In this document: positions 1-64,000 of the stretch, piece by piece
How the letters are laid out: every line of letters starts with the position of its first letter
Position numbering within the stretch: position 1 is the first letter of the stretch
Source: a virus
Length of the DNA stretch: 64,000 nucleotides
Strand: one strand, 5' to 3'
Virus record (IMG/VR): IMGVR_UViG_3300045988_072028
Span: 32,001-96,000 of that record
Translations under genes and position numbers: made by a program
The notes under the pieces: model-generated
What the model saw: the letters and a program-made list of their open reading frames with translations, nothing else
Database searches by the model: none
Told to the model about the DNA's origin: nothing

Positions 1-60
1 CTGAAAGACAAGGCTATTATATTCCGTAGCGGATTCCTGCATGGGGATGGTGGTTTCTAA
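1..60 (+). CDS. 3' end of an upstream gene (partial, 19 codons visible)
   Basis: Frame 1 is open from the window edge to TAA at 58-60. Too short to identify. Confidence 0.3.
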   Translation: MKDKAIIFRSGFLHGDGGF

Positions 61-74
61 CACTACCCGTATCT

Positions 75-91
75 CCCCCCCCCTATATTTC
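75..91 (+). promoter_or_regulatory. C9 homopolymer abutting a TATATTTC box upstream of the tail fibre gene
   Basis: ATCTCCCCCCCCCTATATTTC. C9 occupies 75-83. Confidence 0.45.
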
Positions 92-116
92 TTGGTGTGT
101 ATGTATATAGCTATAT

Positions 117-2036
117 TTGAGCAAAAATAATTATGATATGGAAGATTTTCAAGGTAAATATAATGGCAAGCAGATAGAGCAGCTTTTGGATAAGGCTAAT
201 GATATTGATCTTTCCAAATACGCTCTTAAGACGGATAACGCTCCTACCGCCACAAAATTACAGGCAGCTAGGACTATAGTGCTGTCCGGGGCTGTTAGCG
301 GTAGTGTCTCATCGGACTTTGGAAGTAATGTTACTATCTCCACGACATTGTCGAACTTCGACGCCTCTAAGATCACGTCCGGTACCATTGATATAGACAG
401 GTTGCCTAAAGCAGCCTTAGAGAGAATGGTCGTGGTTGCTGATGATACGGCAAGGTTTAAACTTACTACAGCCACGGCTCAGGTCGGGGACACGGTTAAG
501 GTAACGGCCACGAATAAGATGTATCTGGTCAAGGATGATAGTAAGTTGAATACCGAGGATGGTTACGAGCCTTATACGGCAAGTTCGGCGTCATCTGTGC
601 CATGGTCTGGAGTGACCGGCAAACCTAGCACCTTCGCTCCACCTACGGCGGCGGCCTCCACCTTAGGTGGCGTAAAGGTAGGATACACGACTTCTGGCAA
701 GAACTATAAGTTACAGGTTGACGCTTCTGGTAACGCTTTTGTTAATGTTCCATGGACAGATAATAATACGACCTATAATCAGGCCACGGCTGACACTTTA
801 GGATTGGTTAAGATCGGTTATACCTCTAGTGGGAAGAACTATGCCGTATCCTTGGACTCTAATGGGAAGATGTATGTGAATGTCCCTTGGACTGATAATA
901 ACACGACTTATGCTCAAGCCACGAGCGATAATCTAGGTCTTGTTAAGATTGGATACTCTACCAATGGCAAGAACTATCCCGTTGCTCTTGACGGTAGTGG
1001 TAAGATGTACGTGAACGTCCCGTGGACGGATACCAACACCACATATTCCAATATGGGGGCGGCAACCTCCTCTACTGCGGGAAAGGCCGGTTTGGTTCCC
1101 GTCCCAGCCGCAGGTAAACAAGCCTCTTTTTTACGTGGTGATGGCACGTGGGTTGTCCCTACTAATACTACATACGCCAAGGCCAATACATCGACCCTTG
1201 GGCTGGTAATGATTGGATATGCGGAGAATGGCAAGAATTATCCGGTAGAACTGGACGGTAGCGGAAAGATGTATGTCAATGTGCCTTGGACAGACACTAA
1301 TACGACGTATGGTGTTGTAGGAGCTAATGGGTCTACAGGTCTGGTAAAGAACGGGAGTACGGTAACCAGCGCTTCTGGCTATACCGCCTGTCCTATTGTC
1401 AGTGGTGTCCCTTATTATAAAGACACTAATACCACTTACGCCAATATGAAGGCAGCTACGGCTTCAGCGGCTGGTGCTGCGGGATTGGTACCGGCCCCCG
1501 CTGCGGGCAAACAGACGTCTTTTCTTCGTGGTGACGGAACATGGGTCGTACCTACCAATACCACATACGGATTGGCCTCTACTACAGCTAACGGCTTGTT
1601 GAGACAGCTTAATGGTAGTACATCCAGTTTCATGCGTGGAGATGGCACTTGGGCCACACCTCCTAACACGACATACGCCGTAGCCAACGAGTCTACTAAC
1701 GGGTTGATGGCGGCGGCTGATAAGAAGACCGTGAATAGGCTTATAGGAGTTAATACGGTCACGACATTAGCCAACCTGCCTATTAGCAAGAGAAGTATCA
1801 CGGCTACGTTATCAGCCGCTACCACCCTATCCGTGCAGTCAGGCATGCAGATAGGAGAGGAGCTGATGATCAGATGCGTCCCGTCGGCAGTGTTTACACA
1901 GGCTATACCAAACTCTGGAGCTTATGTAAGCATGAGTGGTACTTCTATAACCACTACGGCTAACAAGCCTTTCGAGATAAATATCTGGTGTTACGCTTCA
2001 GGTAAGTATAGCATCGCCGTTAAAGAACAAGATTAA
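117..2036 (+). CDS. tail fibre protein with internal repeats
   Basis: 639-codon ORF (TTG at 117, first ATG at 138). Five ~45-aa repeats of the form LG-VK-GY--SGKNY-V-LD-SGKMYVNVPWTD-NTTY. Two AGLVP-PAAGKQ-SFLRGDGTWVVPTNTTY units and an NGLMAAADKK motif, all typical of phage fibre shafts. Confidence 0.8.
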   Translation: MSKNNYDMEDFQGKYNGKQIEQLLDKANDIDLSKYALKTDNAPTATKLQAARTIVLSGAVSGSVSSDFGSNVTISTTLSNFDASKITSGTIDIDRLPKAALERMVVVADDTARFKLTTATAQVGDTVKVTATNKMYLVKDDSKLNTEDGYEPYTASSASSVPWSGVTGKPSTFAPPTAAASTLGGVKVGYTTSGKNYKLQVDASGNAFVNVPWTDNNTTYNQATADTLGLVKIGYTSSGKNYAVSLDSNGKMYVNVPWTDNNTTYAQATSDNLGLVKIGYSTNGKNYPVALDGSGKMYVNVPWTDTNTTYSNMGAATSSTAGKAGLVPVPAAGKQASFLRGDGTWVVPTNTTYAKANTSTLGLVMIGYAENGKNYPVELDGSGKMYVNVPWTDTNTTYGVVGANGSTGLVKNGSTVTSASGYTACPIVSGVPYYKDTNTTYANMKAATASAAGAAGLVPAPAAGKQTSFLRGDGTWVVPTNTTYGLASTTANGLLRQLNGSTSSFMRGDGTWATPPNTTYAVANESTNGLMAAADKKTVNRLIGVNTVTTLANLPISKRSITATLSAATTLSVQSGMQIGEELMIRCVPSAVFTQAIPNSGAYVSMSGTSITTTANKPFEINIWCYASGKYSIAVKEQD

Positions 2037-2046
2037 AGAATAGATT

Positions 2047-3090
2047 ATGGCATATACATATATAAACAGGGAAATATATCCCAATATGTTGGTTTTAGAC
2101 GAACCTCTTGATGATAATTACGCTAAGGGTAATAGCTATGATGATTATATTAATGGCAATCCGATTCCATGGATAGAGCTGGGAGAGGAGCAATTGGCGT
2201 TCAAGGAAGCTAATCCTAAAGCCACGGTTAAGGAGATCATTGAGGCTAGGTTAGATGAGTCGAGGATTCTTAACGAGGAGAAATCAGCTAAATATGAGGA
2301 GCTGAGATCTTATGAGACTGAAAATCTCCATGAGTTTTTCTTGGATGATCAAGATATTTATATTCCTGAATATGACAGACGTAACGCTTTGGCTGATGGG
2401 GCTATAGTCGGTAAGATAACGATTATGGGCCTGGAGTTCGATATGACGGAAGGCAAGATCTTGATCGGGATGATGGATAAGTACGATAACGATCTGACAA
2501 CGGCGTTAGGGGACAAGCAAAAGCAGATCAGTATAGCCACTACCGTAGAACAGGTGAGAGCTGTCGATGTTCAGTCCGGCTATCCTGATAAGGTAAGTGT
2601 TACCACGGCGTACATCCAGCAACAGGCGAAGGAGAAGGATGCTCTCGATCCTCAAAAAGTAGCTGTCGAGTTTTCTAGGATGTTGGTTAATGACAAATCT
2701 TTATCCTTATCATCCAACGAGAAATTGGATGTTAAGGTCCTATTTCCTATATGGGGACAAGAAGGAGCGGAGTTCGGGCTATCCGTGGATACCGGATTTT
2801 GTCTTAGGGTAGTTAAGGAGGATACGGATATCCTTTACGAGGTTATCCAGCCTCATACGTTATCGTCAGAATGGGAGCCTGGACTCAGTACGGCCTCCTT
2901 ATATAAGGTTGTTGACAAGGAGCATGTCGGGACTATAGGTGATCCTATCCCGTATTTCCCTCCAATGGAGATATTCAAGGATAAATATTACATCCAGAAC
3001 GCTGATGTGTATAAGTGTACTAGGGATAGCGGAACTCCTCTCAGCCATAATCTACAGGATTTAATAGGTCTGTACGTGGAGCGGGTGTAG
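2047..3090 (+). CDS. tail-associated protein, possible carbohydrate-binding C-terminus
   Basis: 347-aa ORF 10 nt after the fibre gene. The C-terminal YEVIQPHTLSSEWEPG--ASLYKVV and a second Y--N-DVYKC segment resemble CBM5/12-like aromatic repeats seen at the ends of phage tail proteins. The functional call is weak. Confidence 0.5.
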   Translation: MAYTYINREIYPNMLVLDEPLDDNYAKGNSYDDYINGNPIPWIELGEEQLAFKEANPKATVKEIIEARLDESRILNEEKSAKYEELRSYETENLHEFFLDDQDIYIPEYDRRNALADGAIVGKITIMGLEFDMTEGKILIGMMDKYDNDLTTALGDKQKQISIATTVEQVRAVDVQSGYPDKVSVTTAYIQQQAKEKDALDPQKVAVEFSRMLVNDKSLSLSSNEKLDVKVLFPIWGQEGAEFGLSVDTGFCLRVVKEDTDILYEVIQPHTLSSEWEPGLSTASLYKVVDKEHVGTIGDPIPYFPPMEIFKDKYYIQNADVYKCTRDSGTPLSHNLQDLIGLYVERV

Positions 3091-3106
3091 CCGTAGTGCG
3101 ATCTAT

Positions 3107-3123
3107 CCCCCCCCCATATTTTA
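3107..3123 (+). promoter_or_regulatory. C9 homopolymer abutting an ATATTTTA box upstream of the BACON-like gene
   Basis: ATCTATCCCCCCCCCATATTTTA. C9 occupies 3107-3115. Confidence 0.45.
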
Positions 3124-3185
3124 TGGCTAACATTATATAAGTTATTTTTGGCATAATAAAAGGACATTTATAAATATATTTAAGT

Positions 3186-3845
3186 ATGGCATCACAAAAA
3201 TTCGGTTTCGTAACCGTAGACCCGGTATCAGGATCAGGAGATCAAGCGGTTAATTTCTCCGGTGATAAACACACCGGTCGTCTTCAACGCACTATCAACC
3301 TTACGGTCACCACGAACGGCGGGGCTAAGAAGGCGTTGGTAGTTAATCAGGCAGCGGCTGCTGAGGTGGTAAGATCAGACAGCCCTAACGCTTCCGTACA
3401 AAAGACAGGTGGTAATGTTACCATCACCGGTAAGTCTAACAGTACTAAGCTTACGTTCGCGGTCACGCCGGCTGAGGAGAACGGGCTTACGTTACAGCTC
3501 CCGGATAACTACACGGCGGCTGGAAAGACTACGGCTAACGGAGCGATTATCGCCGACGATCCCGGAGCCGCTGGCGAGTTCGTTTGGAGCATCACGATCT
3601 CGGACGTACCGGCCAACGTCACGATCGAGGAACTGACAGCTACATTGAAGGTAACTGCCGCTGGTGGCCAGACAGCTAACGTGACGGTAACGCAAGCCGC
3701 TGGAGACTCTACTATCGAGCTTGACAAGGAGACTATTAACTTGGATGTAAATGGTACTCAACAGACGGTTAACGTAACATCTAATGACAGCTGGACATGG
3801 ACGCAAGCTGCGGCTAGAACCGTATTGAGAATGATGGGACGATAA
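3186..3845 (+). CDS. BACON/Ig-like domain surface protein
   Basis: N-terminal DPVSGSGDQAVNFSGDKHTGRLQRTINLTVTTNGGAKKALVVNQ fits the BACON-type pattern (GxG...N....R..I.V......V.Q). C-terminal QTVNVTSNDSWTWTQ looks like the start of a second unit. Followed by a hairpin terminator. Confidence 0.6.
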   Translation: MASQKFGFVTVDPVSGSGDQAVNFSGDKHTGRLQRTINLTVTTNGGAKKALVVNQAAAAEVVRSDSPNASVQKTGGNVTITGKSNSTKLTFAVTPAEENGLTLQLPDNYTAAGKTTANGAIIADDPGAAGEFVWSITISDVPANVTIEELTATLKVTAAGGQTANVTVTQAAGDSTIELDKETINLDVNGTQQTVNVTSNDSWTWTQAAARTVLRMMGR

Positions 3846-3868
3846 TCAGTTTCTTTTCGCTTACTCAG

Positions 3869-3908
3869 ACCCCGATCGACTAAAGCCGGTTGGGGTTTAT
3901 TTGTTTTG
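3869..3908 (+). terminator. rho-independent terminator
   Basis: ACCCCGATCG / CGGTTGGGGT stem (two G-U pairs) followed by TTTATTTGTTTTG. Confidence 0.7.
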
Positions 3909-3909
3909 C

Positions 3910-3917
3910 TATCTTTG
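3910..3917 (+). promoter_or_regulatory. Bacteroidota-type -7 promoter box (TAnnTTTG)
   Basis: Exact TATCTTTG 25 nt before the ATG at 3942, immediately after a terminator. Confidence 0.5.
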
Positions 3918-3941
3918 CAATAGAACAAAAATAATACAACT

Positions 3942-4925
3942 ATGGCTAATGATTTGAATATTAATTGGAAGGACGGGGTAGGTGAGGTAACGGACCAGCC
4001 TCTGACCGTCAGCCCGGGAGCCGGGAGTGGGGATGCGGCGGTTTCCTTTGGCTCGGTAATGAATAAAGGACTTGACCGTACCCTTGAGTTGGAGATAACA
4101 ACCCCCAAAGGCGTTAAGAAGACGCTCACGGTGAATCAGGAGGGATGTAGGCAGGCTTATATCACGAGCGACGGCAAACGATGGCTGACTAGCGACAATC
4201 AGGTTTATGGCGTATTGAAATCAGACGCCCCGTGCGAATGTACCGATACGTGTCGTGAATGTACGCTTATTGGATTTGATTATGCCGGGGTGATAAGTGA
4301 ATCCGGTAACGACCATATATTGATAAGGCCGTTGCCTGACAACCCCACAAAAACGACAGTTATCAAATATTCTAAAGACATCTCCACGTTCAGGGATGCC
4401 GATAAACCCTTTGATAGTCCCGATTCATCCAATAAATGCAGGTGGAATAACGTGACGCACGTAACATTGACCAACAGGGCTTATATATACTCAAGACCTC
4501 AATTGACTCCACACGAGGTTCAATACGCCCAGGCGGAGTATTCCAGCATGCAAGGGGAGTATGTAAATAAGATAGAGCTATTGATAGTTCCTGGGACTTT
4601 CAATATATCCGTTCCGGCTATTTATTCCTTGACATCTCCTGATAGCAGGGGAAGAATGGATATAGTATTAGCCGAGAATGGCAATGACGAGAATATATCG
4701 TATGATATATCCAATTACAATGATGTCCTTTACGGACTCAATAAACTAGCGCAATGCGTGTTGGTCAATAAAACCAGAACCTCTTTATCTATAAGGTATA
4801 AGGATACGGAGGAAGTGGTTACCGTAAATAATGGGGTATCATATTCCCTAGATACGTATATAAGGGAGGATAATTCTACCGATCATGGTAAATTCAGGGA
4901 TATTGAGATACTTCCTATAGGATAA
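3942..4925 (+). CDS. BACON/Ig-like N-terminal domain protein with divergent Cys-containing C-terminal domain
   Basis: SPGAGSGDAAVSFGSVMNKGLDRTLELEITTPKGVKKTLTVNQ is paralogous to the N-terminus of 3186..3845. Preceded by an exact TATCTTTG box. Confidence 0.6.
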   Translation: MANDLNINWKDGVGEVTDQPLTVSPGAGSGDAAVSFGSVMNKGLDRTLELEITTPKGVKKTLTVNQEGCRQAYITSDGKRWLTSDNQVYGVLKSDAPCECTDTCRECTLIGFDYAGVISESGNDHILIRPLPDNPTKTTVIKYSKDISTFRDADKPFDSPDSSNKCRWNNVTHVTLTNRAYIYSRPQLTPHEVQYAQAEYSSMQGEYVNKIELLIVPGTFNISVPAIYSLTSPDSRGRMDIVLAENGNDENISYDISNYNDVLYGLNKLAQCVLVNKTRTSLSIRYKDTEEVVTVNNGVSYSLDTYIREDNSTDHGKFRDIEILPIG

Positions 4926-4959
4926 TGATATTATCCTTTGTTTTTACAAATTTTGTAAT

Positions 4960-4967
4960 TATTTTTG
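4960..4967 (+). promoter_or_regulatory. Bacteroidota-type -7 promoter box
   Basis: Exact TATTTTTG in the spacer after 3942..4925. Confidence 0.4.
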
Positions 4968-5011
4968 TGCCGGATGTCCATCACCATCCAAATCCTGCTA
5001 ATTTATTATAC

Positions 5012-5056
5012 GAGAGGCGGTGTATGTGATGGTACGCCAGCCTCTCTTATTTTTAT
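5012..5056 (+). terminator. rho-independent terminator
   Basis: GAGAGGC...GCCTCTC stem followed by TTATTTTTAT. Confidence 0.55.
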
Positions 5057-5057
5057 C

Positions 5058-5339
5058 ATGGAGAAGAAATTAAATGTTTTCGATGTTAAGATTCCTGATG
5101 GCGGACAAATCAGTTGTCTACAGATTGATAAGGTTACTTATTTTGATCTTGAGTCTATATGTAAGTTATGTTTTGATACATACGATCTACATGACGTGGC
5201 TGACACTAAGGTGATGAGCGAGTTCCTTCACCGTGAGGGCGGTCGTTTCTGGACTACCTTGGATGGCGTAAGGCAATTATATAGGAGGGTCGAGTGCAAG
5301 ATGTGTTTCGAGGTAATTGAAAAGCTAAGGGAGTTATGA
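5058..5339 (+). CDS. hypothetical protein
   Basis: The ORF track starts at 4965, but that stretch overlaps the terminator hairpin. ATG at 5058 (MEKKLNVF) follows it directly. Confidence 0.5.
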   Translation: MEKKLNVFDVKIPDGGQISCLQIDKVTYFDLESICKLCFDTYDLHDVADTKVMSEFLHREGGRFWTTLDGVRQLYRRVECKMCFEVIEKLREL

Positions 5340-5704
5340 TGAAATTATTGCTGGTGGATGTTTATGAGTTCAAGACAGACCCATATGGTTTGGATAGATT
5401 CGGGAGTAAGATAAAGAATTATGGTCTTAAGCTTATCCGTAAGAACATACCGTTCGGTGTTGAGTATTACATATTAAGAGGGGAGAACAAGATTCAGATA
5501 TATGATAAGGATATCTTGGTAGTATTTCCAAGTTCTCATGTAAGACCTTCTTTTTGTAAGGTGGATTTCCATTATTTTGAGGTTTACAGACCTTCTATGT
5601 TTGAGGCTCTTCACAAAATAGCTATTGATTATGCCTTGGATTTGAGAAATGAGTTTAATGATATCGTTAACAAAAAAGATGATTATGAAGGAAAAGGAAA
5701 ATAA
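5336..5704 (+). CDS. hypothetical protein
   Basis: ATGA start/stop overlap with the preceding ORF. No motif recognised. Confidence 0.55.
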   Translation: MMKLLLVDVYEFKTDPYGLDRFGSKIKNYGLKLIRKNIPFGVEYYILRGENKIQIYDKDILVVFPSSHVRPSFCKVDFHYFEVYRPSMFEALHKIAIDYALDLRNEFNDIVNKKDDYEGKGK

Positions 5705-6110
5705 GAAAGAGGTATTGGTGTATGAGTACGATCCCAAGATATACCCGAGGAAATTGTTCGTGATGAAAGGATGTGAGATCAAGGATATCAAGGAAAGATT
5801 CTCCACGAGGGATGACGAGGAGATCGAGACAGAGATCGAGAAGGGATCTGAGCCAGCGTTAAGGGTCTTCCCTATGGTAAAGATAAAGGATACCGGCGCT
5901 TATGGTGAGCTGGTTGTGGTCTTCGTGGAGCCTGAGTACGTGAGCTGCGGGATGATCTCCCATGAGGCCTTCCATGTGGCCATGGACATCCTTAGCGAAC
6001 TAGGGGTCATGTTTCATGCCGACAATCAGGAACCCATAGCTTATATGGTCGAATGGGCGGCGGAATGCATCCATGACGTGATAACCGGGGAAGCGGATAA
6101 GGAGGATTGA
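5649..6110 (+). CDS. putative HExxH zinc metallopeptidase-like protein
   Basis: Contains ISHEAFHVAMD (HExxH) followed by NQEPIAYMVEW. The start is uncertain; alternative ATGs at 5679 and 5685 reduce the overlap with the upstream gene. Confidence 0.45.
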   Translation: MSLMISLTKKMIMKEKENKKEVLVYEYDPKIYPRKLFVMKGCEIKDIKERFSTRDDEEIETEIEKGSEPALRVFPMVKIKDTGAYGELVVVFVEPEYVSCGMISHEAFHVAMDILSELGVMFHADNQEPIAYMVEWAAECIHDVITGEADKED

Positions 6111-6111
6111 T

Positions 6112-6387
6112 ATGGTACATACTTACAAATCCAAGGGGCTTACGAAAAGAGCCGTGAAGATCAATCTTGGTTATGATCCGGGAAATACGGGAAGGGTGTT
6201 TGGTTGCGAGACCAAGATGCTTTACGGCGGAGATCCGCCTCATTTGTTGGGCTTGATGATCACTGATTCTACTTGTACGTTCGTGGCTAAGGATGGGGAT
6301 TATGTGGTGGAGGTAGATAGGGATGGTCCCGTGTTATGGGCGGTAAGAAAGGACGTTTTTGAGCGTCTGTTTAAGATCATTGGTTAG
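6112..6387 (+). CDS. hypothetical protein
   Basis: Starts 2 nt after the upstream stop and is followed by a hairpin terminator. Confidence 0.55.
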   Translation: MVHTYKSKGLTKRAVKINLGYDPGNTGRVFGCETKMLYGGDPPHLLGLMITDSTCTFVAKDGDYVVEVDRDGPVLWAVRKDVFERLFKIIG

Positions 6388-6392
6388 GTTGG

Positions 6393-6426
6393 GCCTGTCT
6401 GGTTGTTAGCTAGACAGGCTTTTTGT
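6393..6426 (+). terminator. rho-independent terminator
   Basis: GCCTGTCT...AGACAGGC stem followed by TTTTTG. Confidence 0.75.
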
Positions 6427-6427
6427 T

Positions 6428-6435
6428 TATCTTTG
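6428..6435 (+). promoter_or_regulatory. Bacteroidota-type -7 promoter box
   Basis: Exact TATCTTTG 17 nt before the ATG of the giant ORF, immediately after a terminator. Confidence 0.5.
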
Positions 6436-6451
6436 TCAAAAACATTTAGTT

Positions 6452-9400
6452 ATGTCAAGTTGTGTCATTAAAAGAAATAAGGAGGGTAAGATAACCCGTG
6501 TCTTGACCCCTTCCGGAGAGGTATCCACCTTGTTCGATAAGATAGCGGGTATAGCCGCCGTAAGTGACCTTAATAAGGCCGCTGAGGCTTATATGACTAT
6601 TTATAACGATAAGTTCAGATCCAAGTTCGGAGACTGGACGAGATCCGTGCCAAGGAATAAGGAGGCGGCCAGATCCATAAGCGCCAGACTTAGCTCCAGC
6701 GAGTGGGGGCAACTTATGTCAGCCAAGGTCCTGTCCGCCATAAGCGATATGGATGCCCCGGCGTTGGCCAGAAGTCTCGGGAATAGCGACAATGTCGTGG
6801 CTTATCTTACCTCCGGAGAGGTAGGTGATGTCAATGATATGGCTGTGGTAGATACATCTACGGTACAGGAGGTGGATCTGGATTCCATAAACGAGGATAA
6901 TATTGGCGATACGATACTGAAAGAGGCGTCATGGGATGATATAAGGGCTATCAGGGAGAATATAGACATTAAGGAGACAGCCCGTATGTTATGGAAGGCC
7001 GTGGAAAGCGCTTTTACCGGGCAACGACCTAATATTAGGGTGAAAGGCGGAAGTATAGACGGGGAGATCATATTTTCTGGCAATGTCTTGCCGTTAAATA
7101 ATATTGAGAATTATACTCCTCCATCTTCAAGATTGGTATATGATTCCGGTGAGCCTCGCCTGTTCTTTAGATCGGATGACGGCAAGATACACGAATCTTA
7201 CGCCAACGCCATAAAAGGATCGTCCGGTGGGCGGGTCGAGGCCGGGTTCTTGGCCGGCAGTGTCGAGGAGAGCGACGTCCCGTCCGGTACGGCTGATATC
7301 TCCTTTGGCTCTTCCTCCATAACCCTTAATAACAGTGGGTCATTCATCCCGATCCTTGGTATTAGCTCAAACTCAGATGTAAGCACTCGTGGAGGGTTTG
7401 TTAATTACCTTATCAAGAAAGGTCTGTTGAGCGGGGAGCGTATAAGGCTAGGGGATAGGTATTATCTTACCGGTGCCGGCAATTCTGATGGTCTTAAGAT
7501 CTATAACGCTATGGATGCCTTGTCTAGGCTAAGGAATAGGTTTGGAAGTCAGTCCTCCGAAATGAACGTATTGGGTTCTATAGGTTTTGATACGGAGGTA
7601 AGTAATGATCTTGATCTTATCACGACATCAGGGGATAAGGTTACGGTAAGCAGATCGGAGATCAAGGGCATGTTAAGGCAAGGTAAGTTTGAGGAGCTTA
7701 ATAATAAGTATGATGGGTTCATGGAGCTAGCCTTGTCGTTGATGATGGAGGATAACGCCTTGTACGGAAGTAATGTCCGTGGGGTTATCGAGAATGAGAA
7801 GGCGGAGGATCTCCAGAATAGGACTGATATCACCAATATCTTATCCACGTTAGGTATCCGTGTGATGGGTATGTCTGAGTATATGGATAAGTATAAGATG
7901 CGTAATGGTGTCGAGCCTTCGGCTAGGGCATTGTCCGATATGGCCAATGGGGTTATCGCTTTGGCCGAGGGAGCTACGGTAGAGGATCTTAATGAGGAGG
8001 TGGCTCATTTCTTGATCGATACTTACCGTAACCAACAGGAGATTGACGAGGTTCTGGACTCTGTTGTCGGCACGCCATTATGGAATCAATTCGCCGGTCG
8101 TTACTATGAGGTGTATGGGAAGGAATACCAAGGGGAGGAACTGGATCGGATGGTGAAGCGGGAAATCCTAGGCAAGACGTTGGCCCAGCGGTTCGTCCCG
8201 GGTATGGAGCAGGCGGTGGAGGATCTGGCCTCGTCCGAGGATGCCCAGCTCTCCTTGTTTGGCAGGATAATCCGGGCTATACGGAATTTCTTCTCTACTC
8301 AAAGATCAGACTTGAATAAGGTTCTTGATAGGATAAAGGAGTCGGCGTTAGCTGATGATCCAAGCGCCTTTGACGTGCTTCTGTTAAAGGATAGCGACCA
8401 TCTCATGTACTCATTATCGGATGTTGATGTGGCTAATAAGCTGATCAAGAACGGTAGGTCATTGGAAAGACTATATACCAGATTGCAGAGGATGAGGTCA
8501 AGCCAAAGCCAGAGGATCGGGGAAAGCATCTCCCTTCTACGTGATATAGGCGAGAAGGTAAGACAAGTCGGGGGTGAGCTAAATAAGAATAACAACCTAT
8601 TATCCACCAAGAGCGTTATAGCTACAGCCAAGGCTGAGGTGGAGTATTTGGTCACTGTCGCCAGCAGCTTACGTAAGAGCGGGAAAGGATTGGATTATGA
8701 GACGATGCAGGTTATCGATAACGTATATGGGGAGATCGTGCCACTTGTCAGGAACCTTCGTGGATTCGTCAATAATCAGGCGGCTGATTATTATGGCAGC
8801 AATAAGGTTGGCATGGTAGAGGATATGGATGATATATTACGTATGGCTGAGACATCCATGTCAGATATAAACGCCCTTAAAAGTGATCGTAACGAGGATT
8901 GGCTGGATGGACAGCTTCGGATGTTCAATATCCCGGAAAGGTACTGGAATGGGATAAAGAAGTTGATAGATAACATCCATAAGGATATCAATGTCATGTC
9001 CCGGTTTTTCGGGACGTTAGAACATAGCGGTAACGCTATCCTAGGCATGTTAGGCCAACGTCTAGCCAAGGCTTATAACGACGCTCATGTTGAGGGTGTG
9101 GCTAATATCAATAAGATGACTAAGATGATGAAAGAGCGTGGATGGGGGATAAAGGATAATGAGGATCTTATACAGAAGATAAACGGTAAGAACTCGGATT
9201 ACCTTGACTCGTCCCGTGATTTCGCCAAATACGATTTACTGCTCAGGACCGAGCAGGCTAAGGCTATTATCGATATATATGATCTTAAGAATGTTACGGG
9301 TAAGACCGAGAAACAACTTATCGACCTTCTTCTATCCGATAGAGGCCTTAAGGTGAAGACCCGTGACGACATAGTAGGATATGACGGGGATAAGCCTATT

Positions 9401-12400
9401 ACGAAGGCCGTGTATCATGTATTCAAACCTACCATCCAGAATTTTGATATCTCGGACATGACGTTCGAGGATCAGCAACGGTATCTGGATACGATAAATA
9501 GGTGGTTGGATGAGAACCAAGAGAAACCTATGGTGCAGGCTTATTACGATAAGATCGAGAAAGTTAATAAGAAGGTCGAGGAAAGACTGGGTCGTAGGGT
9601 ATCGCAAGCCACGTCCGATTTCATGACCCGTATCCGTAGAAGCCGGTATGTGGCTATGGATAAGTTTATTAAGAACAAGAAGGTCGATTGGGACGCTTTC
9701 CAATCTGACCCTATAGCTTGGAGATCTTATCTGGATATCCTTCGTGATAGGGCTATAGCCAAGAGCGAGTGGTATTCCGACGGGACACCAAAGGAAGCGG
9801 GGTCCGAGGCGTTGATGATGTCCGAGGAGATCAAGGCATGGGACGAGGCGTGGGCCGAGGAGTTCGGGAATACCAACGAGGGTCGTAAGGCTTCAGCCGA
9901 GTTTAAGGAGATACTGCGTGGGATAGAGCGGTCCGAGGGCGGTAAGGCAGCATTCGAGTTCCTGCTAGCCGGTGGTCATCTTGGCTTCTCCAAGGATATG
10001 TGGGGATCCGAGGAGGGTGATTATTACGAGAATCTGGTTGATAAGATCACGGAGCAATCTGTATCATCATCAAGGATAGAGAAGGTAGAGGAGGCGATGG
10101 CAACAATAAATGAGATTAACGATCAGTTAAGACCTTTGCTTATTCAGTACCGGGACAGTACCAGATATGGCGAGTATGATTTCGATCGTCTTCGTGGATC
10201 ATCGTCATTAAGGAAGATAAACGAGCTATACGACCGTCTGGCCGAGGCCAAGAGTGTTATTAACGCCGCCGCTTCCGCTGAGGATATTGAGATGAATATG
10301 CCCGATACGGTGGAGAGTGGCGTTACAGATTCCTACCGTAATGCGTTAAGGGATGCCGTGACATACGACAAGGGAATGGATGAGATTAAATTCGCCAAGG
10401 AACATATGTCTGCCCGCTCCCGGAGTCAGGTAGATAGGATGGCCGCCAAGCTGTCACAGAAGAATCCATCATGGACATCCATGGAGACAACGTTCCTTAG
10501 AAAAAAATACGGTCCTGATTTCAGTGATAAGCTGGCTAATGATATAGCTATGGGTAAGGCTAATAGTATACTTATTGAGTATGCCAGAACCCGGCTATAT
10601 CCTTATATGAGAAAATACTCTCCCAAAGGGTATTCTGATTTTGTCAGGAAGATAAATAACGGTACGTATAAGGTGTCGGATTTTTTTGATGCCATGGAAA
10701 GCGGTATATCAAAGGAAGAAAGCGTGTCCCGTTTCGGCTTCGATATTAATATGATTGATTTGTCGATCAACAACCAATGGTTAGATGAGGCTGATTTCGA
10801 GAGTTCCTTCCGGAATCCTAATTATAATCCCGATCTAGGTTATGGATATCATACGCCTAGATTTGATAAGTACAAGAATGAGGCTTTCTTCAAAAAATAC
10901 GGTATTACCAAGGAAGGAGAGGAGGCCACGATCAACAAGGATAAGTGGGAGATGAGGAAGGAATTGCTTAACATAAGCCGTAAGGCTATGGAGGATTATG
11001 ATGAGCGTTTCAGGAATATCTACCAGATACCACAGATATCCAAGGGCGGAGTGGAGAGGATGGTGCAGGCCGGGGTTGACCCGAAGGCGGCCATCGGAAA
11101 CGCCGTACGTGACATCGTTGGCGAGAGGGTTGATGATCCCATACATGGTCAAGGACAAGACCTAGGAGGGCTTGATGAGAACGATAACAAATATCGCATG
11201 ATCCCCAAGTACTATCTGAGCAAGCTAGAGAATGCCGATGACGTATCCCATGACTTCGCGTACTCCTATTCTATGCTATCCCTTCAGGCGGCATCTTATA
11301 AGTATAAGAGAGCTGCTTTGGATGATGTTATGGGATATAGGAATATGATGCTTGAGACACAATATGATGGGGGAAAGAATCCAGAAGCCACTCATGCCTA
11401 CAGGATGTTTCAGGACTGGGTTAACGCCAGTATCTATGACGTTAGGATAAACAATAAGCGGACTGAATGGAATATAGGCAATTATAAGGTCGATCTTAAT
11501 AAGCTGGCCCTTATGTTTACCAAATTTGTGTCCAAATCCAACTTAGGCTTCTCCCCGTTCGTGGCGGCTACCGGTGCCCTTACCGGGCAGGCCAACTTCC
11601 TTTTGGAAGGTATGGTAGGACAGTACATAAGCAAGGACTCCATGAAATACGCTTATGGAGAAGCTCAGAAACAGTTAAGTACGTACGTGTCTGAGATCGG
11701 GGACATAAATCGTACCAATAAGTTATATGTTGTCGGTGAGGCCCTAGGCGTATTCAACGTTCGTAACCGTGTAAGATCGGCGGCATATAACAAGATCTGG
11801 AGAACCTTATTCCGGGACCTGCCGTTTAAGATGATGGAGGTTTTGAACTCTCCTTTGGATCCGCAGGTTATTATCTCGGTGATGGATGACACCCGCTTGT
11901 ATGAGGGTCAGTTCTGGTCATATTCTAATTTCAAGGAGATGATGATGAAGGACAGGAATATGTCCGCTAATGAGGCTAAACGTGATTGGGAGCGTTTAAG
12001 GGATTATTCCATATGGAACTTAGTAAATGTCAAGGACGGGAAGATCGTGGCTAAAAACGAGGCTAATAAGGATATTATAGACCGATACATACCTACATTG
12101 TCCAGCAGGGTCAGGAGTATGGTGCAGATATGCGACGGCGCCCTGAACGAGCAGAACCGGGTGGGGGCTAGCCGGAACGCGATCCTTAACATGGTGCTTC
12201 CTCATCGTGGATGGTTTATATTGGCTGTGCAGCGGGCGTATAAGAAAGCCGGTTTCAATTTCCAGACCAACCAGTTCGAGGAAGGATATATGAGGACATT
12301 ATGGCGATTGGCGGGGAATGTCTATAATACGATGTCCGAGGGTCGTATGGGGGAGGCGTATGACGTGCTTAAAGAGGAATATGATAAGCTTACACCTTAT

Positions 12401-12898
12401 GAGCAGGTTAATATCAAGAGATCTATTATCAATGTGGCGGTATTCGCCACGATGATGGCTATAGGAAGGGCTTTGATGGGATATAGGGAGGATAATGAGG
12501 ATAGCTGGTTCGGGCAGTTCATTACCTATATCGGGTTCAGGACGATCAATGAGATCGCTTCCCAGACATCCCCGTTCATGGAGCTTAACGCCATAGATAT
12601 GCTGCAAGATCCGCTGGTTACCGCCCGAAAGTTAGGCGATCTCACCGATCCTCGAAACTGGGATCCGTTCGCTACCGTCCAGACCGGCGTGTATAAGGGA
12701 GAGAGCAAGCTATGGAGGCAGCTCATGAAATTCTCGTTCGGTAAGCAATGGTATAATATCAAGACGGCTAGGGATATTAAGCAGACATCCGACTACTGGT
12801 TGATGACCAACGGCATGACGATGGGATTCTTCTTAGGAGGCAGGGATAAGGACGAGTCCGGGGAGGACGCTAATTGGTACTTTGACAGGGGAAGATAA
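6452..12898 (+). CDS. giant (2148 aa) virion-associated / ejected-cargo-type protein
   Basis: Uninterrupted 2148-codon ORF with a TATCTTTG box 17 nt upstream and a strong terminator downstream. The C-terminal ~200 aa carry hydrophobic helices (INVAVFATMMAIGRALMGY, FGQFITYIGF, YWLMTNGMTMGFFLGG). No DxDGD polymerase motif was found by eye. Confidence 0.85.
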   Translation: MSSCVIKRNKEGKITRVLTPSGEVSTLFDKIAGIAAVSDLNKAAEAYMTIYNDKFRSKFGDWTRSVPRNKEAARSISARLSSSEWGQLMSAKVLSAISDMDAPALARSLGNSDNVVAYLTSGEVGDVNDMAVVDTSTVQEVDLDSINEDNIGDTILKEASWDDIRAIRENIDIKETARMLWKAVESAFTGQRPNIRVKGGSIDGEIIFSGNVLPLNNIENYTPPSSRLVYDSGEPRLFFRSDDGKIHESYANAIKGSSGGRVEAGFLAGSVEESDVPSGTADISFGSSSITLNNSGSFIPILGISSNSDVSTRGGFVNYLIKKGLLSGERIRLGDRYYLTGAGNSDGLKIYNAMDALSRLRNRFGSQSSEMNVLGSIGFDTEVSNDLDLITTSGDKVTVSRSEIKGMLRQGKFEELNNKYDGFMELALSLMMEDNALYGSNVRGVIENEKAEDLQNRTDITNILSTLGIRVMGMSEYMDKYKMRNGVEPSARALSDMANGVIALAEGATVEDLNEEVAHFLIDTYRNQQEIDEVLDSVVGTPLWNQFAGRYYEVYGKEYQGEELDRMVKREILGKTLAQRFVPGMEQAVEDLASSEDAQLSLFGRIIRAIRNFFSTQRSDLNKVLDRIKESALADDPSAFDVLLLKDSDHLMYSLSDVDVANKLIKNGRSLERLYTRLQRMRSSQSQRIGESISLLRDIGEKVRQVGGELNKNNNLLSTKSVIATAKAEVEYLVTVASSLRKSGKGLDYETMQVIDNVYGEIVPLVRNLRGFVNNQAADYYGSNKVGMVEDMDDILRMAETSMSDINALKSDRNEDWLDGQLRMFNIPERYWNGIKKLIDNIHKDINVMSRFFGTLEHSGNAILGMLGQRLAKAYNDAHVEGVANINKMTKMMKERGWGIKDNEDLIQKINGKNSDYLDSSRDFAKYDLLLRTEQAKAIIDIYDLKNVTGKTEKQLIDLLLSDRGLKVKTRDDIVGYDGDKPITKAVYHVFKPTIQNFDISDMTFEDQQRYLDTINRWLDENQEKPMVQAYYDKIEKVNKKVEERLGRRVSQATSDFMTRIRRSRYVAMDKFIKNKKVDWDAFQSDPIAWRSYLDILRDRAIAKSEWYSDGTPKEAGSEALMMSEEIKAWDEAWAEEFGNTNEGRKASAEFKEILRGIERSEGGKAAFEFLLAGGHLGFSKDMWGSEEGDYYENLVDKITEQSVSSSRIEKVEEAMATINEINDQLRPLLIQYRDSTRYGEYDFDRLRGSSSLRKINELYDRLAEAKSVINAAASAEDIEMNMPDTVESGVTDSYRNALRDAVTYDKGMDEIKFAKEHMSARSRSQVDRMAAKLSQKNPSWTSMETTFLRKKYGPDFSDKLANDIAMGKANSILIEYARTRLYPYMRKYSPKGYSDFVRKINNGTYKVSDFFDAMESGISKEESVSRFGFDINMIDLSINNQWLDEADFESSFRNPNYNPDLGYGYHTPRFDKYKNEAFFKKYGITKEGEEATINKDKWEMRKELLNISRKAMEDYDERFRNIYQIPQISKGGVERMVQAGVDPKAAIGNAVRDIVGERVDDPIHGQGQDLGGLDENDNKYRMIPKYYLSKLENADDVSHDFAYSYSMLSLQAASYKYKRAALDDVMGYRNMMLETQYDGGKNPEATHAYRMFQDWVNASIYDVRINNKRTEWNIGNYKVDLNKLALMFTKFVSKSNLGFSPFVAATGALTGQANFLLEGMVGQYISKDSMKYAYGEAQKQLSTYVSEIGDINRTNKLYVVGEALGVFNVRNRVRSAAYNKIWRTLFRDLPFKMMEVLNSPLDPQVIISVMDDTRLYEGQFWSYSNFKEMMMKDRNMSANEAKRDWERLRDYSIWNLVNVKDGKIVAKNEANKDIIDRYIPTLSSRVRSMVQICDGALNEQNRVGASRNAILNMVLPHRGWFILAVQRAYKKAGFNFQTNQFEEGYMRTLWRLAGNVYNTMSEGRMGEAYDVLKEEYDKLTPYEQVNIKRSIINVAVFATMMAIGRALMGYREDNEDSWFGQFITYIGFRTINEIASQTSPFMELNAIDMLQDPLVTARKLGDLTDPRNWDPFATVQTGVYKGESKLWRQLMKFSFGKQWYNIKTARDIKQTSDYWLMTNGMTMGFFLGGRDKDESGEDANWYFDRGR

Positions 12899-12920
12899 CC
12901 GATATAGTATGACAAAAAAA

Positions 12921-12958
12921 ATAGCCAGTCAATTGTTTAAGACAATTTGATTGGCTAT
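12921..12958 (+). terminator. terminator hairpin after the giant gene
   Basis: ATAGCCAGTCAATTGT / ACAATTTGATTGGCTAT long imperfect stem, with an A-run before it and T-rich sequence after it. Confidence 0.65.
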
Positions 12959-12963
12959 ATTTG
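12956..12963 (+). promoter_or_regulatory. Bacteroidota-type -7 promoter box
   Basis: Exact TATATTTG 124 nt upstream of the antirepressor ATG. Confidence 0.45.
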
Positions 12964-12985
12964 CATTATGAAACAATGAATGACG

Positions 12986-13055
12986 GGATCTCACTTCAAG
13001 GTCATTCAATGTGTAAGATATTTTTGGCTCATTAGGATTTGTCGAGGTGAGATCC
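12986..13055 (+). promoter_or_regulatory. inverted repeat in the antirepressor leader
   Basis: GGATCTCAC (12986-12994) pairs with GTGAGATCC (13047-13055), separated by a 52-nt spacer. It lies between the -7 box and the antirepressor ATG. Confidence 0.5.
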
Positions 13056-13086
13056 GACATTTCCTTTTGAGCCTATTTTTTATATT

Positions 13087-13944
13087 ATGTGTAATATTGT
13101 TTTAAATGACAATTTGTCTATTAGATTGTATTTTGAGAAGGTTCTTGAGTTAGTTAAATCCGGAGAAGATTTTCCAGTTAATTTAGATGATGTTTGGCCT
13201 TTGATATATTCTGATAAAGGTAAGGCTGTTAGGGTTCTTACTGGTGATAATGGTTTTATCAAAGATATTGACTATAAGGTTTTTACCCAAAATGGCAAAA
13301 ACCCGGTTGGAGGAAGACCTGCGATTGTGTATATGATTTCTGTGTCTTGTATGGAATATTTAATAGCAAGAAAAGAAAGAAGAGTATTTGATGTATATAG
13401 GAGTGTGTTTCATGGTGCGGCAAATGCTTTTAATAAGATGGAAGAATCCGTGGAGAAGAATCTTCCGCATAATTATATAGAAGCGTTAGAGGCGTTGTTG
13501 GCATCCGAGAAAGAGAAGCAGGCGTTAGCTGAGGCCAAGAAAGCGGTAGAGGATGCTAAGAGAATATCCGATAGCATTATCAAAGAACAAGCCCCTAAGG
13601 TGGGATTCGCTGAAACGGCTATCATGGCCAATGACAAAGGTGATGATATGCTGATCCGTGATGTCAGGAGGGAATTGGAGTCTCATGGATGTGATATAGC
13701 GGAAAGATCGTTAAGAGAGTTTTTACAAGAACAAGGTTTCTTTTACAAGAATAAGAGAGAATGGATATTGACGGAGCATGTGATTAAGAAAGGTTACGCC
13801 CATTACAGGTACAACACGGATACCGGAGTCAGGAATACGGTTTATATGACTAGGAAGGGGTTTGAGAAAACGTTATATAATATCAGGAATATACCTAAAT
13901 CAAGAGAACTCTTTATTTCTTTCGGAGGCAAGATATTTGATTAA
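13087..13944 (+). CDS. phage antirepressor (AntA-like N-terminus, KilAC-like C-terminus)
   Basis: N-terminal DDVWPLIYSDKGKAVRVL...FIKDIDYKVF...GGRPAIVYMISVSCMEYL resembles AntA/AntB-type domains. Central LPHNYIEALEALLASEKEKQAL...APKVGFAE and the following basic region resemble KilAC. Confidence 0.6.
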   Translation: MCNIVLNDNLSIRLYFEKVLELVKSGEDFPVNLDDVWPLIYSDKGKAVRVLTGDNGFIKDIDYKVFTQNGKNPVGGRPAIVYMISVSCMEYLIARKERRVFDVYRSVFHGAANAFNKMEESVEKNLPHNYIEALEALLASEKEKQALAEAKKAVEDAKRISDSIIKEQAPKVGFAETAIMANDKGDDMLIRDVRRELESHGCDIAERSLREFLQEQGFFYKNKREWILTEHVIKKGYAHYRYNTDTGVRNTVYMTRKGFEKTLYNIRNIPKSRELFISFGGKIFD

Positions 13945-13949
13945 AGTAA

Positions 13950-13990
13950 GAGAAGGATAGGCGATTATCATCCTATCCTTCTCGTTTTTG
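13950..13990. terminator. bidirectional terminator between convergent modules
   Basis: Perfect 12-bp stem GAGAAGGATAGG / CCTATCCTTCTC followed by GTTTTTG. Lies between the plus-strand antirepressor gene and the minus-strand HAD gene. Confidence 0.8.
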
Positions 13991-13993
13991 TTA

Positions 13994-14518
13994 TCAGCTC
14001 TTATATTTCTTCACAAAATCATCCACATCCATATACTCACACCCGAAGTTCTCTGCCGTCTTCTTATCGGAGTCGGAGAACTGTCCTTCTTTCCCGGAAG
14101 CATCCCCGATCATCAAGATAGTATCGTATACGATCTTTTCTTCCTCATCTTCATCGTTATTCATGTATTCTATGAAATCCATATACTCTTTTATCATCCC
14201 TATATTTGGCTTCCTATTGACGTTGCGTTTATTATTGCTTTCGCAGTAATAAGCACTTACGGATACATCTGTATAATCTTCCAAGGCATTTGATATATAA
14301 TCGAATTTATATTCAAACATCTCTCTGTCCACGAATCCTTTTTCTATACCTCCCTGATTTGATATGATTAATATATCATCAGGAGCGTAATTTTTGATAG
14401 CCTCAAATACGTAGAGTTTGATTTTCATATCCCATATACCTTTAGGGAATGTATCTCCTGACAATGTTTCAATCAGTGTCCCATCTAAATCTGTTATTAA
14501 CAATTTATATTTTTTCAT
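13994..14518 (-). CDS. HAD-superfamily phosphatase (subfamily IIIA, PNK 3'-phosphatase / HisB-like)
   Basis: DLDGTL (DxDxT), ISNQGG, RKPNIGM and MIGDASG motifs occur in the canonical order. Confidence 0.75.
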   Translation of the reverse strand: MKKYKLLITDLDGTLIETLSGDTFPKGIWDMKIKLYVFEAIKNYAPDDILIISNQGGIEKGFVDREMFEYKFDYISNALEDYTDVSVSAYYCESNNKRNVNRKPNIGMIKEYMDFIEYMNNDEDEEEKIVYDTILMIGDASGKEGQFSDSDKKTAENFGCEYMDVDDFVKKYKS

Positions 14519-14553
14519 GATTCAAAATTTAAATGATATATAATTACCTTACT

Positions 14554-14769
14554 TTATTCATATACTACTCGTCCCATTGCTCCTAATAGCTCTTTATCAT
14601 CCTGCTCCTTTACCTCTACATAATAATATCCCTTGAAACAAAATTTCTTTTGATCGGGATCTGACAAGAACTTTTTATATTCCTCGAATCCTTCATCTGA
14701 AAGATGATAAGCCTTTCTTTTTTGTTGAAGTAATTCATTTGATTCTAATATCTGTTTCTTAGTAGCCAT
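14554..14769 (-). CDS. hypothetical protein
   Basis: Same-strand ORF. No motif recognised. Confidence 0.5.
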   Translation of the reverse strand: MATKKQILESNELLQQKRKAYHLSDEGFEEYKKFLSDPDQKKFCFKGYYYVEVKEQDDKELLGAMGRVVYE

Positions 14770-14942
14770 AATAACATCATTTTTTATTTTACGGTTCTTA
14801 GACGATGAGGTATTCTGCCTAATGATATTTCATCCCCATATTATTGATTTGTTTAATTTACGAGCCTCTGATAAGGCTCGTGTTAGTATATCCTTTTTCC
14901 TTATAATCTCCTTATATCTTTTGATATTCATTTTTATTGTCT

Positions 14943-15296
14943 TCATAATAAGTTCTTTTGTCTTAATAGCACCAGCATCTTATTCCAATCCACATATCCT
15001 TTATCCGTAAGTGGAGTGCCGATATTCCTATCATCTATATAATAATCACAATACACTTTTGGTGATGATGATACTGGCTCAGGATTGTAGTTTACCGAAT
15101 ACAGATTGATATGATTGTATCTAAACCAGTCTACGGCATCCTGTAGATATTTACCATCTCTTACCGTATATAATATCAGAAGATTCTTATCAGCCAATTC
15201 TCTCAATACTTTAGCGGCTCCGATATTGTCTCCTACATAAGGGAATGAGTCTACTACGCACGTCCCATCAAAATCTATCCCTATTATTTTCTTCAT
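14943..15296 (-). CDS. small HAD-like hydrolase (nucleotidase-like)
   Basis: IDFDGT (DxDxT) at the N-terminus and YYIDDRN near the C-terminus. The overall layout matches short phage HAD-like proteins. Confidence 0.6.
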   Translation of the reverse strand: MKKIIGIDFDGTCVVDSFPYVGDNIGAAKVLRELADKNLLILYTVRDGKYLQDAVDWFRYNHINLYSVNYNPEPVSSSPKVYCDYYIDDRNIGTPLTDKGYVDWNKMLVLLRQKNLL

Positions 15297-15297
15297 A

Positions 15298-15705
15298 TTA
15301 TATATCTTGTAATAAATACTCTTCTATTTTCTTAGCCATATCAATAAGCATCTCACATCTAAGGTTATTAAACTCCTTACAAAACCTCATGTCTTCCTCA
15401 TGCTTTTCCTCAGGCGATCTGTTATCAATTACGCTGTAGCATGGTGACGAATACACGGGGATAGGTCTCATGGCCTCTATAGCCAATTTAATAGCCTTTT
15501 CACTGATCTCGCTCATATAATCCTCTTTTTGCACCCATATAATACCACTGTCAAGGCAATCTGGGTTTTCTAACTGGCAATTTCCATTGTCATAAAAACA
15601 ACATCCTGTACAAGATTTTTTCTCTATCTCTGAGACAGCCATGAATCTCTTCTCTTCATATATCATGGTATCTCCTTTTTTTATCTTATTCCTCTTTGTA
15701 TTCAT
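15298..15705 (-). CDS. Cys-rich hypothetical protein
   Basis: Contains the CTGCCFYDNGNCQ cluster, shared in form with 16832..17317. Confidence 0.55.
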   Translation of the reverse strand: MNTKRNKIKKGDTMIYEEKRFMAVSEIEKKSCTGCCFYDNGNCQLENPDCLDSGIIWVQKEDYMSEISEKAIKLAIEAMRPIPVYSSPCYSVIDNRSPEEKHEEDMRFCKEFNNLRCEMLIDMAKKIEEYLLQDI

Positions 15706-15980
15706 CTTATCAAACCTTTATATTCTACTTTCTTTAACTGCTCTTCGGTAGCTTTCTTCTTCGGGAACTTCCCGTGCCATTTCCCCGGCACCACGACATC
15801 ACGGCCGTCCGGGGAGGTAGTAAGCCTCCCGCATTCACTGCACAGCCCCATACCCTTGTACGGCTGTAGTTCCTTGGTATAGTCAAATTCATCCACCATA
15901 TACTCGTTTGTCAACATCCAGTAACTAGACGTGGCGGTATTATCGATACAGCCGCATTTAGCGCATATAAATAAGCTCAT
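15702..15980 (-). CDS. zinc-ribbon hypothetical protein
   Basis: CAKCGC and CSECG pairs. ATGA-type overlap with the downstream gene. Confidence 0.55.
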   Translation of the reverse strand: MSLFICAKCGCIDNTATSSYWMLTNEYMVDEFDYTKELQPYKGMGLCSECGRLTTSPDGRDVVVPGKWHGKFPKKKATEEQLKKVEYKGLIR

Positions 15981-15986
15981 AGTAAA

Positions 15987-16190
15987 TTATTTAATATCAT
16001 TATCCTTCTTATCATCGTCAATCCTCTCCACCTTAATCGTCCCCATATCACCTGAAGGTAACGTGATATCACTATACACATTATTCCAGCTCTCGTCAAT
16101 GGCCAACTGATGTAATATCGACCTATATATCTGGTAGGTGTTACCGATAAGTCTCTTCCTATTTATCTTATCCTTACTACCCCCCATCAT
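15987..16190 (-). CDS. hypothetical protein
   Basis: Packed same-strand ORF. Confidence 0.45.
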   Translation of the reverse strand: MMGGSKDKINRKRLIGNTYQIYRSILHQLAIDESWNNVYSDITLPSGDMGTIKVERIDDDKKDNDIK

Positions 16191-16434
16191 ATCCTATATG
16201 CTCATAATCCCCAAGATCAGGGAACAGTCTTCTTCTTATCGCTCGTGAGTTATTGATTATAAAGCTTCTTATCCCCAGCGTTTCCACTCTATCCATATCA
16301 TTTATCAACGTATCTATCGTATGTTGTAGGTCCATGTCGCCAGCGGCGAATCTACTGATGTCTTCCACGCATTGGGATATCAGCATTAGCTGTTCCCTTG
16401 TCAACGTTATTTTATAAAGTTGTTTATTATCCAT
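16177..16434 (-). CDS. hypothetical protein
   Basis: Packed same-strand ORF. Confidence 0.5.
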   Translation of the reverse strand: MDNKQLYKITLTREQLMLISQCVEDISRFAAGDMDLQHTIDTLINDMDRVETLGIRSFIINNSRAIRRRLFPDLGDYEHIGYDGG

Positions 16435-16831
16435 GATTATCTGATATTAATTTTTCTTTTATATGTTTAGATATATCAATTATCTCATCTTTTATATTAC
16501 AGTCATCTTTTAATAATGAACCAAATATACATGATATGGCGCTCTTTAGGCCTAGCGCTATCCCTATCTCCAATATTTTTTTATCGGTATTAGAGATTTC
16601 TACAGGTTCATATAATATTGATGATATGTTGTTAACGACGTATATTATATCATCTTCATTCATTGATGTAGATTTATCGACAATAGCTATAAAATCTTTT
16701 ATAATCATAATATAAGCTATTTTTATTTCTTTTATCGTATCATCGCTTAGATGTCTATCTCTTATATGCCTTTCAACATACTTGTTTGCTAGATTCTCTA
16801 TTTTGTTTGATTTGTCCATTTGTACTATCAA
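16427..16831 (-). CDS. hypothetical protein
   Basis: Packed same-strand ORF. Confidence 0.55.
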   Translation of the reverse strand: MIVQMDKSNKIENLANKYVERHIRDRHLSDDTIKEIKIAYIMIIKDFIAIVDKSTSMNEDDIIYVVNNISSILYEPVEISNTDKKILEIGIALGLKSAISCIFGSLLKDDCNIKDEIIDISKHIKEKLISDNHG

Positions 16832-17317
16832 TTATTTAGTTAATAATAGATCATAGTCCTCTTCGTCTACACTCCCATTATTGTTGATGTATATAATGAA
16901 ATCATTTAAAAGCACGGACTTATCCTTGGATAAGGCTTTTATAATAAGCTCTCCATCATCTTTCAACATCACATGCAGAGTATCCCATATAACATATTTT
17001 TGACATTCTTTCTCAATCTTCTTGATTGTTTTAAGTATTGTCTCCTCATATCTTTTTACTATTCCGCACAGTTCAGTCGTATTATATTTACGTATAGCCG
17101 TGAATATATATTCCTTTTTACAATCCCAGCATTTTATCAGTCTTTCTGATCCGCACGCCTTATCCTCGTAGAAGAAGCAACCCTTACATGGTTCATTATG
17201 GTCGTAGCTTAATACTACAAGCAGCTCCACACCATTCTTGTATATCACGTCTCCTTGTTTCATCTTGTCTATTTTATTAATCTCATTATCAATATAGTAA
17301 AGTTGGATATTATCCAT
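16832..17317 (-). CDS. Cys-rich hypothetical protein
   Basis: Contains CKGCFFYEDKACG...CWDC, the same C-GC-FY----C pattern as 15298..15705. Confidence 0.55.
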   Translation of the reverse strand: MDNIQLYYIDNEINKIDKMKQGDVIYKNGVELLVVLSYDHNEPCKGCFFYEDKACGSERLIKCWDCKKEYIFTAIRKYNTTELCGIVKRYEETILKTIKKIEKECQKYVIWDTLHVMLKDDGELIIKALSKDKSVLLNDFIIYINNNGSVDEEDYDLLLTK

Positions 17318-17420
17318 ACTATAGATATCCAGAACGTTGTACTTAACATAAGACCTATATTCCTAGGTATAGGATCTACTCTCCTGAATGTCAGGATCAT
17401 GAATATAAATGTCTTGAAGT

Positions 17421-17933
17421 TCATAATTTACGATATTTTTCTATATAGTTAACTATCAAGTCTTTAACTCCTTTTGGGACATCTACCAGTTTGAGATTAC
17501 CTTGGAATATGTCCTTGCCGTACTCATCCATAATCTCCCCGAATGAGGGATTCATGACTCTTGTTGACATAGATATCGGTTGATCAGTGTCAAATTTGAT
17601 AACGATCTTCTTTCCGCCGTTTATCGCCTTTTTAAAAGCCACGTAAAGCTTTCGACCTTTTATTATATCACAATTCCCTTTCAGGATATTAGACATATGT
17701 ATGACATATTCTTTCTTCGCATCTCCTGGGTTGTTCATAAGCTTAAGATCTCCTCCGGTATCTCTCCATTTCCTGAAGCATGGGAAACATAGACCGTGAT
17801 TTGCCTTAGCGTGTCTAGGTATCATCCTACTGCTGCCGGCTGGGATCGTATCGCCACAGCAGATACACGTCCTATCCTTGTTGGTGCGCATCGGCACATA
17901 GCTCTTTATTGGGTATTCTTTTCTTTTATACAT
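17421..17933 (-). CDS. zinc-finger hypothetical protein
   Basis: CICCGD...CFPCFRKW. Confidence 0.55.
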   Translation of the reverse strand: MYKRKEYPIKSYVPMRTNKDRTCICCGDTIPAGSSRMIPRHAKANHGLCFPCFRKWRDTGGDLKLMNNPGDAKKEYVIHMSNILKGNCDIIKGRKLYVAFKKAINGGKKIVIKFDTDQPISMSTRVMNPSFGEIMDEYGKDIFQGNLKLVDVPKGVKDLIVNYIEKYRKL

Positions 17934-18361
17934 CTTCTTCTGTTTTCAAAATTATCATCACCATACTCATAATTAGGACAAGCTTTGTTGCTTGGTCGTC
18001 TAACATAAGTCTTTTGCTTCCTGTTATATTTACTGTTAGGATTTATATAATGGTCACACACTTGCCAAATAGAGCAACATACCTTCCCGTATCTTTTCGC
18101 CCACTCCTGATCATGTAGATGTACGCAAGTAGCGCAAGTTGGATTCTTGAGCTTATCCTTGTTATCATCTATGATCTTATTAACCCGATCAAGAATAACG
18201 GACATATGCTCAGTATACATAACATTGAATACGTCCGGTTCTGGAAGATATGTCATCGAGCTTATATCTATGTCCATTTCCTTGGATTTGTTGTAAGCTG
18301 ATTTGTATTTCCTTACCATCAAATCTTTTAACTGATTTACCTTCTTCTCATATGTTCCCAT
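17906..18361 (-). CDS. Cys-rich hypothetical protein
   Basis: CATCVH...CCSIWQVC. Confidence 0.55.
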   Translation of the reverse strand: MGTYEKKVNQLKDLMVRKYKSAYNKSKEMDIDISSMTYLPEPDVFNVMYTEHMSVILDRVNKIIDDNKDKLKNPTCATCVHLHDQEWAKRYGKVCCSIWQVCDHYINPNSKYNRKQKTYVRRPSNKACPNYEYGDDNFENRRRCIKEKNTQ

Positions 18362-18364
18362 GTC

Positions 18365-18628
18365 TCATTCGGTTTTCCATCCCTGTTTCTTCAATAGATC
18401 CACCATCATCCCCTTTATCTTAGGACTGATAGCCTCGGTAAGTATATCAGCGGCCAAGTTAATAGAGAAGTTTGTCATTCTGGATTCTCCTATATACTTC
18501 TCGCTGGTAACTTCTTTTACATAATCGTGGATATCCTTAATCATCTCATTTTGAGATTTCAGGAGATCCAGTATCTCATCAATCTTATCATCCATTTTTC
18601 TCGAATATACCTGACAATAACCAGACAA
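18365..18628 (-). CDS. hypothetical protein
   Basis: Packed same-strand ORF. Confidence 0.5.
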   Translation of the reverse strand: MSGYCQVYSRKMDDKIDEILDLLKSQNEMIKDIHDYVKEVTSEKYIGESRMTNFSINLAADILTEAISPKIKGMMVDLLKKQGWKTE

Positions 18629-18697
18629 TCACTATCAAAAAGAAAAATAGCCCAAGCGCCTCATCCGGATAATCATGCATCGCCTCTAAGATACTTC

Positions 18698-19279
18698 TCA
18701 TAACTTAACATCCATTTTACCGATTATACGATAGAAAATATCCCTAGTCAGCTCGATATCGTAAGTAGCGTCATGGAGCTTATTCTCGTCGATCTCAATA
18801 CCCATAGTTCTGGCTACGGTCATCAACTTAAAGTTCTCCATATCGTTTCTTACACCCATCAGGAACGGTGTCACCATAACATATACATCCATACAGTTAG
18901 GATAGAACCATGATCCGAAATACTTATCCCCACATTGCTGGAATAAAGCCCGTAGGAAGCTGTTATCGAATCCAGCGTTGTTATACCCCACTAAATACAT
19001 TTTATCCCTCTTGTCGAACTTATTCACGTATTTGGATAATATACCAACTAACTGCCTGTACCCGTCTTCCATAGGCTGATACGACTGCACCTGCTCCAAG
19101 GTAACTCCAGCCACGTCCAGCGCCTCTTGCTCTATCGTGGCGGCAGGGTTCGGGGCTAGGCGAATGTCAAACCTCTCGGCCTCCTGCCCGTCGATATCCA
19201 CGATCCCTCCTATTTGGTGTATCCCGTTTCTCCAGAACTTAACCCCAGTTGTCTCTAAATCGAAAAATAGTAATTTCAT
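18698..19279 (-). CDS. DEDDh 3'-5' exonuclease (DnaQ/epsilon-like)
   Basis: ExoI FDLETTG, ExoII GYNNAGFDNSFL and ExoIII HDATYD (H-x4-D). Confidence 0.8.
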   Translation of the reverse strand: MKLLFFDLETTGVKFWRNGIHQIGGIVDIDGQEAERFDIRLAPNPAATIEQEALDVAGVTLEQVQSYQPMEDGYRQLVGILSKYVNKFDKRDKMYLVGYNNAGFDNSFLRALFQQCGDKYFGSWFYPNCMDVYVMVTPFLMGVRNDMENFKLMTVARTMGIEIDENKLHDATYDIELTRDIFYRIIGKMDVKL

Positions 19280-19281
19280 AT

Positions 19282-19659
19282 CTATTGATTTTTAAAATGT
19301 TCCTTAATCTTCTCCAATGCCTTATAAGATAGATAGCTGTCTATGGCTTTATTGCTATTCACTTTCATCAACTCATCAAATAGATCTTTAGCCAGTACTT
19401 TCCACTGCTCTCCCCAATCACGGAGATTCTCGACCTTTGACCGTATATCCTCGAAATAAGAATTTACGTCTGATTTGATTGATTTTGAATAGTATTTAAC
19501 ATCCTCCTCATCCCCATCCATAATATAATCACATTGTGTCTCGATATCTTTTATATGACTATCTATATCACTACACATATAATCAACAGGTCTACGTATA
19601 TTGAATATAGCTTCTGACGTAAGGCCGGTTATATTTTGTATGTCTTTTAAATTATCCAT
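19282..19659 (-). CDS. hypothetical protein
   Basis: Starts 3 nt before the exonuclease gene region. No motif recognised. Confidence 0.55.
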   Translation of the reverse strand: MDNLKDIQNITGLTSEAIFNIRRPVDYMCSDIDSHIKDIETQCDYIMDGDEEDVKYYSKSIKSDVNSYFEDIRSKVENLRDWGEQWKVLAKDLFDELMKVNSNKAIDSYLSYKALEKIKEHFKNQ

Positions 19660-19666
19660 AATTTAA

Positions 19667-20062
19667 TCAATTAAATGCCAACCATCCACCTGCAAATCCC
19701 ATTGCGAAAATAGATAAGATTATAGACGTGAATAATATCCAATCTTTTGTACTTAACTCATTATTATCTCTCTTTATTTTCTCAAGATAATCATATATCG
19801 CTGTATAGACAGCATGGTGAATATTCTCGTCTCTAGCCCTTACGATATTATCATATTCGTCATATCCTAGATTATGGGTAGCGCTTTCGATCCTCATATT
19901 CCCCGTAACCTTTTTGTTTACATCAAAATCGAAGCTAAATACTATATCGGTGGTTAGAGCGCTGGCGATTTTGCTTTTTATCTCATCATTACTAAGATTA
20001 GCACAATTCACTAATTCATCGTAATCTTTTTCGTCAAGAACTATCTGTTTTTTAATGTTCAT
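19667..20062 (-). CDS. hypothetical protein with C-terminal transmembrane helix
   Basis: ATG at 20062 forms an ATGA overlap with the stop of 20059..20352 (the track start at 20101 is less likely). C-terminal WILFTSIILSIFAMGFAGGWLAF is hydrophobic. Confidence 0.5.
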   Translation of the reverse strand: MNIKKQIVLDEKDYDELVNCANLSNDEIKSKIASALTTDIVFSFDFDVNKKVTGNMRIESATHNLGYDEYDNIVRARDENIHHAVYTAIYDYLEKIKRDNNELSTKDWILFTSIILSIFAMGFAGGWLAFN

Positions 20063-20352
20063 ATCCCTAATATTTCTGTTACATAAACAAAACCATAACA
20101 TACATAATTACCATCGTCGTGCTCACCATAATCCTCATGCCAGATAACAGCGCATGGGAAATAGAGTGGCATATCCTCAGCCATAGGCTCCTCTCTAAAG
20201 TCATCAATGTTTATCTTCTCCCTCCACCTCCACAGGTCTTGGATATCGTTCAAGATCAATTTGTTCATAACAATCTGGTTTTTAATACTGATACAAAGAT
20301 AGGATTTAAACAAAAATAAAAGCATGAATAATATTAAAATAATATTAATCAT
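20059..20352 (-). CDS. hypothetical protein with N-terminal hydrophobic segment
   Basis: MINIILILFMLLFLF N-terminus. First gene downstream of tnpB. Confidence 0.5.
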   Translation of the reverse strand: MINIILILFMLLFLFKSYLCISIKNQIVMNKLILNDIQDLWRWREKINIDDFREEPMAEDMPLYFPCAVIWHEDYGEHDDGNYVCYGFVYVTEILGI

Positions 20353-20600
20353 GCTTAAATATAAATATATCCCTTCTAGTTCTCACGGATATACGTATTC
20401 GTACTCATCTGGGGGAGATGTCTTGTATTCAACATCGCACTCCATAGTTGTAAATTTCATAGAAAATCATAGAAATAATTAAGATATCCTACTCCATTTT
20501 AGACGCTTCAACACATCCGGTAACCCGGCTGCTCTGCGTCCGTATAGCCGCATCAACTCCTACGGCTTGTATGTTAATCGCGGCGTTGAGATCCCTGTCG
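20353..20600 (-). ncRNA. candidate TnpB omega/right-end RNA scaffold
   Basis: In characterised TnpB elements the guide RNA overlaps the 3' end of tnpB and the right end. Here the 136-nt downstream spacer holds a hairpin (GGAGtgcGATGT...ACATCTCC, minus sense) and a TTCTATGA direct repeat. The boundaries are not determined. Confidence 0.3.
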
Positions 20601-21643
20601 ATCTCCAAGCCACAATCTTTACAAACAAATGTTCGATCCGATAATTTCAGATCTTTATTCTTCCAACCACATCTTGAACAGGTTTTCGAGGATGGGTAAA
20701 AACGATCTATAACAATCAGTTCTTTACCATACCACCTACACTTGTATTCAAGTTGGTTACGGAACATCGAGAAAGAAGCATCATATACAGAACCGGCAAG
20801 TTTGTGATTCTGTAGCATACCGGAAGCATTTAGATTCTCAATACAGATAACATCGTAATTATTTACCAGCATCGTGGTCAAATTATGCATGTACCATGAA
20901 CGCTTGTTGGCTATATCACGATGAAGTCTTGATACTTTTAGCCTGCATTTGTTTCTTCGATTACTTCCTAATTTCTTTCTTGATAAATGCCGTTGCATCC
21001 TTTTTAACTTCGCTTGGTTCTCACAAAGAAAATGGGGATTCTCAACAGCAATCCCATCAGATAATGTAGCTAATGTCTTAATCCCTAAATCAACTCCGAC
21101 TGTTTTGCTAGTTTTCTGTTTGTAACACTGTTCTGTTTCTACAAGAACTGATACGAAATATTGACCAGCACGGTTCTTTGAAACGGTACAGGAGATAAAA
21201 CGAGCGTTGTCTGGAACTCCACGATCGATAACAATCTTAACCCATCCGATCTTTTCGATCCGGATCTTATTGTTAGTGATTTTAAACTTCGGGAACGGCA
21301 ATCTAAACGACTGGTTGTCGTGTTTATTTTTGTAATTCGGTTTACCGAGTTTTTCTTTCCTGTTCTTGTTGAAGTATTGTCTGGAGAACTCGATAAAATC
21401 ACGTTGCTTCTGCTGCAAGGTGGCTGCCGATACTTCATTTAACCAAGGTTTTTCAATAACAAGATCCGACTTTGTCGGGAATTTCGGATTATGGTTTGTT
21501 TCTTTATCGTATGAGTTAAATGAGTCAACACAAGCATTCCATACAACACGTACGCATCCGAATGTTTTTGCAAGAAGTTCTTCTTGTGTTTTGTTCGGAT
21601 ACATACGATATTTATATGAACGCTTTATTAGACTCATCATCAA
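20489..21643 (-). CDS. tnpB: TnpB (IS200/IS605-family OrfB, RuvC-type RNA-guided nuclease)
   Basis: N-terminal YKYRMYPNKTQEELL. RuvC-I GVDLGIK, RuvC-II ICIENLN, zinc finger CSRCG-x14-CKDCG, and RuvC-III DRDLNAAINI. Confidence 0.9.
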   Translation of the reverse strand: MMMSLIKRSYKYRMYPNKTQEELLAKTFGCVRVVWNACVDSFNSYDKETNHNPKFPTKSDLVIEKPWLNEVSAATLQQKQRDFIEFSRQYFNKNRKEKLGKPNYKNKHDNQSFRLPFPKFKITNNKIRIEKIGWVKIVIDRGVPDNARFISCTVSKNRAGQYFVSVLVETEQCYKQKTSKTVGVDLGIKTLATLSDGIAVENPHFLCENQAKLKRMQRHLSRKKLGSNRRNKCRLKVSRLHRDIANKRSWYMHNLTTMLVNNYDVICIENLNASGMLQNHKLAGSVYDASFSMFRNQLEYKCRWYGKELIVIDRFYPSSKTCSRCGWKNKDLKLSDRTFVCKDCGLEIDRDLNAAINIQAVGVDAAIRTQSSRVTGCVEASKME

Positions 21644-22175
21644 TTCATTTTAATATATTAAATATATAAATAATTCTATGATTTTACAATGGATTACTAT
21701 CGATTTTGTAATTATTTAATCATACTTGTCTCCTCTTCTGTATACTAACGCTACCCAACAGTCGTATTTTTTGCTGTATCCTATAAGAGGGACATTGGCC
21801 ATAGGCGGATTATCCTCCGTTTTGTACCTTATTCTTGCTGTTTTTTTTATACTCATATAATCCATTTTTTAATAATGTTGGGTTATTATATACTATTTTA
21901 CACCATATATGTTGTAAAACATACGTATGTTATTTAATTTCACATTCTTCTTTTCTAATTTTGTCTCACTCAATCGAATCATATAGTCCCTTGTTTCGGA
22001 CAAGACGGTTGAGCAAAAGAGGTCTTTGATATAAGGTTTTACCCTAAAAAAAATATTCGTTGGGTAAGTAAAATCAAAAACGTTTTGTTTAGTAAAAGAA
22101 TCCGGCGATCTCACTTTTGAGCAACCGGTAGAGGGTATTGGTGATACCCAGTATGATGTTTCGTACAAATGCATA

Positions 22176-22574
22176 TCATTTCTCATTTTTTTTGGTGTAA
22201 AATGGTATATAATCACCTAATGTTGTTATCAGTGAAAATAATGTATCTATAAGAAGTCTCTCGCTACTCCAATATATAGGGATCTCGTCTATATCTCTAT
22301 ACGCTACAGACCATGCATGTTCTAGCTTATAACATTCGAATGTAGAACCCTCTATCTCATATGGGAGTAAATTCAGTAACGTCCCTACATCCCAAACAGG
22401 ATTGGATACATCAGGGGTAACGGCCTCTATCAACCCTATACGACCAGCGTTATCCTCCATAGAATGTAATTGATCCAGATACTTGTCTCTGAAGCCGCTG
22501 GCGGTAGAGATAGGGAGGCCGGCCTCGACCAGCACTCTTCCCTGTTCTTTTGTGGTAAAAATCCGTTCCTTCAT
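22176..22574 (-). CDS. hypothetical protein
   Basis: ATGA-type overlap with the upstream methyltransferase gene. Confidence 0.55.
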   Translation of the reverse strand: MKERIFTTKEQGRVLVEAGLPISTASGFRDKYLDQLHSMEDNAGRIGLIEAVTPDVSNPVWDVGTLLNLLPYEIEGSTFECYKLEHAWSVAYRDIDEIPIYWSSERLLIDTLFSLITTLGDYIPFYTKKNEK

Positions 22575-23083
22575 AATTTCATTTTCCTTTCTACTGTAAC
22601 GATCGTATCATTATGCCATCCCCCATGAGCCACGAGAAGAATCTCCTGCTGCTCGAAGCCAAGCCCGGCCCCTATACCGCCGGAGTTCCACGCGCAGGTA
22701 ATGACCACCCCGCCCTTCTTGGTAATCCTAGCTATCTCCTTCTTCTGTTTAGCCCAATAACTGGATTGTGTTGTTTGCATATTAACAGATTCTCCAAGCC
22801 TTTTATATGACTCGGACACCTGTCTAGCAGAATATGGTGGATCATATAATACCATATCAGCTATATTATCATCAAGATGACACAAGAAGTCCGTGGCGTC
22901 TTTATGATACATAGCCTTAGTCTCAGGATCAAGATCGTTGGTTATCGTCCCTATATCGCTGTTTCTGGCGAATGGATCCACTATAACCATTCCGTCTTTT
23001 TTATATCTATCTATAAGTTCTCTTATCGGTTTTATGCTGAATGTCTCGCTGTTCGGCATCGACCATGTCTTGTTTATAATCAT
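22571..23083 (-). CDS. DNA N6-adenine/N4-cytosine methyltransferase (DPPY type)
   Basis: AdoMet motif I-like VIVDPFARNS lies ~50 aa before catalytic motif IV VLYDPPYS. Confidence 0.7.
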   Translation of the reverse strand: MIINKTWSMPNSETFSIKPIRELIDRYKKDGMVIVDPFARNSDIGTITNDLDPETKAMYHKDATDFLCHLDDNIADMVLYDPPYSARQVSESYKRLGESVNMQTTQSSYWAKQKKEIARITKKGGVVITCAWNSGGIGAGLGFEQQEILLVAHGGWHNDTIVTVERKMKL

Positions 23084-23107
23084 ATCGTTGTAATAGTGTT
23101 TTAAATT

Positions 23108-24046
23108 CTACCTACACTCTATGCCTTTTAGCAAATGGGCTATCACATCCACCGTCCATCCGTTACCTGTTAAAGACATGGCCGTATTCGGGGCTATCCC
23201 ATCAAGGTAATCATCCGGCAATGTCTGTAGCCTACACATCTCCACAGGAGTCAGGTATCTGAACTTATCTTTCAGGTCAAAGGCGTTCAGATATCTTCCG
23301 GGCGGTAATGATGATATCACGTTATCTTTCATGACTGTTGTAAGGCAATTACTTTTCTTAATAGAGGTAGTATTCTTGTCTTTTCTTACTTCCAGACATT
23401 GTATGATTTTCACGTTCTTGTCATAGTCCTTTCGGTGTCCGTTGCTATCTATTCTTCGACCAACGATAGTTGATATATAACGTCCTCTTATGGTCCCAGA
23501 TTTCCATCCTTTATCATTCTCTAAAACATCATCTAACGATATATGTTTGTCTTTCGGCATTTCTACTGGCCAATTACACCAATAAAGACGATGCCGGGTC
23601 TGCGCCGATACCAAGGCGCTATCGATCTCCACCGGCTCTACGCCCAGCTCCTCCGTTATCACTCGGCGATGCTCGTCCCGCATCCGGACGTTCTCGCCCA
23701 GGAACAGGATCTTACCTTTGGTCTCCTTCTTTAAATGCCTTACGATGTCCGAAAAGCAGAAGAAAAGCCTTCCCCTTGCGTCCATAAACCCCTTACCCTT
23801 ACCTGAGCTAGAGAAACTCTGGCAACAAAATCCTCCCATGACCAGATCTATGTCTTTCCAAGGGATATCCCATGTTCTCCAGTTATTGACATCCCCTAAC
23901 TGGATGATATTCGGAAAATGTTTTTGACTTACCTTTATGCATGTCTTGTCTATCTCCGAGGCGTAATAAGCATCTATAGGTATGCCGGCCCTCCGTAACG
24001 CTAGATATCCACATGATATCCCATCAAATAATGATAATATATTCAT
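23108..24046 (-). CDS. DNA cytosine-5 methyltransferase
   Basis: Motif I LFDGISCG, IV GGFCCQSFS, VI LGENV, VIII QTRHRLYW, IX RYLTPVEMCRLQTLPDDY and X GNGWTVDV. Confidence 0.85.
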   Translation of the reverse strand: MNILSLFDGISCGYLALRRAGIPIDAYYASEIDKTCIKVSQKHFPNIIQLGDVNNWRTWDIPWKDIDLVMGGFCCQSFSSSGKGKGFMDARGRLFFCFSDIVRHLKKETKGKILFLGENVRMRDEHRRVITEELGVEPVEIDSALVSAQTRHRLYWCNWPVEMPKDKHISLDDVLENDKGWKSGTIRGRYISTIVGRRIDSNGHRKDYDKNVKIIQCLEVRKDKNTTSIKKSNCLTTVMKDNVISSLPPGRYLNAFDLKDKFRYLTPVEMCRLQTLPDDYLDGIAPNTAMSLTGNGWTVDVIAHLLKGIECR

Positions 24047-24429
24047 GACCTGAAAATTTCCCTTTCGGCTATCTGCATGATAGATTTATGTATACCCGGC
24101 AAGACATCAACCAATTTAATGCCAAAATTTTCTCCCCTCTTAACGAACGTCCATTTACCATATATGATTCCATGCATCATGTTCTGTATTACTTCCTTAC
24201 TGTCTGTCAAGAATACTTGGTAATAGACACTTTTGGCATAATTAAAATCCTCCCCATGATCATTCGCCGGTCTTAATATCATTACAGCCGAAGAGCATCC
24301 ACGAACGAATCCGTATATCTCAAGGCATTCCTCGAACTCATAATTATCACGATCCTCGTCATGATCATCTTTAACCCACTTACATGGTTTCCCATCTTTA
24401 AATGGGATTCTTAACTGTTTCTTTGTCAT
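24043..24429 (-). CDS. hypothetical protein
   Basis: ATGA overlap with the C5 methyltransferase gene. Confidence 0.55.
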   Translation of the reverse strand: MTKKQLRIPFKDGKPCKWVKDDHDEDRDNYEFEECLEIYGFVRGCSSAVMILRPANDHGEDFNYAKSVYYQVFLTDSKEVIQNMMHGIIYGKWTFVKRGENFGIKLVDVLPGIHKSIMQIAEREIFRS

Positions 24430-24627
24430 AATTGTTTTTTTTATATTAATTGTGATATTACTCTAATAGCATAGAGCGTCTATTTCAAGACTCCTATATT
24501 TGTCAGTTATATTGATATCAGCCCACATGTTCAATATCCCCTTATCATCCAATTGCATATGGATACAGTCTTTTGTCACCTTCTTTCCGGCTTTAAGAGC
24601 CTCTACGTCTTTATCGGTAATCTTTTT

Positions 24628-24960
24628 TCATGCTTTCGATATTTTATCGTTACAATTAAATTCATCTTTCATCCTGATCTTTATGCCTCCATATGATAAT
24701 TCCTTATGAGCTGTGACAAAATAATCAACCGCATCTTCATCTAATAAACTATGCGGACACCTTTCCCATACAGGACTTTGATCTAGATGATCCCATGTAG
24801 CTACAAGCAACTGATTCTTGTCATTATCAACAGCTATTTTATATGTCCCTATAGTAGTCTTACGTTTAATGATCGCTCCATTTAACATCTGCTTCTTAGC
24901 CCAGCTCCATGAACCTCTCAGCCCAAATGTTCTTATAACCCAGTCATTTATCTTCTTCAT
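24628..24960 (-). CDS. hypothetical protein
   Basis: Packed same-strand ORF. Confidence 0.55.
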   Translation of the reverse strand: MKKINDWVIRTFGLRGSWSWAKKQMLNGAIIKRKTTIGTYKIAVDNDKNQLLVATWDHLDQSPVWERCPHSLLDEDAVDYFVTAHKELSYGGIKIRMKDEFNCNDKISKA

Positions 24961-24966
24961 TTCAAG

Positions 24967-26112
24967 TTATTTGTTAAAATAGTAATATAAATATAAATAC
25001 ATAAATTGGATAGGGCTATTCACCATACCCTTATCATTAGGCTCGTCATACTTGTCAAGCCAAAGACGAAGCGCTTCCCAATCGATATCCTTATGGTCAC
25101 AGACCATGCAGGCTAGGTTAGCCCCGAACAGATCCCCTCCGCCACGTAAAGACTCGTTAAATCTCTTGGCTAGCCTTTTCTTGAATCCTTTATTGTACCA
25201 AATACCGGAGGTAGCGGCATAACAATAATAAGCGTTGTATTTCATTTTCACACCCATCTTCTCAAATAAAGGCGTATGCCATATCCGGTCAAGGAAGAAT
25301 ACTATTCCACGATAGATAAAGGTTCGGAGATTCTTCCTGTATTTCTTCCCCAAGAAGCTATCTACGCAAGATATAGTTCCGCCTGAATAGTACCAGTTAT
25401 TGGCGCCTCTCTTAACCTTATCCGTCATCTTGAACTTATTTTCCCTATCCTCTACCCTATCCCAAGGCTTTAATTTATCCTCGTTAAATGTTGGACAATA
25501 ATGATAGTAATGATTGATCCATGAAAGGTATGGGTTGTATATCGTGTATCCATTATCGCTGACATATGAGTTTATATCATATCCAAGTTCTTTGGCTAGA
25601 ATAGACCCTTCATCAGCTAATACCTTCAATATCGGGTTCAAGTTCCATATCTGGTCTTGGCTGACGAACATCGAATAACAAGGATCCTCATCCTCGCCAT
25701 ACCATCCTCCCATCCCGCTCACTATTTTATCCAAATCAAGTGAATAATCTTTCCCGGATAAAAAATCATCTCTAAGAAAAAAACCTCTATATGGGATCAT
25801 GTCATATACACCCGGTTGATCCTCAAACATATGTTTAGCGTTCTCGGTCAATCTGATCAATGTTTGCAAGGCAGAAGATATATCTATGGGCGCATATTCA
25901 CACCCATAGACCTTATTATTTATCCAAAGATATTGAAGAAGCTCGGCTATATTAATAGTCCCGTCCTCCACATATCCTGTCTTGTTATCGAAGTTTATTT
26001 TGGCTAGAGGTATATTACTTCCTTGTGGTTGGTCACTTTTTTCATTACAACAATGCACGAACCTGTCAAAGAATATATCTTTCCAACCAAAATATTTATC
26101 CCTTATCGTCAT
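24967..26112 (-). CDS. hypothetical protein (382 aa)
   Basis: The track ORF extends to 26208, but ATG at 26112 (MTIRDKYFGW) lies 5 nt after the stop of 26117..26392. Aromatic-rich; no motif recognised. Confidence 0.6.
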   Translation of the reverse strand: MTIRDKYFGWKDIFFDRFVHCCNEKSDQPQGSNIPLAKINFDNKTGYVEDGTINIAELLQYLWINNKVYGCEYAPIDISSALQTLIRLTENAKHMFEDQPGVYDMIPYRGFFLRDDFLSGKDYSLDLDKIVSGMGGWYGEDEDPCYSMFVSQDQIWNLNPILKVLADEGSILAKELGYDINSYVSDNGYTIYNPYLSWINHYYHYCPTFNEDKLKPWDRVEDRENKFKMTDKVKRGANNWYYSGGTISCVDSFLGKKYRKNLRTFIYRGIVFFLDRIWHTPLFEKMGVKMKYNAYYCYAATSGIWYNKGFKKRLAKRFNESLRGGGDLFGANLACMVCDHKDIDWEALRLWLDKYDEPNDKGMVNSPIQFMYLYLYYYFNK

Positions 26113-26116
26113 AAGC

Positions 26117-26392
26117 CTATTTCTTGTCGTATAACGACATGACGTTAATAAGATCAGCTTTTCTGGCCATCCCTTCAAGTTTATTAAAGCCATCCATGTT
26201 ATCTCCACTGACGATGATAGTAGGATATACCTCTATACCGTACTTGGATATCTCCTCCTCCGCGGCCTTGTTCTCCGGAATCTGGTTTAACGTGACCTCA
26301 CCCTCATACTCCTGTAATGTGTTGGCGATAATATATCGCATGTAATCGCTGTACTCAGCGTCTTTCTTCGTGAAAAAATCAATTCTTACCAT
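26117..26392 (-). CDS. possible thioredoxin-fold protein lacking CxxC
   Basis: GIEVYPTIIV resembles the cis-Pro loop of thioredoxin/glutaredoxin folds, but no CxxC is present near the N-terminus. Weak call. Confidence 0.35.
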   Translation of the reverse strand: MVRIDFFTKKDAEYSDYMRYIIANTLQEYEGEVTLNQIPENKAAEEEISKYGIEVYPTIIVSGDNMDGFNKLEGMARKADLINVMSLYDKK

Positions 26393-26394
26393 TT

Positions 26395-26724
26395 TTAAAT
26401 AGTTTTTAATCTGTTAATAATTAAATCAGCAGTAAATATAGCATTATCTACCTCATCTATACACATCTTCCTTCCATCGAAATCGTTAGATAATAAATCC
26501 TTAACAATCTGATATCTACGATGCTCCCAATTTATGTCTATATCAAAATTCAGATACCTTACATAATCATAATTCAATTCATCATAACTATAATTGAGAT
26601 ACTTAACTATCGGAAATGGAGTATCATTATAAATAGTGCGCTTGATTAAATCAACGTATTTACCGGTTTTTTTATTGATAGCTCTTAATCTCTCATCTAC
26701 TACTCTTTCTCCTGACTCTTCCAT
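26395..26724 (-). CDS. hypothetical protein
   Basis: Packed same-strand ORF. Confidence 0.5.
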   Translation of the reverse strand: MEESGERVVDERLRAINKKTGKYVDLIKRTIYNDTPFPIVKYLNYSYDELNYDYVRYLNFDIDINWEHRRYQIVKDLLSNDFDGRKMCIDEVDNAIFTADLIINRLKTI

Positions 26725-27308
26725 TCTATAAGCCCTTTGTTATGTTTATCGTAATATAATAATGCTATAGCGTTCCAGCATACGGCGGATAGATGCATGA
26801 ATCCCTCCTTATCATATCTCTCCCCTTTCGTATAAGCGACCAAGTGTCTCATGAGTGCACCTAGATAACGATTGAACCCATCAGGTATATCTTGCCATGA
26901 GTTATCAGCATACTTCTTGGCACCTTCTGTATATACCCTCACGATGTCTTCTATCTCAGCCAAAGGAAGGAGATCCCACCGGAGTTTGCCGTCGGCCCGG
27001 TCGTTCTTCCCGCTGCCGTCCTTCCCGACGAACGGTGCGTCTGTCGCTTCCCACTCATTGGTATTACATAGACCCTCGCCGATAGAGCTATAATCCGTAA
27101 GCTTATCGACCGTTTCCTCATCAATAATCCTTAATTTAATAGCCCTGTTTAATGATACAACCATTTCCTCGTCAGCCCAAGCATATTCATATGATGCTTT
27201 AAATAATGGGCCTAATTTCATCATTCCTGTACGATCGGCGGTTTCAAGTACCTCAAATACCTCACCGTCATAAACAACCTTTTCGTATTTACCAAATTCC
27301 TCTTTCAT
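26700..27308 (-). CDS. DUF5664-like (dATP/dGTP diphosphohydrolase N-terminal domain-like) protein
   Basis: GKLRWDLLPLAEIEDIVRVYTEGAKKYADNSW...LGALMRHLVAY...FMHLSAVCWNAIALL matches my recollection of the K-R-DLLP...GA-KY--NW...A--RH...HL family pattern. Confidence 0.55.
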   Translation of the reverse strand: MKEEFGKYEKVVYDGEVFEVLETADRTGMMKLGPLFKASYEYAWADEEMVVSLNRAIKLRIIDEETVDKLTDYSSIGEGLCNTNEWEATDAPFVGKDGSGKNDRADGKLRWDLLPLAEIEDIVRVYTEGAKKYADNSWQDIPDGFNRYLGALMRHLVAYTKGERYDKEGFMHLSAVCWNAIALLYYDKHNKGLIEWKSQEKE

Positions 27309-27309
27309 T

Positions 27310-27672
27310 TTAAATTTCTTTTTGTTTTATTATTATTACTGGATCATCATTAAAAGGAGACAGTATTCCAATATGCAGCAATATGCTTCGCTCATCCCCA
27401 TCATTCTTTTCTGCTTTAAAGCCATTGATAACACATTTGTCACTAGATATAATAAAACCGCTTGTATCAGGATTATTTTCAATTGTAACCCATCCCTTTT
27501 TAACTGATTCATGATTCCTTAGTTTATCAGCATCATCTTTCGTTAACCAATATTCCTCAAAAACAGTATCCGGATATTTGGTCTTTATTTCCTCGTAAGT
27601 ATCATACCATGTCATATTTTCATGTTTTAGATTAATAAAATTCGCTAAGATCCCTACATTCCGGTGTCTCAC
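27310..27672 (-). CDS. hypothetical protein
   Basis: An internal ATG at 27615 (MTWYDTY) would avoid the overlap with the upstream ORF. Confidence 0.5.
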   Translation of the reverse strand: MRHRNVGILANFINLKHENMTWYDTYEEIKTKYPDTVFEEYWLTKDDADKLRNHESVKKGWVTIENNPDTSGFIISSDKCVINGFKAEKNDGDERSILLHIGILSPFNDDPVIIIKQKEI

Positions 27673-27853
27673 CTGTTATGGAATAAAGCTCACCAGATGA
27701 TAGATATACGCAATGCGATGTCTTCCCGTCCCTCCACTTGCTTTGCTTCGTAATCCCGCAAATAGCGCAGCGTTGGATCCCCGGCCCTGCCTTTACCCAC
27801 GAGTGTCGTACGTTTTTCTTTCTCGTCCTGTTGGTGTTGTCAAGTTTCCTCAT
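27632..27853 (-). CDS. small basic zinc-ribbon-like protein
   Basis: Contains CAICG...HC. Confidence 0.45.
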   Translation of the reverse strand: MRKLDNTNRTRKKNVRHSWVKAGPGIQRCAICGITKQSKWRDGKTSHCVYLSSGELYSITGETPECRDLSEFY

Positions 27854-27854
27854 A

Positions 27855-28208
27855 TTAATCCTCCAAAGTCATTATAATCTTATCTTTCCCGATAATAACC
27901 TCATTCCCGCTCCTTACATCAAAGCATTTCCCTTCATCTGCCTCCTTGAAATAAAGAGCACCATTGTACTCGAACAAACCGAAGCCGTAATCGTCTAGCT
28001 TCATTTCGTTAAGTCTCTTGAATTTGTATATTTTCCCCATATTTTCTGTATTTTTTATATTTTGTATTACTAAACACATCAAAAAGATAGATAAGATCGT
28101 TGCTATTATCCCTCCATAAAATTTAGTCGAATCATTCTTTTCATTTCCTTCTACTATCAAATAGATAGAACACGCCATTATTATAAAGGTAGATCCTAAT
28201 TCAATCAT
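27855..28208 (-). CDS. membrane protein (two predicted TM helices)
   Basis: Hydrophobic stretches FIIMACSIYLIV and GGIIATILSIFLMCLVI. Confidence 0.5.
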   Translation of the reverse strand: MIELGSTFIIMACSIYLIVEGNEKNDSTKFYGGIIATILSIFLMCLVIQNIKNTENMGKIYKFKRLNEMKLDDYGFGLFEYNGALYFKEADEGKCFDVRSGNEVIIGKDKIIMTLED

Positions 28209-29074
28209 AACATTTTCCTTGTTTTCAAAAACTCCATCATATCCTCTGCGCTAAGCTGGAAGCCTGCCGCCGCCTTATGACCTCCTCCCCCGGGATAGGC
28301 TTTATGTGCCAGCGCCGAGACATCCACCTCCTCTTTGGTGGTATAGAATGAACATCTAAAGAATCTTCCGTTCCAGCAAAATGGCATCATCAGATCATGT
28401 CTCTTAGGGTTATACATAGATTCAAATGTAGTAGAGTTAAACTCCGTGGTATTCATACATATAGCCTTGTACCCAAATACATCAGCCTCGAATGAGAACA
28501 TATTCATCTCCCCTCTGTTTTTCTCTACTATATACTCTATTATAGCCTCCCCGTTATTTATCATATCATTCACTAAGTTGTTATCGGCTTTATCTAGTAC
28601 ATCCTTAACAATGTCTACATCAAGACCGCAATATCCCCTCATCCCGTACTGGAACGCCATGACATCACTCCACTCGAACCGGTCGTGATCCCATACATCA
28701 TAAGCACTCAATAATTCTACCACATTAGGGGTTTCGATATCATCGAAAAGATATTCCCACGTAAGCTCACAGGCCGCCGTCCCTATACGCCTCTTGCCCT
28801 TTACCTCGTAATCCCTCATATCGTCTATGGCTGTCTTATGATGGTCTATCCATATGACATCTGTACCTTTATCCTTCCACTCATCGAAAAGGAATCTTGT
28901 TCTGTTTCCAAATGACACGTCAACTACAAATACCTTATCATATTTATTCACGTTAGGTATTTCCTTGCCGTAATTGTAAGGAAGAAGATCAATGTCCCCT
29001 TTGAAATACTTTTTTACTATAGCCGCTGACATTACTCCGTCAAGATCAGCCTCATGATATATACACCCAATCAT
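28205..29074 (-). CDS. DHH-family phosphoesterase (NrnA/RecJ-like)
   Basis: YHEADLDGVMSA, VVDVS, WIDHHKT and the DHHA1 motif GGGGHKAAAGF. Confidence 0.8.
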   Translation of the reverse strand: MIGCIYHEADLDGVMSAAIVKKYFKGDIDLLPYNYGKEIPNVNKYDKVFVVDVSFGNRTRFLFDEWKDKGTDVIWIDHHKTAIDDMRDYEVKGKRRIGTAACELTWEYLFDDIETPNVVELLSAYDVWDHDRFEWSDVMAFQYGMRGYCGLDVDIVKDVLDKADNNLVNDMINNGEAIIEYIVEKNRGEMNMFSFEADVFGYKAICMNTTEFNSTTFESMYNPKRHDLMMPFCWNGRFFRCSFYTTKEEVDVSALAHKAYPGGGGHKAAAGFQLSAEDMMEFLKTRKML

Positions 29075-29313
29075 AATAATTTTTTTATTTGTTTCAATTC
29101 ATATTCTATCACATTGATACGACCCATGATAATATCTTTATCATCGTCATTATCATGATCACCATCTTCCTTCTTAGATAAGATATTATCTATTTGGGCT
29201 GACGCTAATACCATCATCATGCAATGATTTGATTTAATTTTTTGTGATATATGTACGCCATTTATAGCGATTTGGACACAAATATCTTTTATCTCATCTA
29301 TACTCATATTCAT
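29071..29313 (-). CDS. hypothetical protein
   Basis: ATGA overlaps on both sides. Confidence 0.5.
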   Translation of the reverse strand: MNMSIDEIKDICVQIAINGVHISQKIKSNHCMMMVLASAQIDNILSKKEDGDHDNDDDKDIIMGRINVIEYELKQIKKLL

Positions 29314-30770
29314 AATCTATTGTTTTTAATTAAAAAATCTATGTATTCTTTTATCTCCCTGTTTCGATCATTACTCCAGTCAAAGGTCTCGTTTATGAAT
29401 TTGAAATACGATACTGGAATCGAATGAAACATCCATCCACAATACTTGCCGAATGTCATCACCGTAGATCCAAGGGGATGATCCGGCCTTCCGGGAACAG
29501 GGGCGGCGGTTACGCCCTGCGCCAGCCCCCTCCTACGATCTTTCTTGGCGGCTTTGATATCCAGATCTGTTTTCGTTACCTTATCCCCCATCGGGATATT
29601 AGTTATTAGCTTATCGCCGATAAACATTCCCCATCCATACCCCTTGTAGTTCTCTATACTAAGTTTCCTTATATCACCGAACCTTGACGAGTTGTTACAA
29701 CAATCAACGACCAAAGCACTATCCTTTCCGTCTTTTATACGGACTGCCCTTCCAAGCCACTGATAAAACGACGAGAACGAGAATGTCGGCCTTCCTACTA
29801 TCACGCAATCCAGACCCGGATGATCGAATCCCGTACCGAGGGCGGAATAGTTGAACACTACCTTCGTCTTACCTGACTTGAACCCCTCGACTATAGCCTC
29901 CCGCTGTTTCTTTGGCGTGCCTCCGTGAACCACTTCCGCCATGCCAGCGCATATCTTTGCGTTCATCCATTCGGCGGCGGTATTGCAGCTCTCAACAGAA
30001 TCCATAAACACCAGTATAGATCTGCATACGTCTTTTAATACCATCAACCGACGTAAAATAAGGTTGTTTAAGCCGTTTTTTCTCACCGCCTCACTAATAG
30101 ACTCGGCCGTATATTCGGAGCCGTTAGAATTAAGTTTAAGGGCATCTCCATTGAAATCCCATGTCTCATATTTAAGAGGTGTCCAAAATCCTTGCCTTAT
30201 CATCTCCTCTACCTGTATCACGTGAATCAGGTTTTTGAAATATACCGGTCTCATACGAGTGATGAAATTAAGTTGGGAATATGATGTCTGTCCTATCGAC
30301 ATGTTTTTAAGTCTACATGGCGTGGCTGTAAACCCTATCACCTTTCTCGGCTTCAGCTCATTCATGAATGTCATGAACTCACTGCCGTCTTCAGGACTGT
30401 ATCCGGCATGAGCCTCATCTATCAACACGTTCCTGATCCCCATCTCCTTAAGCTGACCAACAACCTTCTTGATAGACCCTAACGTGGCGTATATCATGTT
30501 AGATAGCTCTTTCTTGCCACAGGAGGCGGAGTAGATGGTCGCCGGTATGCCATATGATGTAAGCTTGCAGTAGTTTTGTATTAGTAATTCGCGAGACGGC
30601 TGGAGAACCAGCGTCTTATCTCCCATCAATCTAGCCGCTTCTGCTATGAGGATCGATTTACCGCAACCTACCGGTCCGATGACTAACACTGGATCATGTC
30701 TATCAGAGTTTATGTAATCGGAGATACTTTTAACACACTCCTCTTGATATGGTCTTAGTCTGTATATCAT
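29310..30770 (-). CDS. SF2 DEAH-box DNA helicase with DUF3820-like C-terminal tail
   Basis: LRPYQEECV (Q motif region), Walker A GPVGCGKS, LIDEAH, FTATP and QWLGRAVR. C-terminal TFGKYCGWMFHSIPVSYFKFI. Confidence 0.85.
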   Translation of the reverse strand: MIYRLRPYQEECVKSISDYINSDRHDPVLVIGPVGCGKSILIAEAARLMGDKTLVLQPSRELLIQNYCKLTSYGIPATIYSASCGKKELSNMIYATLGSIKKVVGQLKEMGIRNVLIDEAHAGYSPEDGSEFMTFMNELKPRKVIGFTATPCRLKNMSIGQTSYSQLNFITRMRPVYFKNLIHVIQVEEMIRQGFWTPLKYETWDFNGDALKLNSNGSEYTAESISEAVRKNGLNNLILRRLMVLKDVCRSILVFMDSVESCNTAAEWMNAKICAGMAEVVHGGTPKKQREAIVEGFKSGKTKVVFNYSALGTGFDHPGLDCVIVGRPTFSFSSFYQWLGRAVRIKDGKDSALVVDCCNNSSRFGDIRKLSIENYKGYGWGMFIGDKLITNIPMGDKVTKTDLDIKAAKKDRRRGLAQGVTAAPVPGRPDHPLGSTVMTFGKYCGWMFHSIPVSYFKFINETFDWSNDRNREIKEYIDFLIKNNRL

Positions 30771-30949
30771 TTGGATCTGTAGTTATCAAAAACGTCTTTC
30801 ACGTACTCTAATCTTATCGCACACTCCCGACCATCGTCCATTTTCACCATCAAAGTCTCTTTGGTCTTGCTTATGGCTATCACTTCTCCTGTTCCTATCT
30901 GGGTATGGACTATATCGCCTAGCTTTATATTACATTTGATCATGGTCAA
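30767..30949 (-). CDS. hypothetical small protein
   Basis: ATGA overlap with the helicase gene. Confidence 0.5.
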   Translation of the reverse strand: MTMIKCNIKLGDIVHTQIGTGEVIAISKTKETLMVKMDDGRECAIRLEYVKDVFDNYRSK

Positions 30950-31526
30950 GTTTTTTATTAAATTCCTCTATCTTGCTCCTGTCTGTCTCTTTGGTCATCT
31001 TAGCCTCTTCCTTGAACATGTCATACCCTTCCCGGATATTATCCCCAACCATATTCTCTATCATCTCCCTCATCTCATCGCTTCTTACGGCGAAAGATAT
31101 TTGGAACGATTTACTTGTGCCTTTCATCAGGTAATCAATCTCCTTCTTGCATTCTGTCATCAATCTATCCAGATTATCGAACTTAACGAACTTAGAGTTG
31201 CCATTGGCTTTCCTTACCCCATCCTTAAAATCCTCCAATATCCCGTTAAATACATCCGCCATGCACATCATGGAATGTAGCCATACCAGCATATTGAATT
31301 TATATTCATTATCAGCGTTATTCATCAAACTCACCAAAGACTCGCTTTTTGTCAACATGATCTTCGATTCCCGGTCTACGATATCCTTTATCTCCTGCCG
31401 GCATTTCATGGCACCAACGAAATCCATCCTAGAGTAACATTCGTTTGATTTCTCTACCAATTTCTTGATATCCTTTCTAGACATCAAAAGATCCAATATC
31501 TGTTTTTCTCTTTCGCTTTTATCCAT
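30930..31526 (-). CDS. hypothetical protein
   Basis: Helical. No motif recognised. Confidence 0.55.
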   Translation of the reverse strand: MDKSEREKQILDLLMSRKDIKKLVEKSNECYSRMDFVGAMKCRQEIKDIVDRESKIMLTKSESLVSLMNNADNEYKFNMLVWLHSMMCMADVFNGILEDFKDGVRKANGNSKFVKFDNLDRLMTECKKEIDYLMKGTSKSFQISFAVRSDEMREMIENMVGDNIREGYDMFKEEAKMTKETDRSKIEEFNKKLDHDQM

Positions 31527-31556
31527 AACCAGTTATTTATTGATACAAATATAATT

Positions 31557-31583
31557 AAAGCCTAGATATTTACCTAGGCTTTT
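31557..31583 (-). terminator. hairpin after the nuclease gene
   Basis: AAGCCTAG...CTAGGCTT stem flanked by A/T runs on both sides. Confidence 0.5.
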
Positions 31584-31591
31584 TAATAAAG

Positions 31592-32617
31592 TTAATCTTT
31601 TTTATTCTTTCTTTTTGACTCATCCCAATTCGATGAATATCTGCATGTCCCTTGTTTATGAATTGAGAAATCGCACCAAAAACACAAGGGCTTGGGGCGG
31701 GGTTCAAGGCAGGCCGGCTGGCGTCCCATGAGGTAGCGTGTCTCGTATTTATACTCTTGCTTGACATCGTCCCAAACGTGAGCTTGATAGCTATTGATTT
31801 TATTTGTTTCGAAATCATACATATCAAGAAGAATATCATTAAGCTCCTTGACTGACCTCTCTACCTTTTCCTTATCTACCTTCACGTTTTGGTTATCCAA
31901 CATACGGGTAAAAAAATAGCTACACATATCTGGTAATACCTTATACTTCCTGTATATATAAAAGGCGTATATCGGATGCTGGAGATTGTGAAGCAATTTA
32001 TCCTTATCGAATAATTTTCTCCCGGACTTCCAGTCTATCGTATACATAGCTGTTCTGTCTTTTGTCTTATACTCACCTCTCCAGTCTACTGATCCTATGA
32101 TATGTACCTTATCGTACGTCACGCCATCCAAGGTAAGGGGCTTGGGCAGCTTATAAGGCAGGACGAAGCCCTCCTCCACGCCGGCCGGTCTCGACCCCCG
32201 GATTACCTTCTCCATTGGCGTAAGATCAGACCATGCCTTCTTATAATTGCCAGCAGCATCCTTCTCAAACAACCCCACAATCCATCTTATTAGCCTAGCC
32301 GCATGTTGCATAGACTCGATCTGGGATTTTACGCTATCAAAAGGAATCTTCTCTATATCCGCATAGTAATTGAAAGCCTTACTCATATCCTCATAAGAAG
32401 GTCTACATCCGTTCTTGAAGAAATACTCCATTGTCTGGTGGATAACCGTACCATATGACGTAGCCTCGTGCTTCTCCGTGGATCTGTGACCCTCCACGTA
32501 AGTCTTATACCACTTATACGGACATTGGACGAACGTGTCTATCTGTGAATAGGATGTGGCAAGAACCTTCTCTCCGTTTATGACCTTGCATAACAAATTA
32601 TTCTCCGGTATCACCAT
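31592..32617 (-). CDS. PD-(D/E)XK nuclease, Cas4/RecB-like with Cys cluster
   Basis: N-terminal SYSQIDTFVQCPYKWY, core IGSVDW...YTIDWKSGRK, and C-terminal CFWCDFSIHKQGTC (one N-terminal plus three C-terminal Cys, the Fe-S pattern). Confidence 0.7.
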   Translation of the reverse strand: MVIPENNLLCKVINGEKVLATSYSQIDTFVQCPYKWYKTYVEGHRSTEKHEATSYGTVIHQTMEYFFKNGCRPSYEDMSKAFNYYADIEKIPFDSVKSQIESMQHAARLIRWIVGLFEKDAAGNYKKAWSDLTPMEKVIRGSRPAGVEEGFVLPYKLPKPLTLDGVTYDKVHIIGSVDWRGEYKTKDRTAMYTIDWKSGRKLFDKDKLLHNLQHPIYAFYIYRKYKVLPDMCSYFFTRMLDNQNVKVDKEKVERSVKELNDILLDMYDFETNKINSYQAHVWDDVKQEYKYETRYLMGRQPACLEPRPKPLCFWCDFSIHKQGTCRYSSNWDESKRKNKKD

Positions 32618-33062
32618 AAAGCTTATCTATTTTTATGTCATGTCCGTATAAGTCCATTAACAGGTTTTGTAGATGGTGAAGATTCTTAATCTGAATAGGA
32701 TCGCTTAGATCGTCTTCCAGATCCCTAAGCCCAAGATAATACCCATCATCAAAAATCTCTATAGATATTCCGTAGCCTCGATATACATCCCGTCCTTTAT
32801 CACGCTTAAACCCGATGGTATTAAGCAGGTTATCATCTATCTCAATAGGCATGACATCATCTTCCCCGGAATACCATTTCATTATCCCGTCATCAACCTC
32901 ACGTTCAAGAATCAATGACTTACTTTCATTACGCATACCAGTAACGCACCCTACCCTCCATATATTGCCAGCCTTGTCTTTTACAAGATTCCCTATCCTT
33001 AGTTCTTTAGCCGAAATCATACTCGTCCTCCTCATTATAATCGTCATCGCAATCATCGACAA
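32598..33062 (-). CDS. hypothetical protein
   Basis: Packed same-strand ORF; start uncertain. Confidence 0.5.
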   Translation of the reverse strand: MSMIAMTIIMRRTSMISAKELRIGNLVKDKAGNIWRVGCVTGMRNESKSLILEREVDDGIMKWYSGEDDVMPIEIDDNLLNTIGFKRDKGRDVYRGYGISIEIFDDGYYLGLRDLEDDLSDPIQIKNLHHLQNLLMDLYGHDIKIDKLYGDTGE

Positions 33063-33107
33063 GAGGGGTTTCTAACCCCTCTTCCCAATCATCATATCCA
33101 AAGTCCA

Positions 33108-33392
33108 TTACTTACTCTTAAACCAATCATACAACATATCCGTAAAAATCCCTACAGTTAGTTCATCAACAGGTTTATCACCGAAGACATCATCCGATAT
33201 CCTTATACCAATCTTCTCTTCAATCCCCATCAACACCTCTAATAAATCAAATGGATCCATAGCCAGATCAGATGATAAATTACTATCTTCTTTTACATCA
33301 TCAATTACCTCTATATTATTAATGTAATTGAACTTATGCATTTTTTCAAATATCTCTTTTCTGGCTAGTTTCAATATTTTATCTCTCTCCAT
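33108..33392 (-). CDS. acyl-carrier-protein-like protein, Ser-to-Pro variant (DPF)
   Basis: DLAMDPFDLLEVLMGIEEKIGIRISDD aligns with the ACP core [27 protein letters not shown]. The phosphopantetheine-acceptor Ser position is Pro. Confidence 0.6.
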   Translation of the reverse strand: MERDKILKLARKEIFEKMHKFNYINNIEVIDDVKEDSNLSSDLAMDPFDLLEVLMGIEEKIGIRISDDVFGDKPVDELTVGIFTDMLYDWFKSK

Positions 33393-33612
33393 GATTATTT
33401 AGATAATTATATAATATATCCATAAATTCCCCTACCGTAAGTTTAGTATAAGGTTTGATGTTTAGTGTCTCATCAGGTATAGATATACCCATCCTTTTCT
33501 CTATTTCCATCACCACCTCTGCGTAGTCAAAGGAATCCATAGCCATGTCAGTCGCCAGCCCATCCTCGTTATCGATCTCGGCAGCATGATTAAAACCCGT
33601 AAACTCACCCAT
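33379..33612 (-). CDS. acyl-carrier-protein-like protein (DSF motif), 5' part apparently frameshifted
   Basis: DMAMDSFDYAEVVMEIEKRMGISIPDE matches the ACP core with the Ser retained. The expected helix I (MERKEIEKVVKEVIFER) is encoded at 33662..33612 in a different frame. Confidence 0.6.
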   Translation of the reverse strand: MGEFTGFNHAAEIDNEDGLATDMAMDSFDYAEVVMEIEKRMGISIPDETLNIKPYTKLTVGEFMDILYNYLNNHGER

Positions 33613-33663
33613 CTCTCAAAGATCACTTCCTTGACTACTTTTTCAATTTCTTTTCTTTCCATG

Positions 33664-34362
33664 CTAAATTGACATTTTTAATCTTCTACCTAATTCTTTT
33701 TTTATATCTGATATTCTTTCGATGTCCATCTTAACATCTCCAGTAATAGTATATTCCTTATCCATCTTCTTAGGAGGATCCGGGAGTCGGCTTACGGCGA
33801 ACAACCATGCCAGTTCCTTGTTCTTGTTCTCCCTAAGATATAGATCAGATGTCATGCCATACATTTTTATGATCGTATCGAATAGCGTCGACTCCGATAA
33901 GCTCATATGTACGCTATAGACATTTGACGGCTTCCATATCAAGTTATCCAACCTCATCGTATATTCACGTTTAAGGTCTATATGGGATATCACGGCCCTT
34001 ACTATAGGATCTTCCTTGAAATTCGTGTTAGCCACGAACCAGATAAGCCTTTTCTCCACCTCCTTGACAGCTCCCGTATCCTTACCCATATCGTTATATA
34101 CCCCAACGATACGGTCCCGGATCCCCTCGACCTCCGGTGTCAGGCCGGGTGTCTCTATCAGCATCAGCAGCGATCCTCCCCTTGGCGTTATCTTCCACTT
34201 CCCATTCTTCTGAAGCTCGATATAACCAGACGCTTTATAGCCGTCTATTTTCTCTTTTGGAATGACATCAGCCATCTCCTCTTTTTGCCGGATCATCAAA
34301 AGATACCCGACATCAGACATCGTTAATCCTGATGTCATCATCTGTTCAAAATTTATGTACAT
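33664..34362 (-). CDS. hypothetical protein
   Basis: 232-aa same-strand ORF. No motif recognised. Confidence 0.6.
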   Translation of the reverse strand: MYINFEQMMTSGLTMSDVGYLLMIRQKEEMADVIPKEKIDGYKASGYIELQKNGKWKITPRGGSLLMLIETPGLTPEVEGIRDRIVGVYNDMGKDTGAVKEVEKRLIWFVANTNFKEDPIVRAVISHIDLKREYTMRLDNLIWKPSNVYSVHMSLSESTLFDTIIKMYGMTSDLYLRENKNKELAWLFAVSRLPDPPKKMDKEYTITGDVKMDIERISDIKKELGRRLKMSI

Positions 34363-34373
34363 AAATGAATGAA

Positions 34374-34715
34374 TTAAAATATTGATCTTATTTTTCTAGC
34401 TATTCTCTCAACTATGTCAGAATGATCATTATCATTGTATATATCAATCAATCTACGAAGTATATATAATCTTGTGCCCTCATCCAAAGAATCAAACCAT
34501 AACTCATCGATACGTTTATTAATCGGCTTAAACATTCTTAACTCAGGTATAAGCTCATATGCAAAATCATCTTTTCTATCTGCCAACTCAAGCATATCAG
34601 CCGCTTCAACTATAGCCACACATATAAAACTCTCATGTCTATTCTTTATAAGATGATAAGCTCTTATTAATACCCTAAGGCCGTCTGCTTTCGACAATCT
34701 CTTTCCCTTTTTCAT
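34374..34715 (-). CDS. hypothetical protein
   Basis: Packed same-strand ORF. Confidence 0.55.
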   Translation of the reverse strand: MKKGKRLSKADGLRVLIRAYHLIKNRHESFICVAIVEAADMLELADRKDDFAYELIPELRMFKPINKRIDELWFDSLDEGTRLYILRRLIDIYNDNDHSDIVERIARKIRSIF

Positions 34716-35337
34716 ATTGCTTTACAGTATAAGATTCATTAGCCATGCCAACCCTACCAACTGATATGGATTGATTTATTGATTGATTAAGATGTCCTAT
34801 AACCGACATCTTAGCCCTAACCGTATTGGCACATCTTAGAAGGATTCGATAATCCTCTAACGCCCTCTCGTATCTTACGTCCACCCTAGCCCTTTTATCA
34901 GCATCAGTCATGCTCTTACATGTTCCGTCCTCCCTCAGGCTTATAGCGATCTTGTCCCGTATGATTCTGATATCATCCTCGGCTATCACCAGTTCGGCGT
35001 CAAGAACCCCCTTGTATGAGCTAAGAAGATCCTCCACCGCCACAACTTCCCTTTTCAGGTTCTCCAATTCCAATATCATTGAGTTGTCATTTATCCTTTT
35101 ATACTCCTGTACTTTATTGGATACCTCATCACAGATACTCATGATCTCCTTTTCCCGTTCCCGATTTATGATATATCTGATGCTGTATTTAGCCATTTCC
35201 TTTAACGAGGATATAATTTCCTTTATCCCCATCTTATCCTCAACCGACAATACGGTCTTCAAGAACATTTCCAGCACCTTTATCACTACAAGCAAGTAAT
35301 TATGTCTCAATCTCATGTCAATAAGGTGTTTCGTCAT
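34675..35337 (-). CDS. hypothetical coiled-coil protein
   Basis: Same-strand ORF; start uncertain. Confidence 0.5.
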   Translation of the reverse strand: MTKHLIDMRLRHNYLLVVIKVLEMFLKTVLSVEDKMGIKEIISSLKEMAKYSIRYIINREREKEIMSICDEVSNKVQEYKRINDNSMILELENLKREVVAVEDLLSSYKGVLDAELVIAEDDIRIIRDKIAISLREDGTCKSMTDADKRARVDVRYERALEDYRILLRCANTVRAKMSVIGHLNQSINQSISVGRVGMANESYTVKQYEKGKEIVESRRP

Positions 35338-36460
35338 GCACTACATTGAAATCATCACTGGGCGGTATATATTGTTGCTCCAATGGAACACCGGGAGGTG
35401 GGGGCGGAAGCGTAACGACTGTCGTGTCCGGCTTGCCGCTACCCACAGGGGCATCCGAGCCTCCTGGTCTTTCTTGGCGCACCACCCCTCCATCAGGATA
35501 ATATCGCTCATATCCTTTCATAATATCTACATGTATCGCATCAATCTCCTCTAATGATCTTTGACGGACTTTTACTATATGATGGAATATAAGTCCATCT
35601 ACACGGAAAGAGCGCCTTGATTCACTCTTAAAACGTTCCAGATTAGGATACCAGCCTTGCGGGAATTGCATGTATGATGAATATCCGTATCTTTTTGGGA
35701 TATTCAACGCTACCATAGCCGTACACAATTGCCCCAATGTATCTGATTGATAGAAATCAGATTGTTTTGGCATATGATCCTTAGGATCCCGTCTTCCCTC
35801 AATATCACGGTTAAGTTGTGATATTATAAGAAAGAATATATTGGGAAAAGTTCTTTTAGCTATATTACACATGGTTATCAGACTATCTATATTCCTCTTA
35901 GCGTCACCCGTGCCTTGTATAAGAGCTGTATGATCTATGGATACAAATACCATTTTCTTATCCTTGTTCGCTGGCATATAACTATTCCATAAGAAGTTCT
36001 GAAGCTCGTCTACTGTCGATGGTTTAGGAATGTATGTTATTCTGCTGGAGTTTTCCTCCTTAAGACATTTCTGCATTTCCTTTATCTCTTCATCAGACAT
36101 CTCGTTAAGGAGAATATCTTGTATATCCTTTCCCATTTTTTTTGATAGTGAACGTAACATCAAATCCTCTGGATTCATTTCAAATTCACATCTGAGCCAT
36201 ACATAATCATCAGCTTGGGGATTGATATTAACATTCATTACATTACTCATAATCTTCTGAGCCAAATAAGACTTGCCCACTCCGGGCCTAGCGCCGATAG
36301 CCACCGCATGTTGTGGGTAGAACCCGCCCAGCAACGCCTTGTCAAGATAAGCGTATCCAGTACGAGCCGGGAGAAGCTCTCCCGACTGATACTTTCTTAT
36401 CCTCTCATAGGCATCCATGATAATCTCCTTGGATGACCTCCATATCCTATCCTCACTCAT
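35318..36460 (-). CDS. DnaB-family replicative helicase (RecA-like C-terminal domain)
   Basis: Walker A GARPGVGKS, Walker B VFVSIDH, and IISQLNRDIEGR (DnaB H3-like). Pro-rich C-terminal tail. Confidence 0.8.
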   Translation of the reverse strand: MSEDRIWRSSKEIIMDAYERIRKYQSGELLPARTGYAYLDKALLGGFYPQHAVAIGARPGVGKSYLAQKIMSNVMNVNINPQADDYVWLRCEFEMNPEDLMLRSLSKKMGKDIQDILLNEMSDEEIKEMQKCLKEENSSRITYIPKPSTVDELQNFLWNSYMPANKDKKMVFVSIDHTALIQGTGDAKRNIDSLITMCNIAKRTFPNIFFLIISQLNRDIEGRRDPKDHMPKQSDFYQSDTLGQLCTAMVALNIPKRYGYSSYMQFPQGWYPNLERFKSESRRSFRVDGLIFHHIVKVRQRSLEEIDAIHVDIMKGYERYYPDGGVVRQERPGGSDAPVGSGKPDTTVVTLPPPPPGVPLEQQYIPPSDDFNVVHDETPY

Positions 36461-36744
36461 CCTCTTGCGTTTCTATCGCCAGCCGTATCGGATTTAGACC
36501 CTCTGTTAGCTGATCTTGATTTATATCTAAGTCCTTTAGCCGTATGGCATAAATCCTTTCCCTTCCGATAGGCTTTACCTTTCAACTTATCGGTCTTGTA
36601 GTTCTTGCGACCCAACTCCCGTCTCTTGGCTTTCTGCTCAGGGCGGGCGTTGATCTTCTTATCCGTCTCGGCTTTCTTTCTTCTGGCCTCCGGATGTGTC
36701 CTATAGTATTCAGTCGATCTCCCCATCCTCGTCCTCCTCGTCAT
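36457..36744 (-). CDS. highly basic Lys/Arg-rich small protein
   Basis: 95 aa, dominated by K and R. ATGA overlap with the helicase gene. Confidence 0.5.
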   Translation of the reverse strand: MTRRTRMGRSTEYYRTHPEARRKKAETDKKINARPEQKAKRRELGRKNYKTDKLKGKAYRKGKDLCHTAKGLRYKSRSANRGSKSDTAGDRNARG

Positions 36745-37003
36745 AATTATAATCCTCTACGATAATATCCTCTCCATCTAAATATGAGGCTTTATCTCCG
36801 AGTCTGCTTCTCATGCTCTCGTAAGGATCATCTCCGTCCTTTATCTCCCACACACATACGTATGGACCTATTATATCACTAAGCATCTCTGCCCGGTTCT
36901 CGCTGATGCCTTTTTCTATCATCTTATCCTTGCAATAAGATTTGTTGTACACCGATCCTCCAACATAAAATTCTGTTGGCTTATGAATAAAAATTACTTT
37001 CAT
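36710..37003 (-). CDS. hypothetical protein with acidic C-terminus
   Basis: Packed same-strand ORF. Confidence 0.5.
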   Translation of the reverse strand: MKVIFIHKPTEFYVGGSVYNKSYCKDKMIEKGISENRAEMLSDIIGPYVCVWEIKDGDDPYESMRSRLGDKASYLDGEDIIVEDYNYDEEDEDGEID

Positions 37004-37033
37004 TTTTTATTCTATTGATATTATTGCCCAAAT

Positions 37034-37591
37034 TTATTTGTTTTCACCTACATAATCTCCATAACTCATGTCTGTATCACAGACTACCGTATTGGTTGTA
37101 TTGTCTACCACATGAAACAGAAACTCCGGGCATCCGTGGCAGGCGTTACTCCCGATCGCCACCGCTCCGTGCCTAGAGCAAGCCTTACCTATCGTGGTAC
37201 CCTCATGTATCTGTATATGGTTCTTCCCATATACCTTGATATGTCTCATAACATTAAGCAATGATAATAAGGACATCTTATACGGAGACACATGCTCTTC
37301 TGGTATTCCTAGCTCACTGGATAACTCTTTGTAAAAGTTTTTCCTTTCATAACTCGACTCTTTCAAGAACCTATCGATCTCAATAGCTGTTATATCCATG
37401 GCCCTAAGAAGCTCTGGTTTCGCCAATCTCCCTACTGGTTTACCCATCGAATCAGACCTCATCCAAGCCCCACACTTCTCGCACCCTACTTGCTTCCCCT
37501 CTACCGTATTTATCATAGTGGACGGGTTCTTGCAGTATGGGCATATGGACCCGTTTAACATAGCTTTCTGAGCTAAAGACAACTCTCTCAT
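37034..37591 (-). CDS. zinc-ribbon hypothetical protein
   Basis: CPYC...CEKC near the N-terminus. Confidence 0.55.
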   Translation of the reverse strand: MRELSLAQKAMLNGSICPYCKNPSTMINTVEGKQVGCEKCGAWMRSDSMGKPVGRLAKPELLRAMDITAIEIDRFLKESSYERKNFYKELSSELGIPEEHVSPYKMSLLSLLNVMRHIKVYGKNHIQIHEGTTIGKACSRHGAVAIGSNACHGCPEFLFHVVDNTTNTVVCDTDMSYGDYVGENK

Positions 37592-37875
37592 ACCGTTTCT
37601 TCTATCTTAACATTAAATAGATTGCAGAATCTATTAAAATTCTTGTTTTCTATTTTCATGTCCTCCTCATACCTGTCAATTGACTTGATGAAATCATTGT
37701 AACAGTCCTTGCACATCCATTGATTGATCACCGCCACGTAATAACCTACGGATGTAGGTCTGTTACACATATCGCAAATACCTAAGCACCCATATCTGGT
37801 AAGCTTATCCATCATCTCCTGTCTTGTTATTTCAAGCACCTTGAATCCCTTGTAATTATCAACTACCTTTGCCAT
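37588..37875 (-). CDS. zinc-finger hypothetical protein
   Basis: CDMC...CKDC. Confidence 0.55.
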   Translation of the reverse strand: MAKVVDNYKGFKVLEITRQEMMDKLTRYGCLGICDMCNRPTSVGYYVAVINQWMCKDCYNDFIKSIDRYEEDMKIENKNFNRFCNLFNVKIEETV

Positions 37876-38815
37876 TATTGTAAATTTGTTTAATTATAAA
37901 ATAATCCGCTATATCCATCCCCTCATCTATATTGGGTTTTGATTCTAGAAAATCACTTATCTCTATATTCATCCCCCTCATATCCTTGTCTACCTTCTTT
38001 CTCCATTCGTTGAAAGCGTCGCCCTTATCCGGGTACAGGACTATCCGCCTCCTACCCAATGTCTCTACCATCTCCCTCTTCAACATATGGATACCGCCAC
38101 AGGCCATGAACAACCTACTAGGGTACACGATGTTGCAGATAACAGCCGTCTTCTCTGACTCTACTATATACACCGGAGCGTCATTGGGATAGAAGTTGAT
38201 AAGGAACTCCCCGAACAGGCATTGCCTAAGCAGGTAATCCTGACCGTCCAGTATATGCACCCAACATACATGATCCATGGGAACCTTTACCCTCTTCCCG
38301 TCAGGCCCGTAGTCCATTATCTTCCCGGTTCGCACCACCCAATTCTTATCCAGTTGCCAGAACACACAGCACTTACCCCAGTCCCCGAATCTCATCATCC
38401 CCACCTTATACAAGCTAAATGCCCTATTGGTATGATACGATCCGAAGATATTGGATAGATAATCCTGAAGATCGGATGTCTCGAAAGGATTAAGCGTCTC
38501 AAACATCTTGCTTACCGGAATGCAGTTGGCTATATCCGGATCTACGGGAGGTCTATACCTCCTTAATACTTTGTTAGAATCGGTAAAAAGATCATTGCTC
38601 CCAAGCTCATTGCCTGTTGGGTATTTAAAATAACCACATTTATTTTTATGATCACATACCCCAAACTGCTCCCCTACTATCTGTCCGGTGGTTACATCTA
38701 CGTACGGCGTAAAGCATCTATCCCTGCCGCATTGCGGGCACGTCAGCTTTCTTCTTGGCTTACTATGATCCAATTCATATCTGTGAACGCTCTTGTCAAA
38801 TTCCCTAAACTCCAT
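37859..38815 (-). CDS. DNA primase (zinc finger + Toprim)
   Basis: CPQCGRDRCF...CDHKNKCGY zinc-binding region. Toprim-like VYIVESEKTAVI and IVLYPDKGD. Confidence 0.65.
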   Translation of the reverse strand: MEFREFDKSVHRYELDHSKPRRKLTCPQCGRDRCFTPYVDVTTGQIVGEQFGVCDHKNKCGYFKYPTGNELGSNDLFTDSNKVLRRYRPPVDPDIANCIPVSKMFETLNPFETSDLQDYLSNIFGSYHTNRAFSLYKVGMMRFGDWGKCCVFWQLDKNWVVRTGKIMDYGPDGKRVKVPMDHVCWVHILDGQDYLLRQCLFGEFLINFYPNDAPVYIVESEKTAVICNIVYPSRLFMACGGIHMLKREMVETLGRRRIVLYPDKGDAFNEWRKKVDKDMRGMNIEISDFLESKPNIDEGMDIADYFIIKQIYNNGKGS

Positions 38816-40248
38816 TATCCTATCCTCTCACTCATGATTCGATAAATATAATCTCTCAGTGATTCTTTTCTTATCAAGTTATTCAATTCAAAATCACTTT
38901 CTATATCCAAAGATCCTATTCTTGATGTAACCGTATAATTGGTTTTCTCGAACTTATACTTACCTTGGAGATATACGACTGTAGCCATGTTAAGTATAGG
39001 ATTATCAGTTTGTCTCTTCAGTTTATATTGGCTTGTCTTGGCGGTAGGATCACCCGGAGCGAAGTTATATATCTCCTCTATCTCCAATATCTTTCCGTAG
39101 TTCTCCATTATCATTCTTCTATATAACTCAAGCTGGAAAGCATACTCATCATAAAAATTGCCTTTCCTGTTTGATTTGAAGTCCAATATAGCAAATATCC
39201 TCCTGCATCTCTTTATCTTCTTTTTCTCTGTCTTAGGTTGGCCTTTCTTGGTTCCAGTCTTATAGAACTCTCCTGTCTCGACCTCTATCTCCACCATCTC
39301 CGGCTCGCTATCCATCTCCACCACAGCATCCACAGAGGAAGCCACTTTCAATCTCCTTGACCTCAACATCTTCTCAATCAACACAGGTTTTACATGTCTT
39401 TCTTTACAGAATATAGCGAATGATATTAGGTCTTCTATCAACTCATCCATATTATCCACTAATATCCGCTCCATCCTATACTTGTCTATTCTCAACTTAG
39501 CTTCCTTGACAGCTTTTCTTATCCATGTTGGAATCAGTTTTATCTTAACTCCAGTCAGATACAATCCAAATAAGTAATGCATGATCGTACCCAAGTCAGC
39601 CCGGTAGTTGGCGTACTCGTCTGGATCCTTACCCTTGAGCCTCATCTCATTCTTCCACTTCTCCAAAGCGCCGGACGTATCACAATACCCATTGGCGATA
39701 TTGTTAGTGGCTCCATCGTATATGATAGGATACCCATCAACATCCATCTCATAATACACACGTTTGCCAGCGACAGTCATTCTATATAACACTGGTGTCG
39801 GGATATCCTTTATCCATTCAGCAGCATAATACTGTTGCTCTGTCTCCAGATCATACTCAACCTCCATCTCCTCCTTAGGCTCGTTTTTAGGCTCTTCAAC
39901 AGGCTTTTTCTCCTCGACCATATCTTTCTTTGGGATCGTTGACAAAACGTCTAATATGCCAAAGAAAGCGGTAAATTTAGGATCTGTATGATATGATCTT
40001 AATATTGGTAACGATGATCGCCAATAATATGATGACGCATTCTCGTCCATTGTCTTATTATGAACAAACTCTATTACAATACCATCATCCGTGATAACCA
40101 CATGATGTTTTTTGGATAAACGGACTCTCATATCATCAAACGATTCTTGATCGCTTATGACTTCCATATCCGTGCCTTTCTTATATATCGTATCACTTAT
40201 AGCTTCGTATCCAAGAGCTAGAAGTAATTTTTGTTTTCTTCTATCCAT
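38815..40248 (-). CDS. protein with C-terminal PD-(D/E)XK-like nuclease motifs
   Basis: SSVDAVVEMD ... FAILDFKSN ... YAFQLELY follows the D...(D/E)xK...QxxxY order of RecB-like nucleases. Confidence 0.45.
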   Translation of the reverse strand: MDRRKQKLLLALGYEAISDTIYKKGTDMEVISDQESFDDMRVRLSKKHHVVITDDGIVIEFVHNKTMDENASSYYWRSSLPILRSYHTDPKFTAFFGILDVLSTIPKKDMVEEKKPVEEPKNEPKEEMEVEYDLETEQQYYAAEWIKDIPTPVLYRMTVAGKRVYYEMDVDGYPIIYDGATNNIANGYCDTSGALEKWKNEMRLKGKDPDEYANYRADLGTIMHYLFGLYLTGVKIKLIPTWIRKAVKEAKLRIDKYRMERILVDNMDELIEDLISFAIFCKERHVKPVLIEKMLRSRRLKVASSVDAVVEMDSEPEMVEIEVETGEFYKTGTKKGQPKTEKKKIKRCRRIFAILDFKSNRKGNFYDEYAFQLELYRRMIMENYGKILEIEEIYNFAPGDPTAKTSQYKLKRQTDNPILNMATVVYLQGKYKFEKTNYTVTSRIGSLDIESDFELNNLIRKESLRDYIYRIMSERIG

Positions 40249-40718
40249 GATAATAATCTGGTTTTTAATTTACCATCCTCCTCGACTCTAGGTGCGAGAT
40301 CCCTCATCCTTCTGGCTGCCAACAGCCATACGTTGCCAAACTCGTCCAAGAGCCGGCTGAAATCCATCGTATCTAATAGATAATCGAATCTTGTATGCTC
40401 ATCAGCCGTCAAGTAGATAATGTTATCATTATCCTCAGCAACTGATTTATATTTCCGTTTAGGGTATAAGTGGCATATGTTGCTTACCCCCGGGCATGGT
40501 ATGTATGCGCCGGTAGCAGATCTCCTTGTCATACTCAATCTAGCCACATGGGCGCCAAAGAAAACGGCTAGGCTCTTCCCCTTTGGCTTGGCCTTTACCC
40601 GTATCGCCGCCCTTTCCTTTGGCGGTAGCTCCTTGGCTCTGCATGCGGGACATAACCCCTTACTCCTTATGGTTACCATCCTTCCGCATCTCTCACACGG
40701 TAACATCCTACCTCTCAT
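40218..40718 (-). CDS. zinc-ribbon protein with possible HNH-like motif
   Basis: CERCG...CPAC at the N-terminus. NICHLYPKRKY...DNDNIIYLTADEH resembles an H-N-H spacing. Weak. Confidence 0.4.
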   Translation of the reverse strand: MRGRMLPCERCGRMVTIRSKGLCPACRAKELPPKERAAIRVKAKPKGKSLAVFFGAHVARLSMTRRSATGAYIPCPGVSNICHLYPKRKYKSVAEDNDNIIYLTADEHTRFDYLLDTMDFSRLLDEFGNVWLLAARRMRDLAPRVEEDGKLKTRLLSWIEENKNYF

Positions 40719-41083
40719 GCCTTTTTCTTTTTATAACTTTTGTTGAACTCCATAAGGCTCATAGCCCTATACCTCTTAAGCCTATTAATCTTACCCTCAG
40801 TCCAATCTTGATCCTTGAAGTTAATGATCGTATCGAATATCTGAGCCAGCTCCCGGATATTAAAATTCCTGTTCTGTATTTTTTTATAGAACCCCGATCT
40901 GCTATATCCTAATTTAGAAGCTAGATAAGTTTTGTTAGACAATGTGAGGATACGATAAATCGTACCCTCCATCTTGCTTATCTCCATCAACTTCTCGGCG
41001 ACGGATGATGTGGTCTCATAGCTAGCTTTATTGCTTACTATTCTCATGTTTCTCCGGATTCCTGATCTTACCATCAAACTCAT
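40715..41083 (-). CDS. putative helix-turn-helix DNA-binding protein
   Basis: NKTYLASKLGYSRSGFYKKIQNRNF looks like an HTH. Weak. Confidence 0.4.
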   Translation of the reverse strand: MSLMVRSGIRRNMRIVSNKASYETTSSVAEKLMEISKMEGTIYRILTLSNKTYLASKLGYSRSGFYKKIQNRNFNIRELAQIFDTIINFKDQDWTEGKINRLKRYRAMSLMEFNKSYKKKKA

Positions 41084-41492
41084 AGAAGTCCATCAGTTTC
41101 TTCTCTTCCTTGATACAAGTGACAACGAAGTCTGATATGGTTCCTTTCATGCCTTCCTCGAAATTCTTTTTGGCATGATCAAGGTCATTGGCCCGAACGA
41201 TGTAGTTAAACGCCTTGCGTTTCTCATTGCCCGATTTCTCGTCTATCGTAATATAATCAGCCGTGACCTTATAGAACCGGTCTCCATCCATGGCAAATAA
41301 TTCCGCTATCCGGAATCGTTTGATATCAACGCTAAACTCACCGGAGATAAACGGTCTCATCTCCTCTATGATTCTAGCCTCACACTCTGTATAAGAAAGG
41401 GCATCCACTAAATACTCTTCCTTTACCTTCTTCTTCATGCCGTTCTCGGCATCGGTCTCATAAGAAACCGTACATTTAAACCAATTGTGCAT
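41028..41492 (-). CDS. DUF4494-like protein
   Basis: WFKCTVSYE...KKKVKEEYLVDALSYTECEARIIEEM resembles the Bacteroidetes/crAss-associated DUF4494 N-terminal pattern as I recall it. Confidence 0.5.
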   Translation of the reverse strand: MHNWFKCTVSYETDAENGMKKKVKEEYLVDALSYTECEARIIEEMRPFISGEFSVDIKRFRIAELFAMDGDRFYKVTADYITIDEKSGNEKRKAFNYIVRANDLDHAKKNFEEGMKGTISDFVVTCIKEEKKLMDFYEFDGKIRNPEKHENSKQ

Positions 41493-41496
41493 CTTA

Positions 41497-42180
41497 TTAA
41501 TCTATATTGTTGTTAAACAATGGGTAATCCTTTATCCCTTCACGAATATATCTTTCCGTATCATCATCCACGTCATAAGCTTTCTTAAAAAACGTCATAG
41601 CCGTATTCGTATCATGATCCACCAACGGAAGATATTCCTTTACAAAAAGGAATCTAAGATGATTCATATGATCAATCTTATTTCTTACATCGATTACCTT
41701 CGACCAGATCTCGGCATGGATTTCACTCATTCTTTTTATACCCTTCTTGTATTTATCTACCTGATCTTTATACTCCTCCTCAATCTTATTATTCTTGTCC
41801 TTTATAGATTTGTAGGATTCCTCATCTTTCGTATCAAACATTGGAATATGTTTGATATTGATTATATCCAACTTATTATATATCTTATCATTGGATATAG
41901 TGAAATCGTATGTAGTCTTGTATAAATCAAACTTACTTAAGAACTTAGCTATTTTAATAGCATCATCCTGATTAAAAACAGCTATGCTCAATCCTTCTAA
42001 AAGGTAGAAGAAATTAGATGGAGAAATAGGTTTGTAGTCGTATGTCTTCATAACTGGAGGTTCGTCCACAAACCTAACACCCTCCTTAGCGCATCTTGTT
42101 ATGATCAATCTATCTATCTGCTCGTCAGTAAGATCATATATCTCCTGATCGGTCATCTCATTAATTGTCTTCATCGTCAT
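41497..42180 (-). CDS. hypothetical protein
   Basis: Packed same-strand ORF. Confidence 0.55.
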   Translation of the reverse strand: MTMKTINEMTDQEIYDLTDEQIDRLIITRCAKEGVRFVDEPPVMKTYDYKPISPSNFFYLLEGLSIAVFNQDDAIKIAKFLSKFDLYKTTYDFTISNDKIYNKLDIINIKHIPMFDTKDEESYKSIKDKNNKIEEEYKDQVDKYKKGIKRMSEIHAEIWSKVIDVRNKIDHMNHLRFLFVKEYLPLVDHDTNTAMTFFKKAYDVDDDTERYIREGIKDYPLFNNNID

Positions 42181-42439
42181 CCTTCTCCATCATTATAGCC
42201 TTTGCCGCCTTTTGTTTATAAACCTCACTCATAAGGCAGGTAAAATCCATATCATCCATACCAGCCATAACATTGGCTTCTACTTCCAAATTCATCTCAA
42301 TGTTCATTACCGAGACTTCATAGTTACTATCATCTTCTTTATAGAAAATGACTTTGCCACCATACTCGAAACCATCATCTTCGGTCTTAACCATATCGAT
42401 GATCTTCTCCAATTTCTTTACAAACTCACTCTTTTTCAT
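42161..42439 (-). CDS. hypothetical acidic protein
   Basis: Packed same-strand ORF. Confidence 0.5.
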   Translation of the reverse strand: MKKSEFVKKLEKIIDMVKTEDDGFEYGGKVIFYKEDDSNYEVSVMNIEMNLEVEANVMAGMDDMDFTCLMSEVYKQKAAKAIMMEKDDDEDN

Positions 42440-42557
42440 ATATGCAATTTTTATATGTCTACAAAAGTAGACATTTTGTTTTTGAATTAAATTAAATAAA
42501 CATTATTAATAGTTAATACTATCCTTTCTCCTATCATTCATATTTATTCTTTGGTAA

Positions 42558-42974
42558 TTATACCCTAACATCTGCTCCATCTTCTTTAACCCAATTAACC
42601 GTATCGCAATGCCAGCAATACCCTGTCTCGGAATCCTTTTTATGAGAATGGGAACCACATGTAGCGCACCAATAATTATCATCTATATTGTATGTGTAAC
42701 TTTTATCCTCATGCATCTTATCTATTCTAGCTACCCTATCTTCCAATAGATCCTTTAGATAATGGCATTCATAAGGCCTATCTTCTTCCCTTAATATATA
42801 AACATCTATGTCCATCATATTCCCCATCCTGTCCGTGCACATCAGCTCGGCGGCATGACGTACATTCCCTTCCGGCATCCCCGGGACTATCTCCCGGATC
42901 ACTGCCTCCATCTTCTCTTGGTATTCGGTGTCTACCTTAGCCACCAAGTCTTCTAGTTTATCTATTAAGCTCAT
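42558..42974 (-). CDS. hypothetical protein with C-terminal zinc ribbon
   Basis: CATCG...CWHC. Confidence 0.55.
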   Translation of the reverse strand: MSLIDKLEDLVAKVDTEYQEKMEAVIREIVPGMPEGNVRHAAELMCTDRMGNMMDIDVYILREEDRPYECHYLKDLLEDRVARIDKMHEDKSYTYNIDDNYWCATCGSHSHKKDSETGYCWHCDTVNWVKEDGADVRV

Positions 42975-43016
42975 AATTTTTATTGTATATAATTACTATT
43001 TGATATTTATACATAT

Positions 43017-43514
43017 TTATTCTGTATCATCTTCACATTCACCTATCATATCCGTATGACCAAATATCATATCAATAAATTCAAGCATCTCATCATTAAA
43101 CGATCCGCTTTCTTCTTGCAGCTTCCTACATTCATCCTCGGTCAATCCACAAGAAGACACCAGTTCCTCTGCGGCCTGCGTCCATCGCCCGTTGTAGGCT
43201 AGCTCCTGAACCGCCAGCCATATCCCTTGGTTCATGCCCTTCATTCTTGTCTTATCTGAAATATTCTTATCCTCCATATTCTCAATCATTTTTAATTCTT
43301 GTTTCCAAAAAGCTATATATCCATCCTCTATATTGCTATGATATACAACATCATTGGTGCCATTATCCAATATCTCATATACGTCACCCGACTCATCCAT
43401 TACCCCACGAAAAATGTTCTCTCTATCCAAAAAATAACATGGTTTCTGTACTTCCGGTAGAGAATTATCTAATGATATCCACTCCGATCCAATTACGGTT
43501 ATTGTAGCTCCCAT
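43017..43514 (-). CDS. hypothetical protein
   Basis: Packed same-strand ORF. Confidence 0.5.
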   Translation of the reverse strand: MGATITVIGSEWISLDNSLPEVQKPCYFLDRENIFRGVMDESGDVYEILDNGTNDVVYHSNIEDGYIAFWKQELKMIENMEDKNISDKTRMKGMNQGIWLAVQELAYNGRWTQAAEELVSSCGLTEDECRKLQEESGSFNDEMLEFIDMIFGHTDMIGECEDDTE

Positions 43515-44022
43515 ATGATTCTTCGTTTAATATTACTATTTTAACCTTAAATCCCAACACATGATCTATTATATCATCATCCACCATATTATCCTCATTG
43601 ATAATACCTTCGCTCGCAAGATTTATGTAATCCGGTTCAGCCAAATCACATATTACCTTCCCATCCTTATCCATGATCCCATATATATAACCATCTAATT
43701 TCTCTACCATATCATTATACGTATTACAGATATAAACAATATGATAATCATCGTATTTTTTCTCGACATACTCATGCACATCCATTTCCAGAACCTCATC
43801 ATCAGCACTGCCCGCATAATACTCAAGCGTATCCATCACCACTACCGGCCATCCTATCTCCTTGGTCATAGTAGATATCTCGTCAATGACTTCCTTCGTG
43901 CGAGTTTCGTCATACTTCCCATTGTTAAACTCATGCATCGCATAAGTCAATTCATGAATATTGCAACAAATCAACCCTATATGTTGATTTTGCTCCCGTT
44001 TGATTCTATCTTTTGTATCCAT
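43465..44022 (-). CDS. hypothetical protein
   Basis: Packed same-strand ORF. Confidence 0.5.
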   Translation of the reverse strand: MDTKDRIKREQNQHIGLICCNIHELTYAMHEFNNGKYDETRTKEVIDEISTMTKEIGWPVVVMDTLEYYAGSADDEVLEMDVHEYVEKKYDDYHIVYICNTYNDMVEKLDGYIYGIMDKDGKVICDLAEPDYINLASEGIINEDNMVDDDIIDHVLGFKVKIVILNEESYGSYNNRNWIGVDIIR

Positions 44023-44033
44023 ATTTATCTCCC

Positions 44034-44276
44034 CTATTCACTCATTCTTTTAATAAAATTCTCCCATGATAGATCAACATCGTTGTAATGCTTGCAACAA
44101 GCATTCTGGATTCTCTCTATCAACGGAATGAACCATAACTGAGTTATTCCGTAACGAGTCTGGATTATTCTACATAGATTTATTTTTATTATCTCCATGT
44201 CATTAATACTAGGAGATGCATTGTCATTCTCACATCTATCTAATATCGTTTGAATTGTAGCCAAATAATGATCCAT
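44034..44276 (-). CDS. hypothetical protein
   Basis: Packed same-strand ORF. Confidence 0.5.
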   Translation of the reverse strand: MDHYLATIQTILDRCENDNASPSINDMEIIKINLCRIIQTRYGITQLWFIPLIERIQNACCKHYNDVDLSWENFIKRMSE

Positions 44277-44295
44277 ATCTTAAATTGTTAATTAA

Positions 44296-44607
44296 TTACC
44301 ATTTCCCATTCCCCGGTATAAATAATACCTCTCCTGTACTTACCCAATGATTCCAGTTATTTTTAAGCTCATTAATGTCATAAGCCTCAGCCGAATGACC
44401 ATTGTAAGACCTTTTTATAACTGACATAATGCTTTCCGCCTGCACGCTCCAATGACGATAACAGTCTGTCCCGCACCCGCACGCCGTGGATCTCCCGTTA
44501 TCGAACTCCCAGACCAGAGGCCGGAGGCCGCATCGTGGACACGGCAACCATTCCATTGGATTCTCCGGCTTCTTGTAAACATCAATACACTTATACTCTA
44601 CTGTCAT
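44296..44607 (-). CDS. zinc-ribbon protein, possibly Lar-like (restriction alleviation)
   Basis: WLPCPRCGLRPLVWEF...ACGCG resembles the L-PCP-CG N-terminal ribbon of Lar-family proteins. Weak. Confidence 0.35.
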   Translation of the reverse strand: MTVEYKCIDVYKKPENPMEWLPCPRCGLRPLVWEFDNGRSTACGCGTDCYRHWSVQAESIMSVIKRSYNGHSAEAYDINELKNNWNHWVSTGEVLFIPGNGKW

Positions 44608-44618
44608 AATTAGTTCTA

Positions 44619-44801
44619 TTAAATTGATCTGATCTTTTGATCTCTCATCTCATTCTTATCCTTGAACATCATTATCCTATTTACAATCCCCTCCGATTCC
44701 ATGTACGTCGAGAATCCATGTATTCTTAGATATTGGATGGCTGATAATGATTTTTCTAGCACATCTTTATATCCTACATCTATCTTAACTTCTTTACCCA
44801 T
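44619..44801 (-). CDS. hypothetical small protein
   Basis: Packed same-strand ORF. Confidence 0.45.
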   Translation of the reverse strand: MGKEVKIDVGYKDVLEKSLSAIQYLRIHGFSTYMESEGIVNRIMMFKDKNEMRDQKIRSI

Positions 44802-44817
44802 AGTCCTCCTCCATTTC

Positions 44818-45027
44818 TCATATCCAACTTCTACTCATAACACTATTATAATCTATTCCATTATTCATAACCACTTTATTAAAGGCCTCCTCGGTATACG
44901 CCAAAGACTCGCCCCTATTAGCTCTCTCGATATTTTCGCTCATCATCCCCATAGCCTCGATCAAGGCCGCTGATGAGTTGGCTATTAACTTAGCCGCTTC
45001 CATTATCTTATTATCATCCATAATCAT
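44818..45027 (-). CDS. hypothetical small protein
   Basis: Packed same-strand ORF. Confidence 0.45.
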   Translation of the reverse strand: MIMDDNKIMEAAKLIANSSAALIEAMGMMSENIERANRGESLAYTEEAFNKVVMNNGIDYNSVMSRSWI

Positions 45028-45206
45028 ATTACTTTAACTTCCTCGTTCCACAAATGTCTTTCATATACCATGGTTGTTCCTATTAGGATTCCGGTATCTT
45101 CTCCCCAATATTCAAGTATTTGATTCCTGAATTTGTGACGCAATTTTTGTATTCCTCCCTTGTTTTTATCATAAGAAGAGTAATCTGATAATCTTACTGT
45201 CTCCAT
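45024..45206 (-). CDS. hypothetical small protein
   Basis: ATGA overlap with the downstream ORF. Confidence 0.45.
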   Translation of the reverse strand: METVRLSDYSSYDKNKGGIQKLRHKFRNQILEYWGEDTGILIGTTMVYERHLWNEEVKVI

Positions 45207-45270
45207 CGTTTACCTCCTTCATTTGTTCGTATGCCAATCTTTCAAGTTCCGGCATGGTGTTTGTTTCTTC

Positions 45271-45570
45271 TTATTTTCCCCCATACTTATTTCTCATTTC
45301 ATTAATATAGCTCATATACCAATCTTTTATATCCTCTTCACTATCCATGCTATACTCTTTATTGAATGGATCGTATCTGATAAACTCCTCTGTTCGGCAG
45401 AATGGGCATGGAATTTCTTCCAATGGCTTGATTAGAACACCATCATCACCTACATTATCCAGATCATATAATATGCCATCTATGCAAGTTGCGTCTGGAT
45501 AATTCGCACCGAAAAGCGGAAATTCTGGACATGTGTTTCTCATGCTTGTACTATTCAAATTCGTTCTCAT
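45271..45570 (-). CDS. hypothetical protein
   Basis: Contains CPFC. Confidence 0.5.
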   Translation of the reverse strand: MRTNLNSTSMRNTCPEFPLFGANYPDATCIDGILYDLDNVGDDGVLIKPLEEIPCPFCRTEEFIRYDPFNKEYSMDSEEDIKDWYMSYINEMRNKYGGK

Positions 45571-46042
45571 ATTCCTTTCTCCTATCCACTTCCTTTAAAT
45601 TCAAACTATCAGGTGTCAATATCTTCTTTTCCAACAAATCAAAGAGAAGCATCGCCCTTGACTCCGCCTCTGTTTCCCCAAATCCGCTATACACTTCTGT
45701 TGGCGAATCGTAGGCATTGTAACGAACATAGGCGGTTTCGTAATATCTACTATCCCTATTCGGGAAATATTGTGTCAACTGCAACCATTCATCCCATATT
45801 TTTGATTTACTGACATTTATCATACTTGGTAGTATCTCTCCAAGTTCATGACTCATATAAGCCGGTATGAGGTCGCCTTCTTTTCTATATGAATACCTCA
45901 TTGTATTTTGCACGACTGAATCTATCTGGGTTTCCCCTCCTTTCATCTCTTTCACAAAATAAAATTCCGACTCCGAATTTACGCCCAACTCATGCAACTT
46001 TAGCGCAAGCTCATAAGGGCACATAAAATTTTGATATTTCAT
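45551..46042 (-). CDS. hypothetical protein
   Basis: Packed same-strand ORF. Confidence 0.55.
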   Translation of the reverse strand: MKYQNFMCPYELALKLHELGVNSESEFYFVKEMKGGETQIDSVVQNTMRYSYRKEGDLIPAYMSHELGEILPSMINVSKSKIWDEWLQLTQYFPNRDSRYYETAYVRYNAYDSPTEVYSGFGETEAESRAMLLFDLLEKKILTPDSLNLKEVDRRKEYENEFE

Positions 46043-46043
46043 G

Positions 46044-46376
46044 TTATTCTATATTTTCGTTTCTGTAATCCCCGGCATAGTCCAACCATACCCTGTAATC
46101 ATTTCTGTACTTGGTCGCTTTTATTTTCATATTCCGGTATATATCCTTATTCGCATTTTCGCCAAGTACTCTCCTTACCTCCTTCTGTAAGACCGCCCCG
46201 ATAAGAGGATAGACGTCCAAATAATTGCCTTCACACTTCTCGAAATTTATTACCTTGTTCCCTATTGCCCGCTCCAATGCCTTATCCATTGCCTTTATGA
46301 TGGATTCTTGCACATTTTTATATCGATTGATAAAATCCTGTCTTATAGATACCATATCTCCTTCTTTAATACTCAT
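46044..46376 (-). CDS. hypothetical protein
   Basis: Packed same-strand ORF. Confidence 0.55.
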   Translation of the reverse strand: MSIKEGDMVSIRQDFINRYKNVQESIIKAMDKALERAIGNKVINFEKCEGNYLDVYPLIGAVLQKEVRRVLGENANKDIYRNMKIKATKYRNDYRVWLDYAGDYRNENIE

Positions 46377-46399
46377 ATTTTCTTACATATTTATATGTT

Positions 46400-46520
46400 A
46401 TTTTATTACTCAACCAAGCCAACGGGCAAGGGCTGCGCCTTGTCTTCCCCGACCGCCTACCCATATACGCCGGCTCCACCGGTAACGCCACCCATGACAT
46501 CTTGGATGTCTCTCCCGTAA
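46400..46520. repeat. isolated GC-rich intergenic island
   Basis: A GC-rich stretch between 46044..46376 and 46568..47629. The only ORF across it (46366..46548) is Arg/Gly/Pro-biased and looks non-coding. Confidence 0.5.
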
Positions 46521-46567
46521 ATCTGATAGTGATTGCCATAGCTCTCAAATATTACTTGATAGCTGTT

Positions 46568-47629
46568 TTAATCCCATCCTAATTGTCTCGCAACACCTTC
46601 CATCTCGCTATACGCTATCCGGTGACATCCAGCAACCAATATATCATTCTTATAGCTATTGATCTTCCATTTGTGACCGGTTGTATCCAATACCATATCG
46701 TGTTGGAATTTACTGCCATTATGGAAGAACTTTATCAATTTCCAAAGTCTCTCAGCCTCAGCTCGTCCTATCTTGATATTCTTGCTAGTCTCAATTATGC
46801 CATTCTTGATGCGAAGCCATACGTTAGGCTGGTCATCCTCCAAATAATAATGTAGATATAATTCCAGAATCTTGCCAGACTTCCACATCTCGATCTGTTC
46901 TTCAAATTTTTTCTTGCGATCTTCTTTTTCTTTTCTTCTTTTTTCAAAAATTAAAGCCTCTTTTTTCGCCTGACTGTCTTCCCATCTCTGACATCTGGCC
47001 ACATACCCAGCCCACGTTCCTTCACCACAAATCTCATCTACTATCACATTGGTCGTCCCTAAAGTTTCTAACGCTTGATGATTTAGCAATACCTCAAACA
47101 CACGCTTTAACTCATGGACATATTCACTTTTAATCTTATCCGATTCATAAGATAACGCATGTTTAGTTCCAATCCAGTTGTTTGCGCTCTTTTTAAGAAG
47201 GCTCTCGGGAGTACCCATATTAAAGAACTCAATATAATCCATTAGACTTCTAAATACTCCCCAAACATCCCTATAAGACAGGCTTGTTCTAACCTTCTTG
47301 TATTTCTCGATAACCTCTTTGATAAGCTCCAATCGACTGGTGATAAAAGCCATGCTGCCATCATCAGACATATTATATCCAACAGAAAATACCTTTGAAC
47401 CAGTTGGTATTGCACTACGAACACAACGTTGATGTTTACAGGTAGAAGAAGAATAATACTCATCGTTAAGCAAATACGCCTTTTCACCACACTTATTTCT
47501 TACGATTCTTCCAACCTCAAAATGATAACCATAAGAATAAATACTTCTACCTTCAAAGAAAAGATTACTACCTTTTCCGGATTCTTTCTTTTCATTTGCC
47601 CATAAGTGAGCGACCATAGAGTTGTTCAT
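46568..47629 (-). CDS. hypothetical protein (353 aa)
   Basis: Long same-strand ORF. N-terminal VAHLWANE...G.SIYSYGYHF pattern of unknown function. Confidence 0.6.
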   Translation of the reverse strand: MNNSMVAHLWANEKKESGKGSNLFFEGRSIYSYGYHFEVGRIVRNKCGEKAYLLNDEYYSSSTCKHQRCVRSAIPTGSKVFSVGYNMSDDGSMAFITSRLELIKEVIEKYKKVRTSLSYRDVWGVFRSLMDYIEFFNMGTPESLLKKSANNWIGTKHALSYESDKIKSEYVHELKRVFEVLLNHQALETLGTTNVIVDEICGEGTWAGYVARCQRWEDSQAKKEALIFEKRRKEKEDRKKKFEEQIEMWKSGKILELYLHYYLEDDQPNVWLRIKNGIIETSKNIKIGRAEAERLWKLIKFFHNGSKFQHDMVLDTTGHKWKINSYKNDILVAGCHRIAYSEMEGVARQLGWD

Positions 47630-47652
47630 ATCTATTAAGTTTTGAGTGTTAA

Positions 47653-47889
47653 TTATTGATTATACTTGCTAAAAATAACATCGACACAAGTTCCGCCAAT
47701 AGCGTTTGCGTCATTATACGAATAAAAACCTTCTGTTCCCCAATCCACACCAACTGGACAACCATCTGCATGTTTTACAAAGTCATCAACTTCTTGCGCT
47801 TCCTCGTTAGATATTCCAGTGTAGTCACCATTAATCAAAGCCCCAATCCAATAAATCGGAAGCCTATATCTTATTATCTCTATATTCAT
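47653..47889 (-). CDS. hypothetical protein
   Basis: Packed same-strand ORF. Confidence 0.5.
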   Translation of the reverse strand: MNIEIIRYRLPIYWIGALINGDYTGISNEEAQEVDDFVKHADGCPVGVDWGTEGFYSYNDANAIGGTCVDVIFSKYNQ

Positions 47890-47918
47890 AACTTTATCAA
47901 TTTACAATTACTACCTTT

Positions 47919-48626
47919 TCATTCTATTTTATTCAATGGACCGGCATGCGCTTCCCCATTCTCATAATAAAGCTGACCCTCATACTGGTTATGATGAAGC
48001 TCCTCACGTATCGCATCTTCATCGTCAGCCCAATGTTCATATTCCTCATGCCATGACTTGAAGAAGTTATCATAACATTGTCTCATCAGATCCTCTAAAG
48101 AAAAACCCTCCGGATAAGTACACCATGCATTGTAATAATCAATTATAGGTTTCAGGAGATATAAATCATAACACATCCCTGTCAATGGGAAATTATCTCC
48201 ATAGTCAAACATCACCCTACTATACTTGTGCCTGTATTTGTATTTCCCATCAATATATTTACCTGACGTGGAGAAATACTTGCCCTTGATAATATATGGC
48301 ATAATATTGTTGTTGATATACCTGAACAGTAATTTGCCACATAAGTTATTAGGATATATATCCTTATCATAATCAGTTGGATGACAGTATATAGGATCAT
48401 TGTACTTGAATTTGAATCTAAAATCATACCTCGTATATCCAACTTCCCAGCCATAAGCCTCAGTATTTGTCAGATCCCCAAAAGACTTCATGGTGCTTAT
48501 ATAATCAGCACCATAAGCTTCCATGCAACAATCCATTATATTCCAGCGCTCACGCTCTATGATCCTTTCTTGTGAATCTTTTGACAGCTCATCAAACTCA
48601 TACAGTTTTAATACAATCTCTTTCAT
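47919..48626 (-). CDS. hypothetical protein
   Basis: 235-aa aromatic-rich ORF. Confidence 0.55.
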   Translation of the reverse strand: MKEIVLKLYEFDELSKDSQERIIERERWNIMDCCMEAYGADYISTMKSFGDLTNTEAYGWEVGYTRYDFRFKFKYNDPIYCHPTDYDKDIYPNNLCGKLLFRYINNNIMPYIIKGKYFSTSGKYIDGKYKYRHKYSRVMFDYGDNFPLTGMCYDLYLLKPIIDYYNAWCTYPEGFSLEDLMRQCYDNFFKSWHEEYEHWADDEDAIREELHHNQYEGQLYYENGEAHAGPLNKIE

Positions 48627-48753
48627 AATCCCTCCTCTTTTAATATAACTAGATCCCTAACGTCAATCGAATGACATACGTACCTCCTTATGTTCACGTT
48701 TAGAGATATGATTGTGGCTATTCTCACGAACCACCACAATCCAGATTCAGATA

Positions 48754-49491
48754 TTACTCATCCTTTATCTTTACGAATGGGTTTTCTACATAAAACTCCA
48801 CTACATCCTTAGATTTTATAGATGTCACTATACCGGTGGTATCCACAAATCCATCTGTCTCATCCATTGTCAAATCTTCTATTTTATCTCCCGGCAGAAA
48901 ACAAAGATTATAGTCTTGATCAATATACATAATCATCTTTAACCTAACCATGTCATCAATGACGCCTTTCATTCTCTCCACAACATCTAATTGATCATCA
49001 GTAAGCATTAATTTACTTTTTGAAGATTTTACTAATCTCATGTCTTCATTCTTGTCAACTACAGTCAAGTCATTGAATTTATACACATCTTCACATGTTC
49101 TGTAATATGTTTCCTTACAATAAATTTTTCCTTTATTATCTATTTCAACATCAAAACATTCCAACTTACACTTGACAGCTCTTCCGTTTTTGTATTTCCA
49201 CACATCACCTATTGGAGCGAATCCGTATAATGACTTAAAAACATCATATATTGATAGTTTTGTCTTAGGGATGCTCTTATCCTTTTTAAAACATTCTTCG
49301 GACGAATAAAATAATTTCCCATCTAATGTCTTCTCAGCCCTACATCCTCCCCATGTTCCTACATATCTAACTACTCCATATGTAAAACTGATCAAGATTT
49401 TATCAATTTCAAACCACTTTAATTTTCCTGACATATCGTCAAAAAGATATCCACTCTCTAGATAAACCGATAAATGCTCTCTTATTTCCAT
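48754..49491 (-). CDS. hypothetical protein
   Basis: 245-aa same-strand ORF. Confidence 0.55.
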   Translation of the reverse strand: MEIREHLSVYLESGYLFDDMSGKLKWFEIDKILISFTYGVVRYVGTWGGCRAEKTLDGKLFYSSEECFKKDKSIPKTKLSIYDVFKSLYGFAPIGDVWKYKNGRAVKCKLECFDVEIDNKGKIYCKETYYRTCEDVYKFNDLTVVDKNEDMRLVKSSKSKLMLTDDQLDVVERMKGVIDDMVRLKMIMYIDQDYNLCFLPGDKIEDLTMDETDGFVDTTGIVTSIKSKDVVEFYVENPFVKIKDE

Positions 49492-49582
49492 AACAATTTA
49501 TTTTTTAATTAAACAACATCATTTGCCTTGATCGCTATCAGTCTCAATACTCCTCTAAGTATCATGGTTTTCATGATACAAC

Positions 49583-49978
49583 TCATAATATTACATTGAA
49601 CTTCTCATTTAAACTATCTAAAGCTCTTTGATACTCCTCTTCCTTGTCGAACTTAATTTGAGTACTGTTCTCCAAACCAAAGGACAGGGTGAAGGATATA
49701 ACCCAGCCCGATCCGTCCACGGCCTGCCCCTTGGGCCCCCACGACATCACCTGCTTCTTGGATATATACCAATTTCCTATCTGCACGAAGTCAGGATAGT
49801 TGTTAGTCAAATACCTTATCTGGATATTCAAACAATCGAAATTATCAAAAGAAATTATGTGATATTTGCTCCTTATCCGTATCTTCAGAAACGGATTGTT
49901 CCCGTAATATGCGGCGAATGCCGACACCACGGAGATAGGATATCTAACCCCTTTTATTATCACCCATTTCATATACAA
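49583..49978 (-). CDS. hypothetical protein
   Basis: Same-strand ORF. Confidence 0.5.
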   Translation of the reverse strand: MYMKWVIIKGVRYPISVVSAFAAYYGNNPFLKIRIRSKYHIISFDNFDCLNIQIRYLTNNYPDFVQIGNWYISKKQVMSWGPKGQAVDGSGWVISFTLSFGLENSTQIKFDKEEEYQRALDSLNEKFNVIL

Positions 49979-49985
49979 TACCTCC

Positions 49986-50273
49986 TTATATTAAACTATT
50001 TAATATAAATTCATCTTCCTCCGTTCTCTCATTCATAGGCTTATTTTGTACCGTTTTGACAAGATCAAGCACCTCATCCCAAGTCCTTTCTGATAGCGTC
50101 CCATTATTTATGCCACAACACCTACATCCACTAGAAAATACCGGTATCATACTTCCATCACACATCCTAACGAATTTATATCCTACATATTCATTGCATA
50201 AGAAACATCTTCTTACTGGGATAAACCTTATTCTACCTCTATTAATGATACTTATTAATACCTCACGATTCAT
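49986..50273 (-). CDS. zinc-finger hypothetical protein
   Basis: CFLC...CRCCG. Confidence 0.5.
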   Translation of the reverse strand: MNREVLISIINRGRIRFIPVRRCFLCNEYVGYKFVRMCDGSMIPVFSSGCRCCGINNGTLSERTWDEVLDLVKTVQNKPMNERTEEDEFILNSLI

Positions 50274-50274
50274 A

Positions 50275-50700
50275 TTATTCCCTTAATTTACGTTTAACCT
50301 CCTTAATATATTTAGGGGAATGTAATCCCCTATGCAATCTTATAGCCCGATCTATATCCTTTTTAGGATTATGATGAGATTGATATATCTCGAACATTTC
50401 CCTAGCCTTGACAGGATTCGTTCGATCATCGTATCTATACCGCTTTTTCTGCCGTTTGAGGCGTAATATCCTATTAATCTCATCAACGTATACCCTTTTC
50501 ATTTGCCATCTTCCTAAAGCCCCGGATGAGGCGTTATACGCTCGATCGTCATTCCTTGACTCCACGAAAGACAGGGCGGCCGCCAGCTTATCCCATACCC
50601 GTGCCTCGATCACGGCCGGCTTCGGGGCGAGGGGCATGCCACCGCTCCCTTTTGGCGGTGTCAGTATCACCATAGCCATCATAAGCAAGTATCTTGTCAT
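50275..50700 (-). CDS. lytic transglycosylase (SLT-like) with N-terminal signal/anchor
   Basis: Hydrophobic N-terminus YLLMMAMVIL. LSFVESRNDDRAYNASSGALGRWQM matches the ES...A.S..GA.G.MQ catalytic region of SLT domains. Confidence 0.6.
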   Translation of the reverse strand: MTRYLLMMAMVILTPPKGSGGMPLAPKPAVIEARVWDKLAAALSFVESRNDDRAYNASSGALGRWQMKRVYVDEINRILRLKRQKKRYRYDDRTNPVKAREMFEIYQSHHNPKKDIDRAIRLHRGLHSPKYIKEVKRKLRE

Positions 50701-50935
50701 ATCTTATCCATATCAAAATTATTATTCACGATCTTATCACCTATGTTAATTTCCCCCATATCCAAGATATTTATATTATTTATTATACTCCTTACCCAAA
50801 AAGAGGATATAATAGCAGAATATTATGATATTAAGACATAAACCTGTCTATTACCATACTGCCATATTTATCCTCCGTCCAATACCATTCGTATCAGTAC
50901 ACAACTTTTATTATTATGGTCATAAATACACTCAA

Positions 50936-51178
50936 TCATCCCTTTTTCAAGCCGCTATCGCCATTAAGATTATCAGCTATATCCAATATCTTCGAAATAA
51001 GAGCCTTTTTAGGTTTATATTCGTCGTTTATGCTTATAACCGAGTAGTTGTATACCACGCCTTCTTTCGAGACCTCCACGCCTACGTATTTAGGCGCAAC
51101 GGCATCCCTATGTAATACGATAAACGGGTTTTTACCGTCCAGATCATTTATCAACTGGTTAAACTGCCGTCTCGTCAT
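50936..51178 (-). CDS. hypothetical protein
   Basis: Same-strand ORF. Confidence 0.45.
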   Translation of the reverse strand: MTRRQFNQLINDLDGKNPFIVLHRDAVAPKYVGVEVSKEGVVYNYSVISINDEYKPKKALISKILDIADNLNGDSGLKKG

Positions 51179-51659
51179 CTGATAGTGATATTATTTCCAT
51201 GTTATAAATGCGATCTCTCTTTACCCTTATCTTCTCGCATAGCTCATCGAAGCACCCATCTTCTTCTAGCTTATCAACATAATATGATACACTTGATTTA
51301 GAGCTTCCTTGAAGATATACATTTCCTCTTATATTCCTTGAGAAAAAATTAGGTAAGACCATCTTTTGTCTCTTATCCTTATTATCCATATAAGATATGA
51401 CAACAACCCATAATTCTGGTTCCCGTTCTTTTACCGATAACATAAGATCGAGACCCGATTGACCATTGATATTCCTCCTGCCAGTTTCGTTATAACGAAG
51501 AATAATATAATCATCCGCTTTATCATCCTCAATCATCACGACCATAGGACTATTACCCTTCCCATTATCACATAATACTCTTGCCTCTTTTCCGTTACGT
51601 AGATATACCTTATCGTAATCTCCATTTTTGTATATCTCGAAATCAAACTCTATTACCAT
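51159..51659 (-). CDS. hypothetical protein
   Basis: Same-strand ORF. Confidence 0.55.
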   Translation of the reverse strand: MVIEFDFEIYKNGDYDKVYLRNGKEARVLCDNGKGNSPMVVMIEDDKADDYIILRYNETGRRNINGQSGLDLMLSVKEREPELWVVVISYMDNKDKRQKMVLPNFFSRNIRGNVYLQGSSKSSVSYYVDKLEEDGCFDELCEKIRVKRDRIYNMEIISLSDDETAV

Positions 51660-51660
51660 T

Positions 51661-51885
51661 TTATTTCCTCCTATTGATATATTGTTGCGTACGTCCTTCC
51701 TCTATCTTTTCGAAATAGAACTTATTCCCGTATAACCTTGTAAAACAGATGTTATACCCGAAATGCTCCGCACGTCTGATTTGCGCATAACCTCTACTGA
51801 TGTCCTTATCATCAATCAGCGTAACAAAACAATGTGATCCTACTTCTGTATTCAAAACCAGATTTTCCCAATCTTTTACTTCCAT
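51661..51885 (-). CDS. hypothetical protein
   Basis: ATG at 51885 (MEVKDWENL) lies 1 nt after the stop of the upstream gene. The track start at 51972 would overlap it by 86 nt. Confidence 0.5.
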   Translation of the reverse strand: MEVKDWENLVLNTEVGSHCFVTLIDDKDISRGYAQIRRAEHFGYNICFTRLYGNKFYFEKIEEGRTQQYINRRK

Positions 51886-51886
51886 A

Positions 51887-52339
51887 TCAAATTTCCTTAA
51901 ATATTTTTTTGTTATAATTATCGCTATTGTACCATCTATCAATATCCTTATATTGTTCTGGATAAACCCCATAAGACTTGCACCACCTAGGTAATGGCTC
52001 GTTTAGCACGTCCAGTGCCGTCGCAAGGTCGAACGTAGCTTCCTCCTTGATACCACATCCCGATCCACTTCCACGGCTCGGTATATAGGCTCTACTATAT
52101 GCTACACTCATTCCATATTCTCCATGACTCAGATACCCGATGTTGGGTGAATCAGGGAAGGCGTAATACAACATTATATAATCACCCTTACTCCAACCTC
52201 TATTATAAGTATCATCCTGCCATGCGAAAACCCTGCAACCGGCTTCTTTTAATTCCGCTGCCGCTCTTTTTAAAATATTATCTTCCATACTACTTACATT
52301 TAAGTTATGCCAAGGTGCCGGGAACTGACCCCGGATCAT
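51887..52339 (-). CDS. hypothetical protein
   Basis: Same-strand ORF. Confidence 0.55.
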   Translation of the reverse strand: MIRGQFPAPWHNLNVSSMEDNILKRAAAELKEAGCRVFAWQDDTYNRGWSKGDYIMLYYAFPDSPNIGYLSHGEYGMSVAYSRAYIPSRGSGSGCGIKEEATFDLATALDVLNEPLPRWCKSYGVYPEQYKDIDRWYNSDNYNKKIFKEI

Positions 52340-52406
52340 ATCCGCACACGTACGATTATGATATATCCTTCCACCCCGCCAAGGTCATGGTCACAATATT
52401 AACAAA

Positions 52407-52763
52407 CTAAAATCTAATGTTCATATCATTACACATCTTAAAGAAGACCTCCCTTATGATCTTTTTATACAAGATGTATATCTCATCATCATCATCATCG
52501 AACTCCACTTCCCATGAACGTAATAAATACCTGATATCGCAATCCGCTATATGAATCCTGAATATAGACGGAACGCTCATTATGTAGTCCTCGAAAGCTT
52601 TCTTAATCCCATCCCTTTTGATATGTTCTTTATACTCATCCTTAAACACGTTAAGCATAAAAGCCAGATACTCCCTATCATATCTAAACTGCTTTTTGTA
52701 ATTATCAGTATCTATATGATCTAGTATATATATTTCTATAGCGTCCCTGTCGTATTTTGACAT
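52407..52763 (-). CDS. hypothetical protein
   Basis: Same-strand ORF. Confidence 0.55.
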   Translation of the reverse strand: MSKYDRDAIEIYILDHIDTDNYKKQFRYDREYLAFMLNVFKDEYKEHIKRDGIKKAFEDYIMSVPSIFRIHIADCDIRYLLRSWEVEFDDDDDEIYILYKKIIREVFFKMCNDMNIRF

Positions 52764-53023
52764 ACCTCTTCCTCCTGTTTTTGATATTTAATAACCCTTT
52801 TCTCCCCATACGCCTTCGCTAACTGAATAAGCTGGCCGGTAAACACCTTGGTACGGTGTCTTACAATCTTATCCACCAACTCCGGGCATCTGGTTCTCCA
52901 TCTATAATTAACCTCACCCTTAGCTTTCTTCTTGTAATATCTGTAAAATGTTACGGCCACTACCACTTCTCCATCTTGTTCAAAAGCCACTAAATCGTAA
53001 TTGTTGTAAACTATTTCGTTCAT
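52736..53023 (-). CDS. hypothetical protein
   Basis: Same-strand ORF. Confidence 0.5.
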   Translation of the reverse strand: MNEIVYNNYDLVAFEQDGEVVVAVTFYRYYKKKAKGEVNYRWRTRCPELVDKIVRHRTKVFTGQLIQLAKAYGEKRVIKYQKQEEEVCQNTTGTL

Positions 53024-53331
53024 GTCGTTATTATTTTTATGTACTTAATCACCTCTTCTGGTAAGGATGCTAGATCCTTAACTCTTTTACCGAAATCGTA
53101 TGAATGTCTCCTATATGGATAATAATCACCAACATATGTTCCTATTCCTTGTGGATGAAATGGATTTTCGCTGCATGCAAACACAGGATAATATACCAAC
53201 CCACTACTATCTTTACCCTTATCACTTACACATATTATCGTGTATCTATCTATCTCCCCATCGCCAATATCATACACCCTTACTTTTACCTTCACGCCAT
53301 TGGCGTTTGTTATAACATTATTCATACGCAC
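53020..53331 (-). CDS. hypothetical protein
   Basis: ATGA overlap with the downstream ORF. Confidence 0.5.
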   Translation of the reverse strand: MRMNNVITNANGVKVKVRVYDIGDGEIDRYTIICVSDKGKDSSGLVYYPVFACSENPFHPQGIGTYVGDYYPYRRHSYDFGKRVKDLASLPEEVIKYIKIITT

Positions 53332-53354
53332 CTCCTTTGTTGTTCACGATCAAA

Positions 53355-53585
53355 CTAATCTATCTCCCTACCATATATAGTATACGATCCACACCAGCCA
53401 CGATTCTCATTCGAGACCCTAATATGATCTACAGGCTTATCTCCTGCCATACAATTAGCGTAAGATAATACCTCCGACATGTTTCTGAACCCGGAATCCG
53501 CCGCCGATTTTATAAGTTTCCGATCGCACCCGAATACCCATACCTTCATAATATCCCTTTCCTTTACAGTTCTTCTTATACGCAT
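53355..53585 (-). CDS. hypothetical protein
   Basis: Same-strand ORF. Confidence 0.5.
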   Translation of the reverse strand: MRIRRTVKERDIMKVWVFGCDRKLIKSAADSGFRNMSEVLSYANCMAGDKPVDHIRVSNENRGWCGSYTIYGREID

Positions 53586-54046
53586 AATCTTGCCATAAAA
53601 TAAATAAACATAAAATCTATTCTCTCTTTGTTATCATCCATCCTATGCCCGGTGATCTCAAAAACAACCCTACGCTTTTCTATAGTCTGTATATTATCTA
53701 ACTGAATAGCTATGTAAGGATATTTCATAACTTTCTCTCTATTGATGTTATACAAAATAGCGTTGACATCTTGCCTGCGAAAATACATATTTACCCCTAT
53801 ATAGCTGGCAACCAAAAGACATTCGTCTATTACCCCATCAGTATCGAATAGCAATAACATATCATCCTTCTCGATAGTATATTCCATATCAAGGATCTTG
53901 ATACGTTTGCTTCCGTCCTTCTTATCTGATATAAGAACCTCTATCATATCCTTATCAGTCGTAAGGATATAATACGCCTCGTCCTTTGTAATATTATTAC
54001 GAAGATAAGACAGTATCTCATCTTGTAATTTTATAATCTCGTCCAT
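53576..54046 (-). CDS. hypothetical protein
   Basis: First ORF downstream of GC-rich element A. Confidence 0.55.
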   Translation of the reverse strand: MDEIIKLQDEILSYLRNNITKDEAYYILTTDKDMIEVLISDKKDGSKRIKILDMEYTIEKDDMLLLFDTDGVIDECLLVASYIGVNMYFRRQDVNAILYNINREKVMKYPYIAIQLDNIQTIEKRRVVFEITGHRMDDNKERIDFMFIYFMARLCV

Positions 54047-54071
54047 GTTATTAGTATTTTATATTACCACG

Positions 54072-54140
54072 CCAAAGGAAAGAACGGCAGCCGACACCCG
54101 CAGCCTACCACGCCGTGACACCGCCGCCCGTTCCCCTTGG
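54072..54140 (-). repeat. GC-rich intergenic element A
   Basis: Minus sense reads CCAAGGGGAACGGGCGGCGG...GGCGTGG...GCTGCCGTTCTTTCCTTTGG. The termini are mutually complementary. Confidence 0.7.
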
Positions 54141-54142
54141 TA

Positions 54143-54472
54143 TTATTCTGGCACCTCTAATTTCCCGTAATAAGGATAAAAACAACCGTCTCGATAAACC
54201 GAATATCTGAGCGTTTTATCCTTTGCTTCATAGATGGAAACACAACCGCTGTTATAAGCGTTGGATAGTTCTTTTGCTACAAATCCGCCTATTCGCTTAT
54301 AGGTTTTAGGCGTATCCCTCAACGGCCTGCCTACATATATTTTTACTCTCTTGCACTTCTTGTCGCCTACGTATATATCCTTTCCACTAAGCTCCATTAA
54401 ATACATGAATCTCATATCAACCGATTTTAAATCCAACATTCCTCTATCTCTATCTCCATATGATCCGCCCAA
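54143..54472 (-). CDS. hypothetical protein
   Basis: Its stop lies 3 nt from GC-rich element A. Confidence 0.5.
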   Translation of the reverse strand: MGGSYGDRDRGMLDLKSVDMRFMYLMELSGKDIYVGDKKCKRVKIYVGRPLRDTPKTYKRIGGFVAKELSNAYNSGCVSIYEAKDKTLRYSVYRDGCFYPYYGKLEVPE

Positions 54473-54669
54473 TCACATCTATCAACGTCCTCACCATCCT
54501 CGAAGTAATAGTAAGCCCATACATGGACGCCTCCTACCTCTATACACCCATCACTTTTCCATTCTACCAACCCGTCTTGCCTTACCGCGTTGGTAGGCTC
54601 AGCCCCCAGCGACAGCAACTCATTTACTATACTACCGCCAAATACGTTTCTCGCTTCTTCTCTTGTCAT
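54427..54669 (-). CDS. hypothetical acidic protein
   Basis: First ORF downstream of GC-rich element B. Confidence 0.5.
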   Translation of the reverse strand: MTREEARNVFGGSIVNELLSLGAEPTNAVRQDGLVEWKSDGCIEVGGVHVWAYYYFEDGEDVDRCDWADHMEIEIEECWI

Positions 54670-54710
54670 ATCAATATCAGATTTTAATATTATACTACCG
54701 CCAAAGGAGG

Positions 54711-54770
54711 ACAGAGACGGACGACCAGCGGGGCCAACCCCACGCCATCGCCGCCCCCGTTTTCCCTTGG
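54711..54770 (-). repeat. GC-rich intergenic element B
   Basis: Minus sense reads CCAAGGGAAAACGGGGGCGGCGATGGCGTGGGG...CCTCCTTTGG. It shares the 5' block with elements A and C. Confidence 0.7.
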
Positions 54771-54903
54771 TTTCCTCCGCATCACCCTATACTAATAAAC
54801 AATATCCACCACCAATAACACCATACCCACCATCACTCACAACTACCTTGCCTTGACGGGGAACTCCTACCACTTGCAAACTTTTACATTTGATTGGAAG
54901 ATA

Positions 54904-55003
54904 CCCCTTGCTTGAAAGGCGTTTTCCTTGCTCGAAAGGTGTTTCCCTTGTTTGTTGGTGTTTTTTCTTGTTTGGAAAGGTTTTTCCTTGTTTGGAGGTG
55001 TCC
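54904..55003. repeat. five tandem 20-bp direct repeats (iteron-like)
   Basis: Units are CCCCTTGCTTGAAAGGCGTT, TTCCTTGCTCGAAAGGTGTT, TCCCTTGTTTGTTGGTGTTT, TTTCTTGTTTGGAAAGGTTT and TTCCTTGTTTGGAGGTGTCC. The CTTG core recurs at exactly 20-bp spacing. Confidence 0.85.
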
Positions 55004-55066
55004 CATCACGCAAATCCCAAATCTCCCTCGAAATTCCCACGAAAACCCAAGGCCTTCCGATACTTT

Positions 55067-55080
55067 GTTCCACGTGGAAC
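55067..55080. repeat. perfect 14-bp palindrome GTTCCACGTGGAAC
   Basis: Read directly. An 8-bp palindrome AAGGCCTT lies at 55049-55056. Confidence 0.8.
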
Positions 55081-55086
55081 GTTGAT

Positions 55087-55290
55087 TCAGTCTAGGATAT
55101 CGAGGTCTTTGTTCTTGATTGCCTTATATACTTGCCTAATACAATGTATTGATAATAAAACCAATAAAGAAACTATGATTATAGGCAGAGCGTCGCCCGT
55201 AGCTATAACGTACCGCCCCAACTCAAACGCCATATACCCACAAAACAAGGTGAGTACGAAATATATAAATACACCCATAAAAATATACAA
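55087..55290 (-). CDS. small membrane protein (two TM helices)
   Basis: FMGVFIYFVLTLFCGYMAF and LPIIIVSLLVLLSI. An isolated ORF within the non-coding region. Confidence 0.45.
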   Translation of the reverse strand: MYIFMGVFIYFVLTLFCGYMAFELGRYVIATGDALPIIIVSLLVLLSIHCIRQVYKAIKNKDLDILD

Positions 55291-55635
55291 TAAGTAACCA
55301 CGATTTTAAAATTGAACGCAAATAATACAATTAATTGAGTATCAATAAAATAATATATATCAACCCCTAGAGCTACCTCTAAGGAAAGACAAGCCTAGAT
55401 ATAGATAAAAAATATACAATAAGTACCGCCTATTATATACCTTTTAGGATCGATTCAAGCGCAAATCCATGCATAAGGGTACAATTCACCCGCCCGTATG
55501 GATATAGACATATACAAAATGATACATAATAAAGTATTTTACTTACATATTTATAATTAAGGCTTAAAATTTACCGCCTCAACACTTTTATATGTAAGCA
55601 AAACATATGATTATGCTGTCATTTTGTAAAATTAG

Positions 55636-55681
55636 ACACAAAAAAGCCCTTTCGTCCTATATCACTACAGTACGGAAGGGC
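55636..55681 (-). terminator. rho-independent terminator
   Basis: Minus sense reads GCCCTTCCGT...ACGAAAGGGC followed by TTTTTTGTG, just after the stop of 55714..55920. Confidence 0.7.
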
Positions 55682-55713
55682 ACAAACTTTAAAATCAAAT
55701 AAAAACAAACGAT

Positions 55714-55920
55714 CTATTGTCGCAATTTGTTTGCCATGTAACTAACATGTTTCCGCCTACATTTATCAGATTCCCTACTGCAATCTAATTTATTAGACTT
55801 GTATAGTTCTTTGGTAAGCTCAATATAAAACTCAATTTGAGACTTTCTTATAGCTTCTAAAGCCTTTTCTTTTTGAATAGATAGTTTCCTATTCAAATTA
55901 TCAAATTTCTTTTTGTACAT
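55714..55920 (-). CDS. small basic coiled-coil protein
   Basis: 68-aa ORF preceded by GC-rich element C and followed by a hairpin terminator. Confidence 0.5.
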   Translation of the reverse strand: MYKKKFDNLNRKLSIQKEKALEAIRKSQIEFYIELTKELYKSNKLDCSRESDKCRRKHVSYMANKLRQ

Positions 55921-55940
55921 AATATATTCATTTAATTACA

Positions 55941-56030
55941 CCAATAAGAATACGGCACGGCTATGAAGGCACAAAGCCGCCGTTATCGATACGGACAGCA
56001 GAGCACACCACGCCCGCCCGTCTCCGTTGG
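55941..56030 (-). repeat. GC-rich intergenic element C
   Basis: Minus sense reads CCAACGGAGACGGGCGGGCGTGGTG...TTCTTATTGG. Confidence 0.6.
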
Positions 56031-56387
56031 ATTTGTCCCTTTGCCCCGAACGAACGAAGCCAAATACGTACATACGTCACCCGTGATACGTACCGACAAG
56101 GCGTATTAAGTCCGTCAATTTAACCGCACTAAATACCCTTGTAAGGGTTGTTATTTGCTATCCGTACACATGTTAGGTATTTAAGCAACCCTAACATACG
56201 TCGTATTGATACATTAGCACGGAAATAACACCGTAATACACTCAATGCGTGCTACTCTCACAACGCACTAACATACGCCCTATACATGCGTATATACACC
56301 AACGTACCCCGTATTATAATACGGCCTATTAAGGAGACCTTAACGTACTAACCCTACTTGCAATAAGGCCAAAAGGATAACGGTACG
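55950..56387. repeat. dense cluster of ATACG/CGTAT (TACG-core) motifs
   Basis: ATACG starts at 55950, 55989, 56064, 56072, 56086, 56196, 56273 and 56319. CGTAT starts at 56102, 56202, 56289 and 56310. Several CGTAC/GTACG copies are also present, and there is a palindrome ATACGTCGTAT at 56196-56206. Confidence 0.8.
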
Positions 56388-56576
56388 TCTCCGGACTGGC
56401 AACGCACCCAAATCACATTGTTAAGCGGCGATCTATCTATACATGCTATCGATACCCTACCAGCATGTATATCCTTATTGCAATATGTTAAATAACTCGC
56501 TATTTTAGTCTGAGTCCAGTTGCGCGACGGGGACGCAATAGCATGCAACCACGACGGGCTATTATAGCCCGCCTAA

Positions 56577-57116
56577 TTATCTATCATTTTTAGGGTGCGT
56601 TAGGTAGTAAGTAATACATTTGGCTATCAAATTATATGTGTATCGCTTGATAGGTATAGCTACTTTGATGATACGTTTATCCGATCCATTAAACACCTCA
56701 TAGTAAGGCACGCTACCCGTGTCGTTGTATGCTATAGGCTCACAATATCCAAAGCGTTTATGCGTATTGCCTATTATAGCAATTTCGTTTATCTTATCCT
56801 CTGATAATTTCACATTCTTTTCCGCATCCTGCTTGTCGTAATATTCTCTTTCCACCTCTTTATATGCGCAAAAAGTATTGTCAATACGTGGAAGGATCTC
56901 TTTACAAAGTTGTATTACAACCTCTTTATCTTTAGCTAATGATACCAAAGCGGGTACAATTTCCTTATCTACCTTGATATCATTTTCCTTTAATATCTCA
57001 TTTATTTCTTTACCAGATTTAAAAAGTTGGGCCCATGCCTTTACGGCACCTGTTAACGTCTTTTCACTTGCCTTCTTTACCTCGCTTTGTACTTTAGTTA
57101 ACTCTTTATTTGTCAT
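56577..57116 (-). CDS. hypothetical protein
   Basis: 179-aa ORF transcribed divergently from 57634..58185. Confidence 0.55.
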   Translation of the reverse strand: MTNKELTKVQSEVKKASEKTLTGAVKAWAQLFKSGKEINEILKENDIKVDKEIVPALVSLAKDKEVVIQLCKEILPRIDNTFCAYKEVEREYYDKQDAEKNVKLSEDKINEIAIIGNTHKRFGYCEPIAYNDTGSVPYYEVFNGSDKRIIKVAIPIKRYTYNLIAKCITYYLTHPKNDR

Positions 57117-57339
57117 TAGATTTTACCCATACCTTTGGGATTTATATTGGCTTCTGGTACGCCAGTTTGTTAATATTGTTATCTCACATTGCAAATATAA
57201 TACATGTTTTATTGTCAAACAAATATTTTACAATAAAAATTCAACGATTATATATAATAAAACTAATCAAATGCAAATGTATATTAAAATATTGGTTTAT
57301 ATAATTGATAATCAACTATTTAAATGAAAAATAAGCATT

Positions 57340-57520
57340 CTTTTTTTCGGTTCGCTGATCGTTTGCCGTTCTTGTTTCCCGTCCTTCGTGGATTGGGGGG
57401 GGCTGGTCCAAAAACGGCAGCCCGGCCGGGCCGATTTCGGGGAGGTGGTCCGTCCCGCATATCCCCGCATATCCCTACATGTCCGGCGTCCCAACATATC
57501 CCATCTCTCATCCCCTAACG
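57340..57520. promoter_or_regulatory. GC-rich island in a divergent intergenic region
   Basis: Contains a stem GCCGTTCTTG (57365-57374) / CAAAAACGGC (57409-57418) enclosing a G8 tract (57395-57402). Also a 12-bp palindrome GCCCGGCCGGGC (57420-57431). Tandem 10-mers CCGCATATCC, CCGCATATCC and CTACATGTCC span 57455-57484, with CAACATATCC at 57492-57501. Confidence 0.6.
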
Positions 57521-57593
57521 ACTTTCTCATTAATTTTATTACATTTGCGATATAATTAAAACATAACATATTATGAATAAAGAAGTTGAATAC

Positions 57594-57610
57594 ATGGGGG
57601 GGGTATTTAA
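57594..57610 (+). promoter_or_regulatory. G9 homopolymer abutting a TATTTAAG box upstream of the plus-strand island
   Basis: ATGGGGGGGGGTATTTAAG. G9 occupies 57594-57602, 32 nt before the ATG at 57634. Confidence 0.4.
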
Positions 57611-57633
57611 GACCCCTCAGATAAGGAGGGGGT

Positions 57634-58185
57634 ATGTTTAGGCGCAGGACTTCTTCTCCCGGTAAGATCCACTACCGTGTTAATATAAACAAGAATATGT
57701 GTCTTGGCTTTGTAGATATATATATTGATGGGAAGCCATATCAACCTGGTTTTAACGGATCTTATCTTGATATATATCGCGATAAGAAGATAAAAACTAT
57801 AAGCATAAGTGGCCAGATATCATATCTAAATCCGAAAAATGAGTACAATGTTATTTTGGGCATAAGTGGAGGTATTATAGAGGGAACCCTTACGTATCAA
57901 TATAATTCGGGTATGCATTGCGAGTTGGCTAATAAGGTGATATACGGGAATAGGATAACTAATTTTGTTCCTGTAACGGTGATAGAAGATCCTGGGAAGA
58001 TCATTAATTTCACTTACAGATCTGAATTACATACTCAGGTTTTAGATGAAAGTTATGTAAGTTGGGATGGTGATTATGTATTAAACGATAATTGTATAGT
58101 AACTGATCTTTGTTCGGGATGTGAATCTTATGCCTATGGGAAAAGTTCTCATGGTAACTATCGAGTAACGGTAAGGATAGTGTAA
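57634..58185 (+). CDS. hypothetical beta-rich protein
   Basis: 183-aa ORF. First gene of the plus-strand island, 32 nt after a G9 tract. The start could be the internal ATG (MCLGF). Confidence 0.5.
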   Translation: MFRRRTSSPGKIHYRVNINKNMCLGFVDIYIDGKPYQPGFNGSYLDIYRDKKIKTISISGQISYLNPKNEYNVILGISGGIIEGTLTYQYNSGMHCELANKVIYGNRITNFVPVTVIEDPGKIINFTYRSELHTQVLDESYVSWDGDYVLNDNCIVTDLCSGCESYAYGKSSHGNYRVTVRIV

Positions 58186-58187
58186 TC

Positions 58188-58258
58188 CCAAGGGAAGGAG
58201 GGAGACCTCGTCCTTCCGGGCCTCCCCGTCCTACCACCGCCCCTCACGTTCTTTTTGG
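58188..58258 (+). repeat. GC-rich intergenic element D (plus orientation)
   Basis: CCAAGGGAAGGAGGGAGACC...CCGCCCCTCACGTTCTTTTTGG. It has the same terminal pattern as A-C, oriented with local transcription. Confidence 0.55.
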
Positions 58259-58322
58259 CTTCTCCATGTATTGTCTTTGACCGGATATCAAAAATTCATA
58301 TCTTTGGAACAAAACTACAATC

Positions 58323-58577
58323 ATGTTTAGAGACATACTACATAAAATAAAGATCTTCTTCTGCGATGACGATATCGAGAAGATAAATGTAAGGGATAGT
58401 ACGGTTATCCGCAACAACGAGATACATAAGATGTATGATGAGATACTTAATGAGCTAGGTGATTTGGCCACTGTCGTGTCTAGGAACTACGTGTATGGCA
58501 GGATAAAGGACAGGACGGGATTGAGCATCCGTCATATCAGCAGGATAATAAACCATACTAAAGTTGAGGAGATATGA
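58323..58577 (+). CDS. small putative HTH protein
   Basis: C-terminal RIKDRTGLSIRHISRIINHTK is helix-turn-helix-like. Confidence 0.45.
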   Translation: MFRDILHKIKIFFCDDDIEKINVRDSTVIRNNEIHKMYDEILNELGDLATVVSRNYVYGRIKDRTGLSIRHISRIINHTKVEEI

Positions 58578-58852
58578 TAAAGGACGTAATGGAGAGGGAT
58601 ATGATAAATGAGATATCCACGTTGTTTGTAATGATATTCACGTCAGGGTTGATGTTTGTCATGCCGATATTAGATATAGGGTATAATGATATCCTTGTCA
58701 TAATAGGATTCGGGATAATACTATCTTTTATGTTAACCATAATCCCGATCTTGCTTTCTTACGATATAAGGGATGAGATCATTGAGTTGATTGAGGATAT
58801 GGACAGACAGATCGTAGTAGATACTTCGGTATATAAAACGGATCTGCCCTAA
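58574..58852 (+). CDS. small membrane protein
   Basis: ATGA overlap with the upstream ORF. Hydrophobic LFVMIFTSGLMFVMPIL and VIIGFGIILSFMLTIIPILL. Confidence 0.5.
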   Translation: MIKDVMERDMINEISTLFVMIFTSGLMFVMPILDIGYNDILVIIGFGIILSFMLTIIPILLSYDIRDEIIELIEDMDRQIVVDTSVYKTDLP

Positions 58853-58868
58853 GAAATTCCTAGGGCAG
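58844..58868. terminator. bidirectional hairpin between convergent genes
   Basis: CTGCCCTA...TAGGGCAG, overlapping the stop of 58574..58852. Confidence 0.6.
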
Positions 58869-58876
58869 GTAATGTG

Positions 58877-59155
58877 CTATTTTCTTTTAACGTACTTATC
58901 TATCATATCTATTGATAGTTTAGCTCCCAGCTCCTCCTCCAATAGGTTAAGGTAGTTCCGGTGCAGGCATCCGCCCCGCTCCACCTCCCTAAAGCCGGCC
59001 CCGTCCCTGATCCTGACCAGCCCTTTCCTTGGATCCATGTCGATAAGATCCCGAAGCTCGTTCATATTCTTGAACCGGTTCTCTATTACCTTAAATACAT
59101 CGATCTTAGGTCTCTTATCCTTATCCTTGGACTTTATTTTAATTCTTCCACTCAT
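58877..59155 (-). CDS. hypothetical basic protein
   Basis: Convergent with the plus island. Confidence 0.5.
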   Translation of the reverse strand: MSGRIKIKSKDKDKRPKIDVFKVIENRFKNMNELRDLIDMDPRKGLVRIRDGAGFREVERGGCLHRNYLNLLEEELGAKLSIDMIDKYVKRK

Positions 59156-59160
59156 ATCAA

Positions 59161-59358
59161 TTATCCAGTAACTTTACATGTAATATGATTCATATTATTA
59201 CTGCAATAAGCGCACATAGATACGTAGGGAGAATATACCATTCCACATACCGGACATCTCCATCCATATATAACAGGATTTGTTTGTTTGTCAATTTCTT
59301 TCAAGCCCTCATTAGTAGTGGATGATGTATTTTTATTTTCCATATCATTCATTACCAC
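59161..59358 (-). CDS. zinc-ribbon small protein
   Basis: CPVCG...CAYC. Confidence 0.5.
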   Translation of the reverse strand: MVMNDMENKNTSSTTNEGLKEIDKQTNPVIYGWRCPVCGMVYSPYVSMCAYCSNNMNHITCKVTG

Positions 59359-59935
59359 GGTGGTTTCCTAACCGACGTTCGCTGGTCATGAAGCCATCCT
59401 TATTTATCTTATCTGTACTTCCAAATCCATTATCACCTCTATCAGATTTTCCAAGATCTTCTAATGACTCCACTTCTTCCCATACGATACGTTCCCTTCT
59501 ACGAATAAGAAGCTGTGCTACCTTACCACCGACATTACAATAATAAGGACTATGCCTATTCATTTTTCTGTGAACTATTATAATCTCCCCACTATATCCT
59601 TCATCAATGGTAGCAGGGGAGTTTTGCATAATTAGCTCGCTATTAGTAAAACCACTACGTGGACGGATTTCCATCTCATAATCCTCTGGCAATGCTACAT
59701 GTACGCCAGTATGATATATGATCCTGCCTCCGTCAAGTTCTATATCCTTAACGAACAAATCCATGCAAGCGTCTTCTTTATGAGCGTATTCAGGCAGCTT
59801 AGCCCCTTTTTCCAGCCAGATCTTGACCTTACACGTATCTATACCATCAAGTAACTCAATTGCCTCTTTATAGCTCATAGGCTGCTCTGAGGCTAATGAA
59901 ATGGCTCTTGCCAATAAATCTTTAATCTTACTCAT
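59345..59935 (-). CDS. dut: dUTP diphosphatase (trimeric dUTPase)
   Basis: All five motifs are present: DACMDL, IRPRSGF, ATIDEGYSGEI, KVAQLLI and SDRGDNGFGSTD. Confidence 0.85.
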   Translation of the reverse strand: MSKIKDLLARAISLASEQPMSYKEAIELLDGIDTCKVKIWLEKGAKLPEYAHKEDACMDLFVKDIELDGGRIIYHTGVHVALPEDYEMEIRPRSGFTNSELIMQNSPATIDEGYSGEIIIVHRKMNRHSPYYCNVGGKVAQLLIRRRERIVWEEVESLEDLGKSDRGDNGFGSTDKINKDGFMTSERRLGNHRGNE

Positions 59936-60681
59936 TTTATTTTGTTTTTAAATTCTTTCCCTTTCGGGCATTGTAATTTACATTCCTCACCACAAGCGGA
60001 ACATTTGGGTCTCATTCCGGGCACCCCTCTTCCCCCGTACGGCCAGTAGGCATAATCGCAGACGCTCCAGAACGCCTCCATCGCCTTGATCTTGGCATCG
60101 ACGGTTATCTTCTCCTTCACCTTTTTCATGCTTTTCCTGAACTCGTCTTTCATATCCTTCCCTTCTATCTGTCTGGCTTTACGTCTCTCGTTCCACCAAT
60201 TGTAGTAGAATTTATCTGCCATCTTATAAGCTTCGGGGTCAAATTTATCACGGTGCAGGATAGGGGCGTCCTTGATCTTTCTCAAATTCCTGCCACAAAC
60301 ATAAGCAAGCCCGGCGTACGGAGGTATGTCCTTAGGATCAACCAACCCATCCGGCACGCAGTAGTAGAAGTAGTTGGGCCGGCCGTACCTGACCCAGTCC
60401 CCGGTCTCGTATAGGGCTTGCTTCCGGCCCTCGAACCATCCTTGCATTACTTGGTGCTTACCCTCCTTCTCGAAATCCTTGTTATAGTCAGCTAACGAGA
60501 TCTTAACCTCAACCTCATATGCGTACATGGATCTGGTTATAGCCAGATAATCGGACTCCCAGTTATATACATACAGGTTATTTATCACCCATTTAGGCGA
60601 TACCAAGAACTGTCTGTTAAGGATATCCAATATCCCTCTTTCAGTGTATTCAATACCTTTATTTGATTGCCGTGTTCCCAT
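59932..60681 (-). CDS. MmcB-like / PD-(D/E)XK-fold protein
   Basis: ESDYLAITRSMYAYEVEVKISLADYNKD fits the D...E-x-K plus S--D pattern of MmcB-like proteins. C-terminal Cys cluster CSACGEECKLQC. Confidence 0.4.
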   Translation of the reverse strand: MGTRQSNKGIEYTERGILDILNRQFLVSPKWVINNLYVYNWESDYLAITRSMYAYEVEVKISLADYNKDFEKEGKHQVMQGWFEGRKQALYETGDWVRYGRPNYFYYCVPDGLVDPKDIPPYAGLAYVCGRNLRKIKDAPILHRDKFDPEAYKMADKFYYNWWNERRKARQIEGKDMKDEFRKSMKKVKEKITVDAKIKAMEAFWSVCDYAYWPYGGRGVPGMRPKCSACGEECKLQCPKGKEFKNKIK

Positions 60682-60949
60682 CTCCTGTCAGAGGATTATT
60701 CCTTAACCCAACCGCCATTATAGCGTTCGATACCAATCTCCGTAATCCGCTTATATCCTTATCATGGAATGAGAAAGTGGTTAAGTTATGCGATTCAGTA
60801 ATCTTATCATAAGACTTTATCATCAACACAGCCACATACTCACCCATCATCTTTTCATTCATGATATCAAGATCGATTATGCCGTGATCTATTAGATCAA
60901 CCACATCCCATCCTGATGGTAGATACGTTTTTATCTGATTAATGTCCAT
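60659..60949 (-). CDS. hypothetical protein
   Basis: Same-strand ORF just downstream of a terminator hairpin. Confidence 0.5.
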   Translation of the reverse strand: MDINQIKTYLPSGWDVVDLIDHGIIDLDIMNEKMMGEYVAVLMIKSYDKITESHNLTTFSFHDKDISGLRRLVSNAIMAVGLRNNPLTGDGNTAIK

Positions 60950-60964
60950 AGCAAATAGTATTTA

Positions 60965-60991
60965 TAAAAAGGAGGGTCGTGCTACCCTCCT
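60965..60991 (-). terminator. rho-independent terminator downstream of the tRNA pair
   Basis: Minus sense reads AGGAGGGT-AGCACG-ACCCTCCT followed by TTTTTAT. Confidence 0.7.
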
Positions 60992-61119
60992 ATAGATTAC
61001 ACACGAAAAATAGAACTGAAAGCGATCTTAAGCACGTAAGATTTTATTAATTCCCGTAGGCTGTCTACCGGTTATCGTTAATTACCGACCTGCGGGAATA
61101 TGTTTAAGAAAACACCATG

Positions 61120-61195
61120 TGGGGAGTGGGGGAATCGAACCCTTATCCACGCTACGATTAGGAATCGTAAATTCTATCCGTTAAATTAACTCCCC
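61120..61195 (-). tRNA. tRNA-Arg (anticodon CCT)
   Basis: A hand fold of the minus-sense 76 nt gives a 7-bp acceptor GGGGAGT/ACTCCCC, a D stem ATTT/GAAT and an anticodon stem TACGA/TCGTA with loop TTCCTAA. The T loop is TTCGATT. The T stem has only 3 GC pairs plus two A-C mismatches, and the variable loop is 8 nt. Confidence 0.6.
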
Positions 61196-61278
61196 TTTAA
61201 GCGTCCTGATCCTCCCGGACAAGGACACTACATAAATCTAAACTCTAAACCTAATGACAAATTCTATTAATCCAACTG

Positions 61279-61352
61279 TGGACCCGGCCGGACTTGAACC
61301 GACAACCTACTGGTTATGAGCCAATTGCTCTTACCAATTGAGCTACGGGTCC
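61279..61352 (-). tRNA. tRNA-Met or tRNA-Ile2 (anticodon CAT), elongator type
   Basis: A hand fold of 74 nt gives acceptor GGACCCG/CGGGTCC, a D stem GCTC/GAGC and an anticodon stem ATTGG/CCAGT with loop CTCATAA. The T arm is GTCGG-TTCAAGT-CCGGC. The G1-C72 pair argues against an initiator. Confidence 0.85.
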
Positions 61353-61416
61353 TAAATTCACCACATCGGCTTTCACAAGAGGATGTGGGACGGAATTTCT
61401 CGAAAATTATATAGTA

Positions 61417-62016
61417 TTATGAAATTATTGTCCAGCATTCTAGCATATAGCACCAATCCTCGAACGGGAATGTCTCTATACCTGACCTACCCCATCCCGC
61501 CCCCCAACTGTTCTGTAGGACGAAGCCGGCCTTGTCCCATCCGGTGAGGATAACGGCATGACCTCCCAAGTTCTGTCCTTGGCCTTGCCAGAATCGATTA
61601 CCATAATTATAGCAATACAGACCTATAACCAGAGGACCATTCAGCATCAACGCCACCTTAGCTGATACCGGATCTATGATCCTAGCGTAACTGTTTATTT
61701 TCTCCCCATCTACGCCTACGTTCTTGATAGACTTGATAGCATCACGAAGAACCATCCCGTCCTGGTCCTTATCCTCTCTCAGATCATATATATCGTAAGG
61801 AGATATTTTAGCTGGTCTTTTGATATCCTTTATAGCTTTTCTCCAGTTAAGGATCTCAGCCAGGCTTACGGCTGCGCAAATAGGGGAAGAACCTTGATCT
61901 ACCACGCTATCGACATTATTGATCTTATACTCATCAGGAACAGCCTCATGTTGCATATTCATGATAGCGTCCCTATCATCCGCTGGTGATGGTATGTAAC
62001 CTAGTCCGTAACTCAT
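61417..62016 (-). CDS. papain-like cysteine peptidase (family C1-like)
   Basis: VDQGSSPICAAVSLAE (catalytic Cys region), GGHAVILTGW (His) and LQNSWGAGWGRSG (Asn/Trp region) occur in the canonical order. Confidence 0.65.
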   Translation of the reverse strand: MSYGLGYIPSPADDRDAIMNMQHEAVPDEYKINNVDSVVDQGSSPICAAVSLAEILNWRKAIKDIKRPAKISPYDIYDLREDKDQDGMVLRDAIKSIKNVGVDGEKINSYARIIDPVSAKVALMLNGPLVIGLYCYNYGNRFWQGQGQNLGGHAVILTGWDKAGFVLQNSWGAGWGRSGIETFPFEDWCYMLECWTIIS

Positions 62017-62327
62017 TTTTTATCTTTTTTATGATAGTCTATTATCTTGATATTAAACGTATCGGATCTTTGCCTAACCTGTATTGACCCTCTAGCTTTT
62101 CCCTTGGCGTCGTACAGGGCGGTGAAACCAAAGTTATCGACCCGGCCGTCATCCAGCGTAAACCTCCACTCCTTCCATTGGCCCATCACGGTTCCGGAAG
62201 ATACTATGGAATCCACCACATAAGATATATCAGTAGTATCGTACTCCGTATAATAGGTTCTAGATGTACTACATCCGACAGCCGCTAAGGTAAATAACGT
62301 TAACAAGAAAAACAAGATCTTATTCAT
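62013..62327 (-). CDS. lipoprotein
   Basis: ATG at 62327 gives MNKILFFLLTLFTLAAVGCSTS, a signal peptide plus a lipobox Cys. The track start at 62387 adds an unlikely Arg-rich extension. Confidence 0.6.
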   Translation of the reverse strand: MNKILFFLLTLFTLAAVGCSTSRTYYTEYDTTDISYVVDSIVSSGTVMGQWKEWRFTLDDGRVDNFGFTALYDAKGKARGSIQVRQRSDTFNIKIIDYHKKDKK

Positions 62328-62940
62328 TTTTCTTAGTCTTTTTACGTTTCTTAGATTTCTTCTTCTCCTCAGTTTTATTCTCGACATTTACGTCATTGCC
62401 GGCATCGGTACCAGTAACCTCAGAGATATTATTTTCAGGTATATCGATATGACCTGAATTAGGGTCCATCTTATCCTCCTCAACAATAACCTCATCAGAC
62501 ACATCACCATCTAAAGCCTCAGGATCAATATGATTTTCCAGATACTGGATACGATCTGACATAGCCTTATTTTGCTCCTCTATTTCCTTGTACCTTCTTC
62601 TAGCCTCATCGAGTAATTTAGATGATAGTTTATGTTTCTTCTCGATATCCATATAAGCCCTTTTAAGAGTCTCTTTATCTTTCACCGACTCATTATATAG
62701 CTCTCTTGATTTACTAAGCTCATTCCCCATCTTAACGATATGAGAATCCTTGGATTCTATATCCATATCAAGAGAATCCACAAGCGTATTAAGATATCTT
62801 TCTTTTTCCTCCAATTCCGTTATCTTACTACGAGCATCCTCATAATTTCTTTTTAATCTACTTGAATAACTAATAGCCTCATCAAGATCCTGTTTTAGAG
62901 TATTTATATAACTACTCTTTACTATCTTCAATCCGAACAT
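62320..62940 (-). CDS. coiled-coil protein with Lys-rich C-terminal tail
   Basis: Heptad-like charged sequence ending in KTEEKKKSKKRKKTKKNE. Confidence 0.55.
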   Translation of the reverse strand: MFGLKIVKSSYINTLKQDLDEAISYSSRLKRNYEDARSKITELEEKERYLNTLVDSLDMDIESKDSHIVKMGNELSKSRELYNESVKDKETLKRAYMDIEKKHKLSSKLLDEARRRYKEIEEQNKAMSDRIQYLENHIDPEALDGDVSDEVIVEEDKMDPNSGHIDIPENNISEVTGTDAGNDVNVENKTEEKKKSKKRKKTKKNE

Positions 62941-63460
62941 CTTTATTACTGTTATAAGTTCTACGAATATCGGCCTTTATCTTGCCGACTATAATTAACT
63001 CAGCTATATGCTTATCTTTCTCGACTATAGCTATATCCTTACGGACATTAGTGACTCTGATCGTAATATTCTCGTTATTAGAGAAAACGAACGGTGATCC
63101 TACCAAAGTGAGGCCTGTATCGTTGGTGAACGATGGCAGCATCATAACCATCCCGACAGTATCATCCGGGAACGACGCCGATATGCCTGTGTCTATATCA
63201 AGAACATCACCTTGACCCAACGGGAAGGCATTACCTTGCTTGATAGGAATATCCTTTCCCAATGAGTTCCATGCCTTAGAGAATTTTAAAGAGTTGAGAA
63301 AAATTTTACCATCTTTCTCAACTATCCCTACCATTGGATCGCAATTCATGTGAACCTCATCAAGCTTATCATCCGGTTTTTCCTCAAATTCGTCAAGATC
63401 TCTGGCTGATGTAAATGACTTACTCTCCAGAAGTTTTTTGATATCTTCAATCGTAGCCAT
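62912..63460 (-). CDS. degenerate dUTPase-fold (dUTPase/dCTP deaminase superfamily-like) protein
   Basis: LDIDTGISASFPDD, MMLPSFTND and KHIAELIIV parallel dUTPase motifs 1, 2 and 4. Motif 3 (ID--Y-G) and motif 5 (RG--GFGS) are absent. Confidence 0.4.
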   Translation of the reverse strand: MATIEDIKKLLESKSFTSARDLDEFEEKPDDKLDEVHMNCDPMVGIVEKDGKIFLNSLKFSKAWNSLGKDIPIKQGNAFPLGQGDVLDIDTGISASFPDDTVGMVMMLPSFTNDTGLTLVGSPFVFSNNENITIRVTNVRKDIAIVEKDKHIAELIIVGKIKADIRRTYNSNKDVRIEDSKE

Positions 63461-63461
63461 A

Positions 63462-63737
63462 CTATAATTTTATTATTAAATAAACGATCTTCAATCCTAA
63501 CTTCAAATCAGATGTCTTTTCGAACATCTCCCTAAGAGGTAAGATAGTAGCGTCAAGATCTGACGCTACCCATTCTCCATCCTTATAATACATATTCTTT
63601 TCCTCGGAATACGCTACACAAGGTCGATGCCCTAAGTTCTTCATAACCGTATCTACCTTATTTTGGGTAGGCATCGAGACACGGTTCACTTTAGTAGATA
63701 TATTAAAATTACTTTCCATTAAATTATTCATTTTCAA
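63462..63737 (-). CDS. hypothetical protein
   Basis: Packed same-strand ORF. Confidence 0.5.
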   Translation of the reverse strand: MKMNNLMESNFNISTKVNRVSMPTQNKVDTVMKNLGHRPCVAYSEEKNMYYKDGEWVASDLDATILPLREMFEKTSDLKLGLKIVYLIIKL

Positions 63738-63745
63738 TTAGTTAA

Positions 63746-64000
63746 TCAAAAAGGTAGGTCACTATCGTCTCCAAAAGGAGGATATTGAGGAGGTTGTTGC
63801 TGACCTCCAAAAGAAGGAGCTTGGGCTGTCTGAGGCGGAGCCTGCTGGTATGATGGAGGAGGCGTTTGCGATGGAGCCTGCGTAGCGTATGACGGTGGGG
63901 GCGTTTGCGTTATAGCCTCACCAGCGTTGTTTTGGCTTGGAGACTGAACCGGTCTCACGCCATCCGCTTTAATACTTTGGATATATTTATTAAGTACCTG
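63746..64000 (-). CDS. ssb: single-stranded DNA-binding protein, C-terminal part (5' end outside the window)
   Basis: Gln/Pro-rich linker ending in the acidic tip GDDSDLPF, typical of SSB tails. The frame stays open to the window edge beyond the GTG at 63958. Confidence 0.55.
   Translation of the reverse strand, partial: QVLNKYIQSIKADGVRPVQSPSQNNAGEAITQTPPPSYATQAPSQTPPPSYQQAPPQTAQAPSFGGQQQPPQYPPFGDDSDLPF

Follow-up and report, generated by a model that had tools for sequence, protein, structure and literature searches.

A stretch of about 4 kb in the window (the whole 64,000-nucleotide piece of viral DNA analysed here) is neither junk nor a broken gene, and its biggest gap carries the predicted gene of a highly folded RNA, new to the literature and about 520–650 bases long. 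It is likely that the stretch as a whole is explained by a structured RNA gene with its partner protein in an expression island, accompanied by ancillary elements and a nearby genome terminus. The low-coding stretch would be an accessory or early expression island, probably near the packaged end of the genome.

The window is from a gut crAss-like phage whose genome is about 150 kb and which belongs to the Epsilon group (PMC7886860, PMC11054128). One ORF, of 2148 aa, resembles crAss-like phage virion proteins, most closely that of csAssE-Sib (35%), followed by phi17:2, and the genomes of relatives are 145–160 kb in size.

Coding content of the region

Between 54670 and 57633, three ORFs of 67, 68 and 179 aa account for 951 of 2964 nt (32%), in agreement with the one third given in the original prediction. 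These ORFs, which it had considered credible, are genuine genes, given the bias of substitutions towards the third codon position: the counts among relatives at positions 1, 2 and 3 are 648, 368 and 1951 for the 179-aa gene, 305, 214 and 1027 for the 68-aa gene and 123, 95 and 281 for the 67-aa gene. All three are on the minus strand. The 179-aa gene (56577–57116) is directly upstream of the RNA; the 68-aa gene (55714–55920), 3' of the RNA, encodes a basic protein and is intact in 76 of 81 distinct relatives; and the 67-aa gene (55087–55290) encodes a hydrophobic, membrane-like protein with a homologue in the related sequence L001. The remaining ORFs in the gaps (a 68-aa ORF with a GTG start on the repeats, a 64-aa ORF within the RNA and another of 64 aa on the GC-rich element E4) are not conserved; among relatives, their lengths change by numbers that are not multiples of three, and few copies are intact. 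Conservation of the non-coding DNA equals or exceeds that of the genes, with an identity among relatives of 99% at 55400–55449 and 90–94% at 57150–57299, compared with 66–83% across the 179-aa gene.

It is extremely improbable that protein genes, decayed or mis-read, account for the gaps, whether as pseudogenes, products of sequencing errors or frames hidden by stop-codon reassignment. Many crAss-like phages do recode stop codons (PMC7886860), and GenBank has a 95-aa “hypothetical protein” on the homologous RNA in OR575929. However, more than 130 independent assemblies share the same non-coding layout, and the substitutions in the gaps include compensatory base-pair changes and have no codon periodicity. 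Candidate ORFs are intact in just 3/23 to 15/58 variants and differ in length by non-triplet steps. Long late genes in the window, the 2148-aa ORF among them, are open throughout when translated with the standard code.

A predicted structured RNA and the protein gene linked to it

The region’s largest gap (656 nt; 55921–56576, minus strand) is occupied in full by an RNA core and its flanking hairpins. The core, about 515 nt long (56037–56551, minus strand; columns 69–608 of alignment A1), is made up of about 18 helices arranged in three multi-branched domains plus hairpins. A1 comprises 53 distinct relatives that are 75–96% identical, and RNAalifold, run on the entire aligned interval, predicted 152 pairs, 55 of them with double compensatory changes. 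Pairing is 98.8% in the 53 relatives compared with 30–50% when the partners are slid, and the covariation score is 0.294 against 0.03–0.07 in the slid controls. None of 500 shuffles attained the observed values, although this control is optimistic because the A1 relatives form one clade with shared ancestry; the slid-partner control is stronger, as is a test on L282, a lineage that is 56% identical and was left out of the structure inference. L282 keeps 105 of 141 pairs (45–65 in slid controls) and has 26 double changes (8–14 in slid controls). The invariant G-U pairs fit the minus strand only, which fixes the strand of the RNA.

The RNA interval contains no ORF conserved among relatives, and indels break the frame. 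Neither the RNA nor the distant homologous gaps match any family in Rfam, at the gathering threshold or at E ≤ 5. The pattern of compensatory change argues that the 656-nt gap encodes a large structured non-coding RNA outside the known Rfam families. A hairpin immediately past the 179-aa stop codon (56554–56572, minus strand; ΔG −15.3, z −4.5) is represented in relatives by four unrelated replacement sequences, every one of which forms a hairpin; it may mark the RNA's 5' boundary or serve in processing or stability.

Neither Pfam nor PHROG yields a match for the 179-aa protein. Its AlphaFold model has a pLDDT of 91.9, and the predicted fold matches nothing in the PDB or BFVD. Its homologues at 28–39% identity each have a gene-free gap of 544–782 nt behind them; for five distant ones (28–38%), the gaps measure 634, 652, 710/782, 544 and 633 nt. 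The gap in L282 is found by nhmmer (E 7e-43), and the top match of covariance model R1 in each source falls inside the gap and on the correct strand in L282 (8e-19), L287 (2e-4), L289 (6.5e-4) and L288 (0.012); in csAssE-Sib, the model gives an E of 0.005. Overall, the best match of the RNA core model is within the gap or interval in five of the six lineages tested, the E-values being roughly calibrated and the matches in the most distant lineages weak (E 2e-4 to 0.012). L283 scores just E 1.2, its match being supported by motifs spotted by eye. Protein and RNA are passed on together, as one module, in Epsilon crAss-like lineages, which suggests that they act together. Most simply, they would form a ribonucleoprotein produced early in infection, a parallel to the early long non-coding RNAs of phage phi14:2.

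A perfect Bacteroidota-type promoter, TTTG-N20-TATATTTG (57192–57223, minus strand), lies within the 90–94% conserved block, and an intrinsic terminator (55640–55685, minus strand), a hairpin followed by U6 (ΔG −17.8, z −3.3), has three covarying pairs in 141 relatives. From this host-type promoter, the 179-aa gene, the RNA and the 68-aa gene would be transcribed up to the terminator at the operon end, most likely as one transcript. A second perfect promoter, TTTG-N19-TATCTTTG (58276–58306, plus strand), is upstream of an 84-aa gene, and the predicted switch to divergent transcription at 57117–57633 is present. There are four perfect promoters of this type in the 64 kb, against 0.95 expected, and two of the four are in this region. 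The suggestion of a regulatory hub gains partial support from these two promoters, from the covariation behind the terminator and from a hairpin family that occurs only here.

It is also conceivable, if improbable, that the 656-nt gap is a cis-acting mRNA element, either a giant structured 3' UTR of the 179-aa gene or a leader preceding the 68-aa gene, or else that it is an intron capable of self-splicing. The gap is inside an apparent operon, a promoter of its own was not detected, and gene order alone fits a long structured 3' or 5' UTR equally well; Epsilon phages are also reported to be intron-rich (PMC7886860). However, the 179-aa stop codon and the 68-aa ATG are conserved and the 30 nt before that ATG contain frame-breaking indels, so exons are not joined across the gap, and the Rfam models of group I and II introns gave no match. 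In distant lineages, the RNA core and the protein ahead of it are retained although the downstream gene differs (95, 64, 56 or 102 aa), which speaks against a leader for any one gene.

The structured RNA gene is the gap that the original prediction had described by its TACG cluster and palindromes, unrecognised as an RNA. The cluster, eight TACG in 426 nt against an average of 3.5 per kb, is the window maximum, narrowly, as other stretches reach seven.

No established description of such a region was known to the original prediction, but a precedent exists in phi14:2, another member of the Crassvirales, in which long intergenic stretches are transcribed early, outnumber most mRNAs and are still present late (Drobysheva et al., bioRxiv 10.1101/2020.03.07.982082; Nature 2021). 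These stretches also have small genes around them and lie close to where the genome conventionally starts, and in NC_021806 one gene-free stretch of about 1.7 kb is found at 2905–4601. Neither sequence nor covariance-model similarity was detected between phi14:2 and the RNA of the window. No structure or partner protein has been described for the phi14:2 RNAs, whereas here both the structure and the link to a protein are seen, in an RNA predicted from sequence.

GOLLD and ROOL (RF01998, RF03087; cryo-EM in PMC12286853) are likewise multi-domain RNAs of 500–800 nt with strong covariation and no assigned function. They are often borne by phages or prophages near tRNA genes; in the window, tRNA genes are about 4.6 kb from the region, and the distant family members of its RNA end in a tRNA-like module. 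Unlike GOLLD and ROOL, the RNA has no Rfam match even at the relaxed threshold and goes together with one particular protein gene upstream. The pRNA of phi29 is another structured non-coding RNA encoded by a phage, made from an early promoter near the genome end. However, it is about 174 nt long and shares no sequence relationship with the RNA of the window, which nothing links to portal or terminase; the DNA packaged by phi29 is protein-primed. The pairing of Ro60 (TROVE) with Y RNA or YrlA also joins a protein to a structured RNA with a tRNA-like domain early in a crAss-like phage, a TROVE protein being an early gene of crAss001 (PMC10136315). In contrast, the 179-aa protein matches neither TROVE nor any other Pfam family or fold, and the RNA exceeds Y RNAs several-fold in size and, in the window’s clade, is without the tRNA-like 3' module.

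GC-rich elements and gene cassettes

The GC-rich elements of the original prediction resolve into five islands. E1 (54063–54149, island 54066–54146, minus strand; ΔG −38.6, z −3.4; nhmmer E 4.8e-17) comes directly after the stop codon of a 109-aa gene, and contains a smaller hairpin whose T-rich tail makes it resemble a terminator. E2 (54694–54778, island 54694–54788, minus strand; ΔG −47.3, z −4.0; nhmmer E 4.8e-19) is followed by TTTGGCGGTAGTATAAT, immediately ahead of an 80-aa gene. E5 (58182–58262, island 58182–58265; nhmmer E 2.3e-15, minus-strand match) sits after a plus-strand 183-aa gene, yet is oriented like E1 and E2, with which it aligns, as it does with copies in L001. When the family profile was run by nhmmer on the entire 64 kb, only E1, E2 and E5 were found (E 5e-19 to 2e-15), the next best match having an E of 0.26.

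E3 (55960–56036, island 55975–56052, minus strand), on the 3' side of the RNA and upstream of the 68-aa gene, is a degenerate element that has the word CCAA(A/C)GG..GGGCGGG in common with E1 and E2. It varies blockwise among relatives, and its fold is not significant. In distant lineages, its place is taken by a tRNA-like T-arm module that is absent from the window’s clade. E4 (57376–57525, island 57376–57488) contains a minus-strand terminator-like hairpin (57433–57418) and an insertion hot spot (57459–57525), where relatives have 0–1.2 kb of extra DNA, in L001 an entire 290-aa gene cassette. The predicted G8 tracts are present at 57393–57400 and 57596–57603; the latter, on the plus strand about 30 nt upstream of the 183-aa gene, ranges from 7 to 15 G among relatives.

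E1–E5 are best read as a single family of conserved, GC-rich hairpins resembling terminators, which mark the limits of small gene cassettes that can be swapped. Being nearly invariant, the hairpins have almost no covariation, and they are terminator-like in shape and position, with no clean U-tract. Moron-type cassettes and bidirectional intrinsic terminators are similar in that close relatives differ in which small accessory genes they have, each followed by a GC-rich hairpin with A-rich and T-rich arms. Unlike those, the E hairpins belong to one sequence family, are about 70 nt long and nearly invariant, and keep a single orientation regardless of gene direction.

Repeat array, proposed replication origin and possible genome terminus

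The predicted 20-bp tandem repeats form an array at 54890–55000, identified by TRF and a repeat finder, with a hypervariable copy number. TRF reports a period of 20 at 54905–54954, and copies extend to 54990; the minus-strand unit is about CAAGGAAAAACCTTTCCAAA (20 nt) or CCAAGGGAAA (10 nt), with A-tracts in phase with the helix. The array may have anything from very few units to about 30, the unit itself varies, and the segment 54730–55110 is 182–738 nt long, with 130 distinct variants among 202 loci. The array is best viewed as a slippage-prone, A-tract-phased repeat that is probably bent.

A replication origin, as had been proposed, is unlikely, whether formed by the whole region or by the array and neighbouring AT-rich block, with the repeats as iterons for a phage initiator and the AT-rich DNA as unwinding element. 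The 10/20-bp phased direct repeats do adjoin AT-rich, highly conserved non-coding DNA, and they resemble the iterons of lambda ori and P1 oriR in being direct repeats of about 20 bp in helical phase. Epsilon phages have no DNA polymerase and a minimal replication set only (PMC7886860), so a defined origin would be needed for the host machinery. However, the cumulative GC skew has no global inflection and is still falling past the region (across 64 of about 150 kb, so that the true minimum may lie outside), and a slight rise at 57–59 kb coincides with three plus-strand genes. No DnaA-box-like site with at most one mismatch occurs between 53158 and 58405, and there is no adjacent initiator-like gene, every neighbouring protein being without a family match. 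A copy number of very few to about 30 with a changing unit is also unusual for iterons.

Another reading is that the defining feature of the region is a physical genome end or packaging signal, in which the array and the AT-rich block would serve as terminase recognition or bending sites and the low coding density would be a side effect. We consider this a real possibility, if somewhat short of probable, and it is compatible with the RNA gene. Repeats with phased A-tracts typify the bent DNA of packaging sites such as SPP1 pac and lambda cosB. Contigs terminate at the array from both sides, several end at 57603–57622, beside the poly-G tract, and one has both ends at the array with a 119-nt overlap (circular). 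These recurrent ends are explained as assembly breaks at the variable array and at poly-G/E4, and not as termini.

Indirect support for the termini of the original prediction comes from crAssE-Sib, whose genome start (OR575929 position 1) was set by PhageTerm (p 1.5e-22; PMC11054128), as a single start point with neither terminal repeat nor packaging mode given. crAss001 possesses long terminal repeats (PMC10136315). Position 1 of OR575929 is about 55 nt past the equivalent terminator, and 190–290 nt further on are twin CTTATTGTAT(T)n motifs, whose counterparts in the window are at 55405–55425 and 55279–55296. By synteny, the start maps to about 55450–55630, in the non-coding block just past the operon terminator, although this transfer crosses genera in which the DNA barely aligns and the alignment in the block is limited to short motifs. 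A genome terminus near the region is plausible, and the AT-rich conserved block between the terminator and the 67-aa gene (55440–55640) is the candidate, on synteny, for the packaging start or terminus.

Identity and layout of the gene-poor region

The 2148-aa ORF at 6452–12898 matches virion proteins of crAss-like phages, best of all that of csAssE-Sib (35% identity over the full length). Cellulophaga phage phi17:2 is next, and there are weaker matches to an RNA-polymerase subunit of crAss001. Hundreds of IMG/VR contigs of 145–160 kb align collinearly with the region, at 75–98% identity. On these sequence matches, the phage is assigned to the Epsilon crAss-like phages, of which, to our knowledge, none is in culture so far. 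Epsilon-group phages have genomes of ~150 kb without a DNA polymerase (PMC7886860; PMC11054128) and, in human gut viromes, contribute ~13–18% of the crAss-like phage reads (PMC7886860).

Between 54670 and 57633, only 32% of the DNA is coding, all of it in three short ORFs of 67, 68 and 179 aa. These are the ORFs that the original prediction had taken to be credible, and substitutions among relatives indeed fall mostly at their third codon positions. The other ORFs that can be drawn in the gaps are seldom intact in relatives, with length differences that are not multiples of three. The remaining features described from the sequence, namely the five GC-rich islands, the 20-bp repeats, the TACG maximum, the two G8 tracts and the divergent switch in gene direction, are all present where they had been placed, and the observation is real and specific. 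The gap DNA shows no decay: its conservation equals or exceeds that of the genes, with 99% identity among relatives at 55400–55449 versus 66–83% over the 179-aa gene. The central object of the region is a previously undescribed large structured RNA, without a match in Rfam, that is coupled genetically to a protein with a novel fold.

The structured RNA and its companion protein

The RNA resides in a 656-nt gap, bounded by the 179-aa gene (stop codon at 56577) and the 68-aa gene (ATG at 55920), which was aligned across 53 distinct relatives. Helices with swapped stems and conserved loops can be made out in this alignment by eye. RNAalifold predicted 152 pairs in 21 helices, with double compensatory changes in 55 of the 152. 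Standard pairing is found in 98.8% of cases, versus 30–50% when the 3' partners are slid by 1–3 columns, and the covariation score is 0.294, versus 0.03–0.07 in the slid controls; none of 500 shuffles reached the observed values for pairing or covariation. Several of the G-U pairs are invariant; read from the opposite strand, they would become A-C mismatches, so that the RNA belongs to the minus strand, which is that of the flanking genes. Its well-supported core (56551–56037, minus strand) consists of three multi-branched domains plus hairpins. A further hairpin directly 3' of the 179-aa stop codon (56572–56554, minus strand) has four unrelated replacement sequences in relatives, each of which forms a hairpin. 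The fold also holds in L282, a locus from a distant lineage that is 56% identical, was not used in inferring the structure and was added by a sequence-only method: 105 of 141 pairs are kept, versus 45–65 in slid controls, with 26 double changes versus 8–14.

Compensatory substitutions in the gap thus exceed background, as expected of a structured RNA. A conserved reading frame is absent, the longest ORFs (60–90 codons) being unconserved and broken by indels. The alignment to relatives therefore shows a gap conserved as structured RNA and not a conserved frame broken by errors, the case that would have told against the original prediction. A self-splicing intron is rejected because the flanking ORFs have their own conserved stop (179-aa gene) and start (ATG of the 68-aa gene) and because the spacer before this ATG varies by 1–3 bases, not in triplets.

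A search of 53900–58500 against Rfam 15, at the gathering thresholds and at a permissive E-value, returned no family for the RNA and two chance-level matches elsewhere in the stretch; the families left unmatched include GOLLD, ROOL, group I/II introns, tmRNA, RNase P and Y RNA. The five distant homologous gaps had no Rfam match at E ≤ 1, and a tRNA/tmRNA search of the gaps returned nothing. Very few large ornate RNAs are known from bacteria and phages (GOLLD, ROOL, OLE and raiA), several of them recently found to form RNA-only assemblies, and this RNA is a further candidate. Part of it may already figure among the 10,006 unnamed candidates of a catalogue of viral structured RNAs (PMC10690425).

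The 179-aa protein has no match in Pfam or PHROG, and ten neighbouring proteins gave nothing significant in the same databases. Its AlphaFold model is confident (pLDDT 91.9, pTM 0.84), and a fold search of the PDB and a viral structure library with this model gave no match (best E ~0.5, TM-scores <0.25). Full-length homologues at 25–38% identity were recovered by an exhaustive search. In all five whose contigs were examined, the gene is followed by a same-strand, gene-free gap of 544–782 nt. Loci related to a distant homologue, P0128, were sought in IMG/VR and none was found.

The RNA itself can be followed into these lineages. With the RNA alignment as query, nhmmer matched the L282 gap at E 7e-43. 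A covariance model built from the central 171 nt of the RNA had its top match within the gap, in the expected orientation, in four of the distant loci (L282, 8e-19; L287, 2e-4; L289, 6.5e-4; L288, 0.012). On the fifth, L283, it gave only E 1.2, and the same motifs are seen there by eye. The conserved skeleton reads GGC-[hairpin]-GGGGU-stem-AUCAAnACG-[hairpin]-ACGG. csAssE-Sib, the sole annotated GenBank genome, encodes a homologue of the 179-aa protein (39% identity to P0135) and has a covariance-model match to the RNA core at OR575929.1 745–627 (minus strand; E 0.005). The match overlaps CDS WOZ57218.1 (OR575929.1 556–843), annotated as a hypothetical protein and probably a spurious gene call; one consequence for annotation is that the RNA region has been entered as a hypothetical protein in the only annotated GenBank genome. 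The homologues, gaps and RNA-core matches in the distant lineages and in csAssE-Sib indicate that protein and RNA are inherited together across the Epsilon group.

Presumably, the 179-aa protein binds the RNA, and in the working model the two would form an early-expressed ribonucleoprotein. A more specific proposal, which must be considered tentative and rather doubtful, is that they constitute a dedicated, Epsilon-only RNP, encoded beside the terminus, whose RNA would represent a new class among the large ornate phage RNAs. If so, the particle might act in host takeover or counter-defence, or might serve genome packaging or ejection, as the pRNA of phi29 does. Being conserved, more than 500 nt long, preserved in its fold through dozens of compensatory changes and tied to a single protein of unknown fold, the RNA makes a concrete, testable unit of viral dark matter.

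In the distant lineages, the RNA gap ends in a tRNA-like module (L283:6118–6200, L288:1510–1580 and L287:1270–1345), made up of a T-arm with the loop UUCGAUU (GGUUCGAUUCC) stacked on an acceptor-like stem, which could be a processing signal for RNase P/Z. In the window's clade, its place is taken by the GC-rich element E3 (55975–56052). Genes for tRNA-Arg(CCT) and tRNA-Met(CAT) lie at 61119–61352 (minus strand), ~4.6 kb from the RNA, and tRNA clusters are also found ~5 kb from the module copies in csAssE-Sib and L289.

Predicted transcription signals and gene cassettes

The sigma-A promoters of Bacteroidota have TTTG at -33 and TAnnTTTG at -7, spaced by ~19–21 nt, and were searched for as TTTG-N18-22-TAnnTTTG. 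There are four perfect matches in the 64 kb, versus 0.95 expected, two of them in this region. One predicted promoter lies upstream of the 179-aa gene (57223–57192, minus strand) in a block that is 90–94% conserved, the other upstream of an 84-aa plus-strand gene (58276–58306, plus strand). The 68-aa gene is followed by a predicted terminator, a hairpin (55685–55640, minus strand) with a U6 tail and three covarying pairs in 141 relatives. The predicted promoter and the covarying terminator would delimit a likely transcription unit in the order promoter, 179-aa gene, RNA, 68-aa gene, terminator. A scan for E. coli-type sigma-70 promoters stayed at chance level (26 versus 21.9). The word GGCGGTA / TTTGGCGG, which is over-represented in the window (20 against 4), was dropped as a phage promoter because its copies are on both strands and several are within coding sequence. 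The sequence TTTGGCGGTAGTAT occurs twice, 63 nt apart, at 54629–54642 and 54692–54705, one copy just upstream of an 80-aa gene and the other within its coding sequence.

There is a precedent for such a unit in phi14:2, a phage of the same virus order. Two long intergenic regions among its early genes are transcribed early into products that exceed most mRNAs in abundance, persist late and were named long non-coding RNAs of unknown function by the authors (bioRxiv 10.1101/2020.03.07.982082). A gene-free stretch is likewise visible in the phi14:2 genome (NC_021806). Neither nhmmer nor the covariance model detected similarity between the RNA and the phi14:2 non-coding region. The RNA may nevertheless offer a structural handle on these unexplained early transcripts.

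Three of the GC-rich elements, E1 (54066–54146), E2 (54694–54788) and E5 (58182–58265), align as one family with their counterparts in the relative MT836733, with the minus-strand consensus ACCAAGGGRAAC-GGGCGGCGG...CCYTTTGG. A profile of this family finds only E1, E2 and E5 in the whole 64-kb window; E3 and E4 (57376–57488) are degenerate relatives. As minus-strand RNA, E1 and E2 form hairpins of ~70 nt (z -3.4 and -4.0). The inner hairpins of the E elements are flagged as terminator-like, with tails that are only T-rich. Covariation is absent from E1, E2 and E5 and is uninformative, since the elements are near-invariant. The elements are located at gene ends, and each of the extra gene cassettes in MT836733 comes with its own copy. 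With moderate confidence, they are taken to be conserved hairpins that would serve as terminators or boundaries of swappable cassettes. All have a single orientation, even E5, which is 3' of a plus-strand gene. Same-oriented palindromes at the 3' ends of cassettes recall integron attC sites, a reading rejected on sequence inspection: the core sites are unlike RYYYAAC/GTTRRRY, and there is no integrase nearby.

The 183-aa gene (57634–58185, plus strand) lacks a third-position substitution bias (197/99/113) and has its N-terminus (MFRRR...) in common with a 290-aa paralogue that MT836733 carries as an adjacent insertion (6140–7012 of that locus), which suggests cassette swapping or diversifying selection.

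Repeat array and a possible origin or terminus

The array of which the 20-bp repeats are part is different in almost every genome. Segment 54730–55110 ranges from 182 to 738 nt, with 130 distinct variants among 202 loci, and is built from units of ~20 nt (CAAGGAAAAACCTTTCCAAA) or 10 nt (CCAAGGGAAA), the latter recurring as the 5' arm of the E elements. The helical phasing of the A-tracts suggests that the DNA is bent.

Tandem direct repeats of ~17–22 bp are typical of iteron origins, and the period here is 20, also 10. Beyond the repeats, nothing supports an origin, one of the functions originally proposed. Over the window, which is part of a genome and not a whole-genome test, cumulative GC skew has no origin-type inflection, only a small local rise coincident with three plus-strand genes, after which it falls on to 64 kb. 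There are no DnaA boxes with ≤1 mismatch between 53158 and 58405, and no initiator gene is recognisable among neighbouring proteins that lack family matches.

A terminus is more plausible than an origin. The start of the crAssE-Sib (csAssE-Sib) genome was set by PhageTerm (p 1.5e-22; PMC11054128). Position 1 of that genome (OR575929) is ~55 nt past a terminator following the homologue of the 68-aa gene and 190–290 nt before twin CTTATTGTAT(T)n motifs corresponding to 55405–55425 and 55279–55296 in the window. By synteny transfer between genera, over DNA that barely aligns, a terminus at ~55450–55630, within the gene-poor region, is plausible. Of the functions first considered, that of a regulatory island stands, given the promoter and terminator motifs; the region is probably also near a terminus, and an origin finds no support in the window.

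The twin motif, TACTTATTGTATATTTTT on the minus strand, is nearly invariant in its two copies at 55279–55308 and 55408–55437, one of which abuts the start of the 67-aa gene, and csAssE-Sib, of the other genus, has likewise kept both copies.

Contig ends were considered as further evidence for a terminus and rejected. No point was found at which independent assemblies end for reasons other than repeats; the ends are at the array or at poly-G/E4. Many contigs stop in the array, some reaching it from one side and some from the other, and a single 154-kb contig both starts and finishes there, overlapping itself by 119 nt, so that these ends are assembly breaks. A second cluster of ends, at 57400–57620, coincides with an insertion hot spot and with poly-G tracts of variable length. 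The array and the poly-G tracts are therefore predictable break points in assemblies of these phages. Many partial IMG/VR contigs of 85–96 kb have one end in this region, which points to a second recurrent break ~90 kb away.

Among relatives, the poly-G tract that precedes the 183-aa gene by ~30 nt (57596–57603) has 7–15 G and that at 57393–57400 has 6–9 G, a variation that could reflect phase variation or a sequencing or assembly artefact. Elsewhere in the window, a 135-nt unit is repeated in tandem (2.3 copies, 76% match) at 740–1046, inside a 639-aa tail-fibre-like ORF (117–2036), and a 39-nt unit is present in ~2 copies at 63837–63927, close to the window end.

Follow-up and report, generated by a model that had tools for sequence, protein, structure and literature searches.

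The five tandem repeats at 54904-55003 of the DNA studied here are one allele of a fast-changing array that occupies a fixed position in the genomes of its phage group, and this array, hereafter called array 1, goes beyond a single iteron array: it makes up half of a boundary module, two copies of which enclose a cassette of 2.45 kb. The whole stretch of DNA that was analyzed, 64,000 nucleotides long and hereafter called the window, is part of the genome of an epsilon crAss-like phage of ~150 kb. Two genera have been proposed within the epsilon group (PMC11054128, PMC7886860), and the window appears to belong to a genus other than that of its closest annotated record, crAssE-Sib (OR575929, 151 kb), with which it shares 52% amino acid identity in a helicase. 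Genes at 1-14000 lie on the + strand and include those for tail fibres and a 2,148-aa virion protein, and the − strand holds those at 14000-57116, among them genes for methyltransferase, helicases, exonucleases, a DnaB-like helicase and a primase-like protein. Array 1 is found where genes are sparse, at the transcriptional head of this leftward early/replication block, which is headed by the cassette (~54994-57441). From left to right, the gene at 54427-54669 (− strand) is followed by TTTGGCGGTAGTATAAT, a GC hairpin, an isolated repeat unit, ~120 bp of variable DNA, array 1, a palindrome and a gene for a 63-aa protein. The features of the array and of the cassette are as follows:

54712-54759, − strand: conserved GC-rich hairpin, then, shortly before the ATG at 54669, the promoter-like TTTGGCGGTAGTATAAT
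54761-54770, + strand: isolated 10-bp unit TTTCCCTTGG, ~120 bp left of array 1
54904-55003, + strand: array 1, seen in the window sequence and in relatives, with five 20-bp CTTG-cored units, in order CCCCTTGCTTGAAAGGCGTT, TTCCTTGCTCGAAAGGTGTT, TCCCTTGTTTGTTGGTGTTT, TTTCTTGTTTGGAAAGGTTT and TTCCTTGTTTGGAGGTGTCC (54887-55003 with a degenerate leading unit)
54994-55012, + strand: J-box 1, GGAGGTGTCCCATCACGCA, overlapping the last unit of array 1 and forming its conserved right-hand junction
55010-55050, + strand: C-rich degenerate 10-bp units (AAAnnCCC), with CCC at 55016, 55026, 55036 and 55046
55067-55080, no strand assigned: 14-bp palindrome GTTCCACGTGGAAC, 7 nt past the stop codon of the 63-aa gene (− strand)
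55087-55278, − strand: gene for a 63-aa small membrane protein, the leftmost gene in the cassette
55279-55296, − strand: promoter-like motif ACTTATTGTATATTTTT (its − strand sequence), which immediately precedes the ATG of the 63-aa gene
55714-55920, − strand: 68-aa ORF, with a terminator-like hairpin downstream (55645-55682)
56577-57116, − strand: gene for a 179-aa protein, the first leftward-transcribed gene in the cassette, conserved in both genera
57361-57402, + strand: degenerate T/G-rich units (GTTTCCCGTCCTT twice and CTTGTTTCCC), with a G8 run (57395-57402), all ahead of J-box 2
57441-57459, + strand: J-box 2, GGAGGTGGTCCGTCCCGCA, oriented like J-box 1 and 2,447 bp further right, also a mosaic boundary
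57454-57512, + strand: array 2, made of C-rich units of ~10 bp (CCCGCATATC and degenerate copies), beginning at J-box 2

The preliminary description of this DNA had reported five exactly phased 20-bp direct repeats, and within the window this is confirmed, the CTTG cores at 54907, 54927, 54947, 54967 and 54987 following one another at a step of exactly 20 bp. A sixth and degenerate unit, TTTGATTGGAAGATACC, stands ahead of the five at ~54887. The array is T/G-rich on the + strand, non-coding, and present only once in the window. The pattern YCCTTGYTYG has seven exact matches in the 64 kb, five of which lie in array 1 in exact 20-bp register; with a background of ~2e-4 per position, we estimate the chance of four more in-register matches at ~1e-10. 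Tandem Repeats Finder returns only 2.5 copies here because the units diverge. The half-palindrome CCTT...AAGG, previously ascribed to every unit, is seen in units 1 and 2 and weakly in unit 4, but not in units 3 and 5, and it is missing from all relatives with 10-bp units. That no ORF explains the array is correct in substance, even if mechanically called ORFs do overlap it (54890-55297 on the + strand and 54867-55073 on the − strand), since neither of these can be coding given the 10- or 20-bp indels by which relatives differ; the same indels rule out a coding repeat. A CRISPR array had already been discounted and is indeed ruled out, the units being contiguous and devoid of spacers. The count of five units in the window may be an assembly-collapsed one, because the longer arrays of relatives break assemblies.

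Relatives were collected by two IMG/VR searches, one anchored on the palindrome and the other on the neighbouring 156-aa protein, each of which retrieved hundreds of ~150-kb human-gut contigs. These share a common layout, namely a variable left border, CTTG units of which the last (CCTTGTTTGGAGGTG...) is conserved, a C-rich stretch of ~60 nt and then GTTCCACGTGGAAC. All 96 distinct complete relatives carry the array at the same site, with 3 to >30 units that are either 10 bp long (TTTCCCTTGG, TTTACCTTGA and others, for 34 distinct 10-mers) or 20 bp long (55 distinct 20-mers). The core-to-core spacing in these 96 relatives is 10 bp in 248 cases and 20 bp in 163, with minor classes at 9, 11, 19 and 21 bp; the exact phasing of the window thus relaxes across relatives to 10±1 or 20±1 bp. 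The cores number from 3 to at least 29; one array exceeds 600 bp (relative L146) and the smallest has three units (L171, in which a deletion has removed DNA between the isolated unit and the array). Among 27 pairs of relatives with 98-99.5% identical flanks (800 bp flanks), none has the same inter-anchor length, and the turnover of copy number and unit sequence outpaces 1% flank divergence. Array 1 therefore shows the head-to-tail units and the copy-number polymorphism in close relatives that define a VNTR or minisatellite, and it is a true VNTR that retains its core and its helical period. The preliminary description had proposed to check whether the unit and its 20-bp phasing are conserved in related phages; an array lacking or out of phase in close relatives would have counted against it. 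Every relative examined has the array, helically phased, and the sister genus has an analogous one.

In the sister genus, crAssE-Sib and 80 IMG/VR relatives have tandem arrays at the syntenic site, just ahead of the first gene of the leftward block and past the 3' end of the gene for the small membrane protein. Their units are different: 21 bp (TTGAATTTTGTTGGTAGGGAG, at least 7 copies), 15 bp, ~30 bp or 51 bp. These units and the CTTGTTTG(T/G)TGG of the window nevertheless have the TTTGTTGG core in common, and the arrays of both genera end in a G-rich/C-rich junction, GGGAGTGCCCTCCC in the sister genus and GGAGGTGTCCCCTCC in the genus of the window. The pairing of arrays is also found in crAssE-Sib, whose array-2 unit, CTCTCATCACATAAAC, resembles the CCCATCACGCAAAT of the window. 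(In the distantly related Cellulophaga phi4:1, a cultured phage of the epsilon group, synteny is too diverged to inform this comparison). No earlier description of the arrays was found in the literature searched, and the sole match in a scan of bacterial genomes is a probable contaminant contig in a Vibrio assembly.

In the window, the two arrays belong to a module that is present twice in direct orientation and consists of T/G-rich units, then the 19-bp J-box GGAGGTGNNCCNTCNCGCA, then C-rich ~10-bp units. The left copy has its upstream half expanded as array 1 and the right copy its downstream half expanded as array 2; the T/G-rich units at 57361-57394 resemble array 1 and the C-rich units after J-box 1, in which a tandem repeat of period 11 is detected at 55019-55044, resemble array 2. 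J-box 1 reads GGAGGTG(T/C)(C/A)CC(C/A)TC(C/A)CGCA in all relatives. Only two J-box matches exist in the window even with two mismatches allowed, both on the + strand, and the weight of this pair lies in its position and orientation because the pattern was defined post hoc (the expectation for a 15-of-19 match in 128 kb is ~0.15). Sequences are conserved between the J-boxes and variable or mosaic just outside each. Over most of the 83 distinct junction pairs the cassette is constant in length, J-box 2 following the palindrome at 2,360-2,380 bp, and a few outliers are longer, up to 2,575 bp. Array 2 is itself hypervariable: some relatives reach at least 11 units, others have units of 7 or 58 bp, and in others again it has given way to unrelated DNA.

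Such rapid turnover could in principle belong to a functionless, slippage-prone minisatellite, in which case the 10/20-bp phasing would simply be a unit length passed on through tandem duplication. The units do change in number and sequence faster than the flanks, alleles with three units exist, the graph breaks in thousands of assemblies suggest within-sample heterogeneity, and any tandem repeat has a constant period automatically. We consider this explanation unlikely, however, since the array is kept at one site in every genome of two genera, these phage genomes being otherwise compact, its CTTG / TTTGTTGG core and its junction outlast changes in unit length, the isolated copy is conserved, a second array is paired with it at a homologous J-box, and the periods found in the genus of the window are only those near multiples of 10 bp.

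The conservation of the isolated copy is indeed pronounced, for it is kept as CCAAGGGAAA in nearly all of 95 distinct sequences, including lineages of both unit types. Two perfect palindromes had also been described next to the array, and their fates differ. The 14-bp GTTCCACGTGGAAC, which folds into a 5-bp stem with a 4-nt loop, is exact in all 36 distinct relatives retrieved through the protein anchor, hence independently of the palindrome, while its flanks vary. In contrast, AAGGCCTT (55049-55056) is palindromic in none of these 36 relatives; it is a chance palindrome specific to the window and is ruled out as a feature. The adjoining 63-aa protein has a weak match to DUF6358, is 87-95% identical in relative L001 and has a counterpart in a 61-aa ORF of crAssE-Sib. 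Its promoter-like motif ACTTATTGTATATTTTT has a second copy at 55408-55425, and crAssE-Sib carries AAAAAATACAATAAG twice. The region of array 1 contains no tRNA.

This neighbourhood raises the possibility of a transcriptional control platform or insulator of the early operon, in which a repressor or activator would polymerise on the units, or RNA polymerase would pause there. The array lies between the promoter-like motifs of the cassette, at 55279-55296 and 55408-55425, and the hairpin plus promoter-like element at 54690-54760, where TTTGGCGGTAGTATAAT precedes the gene that starts at 54669. The conserved isolated unit ~120 bp away would allow looping, five TACCGCC motifs and the invariant CACGTG palindrome cluster with the array in the same 1 kb, and phi14:2, another crAss-like phage, transcribes its early non-coding regions at a high level. 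Against this, no regulator was found, copy numbers as different as those of the relatives would alter regulation drastically, and a second, different array with a shared J-box 2.4 kb away is left unexplained; we thus judge a role in early transcription to be quite unlikely. The adjacent proteins downstream are acidic and unconserved between the genera. In particular, the 80-aa protein downstream of array 1 has no homology to its positional counterpart in crAssE-Sib, and a binding protein encoded beside the array is therefore unsupported.

A role at the RNA level would make of the − strand transcript, (CAAGGRAAA)n, an unstructured RNA acting as a protein sponge, or else would involve an R-loop or G-quadruplex with the adjacent G-tracts. 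As a single strand the array is unstructured and folds worse than shuffled sequences (z = +1.19), a hairpin borders it on either side (the palindrome 5' and the GC hairpin 3'), and the C-rich units form on the − strand a cluster of G-tracts with a G4-type motif at 55016-55048, one of three in the window. Yet there is no Rfam match even at E <= 1, the GGA-type motif is unconserved (the units of the sister genus read CTCCCTACCAACAAAATTCAA on the − strand), and the tail of the 3' hairpin has three U only. The sequence of the hairpin at 54712-54759 varies too little among relatives for covariation. To our knowledge, Bacteroidales have neither CsrA nor Hfq. Overall, we regard an RNA element as highly improbable.

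The arrays have a marked effect on assemblies. Many contigs of both genera end in them, and a second hot spot of breaks follows 2.4-2.9 kb further on. In Logan/ENA assemblies, the stretch between the two hot spots is found as a stand-alone contig, ~2.45 kb long here and ~2.75 kb in the genus of crAssE-Sib, which ends in the last array units and at the G8 run or J-box 2; the protein clusters derived from these stand-alone cassette contigs have thousands of members. Contigs 084575 and 077290 both start and end within array 1, which indicates a circular map broken in the repeat and gives no proof of termini. Contig ends can be ruled out as proof of physical termini, given that they fall inside repeat units or G8 runs, and those at the arrays are fully accounted for by assembly breaks induced by repeats and homopolymers. 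Among the contigs listed, none has the cassette at both ends. Within the cassette, the 179-aa protein is 30% identical between the genera (E 7e-25) and its AlphaFold model has a pLDDT of 83, with neither a fold match nor a sequence match in the PDB.

To account for the module as a whole, our best explanation, proposed tentatively, is that the arrays are boundary elements of a terminal repeat or concatemer junction that bind protein cooperatively. The cassette is probably a direct terminal repeat (DTR), judging from its size and its synteny with other crAss-like phages, and we infer protein binding to the units. Sites placed once or twice per helical turn would allow a phage protein to bind cooperatively on one face of the DNA; the small terminase subunit, an end-binding protein or an ejection-control protein would be candidates for this role, and their binding would position cutting or stopping at the J-box. 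Copy number would drift by replication slippage and would be free to do so because one or a few units would suffice. A more specific version of this proposal, which we hold as possible but doubtful, is that the J-box modules are the cleavage or recognition boundaries of a DTR of ~2.45 kb and the arrays are protein-loading tracks that set the terminase cut or a pause in ejection, equivalent to the first-step-transfer stop of T5. No array-binding protein was identified among the ORFs scanned.

Comparison with known systems is consistent with the terminal-repeat explanation. The terminal repeat of T7 is flanked by arrays of short repeats (SRL and SRR), and that of T5 has at its inner end a repeat-rich region where injection stops. 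The window has short-repeat arrays at both edges of a block, array 1 on the left and array 2 on the right, as does crAssE-Sib; in T7 and T5 the block so flanked is terminally repeated in virion DNA. The arrays are also non-coding and adjoin early promoters. They differ from those of T7 and T5, with which there is no homology, in that the terminal repeat is here deduced, the units are 10 or 20 bp long, helically phased and variable in number among strains, and the two arrays are different from each other but share the J-box.

Further parallels come from other crAss-like phages. In the prototypic crAssphage, TDRs of 1,853-2,452 bp are supported by a doubling of coverage, by read starts and by the fact that no long reads span them (PMC6712665); short DTRs have been reported for ΦcrAss001 and pac packaging for ΦcrAss002 (PMC8042965). 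(The record of ΦcrAss001 was circularised arbitrarily, so that the DTR cannot be located in it). The record of phage DAC15 has an annotated exact DTR of 1,842 bp, with small ORFs pointing leftward in it and, after it, a gene pointing rightward and tRNAs, a layout that matches 55087-61352 of the window. The repeats of DAC15 and crAssphage thus resemble the cassette in size, in their position at the head of the block on the replication strand, in their small ORFs and in the gene on the opposite strand with tRNAs; unlike the cassette, the DTR of DAC15 has no tandem arrays at its boundaries, and its genes show no homology to those of the cassette.

For the termini of the epsilon group, the comparison includes a single mapped PhageTerm start, that of crAssE-Sib, whose record start was set with this program (p 1.5e-22; PMC11054128). 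By synteny it maps to ~55630, ~80 nt past the stop of the 68-aa ORF. That it falls within the cassette argues for a terminal repeat, but it lies ~600 nt inside the cassette and not at a J-box, which argues against it, and the authors report no DTR for crAssE-Sib (PMC11054128).

The preliminary description had viewed the array as a binding platform for origin-binding or regulatory proteins. It is platform-like in being phased and non-coding, but the origin part of this view finds neither a DnaA box nor a Rep protein to sustain it. In an iteron-type origin, an initiator on the phased units would bend or wrap the DNA, melt an AT-rich stretch and load the DnaB-like helicase together with the host replisome; in a variant of this model, the two modules could be two origins. 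As in the iterons of lambda ori, P1 incC/incA, R6K and RK2, direct repeats of ~20 bp are spaced at two helical turns, within the range of ~17-22 bp at whole turns that is typical of iterons, and they are continued here by phased A3/C3 units. The 10-bp periodicity of AA/TT at 54880-55060 is above the 99th percentile of the window, yet not its maximum. AT-rich DNA is near, at 55100-55700 (34% GC) and 57117-57340, and starts ~100 bp to the right of array 1, but without a defined repeated element of the 13-mer kind. Besides, the epsilon phages have no DNA polymerase of their own and must recruit the host replisome (PMC7886860, PMC11054128), and a preprint places two predicted origins of crAssphage, ~2.6 kb from each other, where its replication block begins, in a region of raised coverage and read ends (PMC10983915).

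These crAssphage origins are, however, Ori-Finder predictions, and they fall in what long reads indicate to be the terminal-repeat region. In the window, the DnaA box TTATCCACA (<=1 mismatch) is absent from 53158-58405, and a Pfam/PHROGs scan of ~40 ORFs at 32598-59935, which included both of the HTH candidates proposed earlier, found no Rep or initiator, winged-helix, other DNA-binding or partition domain, although an initiator of a distant or novel kind could escape such a scan; the replication genes are 15-20 kb away. Many relatives have 10-bp units, which together with an unconstrained copy number of 3 to >30 are atypical of copy-control iterons, and the duplication of the module around a cassette has no equivalent in the iteron systems compared. 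GC skew follows transcription, with no independent switch at this site. We thus consider an iteron origin to be unlikely, and the duplication of the module around the cassette speaks for the formation of genome ends no less strongly than for replication. Partition centromeres were compared as well. The centromere arrays of R1 parC (11-bp x10), pSK41 parC (20-bp), F sopC (43-bp x12) and tubC also consist of short tandem units once or twice per turn, in redundant and variable copies, to which small adaptor proteins bind cooperatively, and such phased tandem repeats are present here; but no gene or domain of ParA, ParM, TubZ or an adaptor of the RHH type was found near the array or in the ORFs scanned.

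Epsilon crAss-like phages account for a sizeable share of human-gut viral reads (PMC7886860). For these phages, the J-boxes at 54994 and 57441 provide precise and testable candidates for the genome ends or terminal repeat. The arrays also explain a systematic artefact, namely the contig ends in both genera and the orphan cassette contigs of 2.45 and 2.75 kb in many public runs (as judged from cluster member counts in the thousands), and the breaks that they induce affect completeness calls and generate pseudo-termini. Array 1 is a natural VNTR marker for tracking phage strains, and it exemplifies a cis-element that keeps its helical phasing and short core while the length and number of its units turn over. 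If the J-boxes are indeed the boundaries of a DTR, this very abundant group of human-gut phages would have strain-specific, tunable genome ends.

The conserved block of about 2.45 kb that separates the two repeat arrays, hereafter called the cassette, and the DNA just to its right contain the following features:

55087-55278, minus strand: conserved small gene whose hydrophobic product has 63 aa and a weak match to DUF6358
55279-55296 and 55408-55425, minus strand: two copies of the motif ACTTATTGTATATTTTT
56577-57116, minus strand: gene for a protein of 179 aa that is conserved across the two epsilon genera
57395-57402 and 57595-57602: two G8 homopolymers
57454-57512: array 2, hypervariable and made of C-rich units of about 10 bp (CCCGCATATC), with the 19-bp junction motif or J-box at 57441-57459

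In Logan/ENA assemblies (contigs L288-L290; proteins P0006-P0240), this inter-array cassette is found as a stand-alone orphan contig, the size of which is ~2.45 kb in the genus of the window and ~2.75 kb in that of crAssE-Sib, the annotated phage of the sister genus (OR575929). The protein clusters drawn from such orphan contigs have thousands of members. In relatives, array 2 has at least 11 units, or units of 7 bp or 58 bp, and in some of them it is swapped for a different downstream module, so that the site constitutes a mosaic boundary. The length of the G-tracts also varies, from G8 to G12 among relatives, and contig ends fall there; because the second tract (57595-57602) lies ~30 nt upstream of the plus-strand gene beginning at 57634, it could be phase-variable. 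On the left side, contig IMGVR_UViG_3300045988_101376 (L171 / L036) carries a natural deletion allele of array 1, which retains three units and lacks the ~255 bp separating the isolated TTTCCCTTGG unit from the array; this is a minimal, viable allele, or else the assembly collapsed here. Separately, a 16.4-kb WGS contig of Vibrio olivae (NZ_JBHMEP010000020.1, L283) encodes a protein 100% identical to the 156-aa neighbour protein of the gut phage, probably reflecting assembly contamination.

One copy of ACTTATTGTATATTTTT immediately precedes the ATG of the 63-aa membrane ORF, and two conserved copies are present in crAssE-Sib, of the other genus; the motif is likely to be an early promoter or leader element. 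The 63-aa protein, whose gene is easily overlooked when length cut-offs are applied, has a counterpart of 61 residues in crAssE-Sib. Five copies of TACCGCC, all in one orientation, lie within 945 bp (54633-55578), the count across the window being 20 versus 3.9 expected, and the control region of crAssE-Sib also contains this motif (CCCTACCGCCT, twice). Elsewhere in the window, a tandem repeat of 135 bp (740-1046; 2.3 copies, 76% matches) sits within a 639-aa tail-fibre-like ORF (117-2036), the strongest ~10-bp AA/TT periodicity (27900-28200) centres on three copies of the 9-bp repeat ATATTTTCT (28039-28067), and the phage replication block includes an IS200/IS605-family-like transposase (20489-21643, minus strand; phrog_506, E 5e-122).

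The 179-aa protein has equal length and 30% identity between the two genera. Since its AlphaFold model is confident (pLDDT 83, pTM 0.73) and neither a fold nor a sequence match was found in PDB, it may represent a new fold, and may be an immediate-early protein. Next to its gene, the ~600 nt of 55940-56577 show no convincing ORFs, higher GC than their flanks, several inverted repeats of the form ATACG...CGTAT, 85-95% conservation among relatives and no match in Rfam. This stretch possibly corresponds to a non-coding RNA, comparable to the early lncRNAs that phi14:2 expresses at high levels.

Follow-up and report, generated by a model that had tools for sequence, protein, structure and literature searches.

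The locus and its gene neighborhood

The 64,000-nt window analyzed here (positions 32,001 to 96,000 of the IMG/VR virus record IMGVR_UViG_3300045988_072028) contains a segment that a sequence-only reading had described as 636 bp free of ORFs. The segment is indeed ORF-free, but its true extent is 55921-56576 (656 bp); three mechanical ORFs of 45, 48, and 64 aa fall within these boundaries. It is embedded in the following set of minus-strand features, listed in the direction of transcription of the flanking genes:

57187..57291, minus strand: conserved upstream control region (motif scan)
57274-57281 and 57192-57199, minus strand: two Bacteroidota-type -7 boxes, TAnnTTTG
56577..57116, minus strand: gene for a 179-aa orphan protein, directly upstream of the RNA (linkage)
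55938..56572, minus strand: conserved structured RNA of about 635 nt (alignment A2, covariation)
55714..55920, minus strand: strongly basic ORF of 68 aa that follows the RNA
55640..55681, minus strand: intrinsic-terminator-like hairpin GCCCUUCCGU...ACGAAAGGGC, then U6, just after the 68-aa ORF

The 179-aa gene is located directly ahead of the RNA in 81 of 81 loci of the clade of the window, and also in the csAssE clade and in the three distant contigs L444, L445, and L446. Its product has no Pfam or PHROG match, a Foldseek search of the PDB with its AlphaFold2 model (pLDDT 84.8) returned nothing below E 0.1, and neither Pfam nor the search with the model pointed to an RNA-binding domain or fold; the ten surrounding ORFs have no PHROG or Pfam matches either. 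On the other side, a small basic ORF follows the RNA in all clades where the contig reaches far enough; in the clade of the window, the DNA of this ORF is 89.9% identical, and the C-terminus of the protein, SY(M/L)ANKxRQ, is conserved between clades. The downstream neighbor of the RNA varies, with a 56-aa ORF inserted in about three-quarters of the csAssE-clade loci and a 95-aa ORF present in L444.

The sequence TAnnTTTG is the Bacteroidota -7 box consensus, and such a box occurs 40-130 nt upstream of the 179-aa gene in 69 of 80 loci, with none detected by the motif scan between the gene and the RNA in these 80 loci. The region 57187-57291 retains 78-82% DNA identity to the distant L444 and L446, the coding DNA of which no longer aligns, and is likely to be the promoter for the unit that comprises the gene, the RNA, and the basic ORF. 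The terminator-like hairpin at the other end of the unit has a folding energy of -18.6 kcal/mol (z = -3.05). A cmscan of the whole window at gathering thresholds yielded two tRNAs only, at 61120-61352; the tRNAs closest to the RNA are 4.5 kb away. A linkage to RNA-repair genes was also considered, given that polynucleotide kinase and NrnA are encoded near the RNA in csAssE-Sib; in the window, the homologs of these genes are 27-42 kb away, so this linkage is not conserved.

Conservation and covariation of the spacer

A spacer of 650-684 nt separates the 179-aa gene from the small basic ORF in all 81 related loci. The 77 distinct homologous sequences, which are 72-96% identical to the window, make up alignment A2, in which invariant blocks are interleaved with variable ones. 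RNAalifold predicted 148 base pairs from this alignment, with compensatory changes in 60 of them, and the curated structure consists of 192 pairs in 26 helices, with one pseudoknot. Across the 77 sequences, 96.8% of the cells of the curated structure are paired, compared with 35-47% in a register control in which the 3' partners were slid by 1-3 columns; such counts suggest more independent events than there are, because most of the sequences come from one closely related clade, a bias that the slid-register control and the inclusion of distant clades lessen but do not remove. Double changes were found in 75 pairs, as against 15-32 in the slid controls and 53.9 ± 2.6 in shuffles, none of which (0 of 500) reached the observed value, and the covariation score was 0.314 vs 0.05-0.07 in the slid controls. 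At least 20 helices of the RNA are supported by covariation.

The structure is also strand-specific. The folding energy of the alignment is -279 kcal/mol for the minus strand and -172 kcal/mol for the plus strand, and many conserved G-U pairs, including 180-203, 184-198, 309-407, and 537-553, exist on the minus strand only. The RNA is thereby oriented in the same direction as the flanking genes.

Architecture of the RNA

At its 5' end, the RNA opens with a hairpin that immediately follows the stop codon of the gene before it; at its 3' end lies the invariant UUCUUAUUGG, 20 nt ahead of the next ATG. From 5' to 3', the parts of the RNA are as follows:

56555..56571, minus strand: P0, GC-rich hairpin CGGGCUAUAAUAGCCCG immediately following the stop codon (covariation, folding)
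56499..56551, minus strand: 5' pseudoknot domain (covariation, cross-clade matches)
56485..56494, minus strand: near-universal conserved strand UAUUUAACAU, present in the window, L444, L445, and L446
56358..56483, minus strand: domain 2, an 11-bp closing helix UUGCAAUAAGG/CCUUAUUGCAA around three hairpins (helices 7-10)
56309..56344, minus strand: two short hairpins, GUUAAGG..CCUUAAU and CCGUAU..AUACGG (helices 12 and 13)
56208..56308, minus strand: domain 3, an 11-bp closing helix around three hairpins (helices 14-17)
56166..56201, minus strand: hairpin in which the stem evolves fast and the loop GCUUAAAUAC is conserved (helix 18)
56037..56147, minus strand: domain 4, a four-way junction with closing stem CCCUU/AAGGG and three arms (helices 19-22)
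56061-56095, minus strand: domain 4 arm GGUACGUAU..GUACGUAUU
56043-56060, minus strand: domain 4 T-arm-like hairpin GCUUCG-UUCGUU-CGGGGC
55941..56030, minus strand: G-rich 3' segment, conserved in sequence, with weak covariation

P0 folds with an energy of -17.1 kcal/mol (z = -3.4), and its pairs 16-37 and 17-36 alternate among GC, CG, UG, and UA. A hairpin of unrelated sequence is found at this position in every clade, with equivalents in L444, L445, L446, and L082. P0 is the element listed as a terminal palindrome in the sequence-only reading.

The 5' pseudoknot domain is the part of the RNA that is conserved most widely among the clades. Its helix P1 (UGGUUGC/GCAACUG) carries in the loop a 3-bp hairpin with a 7-nt loop, and the pseudoknot is formed by the strand GCUAUU, which pairs with a downstream AAUAGC. 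Pair 47-74 of P1 occurs as UA45/GC26/AU5, and the pseudoknot pairs 55-95 and 56-94 as UA35/CG32/GC10 and UA30/AU28/CG19, respectively. The conserved strand UAUUUAACAU, the csAssE-Sib version of which is UAUUUUACAU, lies within the predicted long-range helix 5, a helix with neither double changes nor covariation support.

In domain 2, double changes occur in 27 pairs of helices 7-10, with pair 124-247 appearing as CG47/GC26/UA4 and pair 210-230 as six pair types; one of the three hairpins of this domain is the inverted repeat ATACATGCT...AGCATGTAT of the earlier reading. The two short hairpins that follow vary as well (273-285, UA42/CG34, and 274-284, AU40/CG35, in helix 12; 295-302, GC45/AU24, in helix 13), and so does helix 18, with double changes in 10 of its 11 pairs. 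The domain 3 hairpin UAUACGC-loop-GCGUAUG at 56272-56294 is almost invariant, and MT836733 matches the block 56270-56312 at 100% identity. In domain 4, pair 569-576 is found as GC55/CG22, and the block 56030-56155 shares about 98% identity with MT836733. Even for the distant clades L444 and L446, blastn still recovers an alignment to the G-rich 3' segment, which includes a hairpin at 55981-55993 with a self-complementary loop AUCGAU; helices 23-26, in the last ~90 nt, show one-sided changes only (G-C to G-U).

Origin of the pentamer excess

The sequence-only reading had singled out this region for its density of short motifs. We recovered the twelve ATACG/CGTAT pentamers that it reported (8 ATACG and 4 CGTAT, at 55950-56323) and, in the same region, the at least six copies of CGTAC/GTACG (5 CGTAC and 1 GTACG). 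All the palindromes and inverted repeats that it named are found in the sequence, although three start coordinates were each off by one, the true starts being:

56192 and 56269: the two copies of the repeated TAACATACG
56439: ATACATGCT

The enrichment in ATACG/CGTAT is real, with a Poisson P(≥12) of 2e-6 and only 6 copies in the next-densest segment; the random expectation had been put at under one, but the rate across the whole window is 2.1 per 636 bp. In shuffles of the region that preserve dinucleotide composition, the count is 4.2 ± 1.9, and 12 was reached in 1 of 2000. No pentamer of the region is more enriched than ATACG. The description of the segment as CpG-rich and compositionally distinct from its surroundings holds too: the observed/expected CpG ratio is 1.50 in the region vs 0.95 in the window, and the GC content is 0.42-0.44, compared with about 0.30-0.32 just downstream on the plus strand; the adjoining gene on the other side of the region has a GC content of 0.35-0.41.

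That ATACG/CGTAT and CGTAC are overrepresented is a by-product of the RNA fold. Of the 12 pentamers, ten fall wholly or mostly within base-paired helix strands, and several are paired with one another, for example, AUACG 56289-56293 with CGUAU 56273-56277 and CGUAU 56319-56323 with AUACG 56310-56314. Many helices consist of near-self-complementary (G)UACGUAU-type strings, so that each half of such a helix is counted as the same strand-symmetric pentamer. A k-mer oddity in raw sequence can thus flag a structured RNA gene.

Homologous RNAs in other clades

Clades in which the protein encoded by this gene is only 30-45% identical, including that of phage csAssE-Sib, also carry a homologous RNA after the gene. 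The A2 profile aligned over positions 7-652 with the spacer of L444, which follows a 38%-identical homolog of the gene (E 3e-46), and matched L446 at E 2e-26. In L444, 139 of 189 pairs are canonical, with 38 compensatory changes relative to the window; the corresponding numbers for L446 are 117 of 170 pairs and 36 compensatory changes. At the syntenic position, the csAssE-Sib clade encodes a structured RNA of about 545 nt with 167 pairs, of which 98.2% are canonical and 31 show double changes. A 95-aa CDS annotated over this RNA in GenBank as a "hypothetical protein" is open in 1 of 75 relatives; this CDS is spurious and is really part of the RNA, so the public annotation can be corrected.

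The covariance model R1, built from the 5' pseudoknot domain, was matched over its full length downstream of the gene in both L445 (E 3e-7) and csAssE-Sib (E 0.005). The csAssE-Sib RNA carries the same 5' pseudoknot, and in type B RNA this architecture is found with compensatory changes. At the 3' position that corresponds to domain 4, type B RNA contains a canonical T-arm, UCCGG UUCGAUU CCGGA, and its end consists of a 5-bp stem capped by a UUCGAUU or UUCAAUU loop and then the 3' strand of an acceptor-like stem. Beyond the 5' domain, the putative homology between type A and type B rests on synteny and similar architecture, with no significant sequence match.

At 90% identity, the linked protein family falls into 1320 clusters, of which some comprise as many as about 2000 sequences, and at least 338 loci are present in IMG/VR. 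An IMG/VR scan for further clades with the protein alignment retrieved the same clade only, as did the P0121 search, and P0128 had no match in IMG/VR or the JGI metagenomes. A search of bacterial genomes for the host returned only a mis-binned MAG contig of 3.9 kb and a fragment of 268 bp.

Comparison with known RNAs

All 4227 models of Rfam 15 were searched with cmscan, using gathering thresholds as well as permissive filters. No covariance model, including those of GOLLD, ROOL, OLE, HEARO, raiA, and the group I and group II introns, matched the region, and even at E ≤ 10, a search of 55200-57300 produced nothing inside 55921-56576, in agreement with the original remark that no known element could be assigned to the segment. 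Rfam searches of csAssE-Sib and the distant homologs identified no family; a 15-nt T-arm match to the tmRNA model was obtained in L445 (E 0.78). Neither the region nor the type B RNAs contain a tRNA or tmRNA recognized by ARAGORN. A full-text literature search with six conserved 18-19-mers, as well as a search for csAssE-Sib, found no paper.

Several known systems nevertheless offer useful comparisons. The phi29 pRNA is a phage-encoded, non-coding, trans-acting RNA of about 170 nt that works by virtue of its fold and loop-loop contacts and multimerizes on the packaging motor. The RNA described here is likewise phage-encoded, structured, and non-coding, but the Rfam pRNA models do not match it, and there is no link to packaging genes within the window. 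The ColE1 RNA II, a structured transcript of ~550 nt, similarly leads toward origin-like features, which here are iteron-like repeats and AT-rich DNA downstream; however, RNA II is a handful of stem-loops rather than ~26 helices and a pseudoknot, and in the window a protein ORF and a terminator stand between the RNA and the repeats. The resemblance to tRNA-like and tmRNA modules resides in the T-arm-like end of type B and in the related 6-bp hairpin with a UUCGUU loop that the window RNA has at the equivalent junction. In contrast to tRNA-like modules, the anticodon arm, the D arm, and the CCA end are all missing, the loop of the window RNA is one nucleotide shorter than a T-loop, and neither ARAGORN nor the tRNA/tmRNA covariance models call a gene.

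The closest parallels are large RNAs. GOLLD and ROOL, large ornate RNAs of which many are encoded by phages and prophages, form homo-oligomeric assemblies, as determined by cryo-EM (PMC12286853). Like them, the RNA in the window is a phage-borne, non-coding molecule in the 500-800 nt range with many covarying helices and a pseudoknot, and its self-complementary loop, AUCGAU or AUUGAU, could in principle mediate self-association, judging from the sequence. It differs from both in its helix layout, in matching none of their Rfam models, and in its location between two protein genes of one unit rather than beside tRNA genes. OLE is a large (~600 nt) structured RNA encoded in a protein-coding operon, adjacent to the gene of a dedicated partner protein, and functions in an RNA-protein complex (PMC3413148, PMC11332333). 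The RNA in the window shares with OLE the location inside an operon, here with a conserved linkage to the adjoining 179-aa gene. In contrast, OLE is a bacterial RNA of extremophilic Firmicutes that is membrane-associated via OapA, whereas the RNA here matches no model and the neighboring proteins belong to no Pfam families. The RNA would belong to the same broad kind as GOLLD, ROOL, and OLE, yet not be homologous to them, and it possibly forms an OLE-like RNA-protein particle with the flanking proteins.

Alternative explanations

Could the region instead be a cis-acting operon element that controls translation, decay, or read-through, such as an unusually long structured 3'UTR belonging to the mRNA for the 179-aa protein, an intercistronic region, or the leader of the basic ORF? 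Such a role, which we consider unlikely, would fit the tight layout of the unit: the RNA begins a few nucleotides past the stop codon and ends 20 nt before the next ATG, with the invariant UUCUUAUUGG just upstream, there is no TAnnTTTG box between the gene and the RNA, and a separate promoter or 3' end of the RNA was not found. However, about 635 nt with ~26 helices and a pseudoknot far exceed the needs of known leaders and UTR elements, and because the downstream neighbor varies, the RNA is not a dedicated leader of the basic ORF. The sequence-only reading had proposed either a structured non-coding RNA gene or a multi-site protein-binding region; covariation, strand asymmetry, and conservation across clades strongly support the RNA, and the binding-site proposal is not supported, given that most of the pentamers reside in helices and that the region has no regularly spaced direct repeats. 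More generally, a DNA-level element, such as a replication origin, a packaging site, an ATACG-type binding-site array or, as a variant, a priming transcript like the ColE1 RNA II, appears highly improbable. The significant pentamer enrichment would be compatible with such an element, as would the iteron-like 20-nt repeats and the AT-rich stretch located 250-1000 bp downstream (54905-54974 and 55298-55713), near which metagenomic contigs tend to stop. Yet, the motifs are irregularly spaced, with 10 of 12 in helix strands; it is the pairing that is conserved, not the motif sequence, the stems varying by compensatory substitutions; the G-U pairs imply a strand-specific constraint that duplex DNA sites cannot explain; and TRF and the repeat finder detected no array inside 55921-56576, the latter reporting short two-copy matches only.

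We attach still less credence to the notion of a highly diverged known large RNA, be it a group I or group II intron, GOLLD, ROOL, OLE, RNase P RNA, or tmRNA. The comparable size and structural complexity, the T-arm-like hairpin, and the acceptor-like stem and canonical T-arm at the end of type B speak for it; against it, Rfam 15 has no match for the region when searched with permissive filters and E ≤ 10, and ARAGORN calls no tRNA or tmRNA there. Also at odds with an intron, the flanking ORFs are complete genes rather than split exons: the upstream ORF is full length compared with its homologs and has its own stop codon, and the downstream ORF encodes a separate conserved protein with its own ATG. 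Finally, stop-codon reassignment occurs in some gut phages, and this, together with the 95-aa GenBank CDS on the homologous stretch of csAssE-Sib, could suggest a protein-coding region with an alternative genetic code or frameshifts. This explanation is effectively refuted: stop codons are present in all six frames of the region, with all three kinds in five of the frames and 11 TAA/TAG stops in the sixth; the lengths of indel runs among relatives are overwhelmingly not multiples of three (remainder 1, 521; remainder 2, 332; remainder 0, 19); the two internal minus-strand ORFs are open in 2 and 4 of the 77 relatives; and the csAssE-Sib CDS is open in only 1 of 75 relatives, as indicated above.

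A probable large structured non-coding RNA gene

The stretch 55938-56572 is thus very probably a minus-strand gene for a large, highly structured non-coding RNA that probably acts as a folded molecule. We infer the transcript, its ends, and its stability from the sequence: the RNA appears to have no promoter of its own, so that transcription would start ahead of the 179-aa gene, at the conserved promoter of the Bacteroidota type, and would end at the terminator after the 68-aa basic ORF, after which the RNA might be trimmed from the longer transcript. Its function would be exerted as folded RNA, not as DNA or mRNA, most likely in the form of a stable trans-acting RNA or an RNA-protein particle active during infection, with the two co-conserved orphan proteins as possible partners in the particle.

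The best reading of these observations is that the RNA represents a new class of phage non-coding RNA of the large "ornate" kind. To our knowledge, only about a dozen bacterial and phage RNA classes longer than about 400 nt with such a density of conserved structure are known. Nearly all such classes have proved to be ribozymes, cores of RNA-protein complexes or, most recently, self-assembling RNA cages. We tentatively suggest, as a possibility that is far from established, that this is an undescribed ornate RNA class of abundant ~150-kb human-gut phages, probably infecting Bacteroidota, which either forms a dedicated RNA-protein or multimeric particle with the two orphan proteins or is a ribozyme, and which serves an infection step with no known protein-only equivalent, the tRNA-like module of one subtype engaging the host tRNA-handling machinery. 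The covariation-rich alignment, the two structural subtypes, and the two candidate partner proteins can be used for cryo-EM, structure probing, and genetics, and the phages that carry the RNA are very common in human gut metagenomes.

A gene-free region between two phage ORFs encodes a conserved structured RNA

The ORF-free region at 55921-56576 is bordered by two minus-strand genes:

56577-57116, minus: 179-aa ORF, on the upstream side of the RNA
55714-55920, minus: 68-aa ORF, on the downstream side of the RNA

Stop codons occur in all six frames of the region, all three kinds being present in five of the six. Among phage records, blastn identified one relative, MT836733 (80% identity), with blocks of 98-100% identity at 56030-56155 and 56270-56312 between variable blocks rich in small indels. 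An IMG/VR search with the 179-aa protein yielded 125 relatives, the largest contigs measuring ~150-160 kb; 80 relatives were retained as loci. In all 81 loci (80 from IMG/VR and MT836733), the spacer between the two ORFs is 650-684 nt long, and identity to the window is 72-96% across the 77 distinct spacers. Of the minus-strand ORFs called mechanically within the region, one is open in 4/77 relatives and the other in 2/77, and the indel run lengths among the relatives, taken modulo 3, leave remainders of 1, 2, and 0 in 521, 332, and 19 cases, respectively.

RNAalifold applied to the minus-strand alignment of the 77 sequences predicted 148 pairs, 60 of these with compensatory double changes. 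A covariation-based helix scan, run independently, gave the same helices and, additionally, the crossing helices 43-49/72-78 and 53-58/91-97 (alignment columns), that is, a pseudoknot. The curated structure (192 pairs in 26 helices) was scored on this alignment along with two controls, one with the 3' partners slid by 1-3 columns and one of 500 shuffles; on each of the three measures, the observed value was matched by 0/500 shuffles.

Table. Support for the curated structure (observed; slid partners; shuffles)
Cells forming a standard pair: 96.8%; 35-47%; 88.5%
Pairs changed on both sides: 75; 15-32; 53.9 +- 2.6
Covariation score: 0.314; 0.05-0.07; 0.162

Single pairs take three or more Watson-Crick types, for example, 55-95 (UA35, CG32, GC10), 56-94 (UA30, AU28, CG19), and 124-247 (CG47, GC26, UA4), and pair 210-230 appears in six pair types. 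Given that many invariant G-U pairs are possible on the minus strand only and that alignment folding yields -279 kcal/mol on this strand vs -172 on the plus strand, the transcribed strand appears to be the minus strand, which is also the strand of both flanking genes. The fold is a conserved, strand-specific, non-coding, multi-domain RNA structure. The second proposal of the sequence-only reading, a structured ncRNA gene, proved correct, with support from covariation, strand asymmetry, and cross-clade conservation.

Table. Anatomy of the RNA, 5' to 3'
56571-56555, minus: P0 hairpin
56551-56499, minus: pseudoknot domain
56494-56485, minus: conserved strand UAUUUAACAU
56483-56358, minus: Domain 2, three hairpins closed by an 11-bp helix
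56344-56309, minus: two short hairpins
56308-56208, minus: Domain 3, three hairpins and a closing helix
56201-56166, minus: hairpin with a conserved loop and a fast-evolving stem
56147-56037, minus: Domain 4, four-way junction including a T-arm-like hairpin, GCUUCG-UUCGUU-CGGGGC
56030-55941, minus: G-rich tail, helices with one-sided changes only

The structure of the G-rich tail is less certain because its helices change on one side only. Speculatively, a self-complementary AUCGAU/AUUGAU loop (55993-55981) could allow self-association of the RNA.

Pentamer enrichment maps to helix strands

The stretch 55950-56323 contains eight ATACG and four CGTAT copies, as well as five CGTAC and one GTACG. 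The pentamer excess described previously is real (Poisson P of at least 12 copies, 2e-6), although the expectation of less than one copy was too low: the window-wide rate of ATACG/CGTAT is 2.1 per 636 bp, the region being the richest and the second-richest window holding 6. When the region itself is shuffled with its dinucleotides preserved, 4.2 +- 1.9 copies result and at least 12 are reached in only 1/2000 shuffles, and ATACG is the most over-represented pentamer of the region. The CpG-rich composition is borne out as well (observed/expected, 1.50 vs 0.95 window-wide). Ten of the 12 copies lie wholly or largely within helix strands, and several make up both halves of one helix: AUACG at 56289-56293 with CGUAU at 56273-56277, CGUAU at 56319-56323 with AUACG at 56310-56314, and, within 56061-56095, the strand GGUACGUAU with the strand GUACGUAUU. 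Because UACGUA-type strings are nearly self-complementary, the strand-symmetric pentamer is counted twice per helix. All the palindromes and inverted repeats reported earlier were found, three with start coordinates off by one; the inverted repeat ATACATGCT...AGCATGTAT is helix 8 of the structure, and the terminal palindrome GGGCTATTATAGCCC is the P0 hairpin, immediately 3' of the stop codon.

The RNA and the adjacent gene across clades

The nearest named phage is csAssE-Sib (OR575929.1; 151,256 bp, human gut), with a helicase 52% and a 179-aa homolog 30% identical to those of the window. The ~545 nt following this homolog are conserved and structured in csAssE-Sib and 74 distinct relatives (type B; the RNA of the window clade is denoted type A), with 167 pairs that are 98.2% canonical, 31 of them showing double changes; the folding energy of the alignment is -247 kcal/mol vs -197 on the opposite strand. 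A 95-aa "hypothetical protein" in GenBank, WOZ57218.1 (556-843, minus, of the csAssE-Sib locus L082), overlies the type B RNA and is probably a mis-annotation because the ORF is open in only 1/75 relatives.

The 5' pseudoknot is common to both types, with compensatory changes of its own in type B. In type B loci, a covariance model made from the type A 5' domain alone yields full-length matches immediately 3' of the gene, with E = 3e-7 for L445, a contig from a distant subfamily of the 179-aa gene, 0.005 for csAssE-Sib, and 0.004-0.03 for five further loci. At its 3' end, type B carries an acceptor-like stem and a canonical T-arm, UCCGG-UUCGAUU-CCGGA (AGGG-UUCAAUU-CCCU in L445), a tRNA-like module for which a role in processing or in engaging tRNA-binding factors is speculative.

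The 179-aa family is small and orphan (42 representatives at 50% identity, 1320 clusters at 90%). In all three contigs from distant subfamilies, L444, L445, and L446 (protein 38-45% identical), a gene-free stretch of ~630-660 nt follows the gene. The type A profile aligns nearly full length to L444 (E = 3e-46) and L446 (2e-26), and the type B profile aligns to L445 (4e-29). Identity to the window RNA is 56% in both L444 and L446, where 139/189 and 117/170 pairs, respectively, persist and 38 and 36 changes are compensatory. DNA comparisons between these clades still align just the upstream control region and a portion of the RNA, and not the coding sequences. The linkage of the RNA to the 179-aa gene persists across at least four clades. 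A 3.9-kb contig from a 'Veillonella sp.' MAG (NZ_DXLG01000138.1) also carries the gene and an RNA of the csAssE type (E = 9e-208 with the cs profile); most likely, this is a mis-binned phage contig and therefore not evidence of host.

Transcription unit and neighboring genes

Two minus-strand TAnnTTTG boxes, which fit the Bacteroidota -7 promoter consensus, lie upstream of the 179-aa gene (57281-57274 and 57199-57192). A box is found at the same place in 69/80 loci, and the minus-strand motif scan detected none between the gene and the RNA. The surrounding intergenic stretch, 57187-57291, is 78-82% identical in DNA to L444 and L446, whose protein is only ~38% identical, and is a putative promoter or control region of unusual conservation. 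The 68-aa ORF is followed by a hairpin and U6 (55681-55640, minus; -18.6 kcal/mol, z = -3.05). This layout suggests co-transcription of the RNA with the 179-aa gene; the simplest model would be a single transcript that spans the 179-aa gene, the RNA, and the basic ORF and that may be processed to release the RNA.

The product of the 68-aa ORF is strongly basic and has a C-terminus, SY(M/L)ANKxRQ, that is kept across clades. An extra ORF can intervene between the RNA and its downstream neighbor; on the upstream side, the gene always borders the RNA directly. The neighboring proteins provide no functional lead: they match no Pfam or PHROG family, and a confident AlphaFold2 model of the 179-aa protein has no PDB fold match.

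Elsewhere in the window, a 2148-aa ORF (6452-12898, plus) matches phrog_37651, 'virion structural protein' (E = 7e-79). In Bacteroidota phages, giant virion proteins of this size can be RNA polymerases packaged in the virion; were this protein one, it would bear on transcription of the early region that holds the RNA.

Relationship to known elements

Neither the region nor its homologs match any family in Rfam 15, in line with the sequence-only reading, which assigned the segment to no known element, and ARAGORN made no call in the region. A full-text search with six conserved 18-19-mers found no paper; bulk viral candidate-RNA catalogues (PMC10690425) may already hold fragments of the RNA. 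The RNA is in neither Rfam nor, as far as searched, the literature. In size and complexity, it resembles the large structured RNAs GOLLD, ROOL, and OLE but, tested for membership, falls outside each of them. An intron is ruled out, since each flanking ORF is a complete gene conserved in its own right, and repeat searches of the region showed that it is not an iteron array. A new class of large ornate phage RNA is the description that fits it best. On the premise of an RNA gene, we consider it reasonably likely that the product works as a folded RNA or RNA-protein complex, probably in trans; partnership with the flanking proteins is a tentative, rather doubtful suggestion.

Repeats and contig ends near the RNA

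Iteron-like direct repeats, CCCTTGCTTGAAAGGCGTTT x2.5 followed by CTTGTTTGTT x2.8, are located at 54905-54974 (context 54776-54990). Alignments to related loci break at these repeats, and 12 IMG/VR contigs of the clade end at ~54855-54981; the site may be an origin, a packaging site, an assembly-breaking hypervariable hot spot, or a genome terminus. On the other side, 57380-57620 is G/C-rich and includes CCCGCATATC x2.2 at 57454-57475; inserts at 57459-57600 reach 1.2 kb in related loci, and ~10 contigs end at 57400-57620. Contig ends likewise cluster on either side of the gene-RNA module in the csAssE clade. Genome ends or a terminal repeat might flank this ~2.5-kb module.

Downstream of the terminator-like hairpin, an AT-rich (GC ~0.30), ORF-poor stretch, 55298-55713, contains a 26-nt inverted repeat (55525-55550/55590-55615). 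Farther away, a 384-aa ORF (20489-21643, minus) matches phrog_506, 'transposase' (E = 5e-122); such a transposase-type gene in a large, lytic-looking phage genome may have guide or end RNAs of its own.
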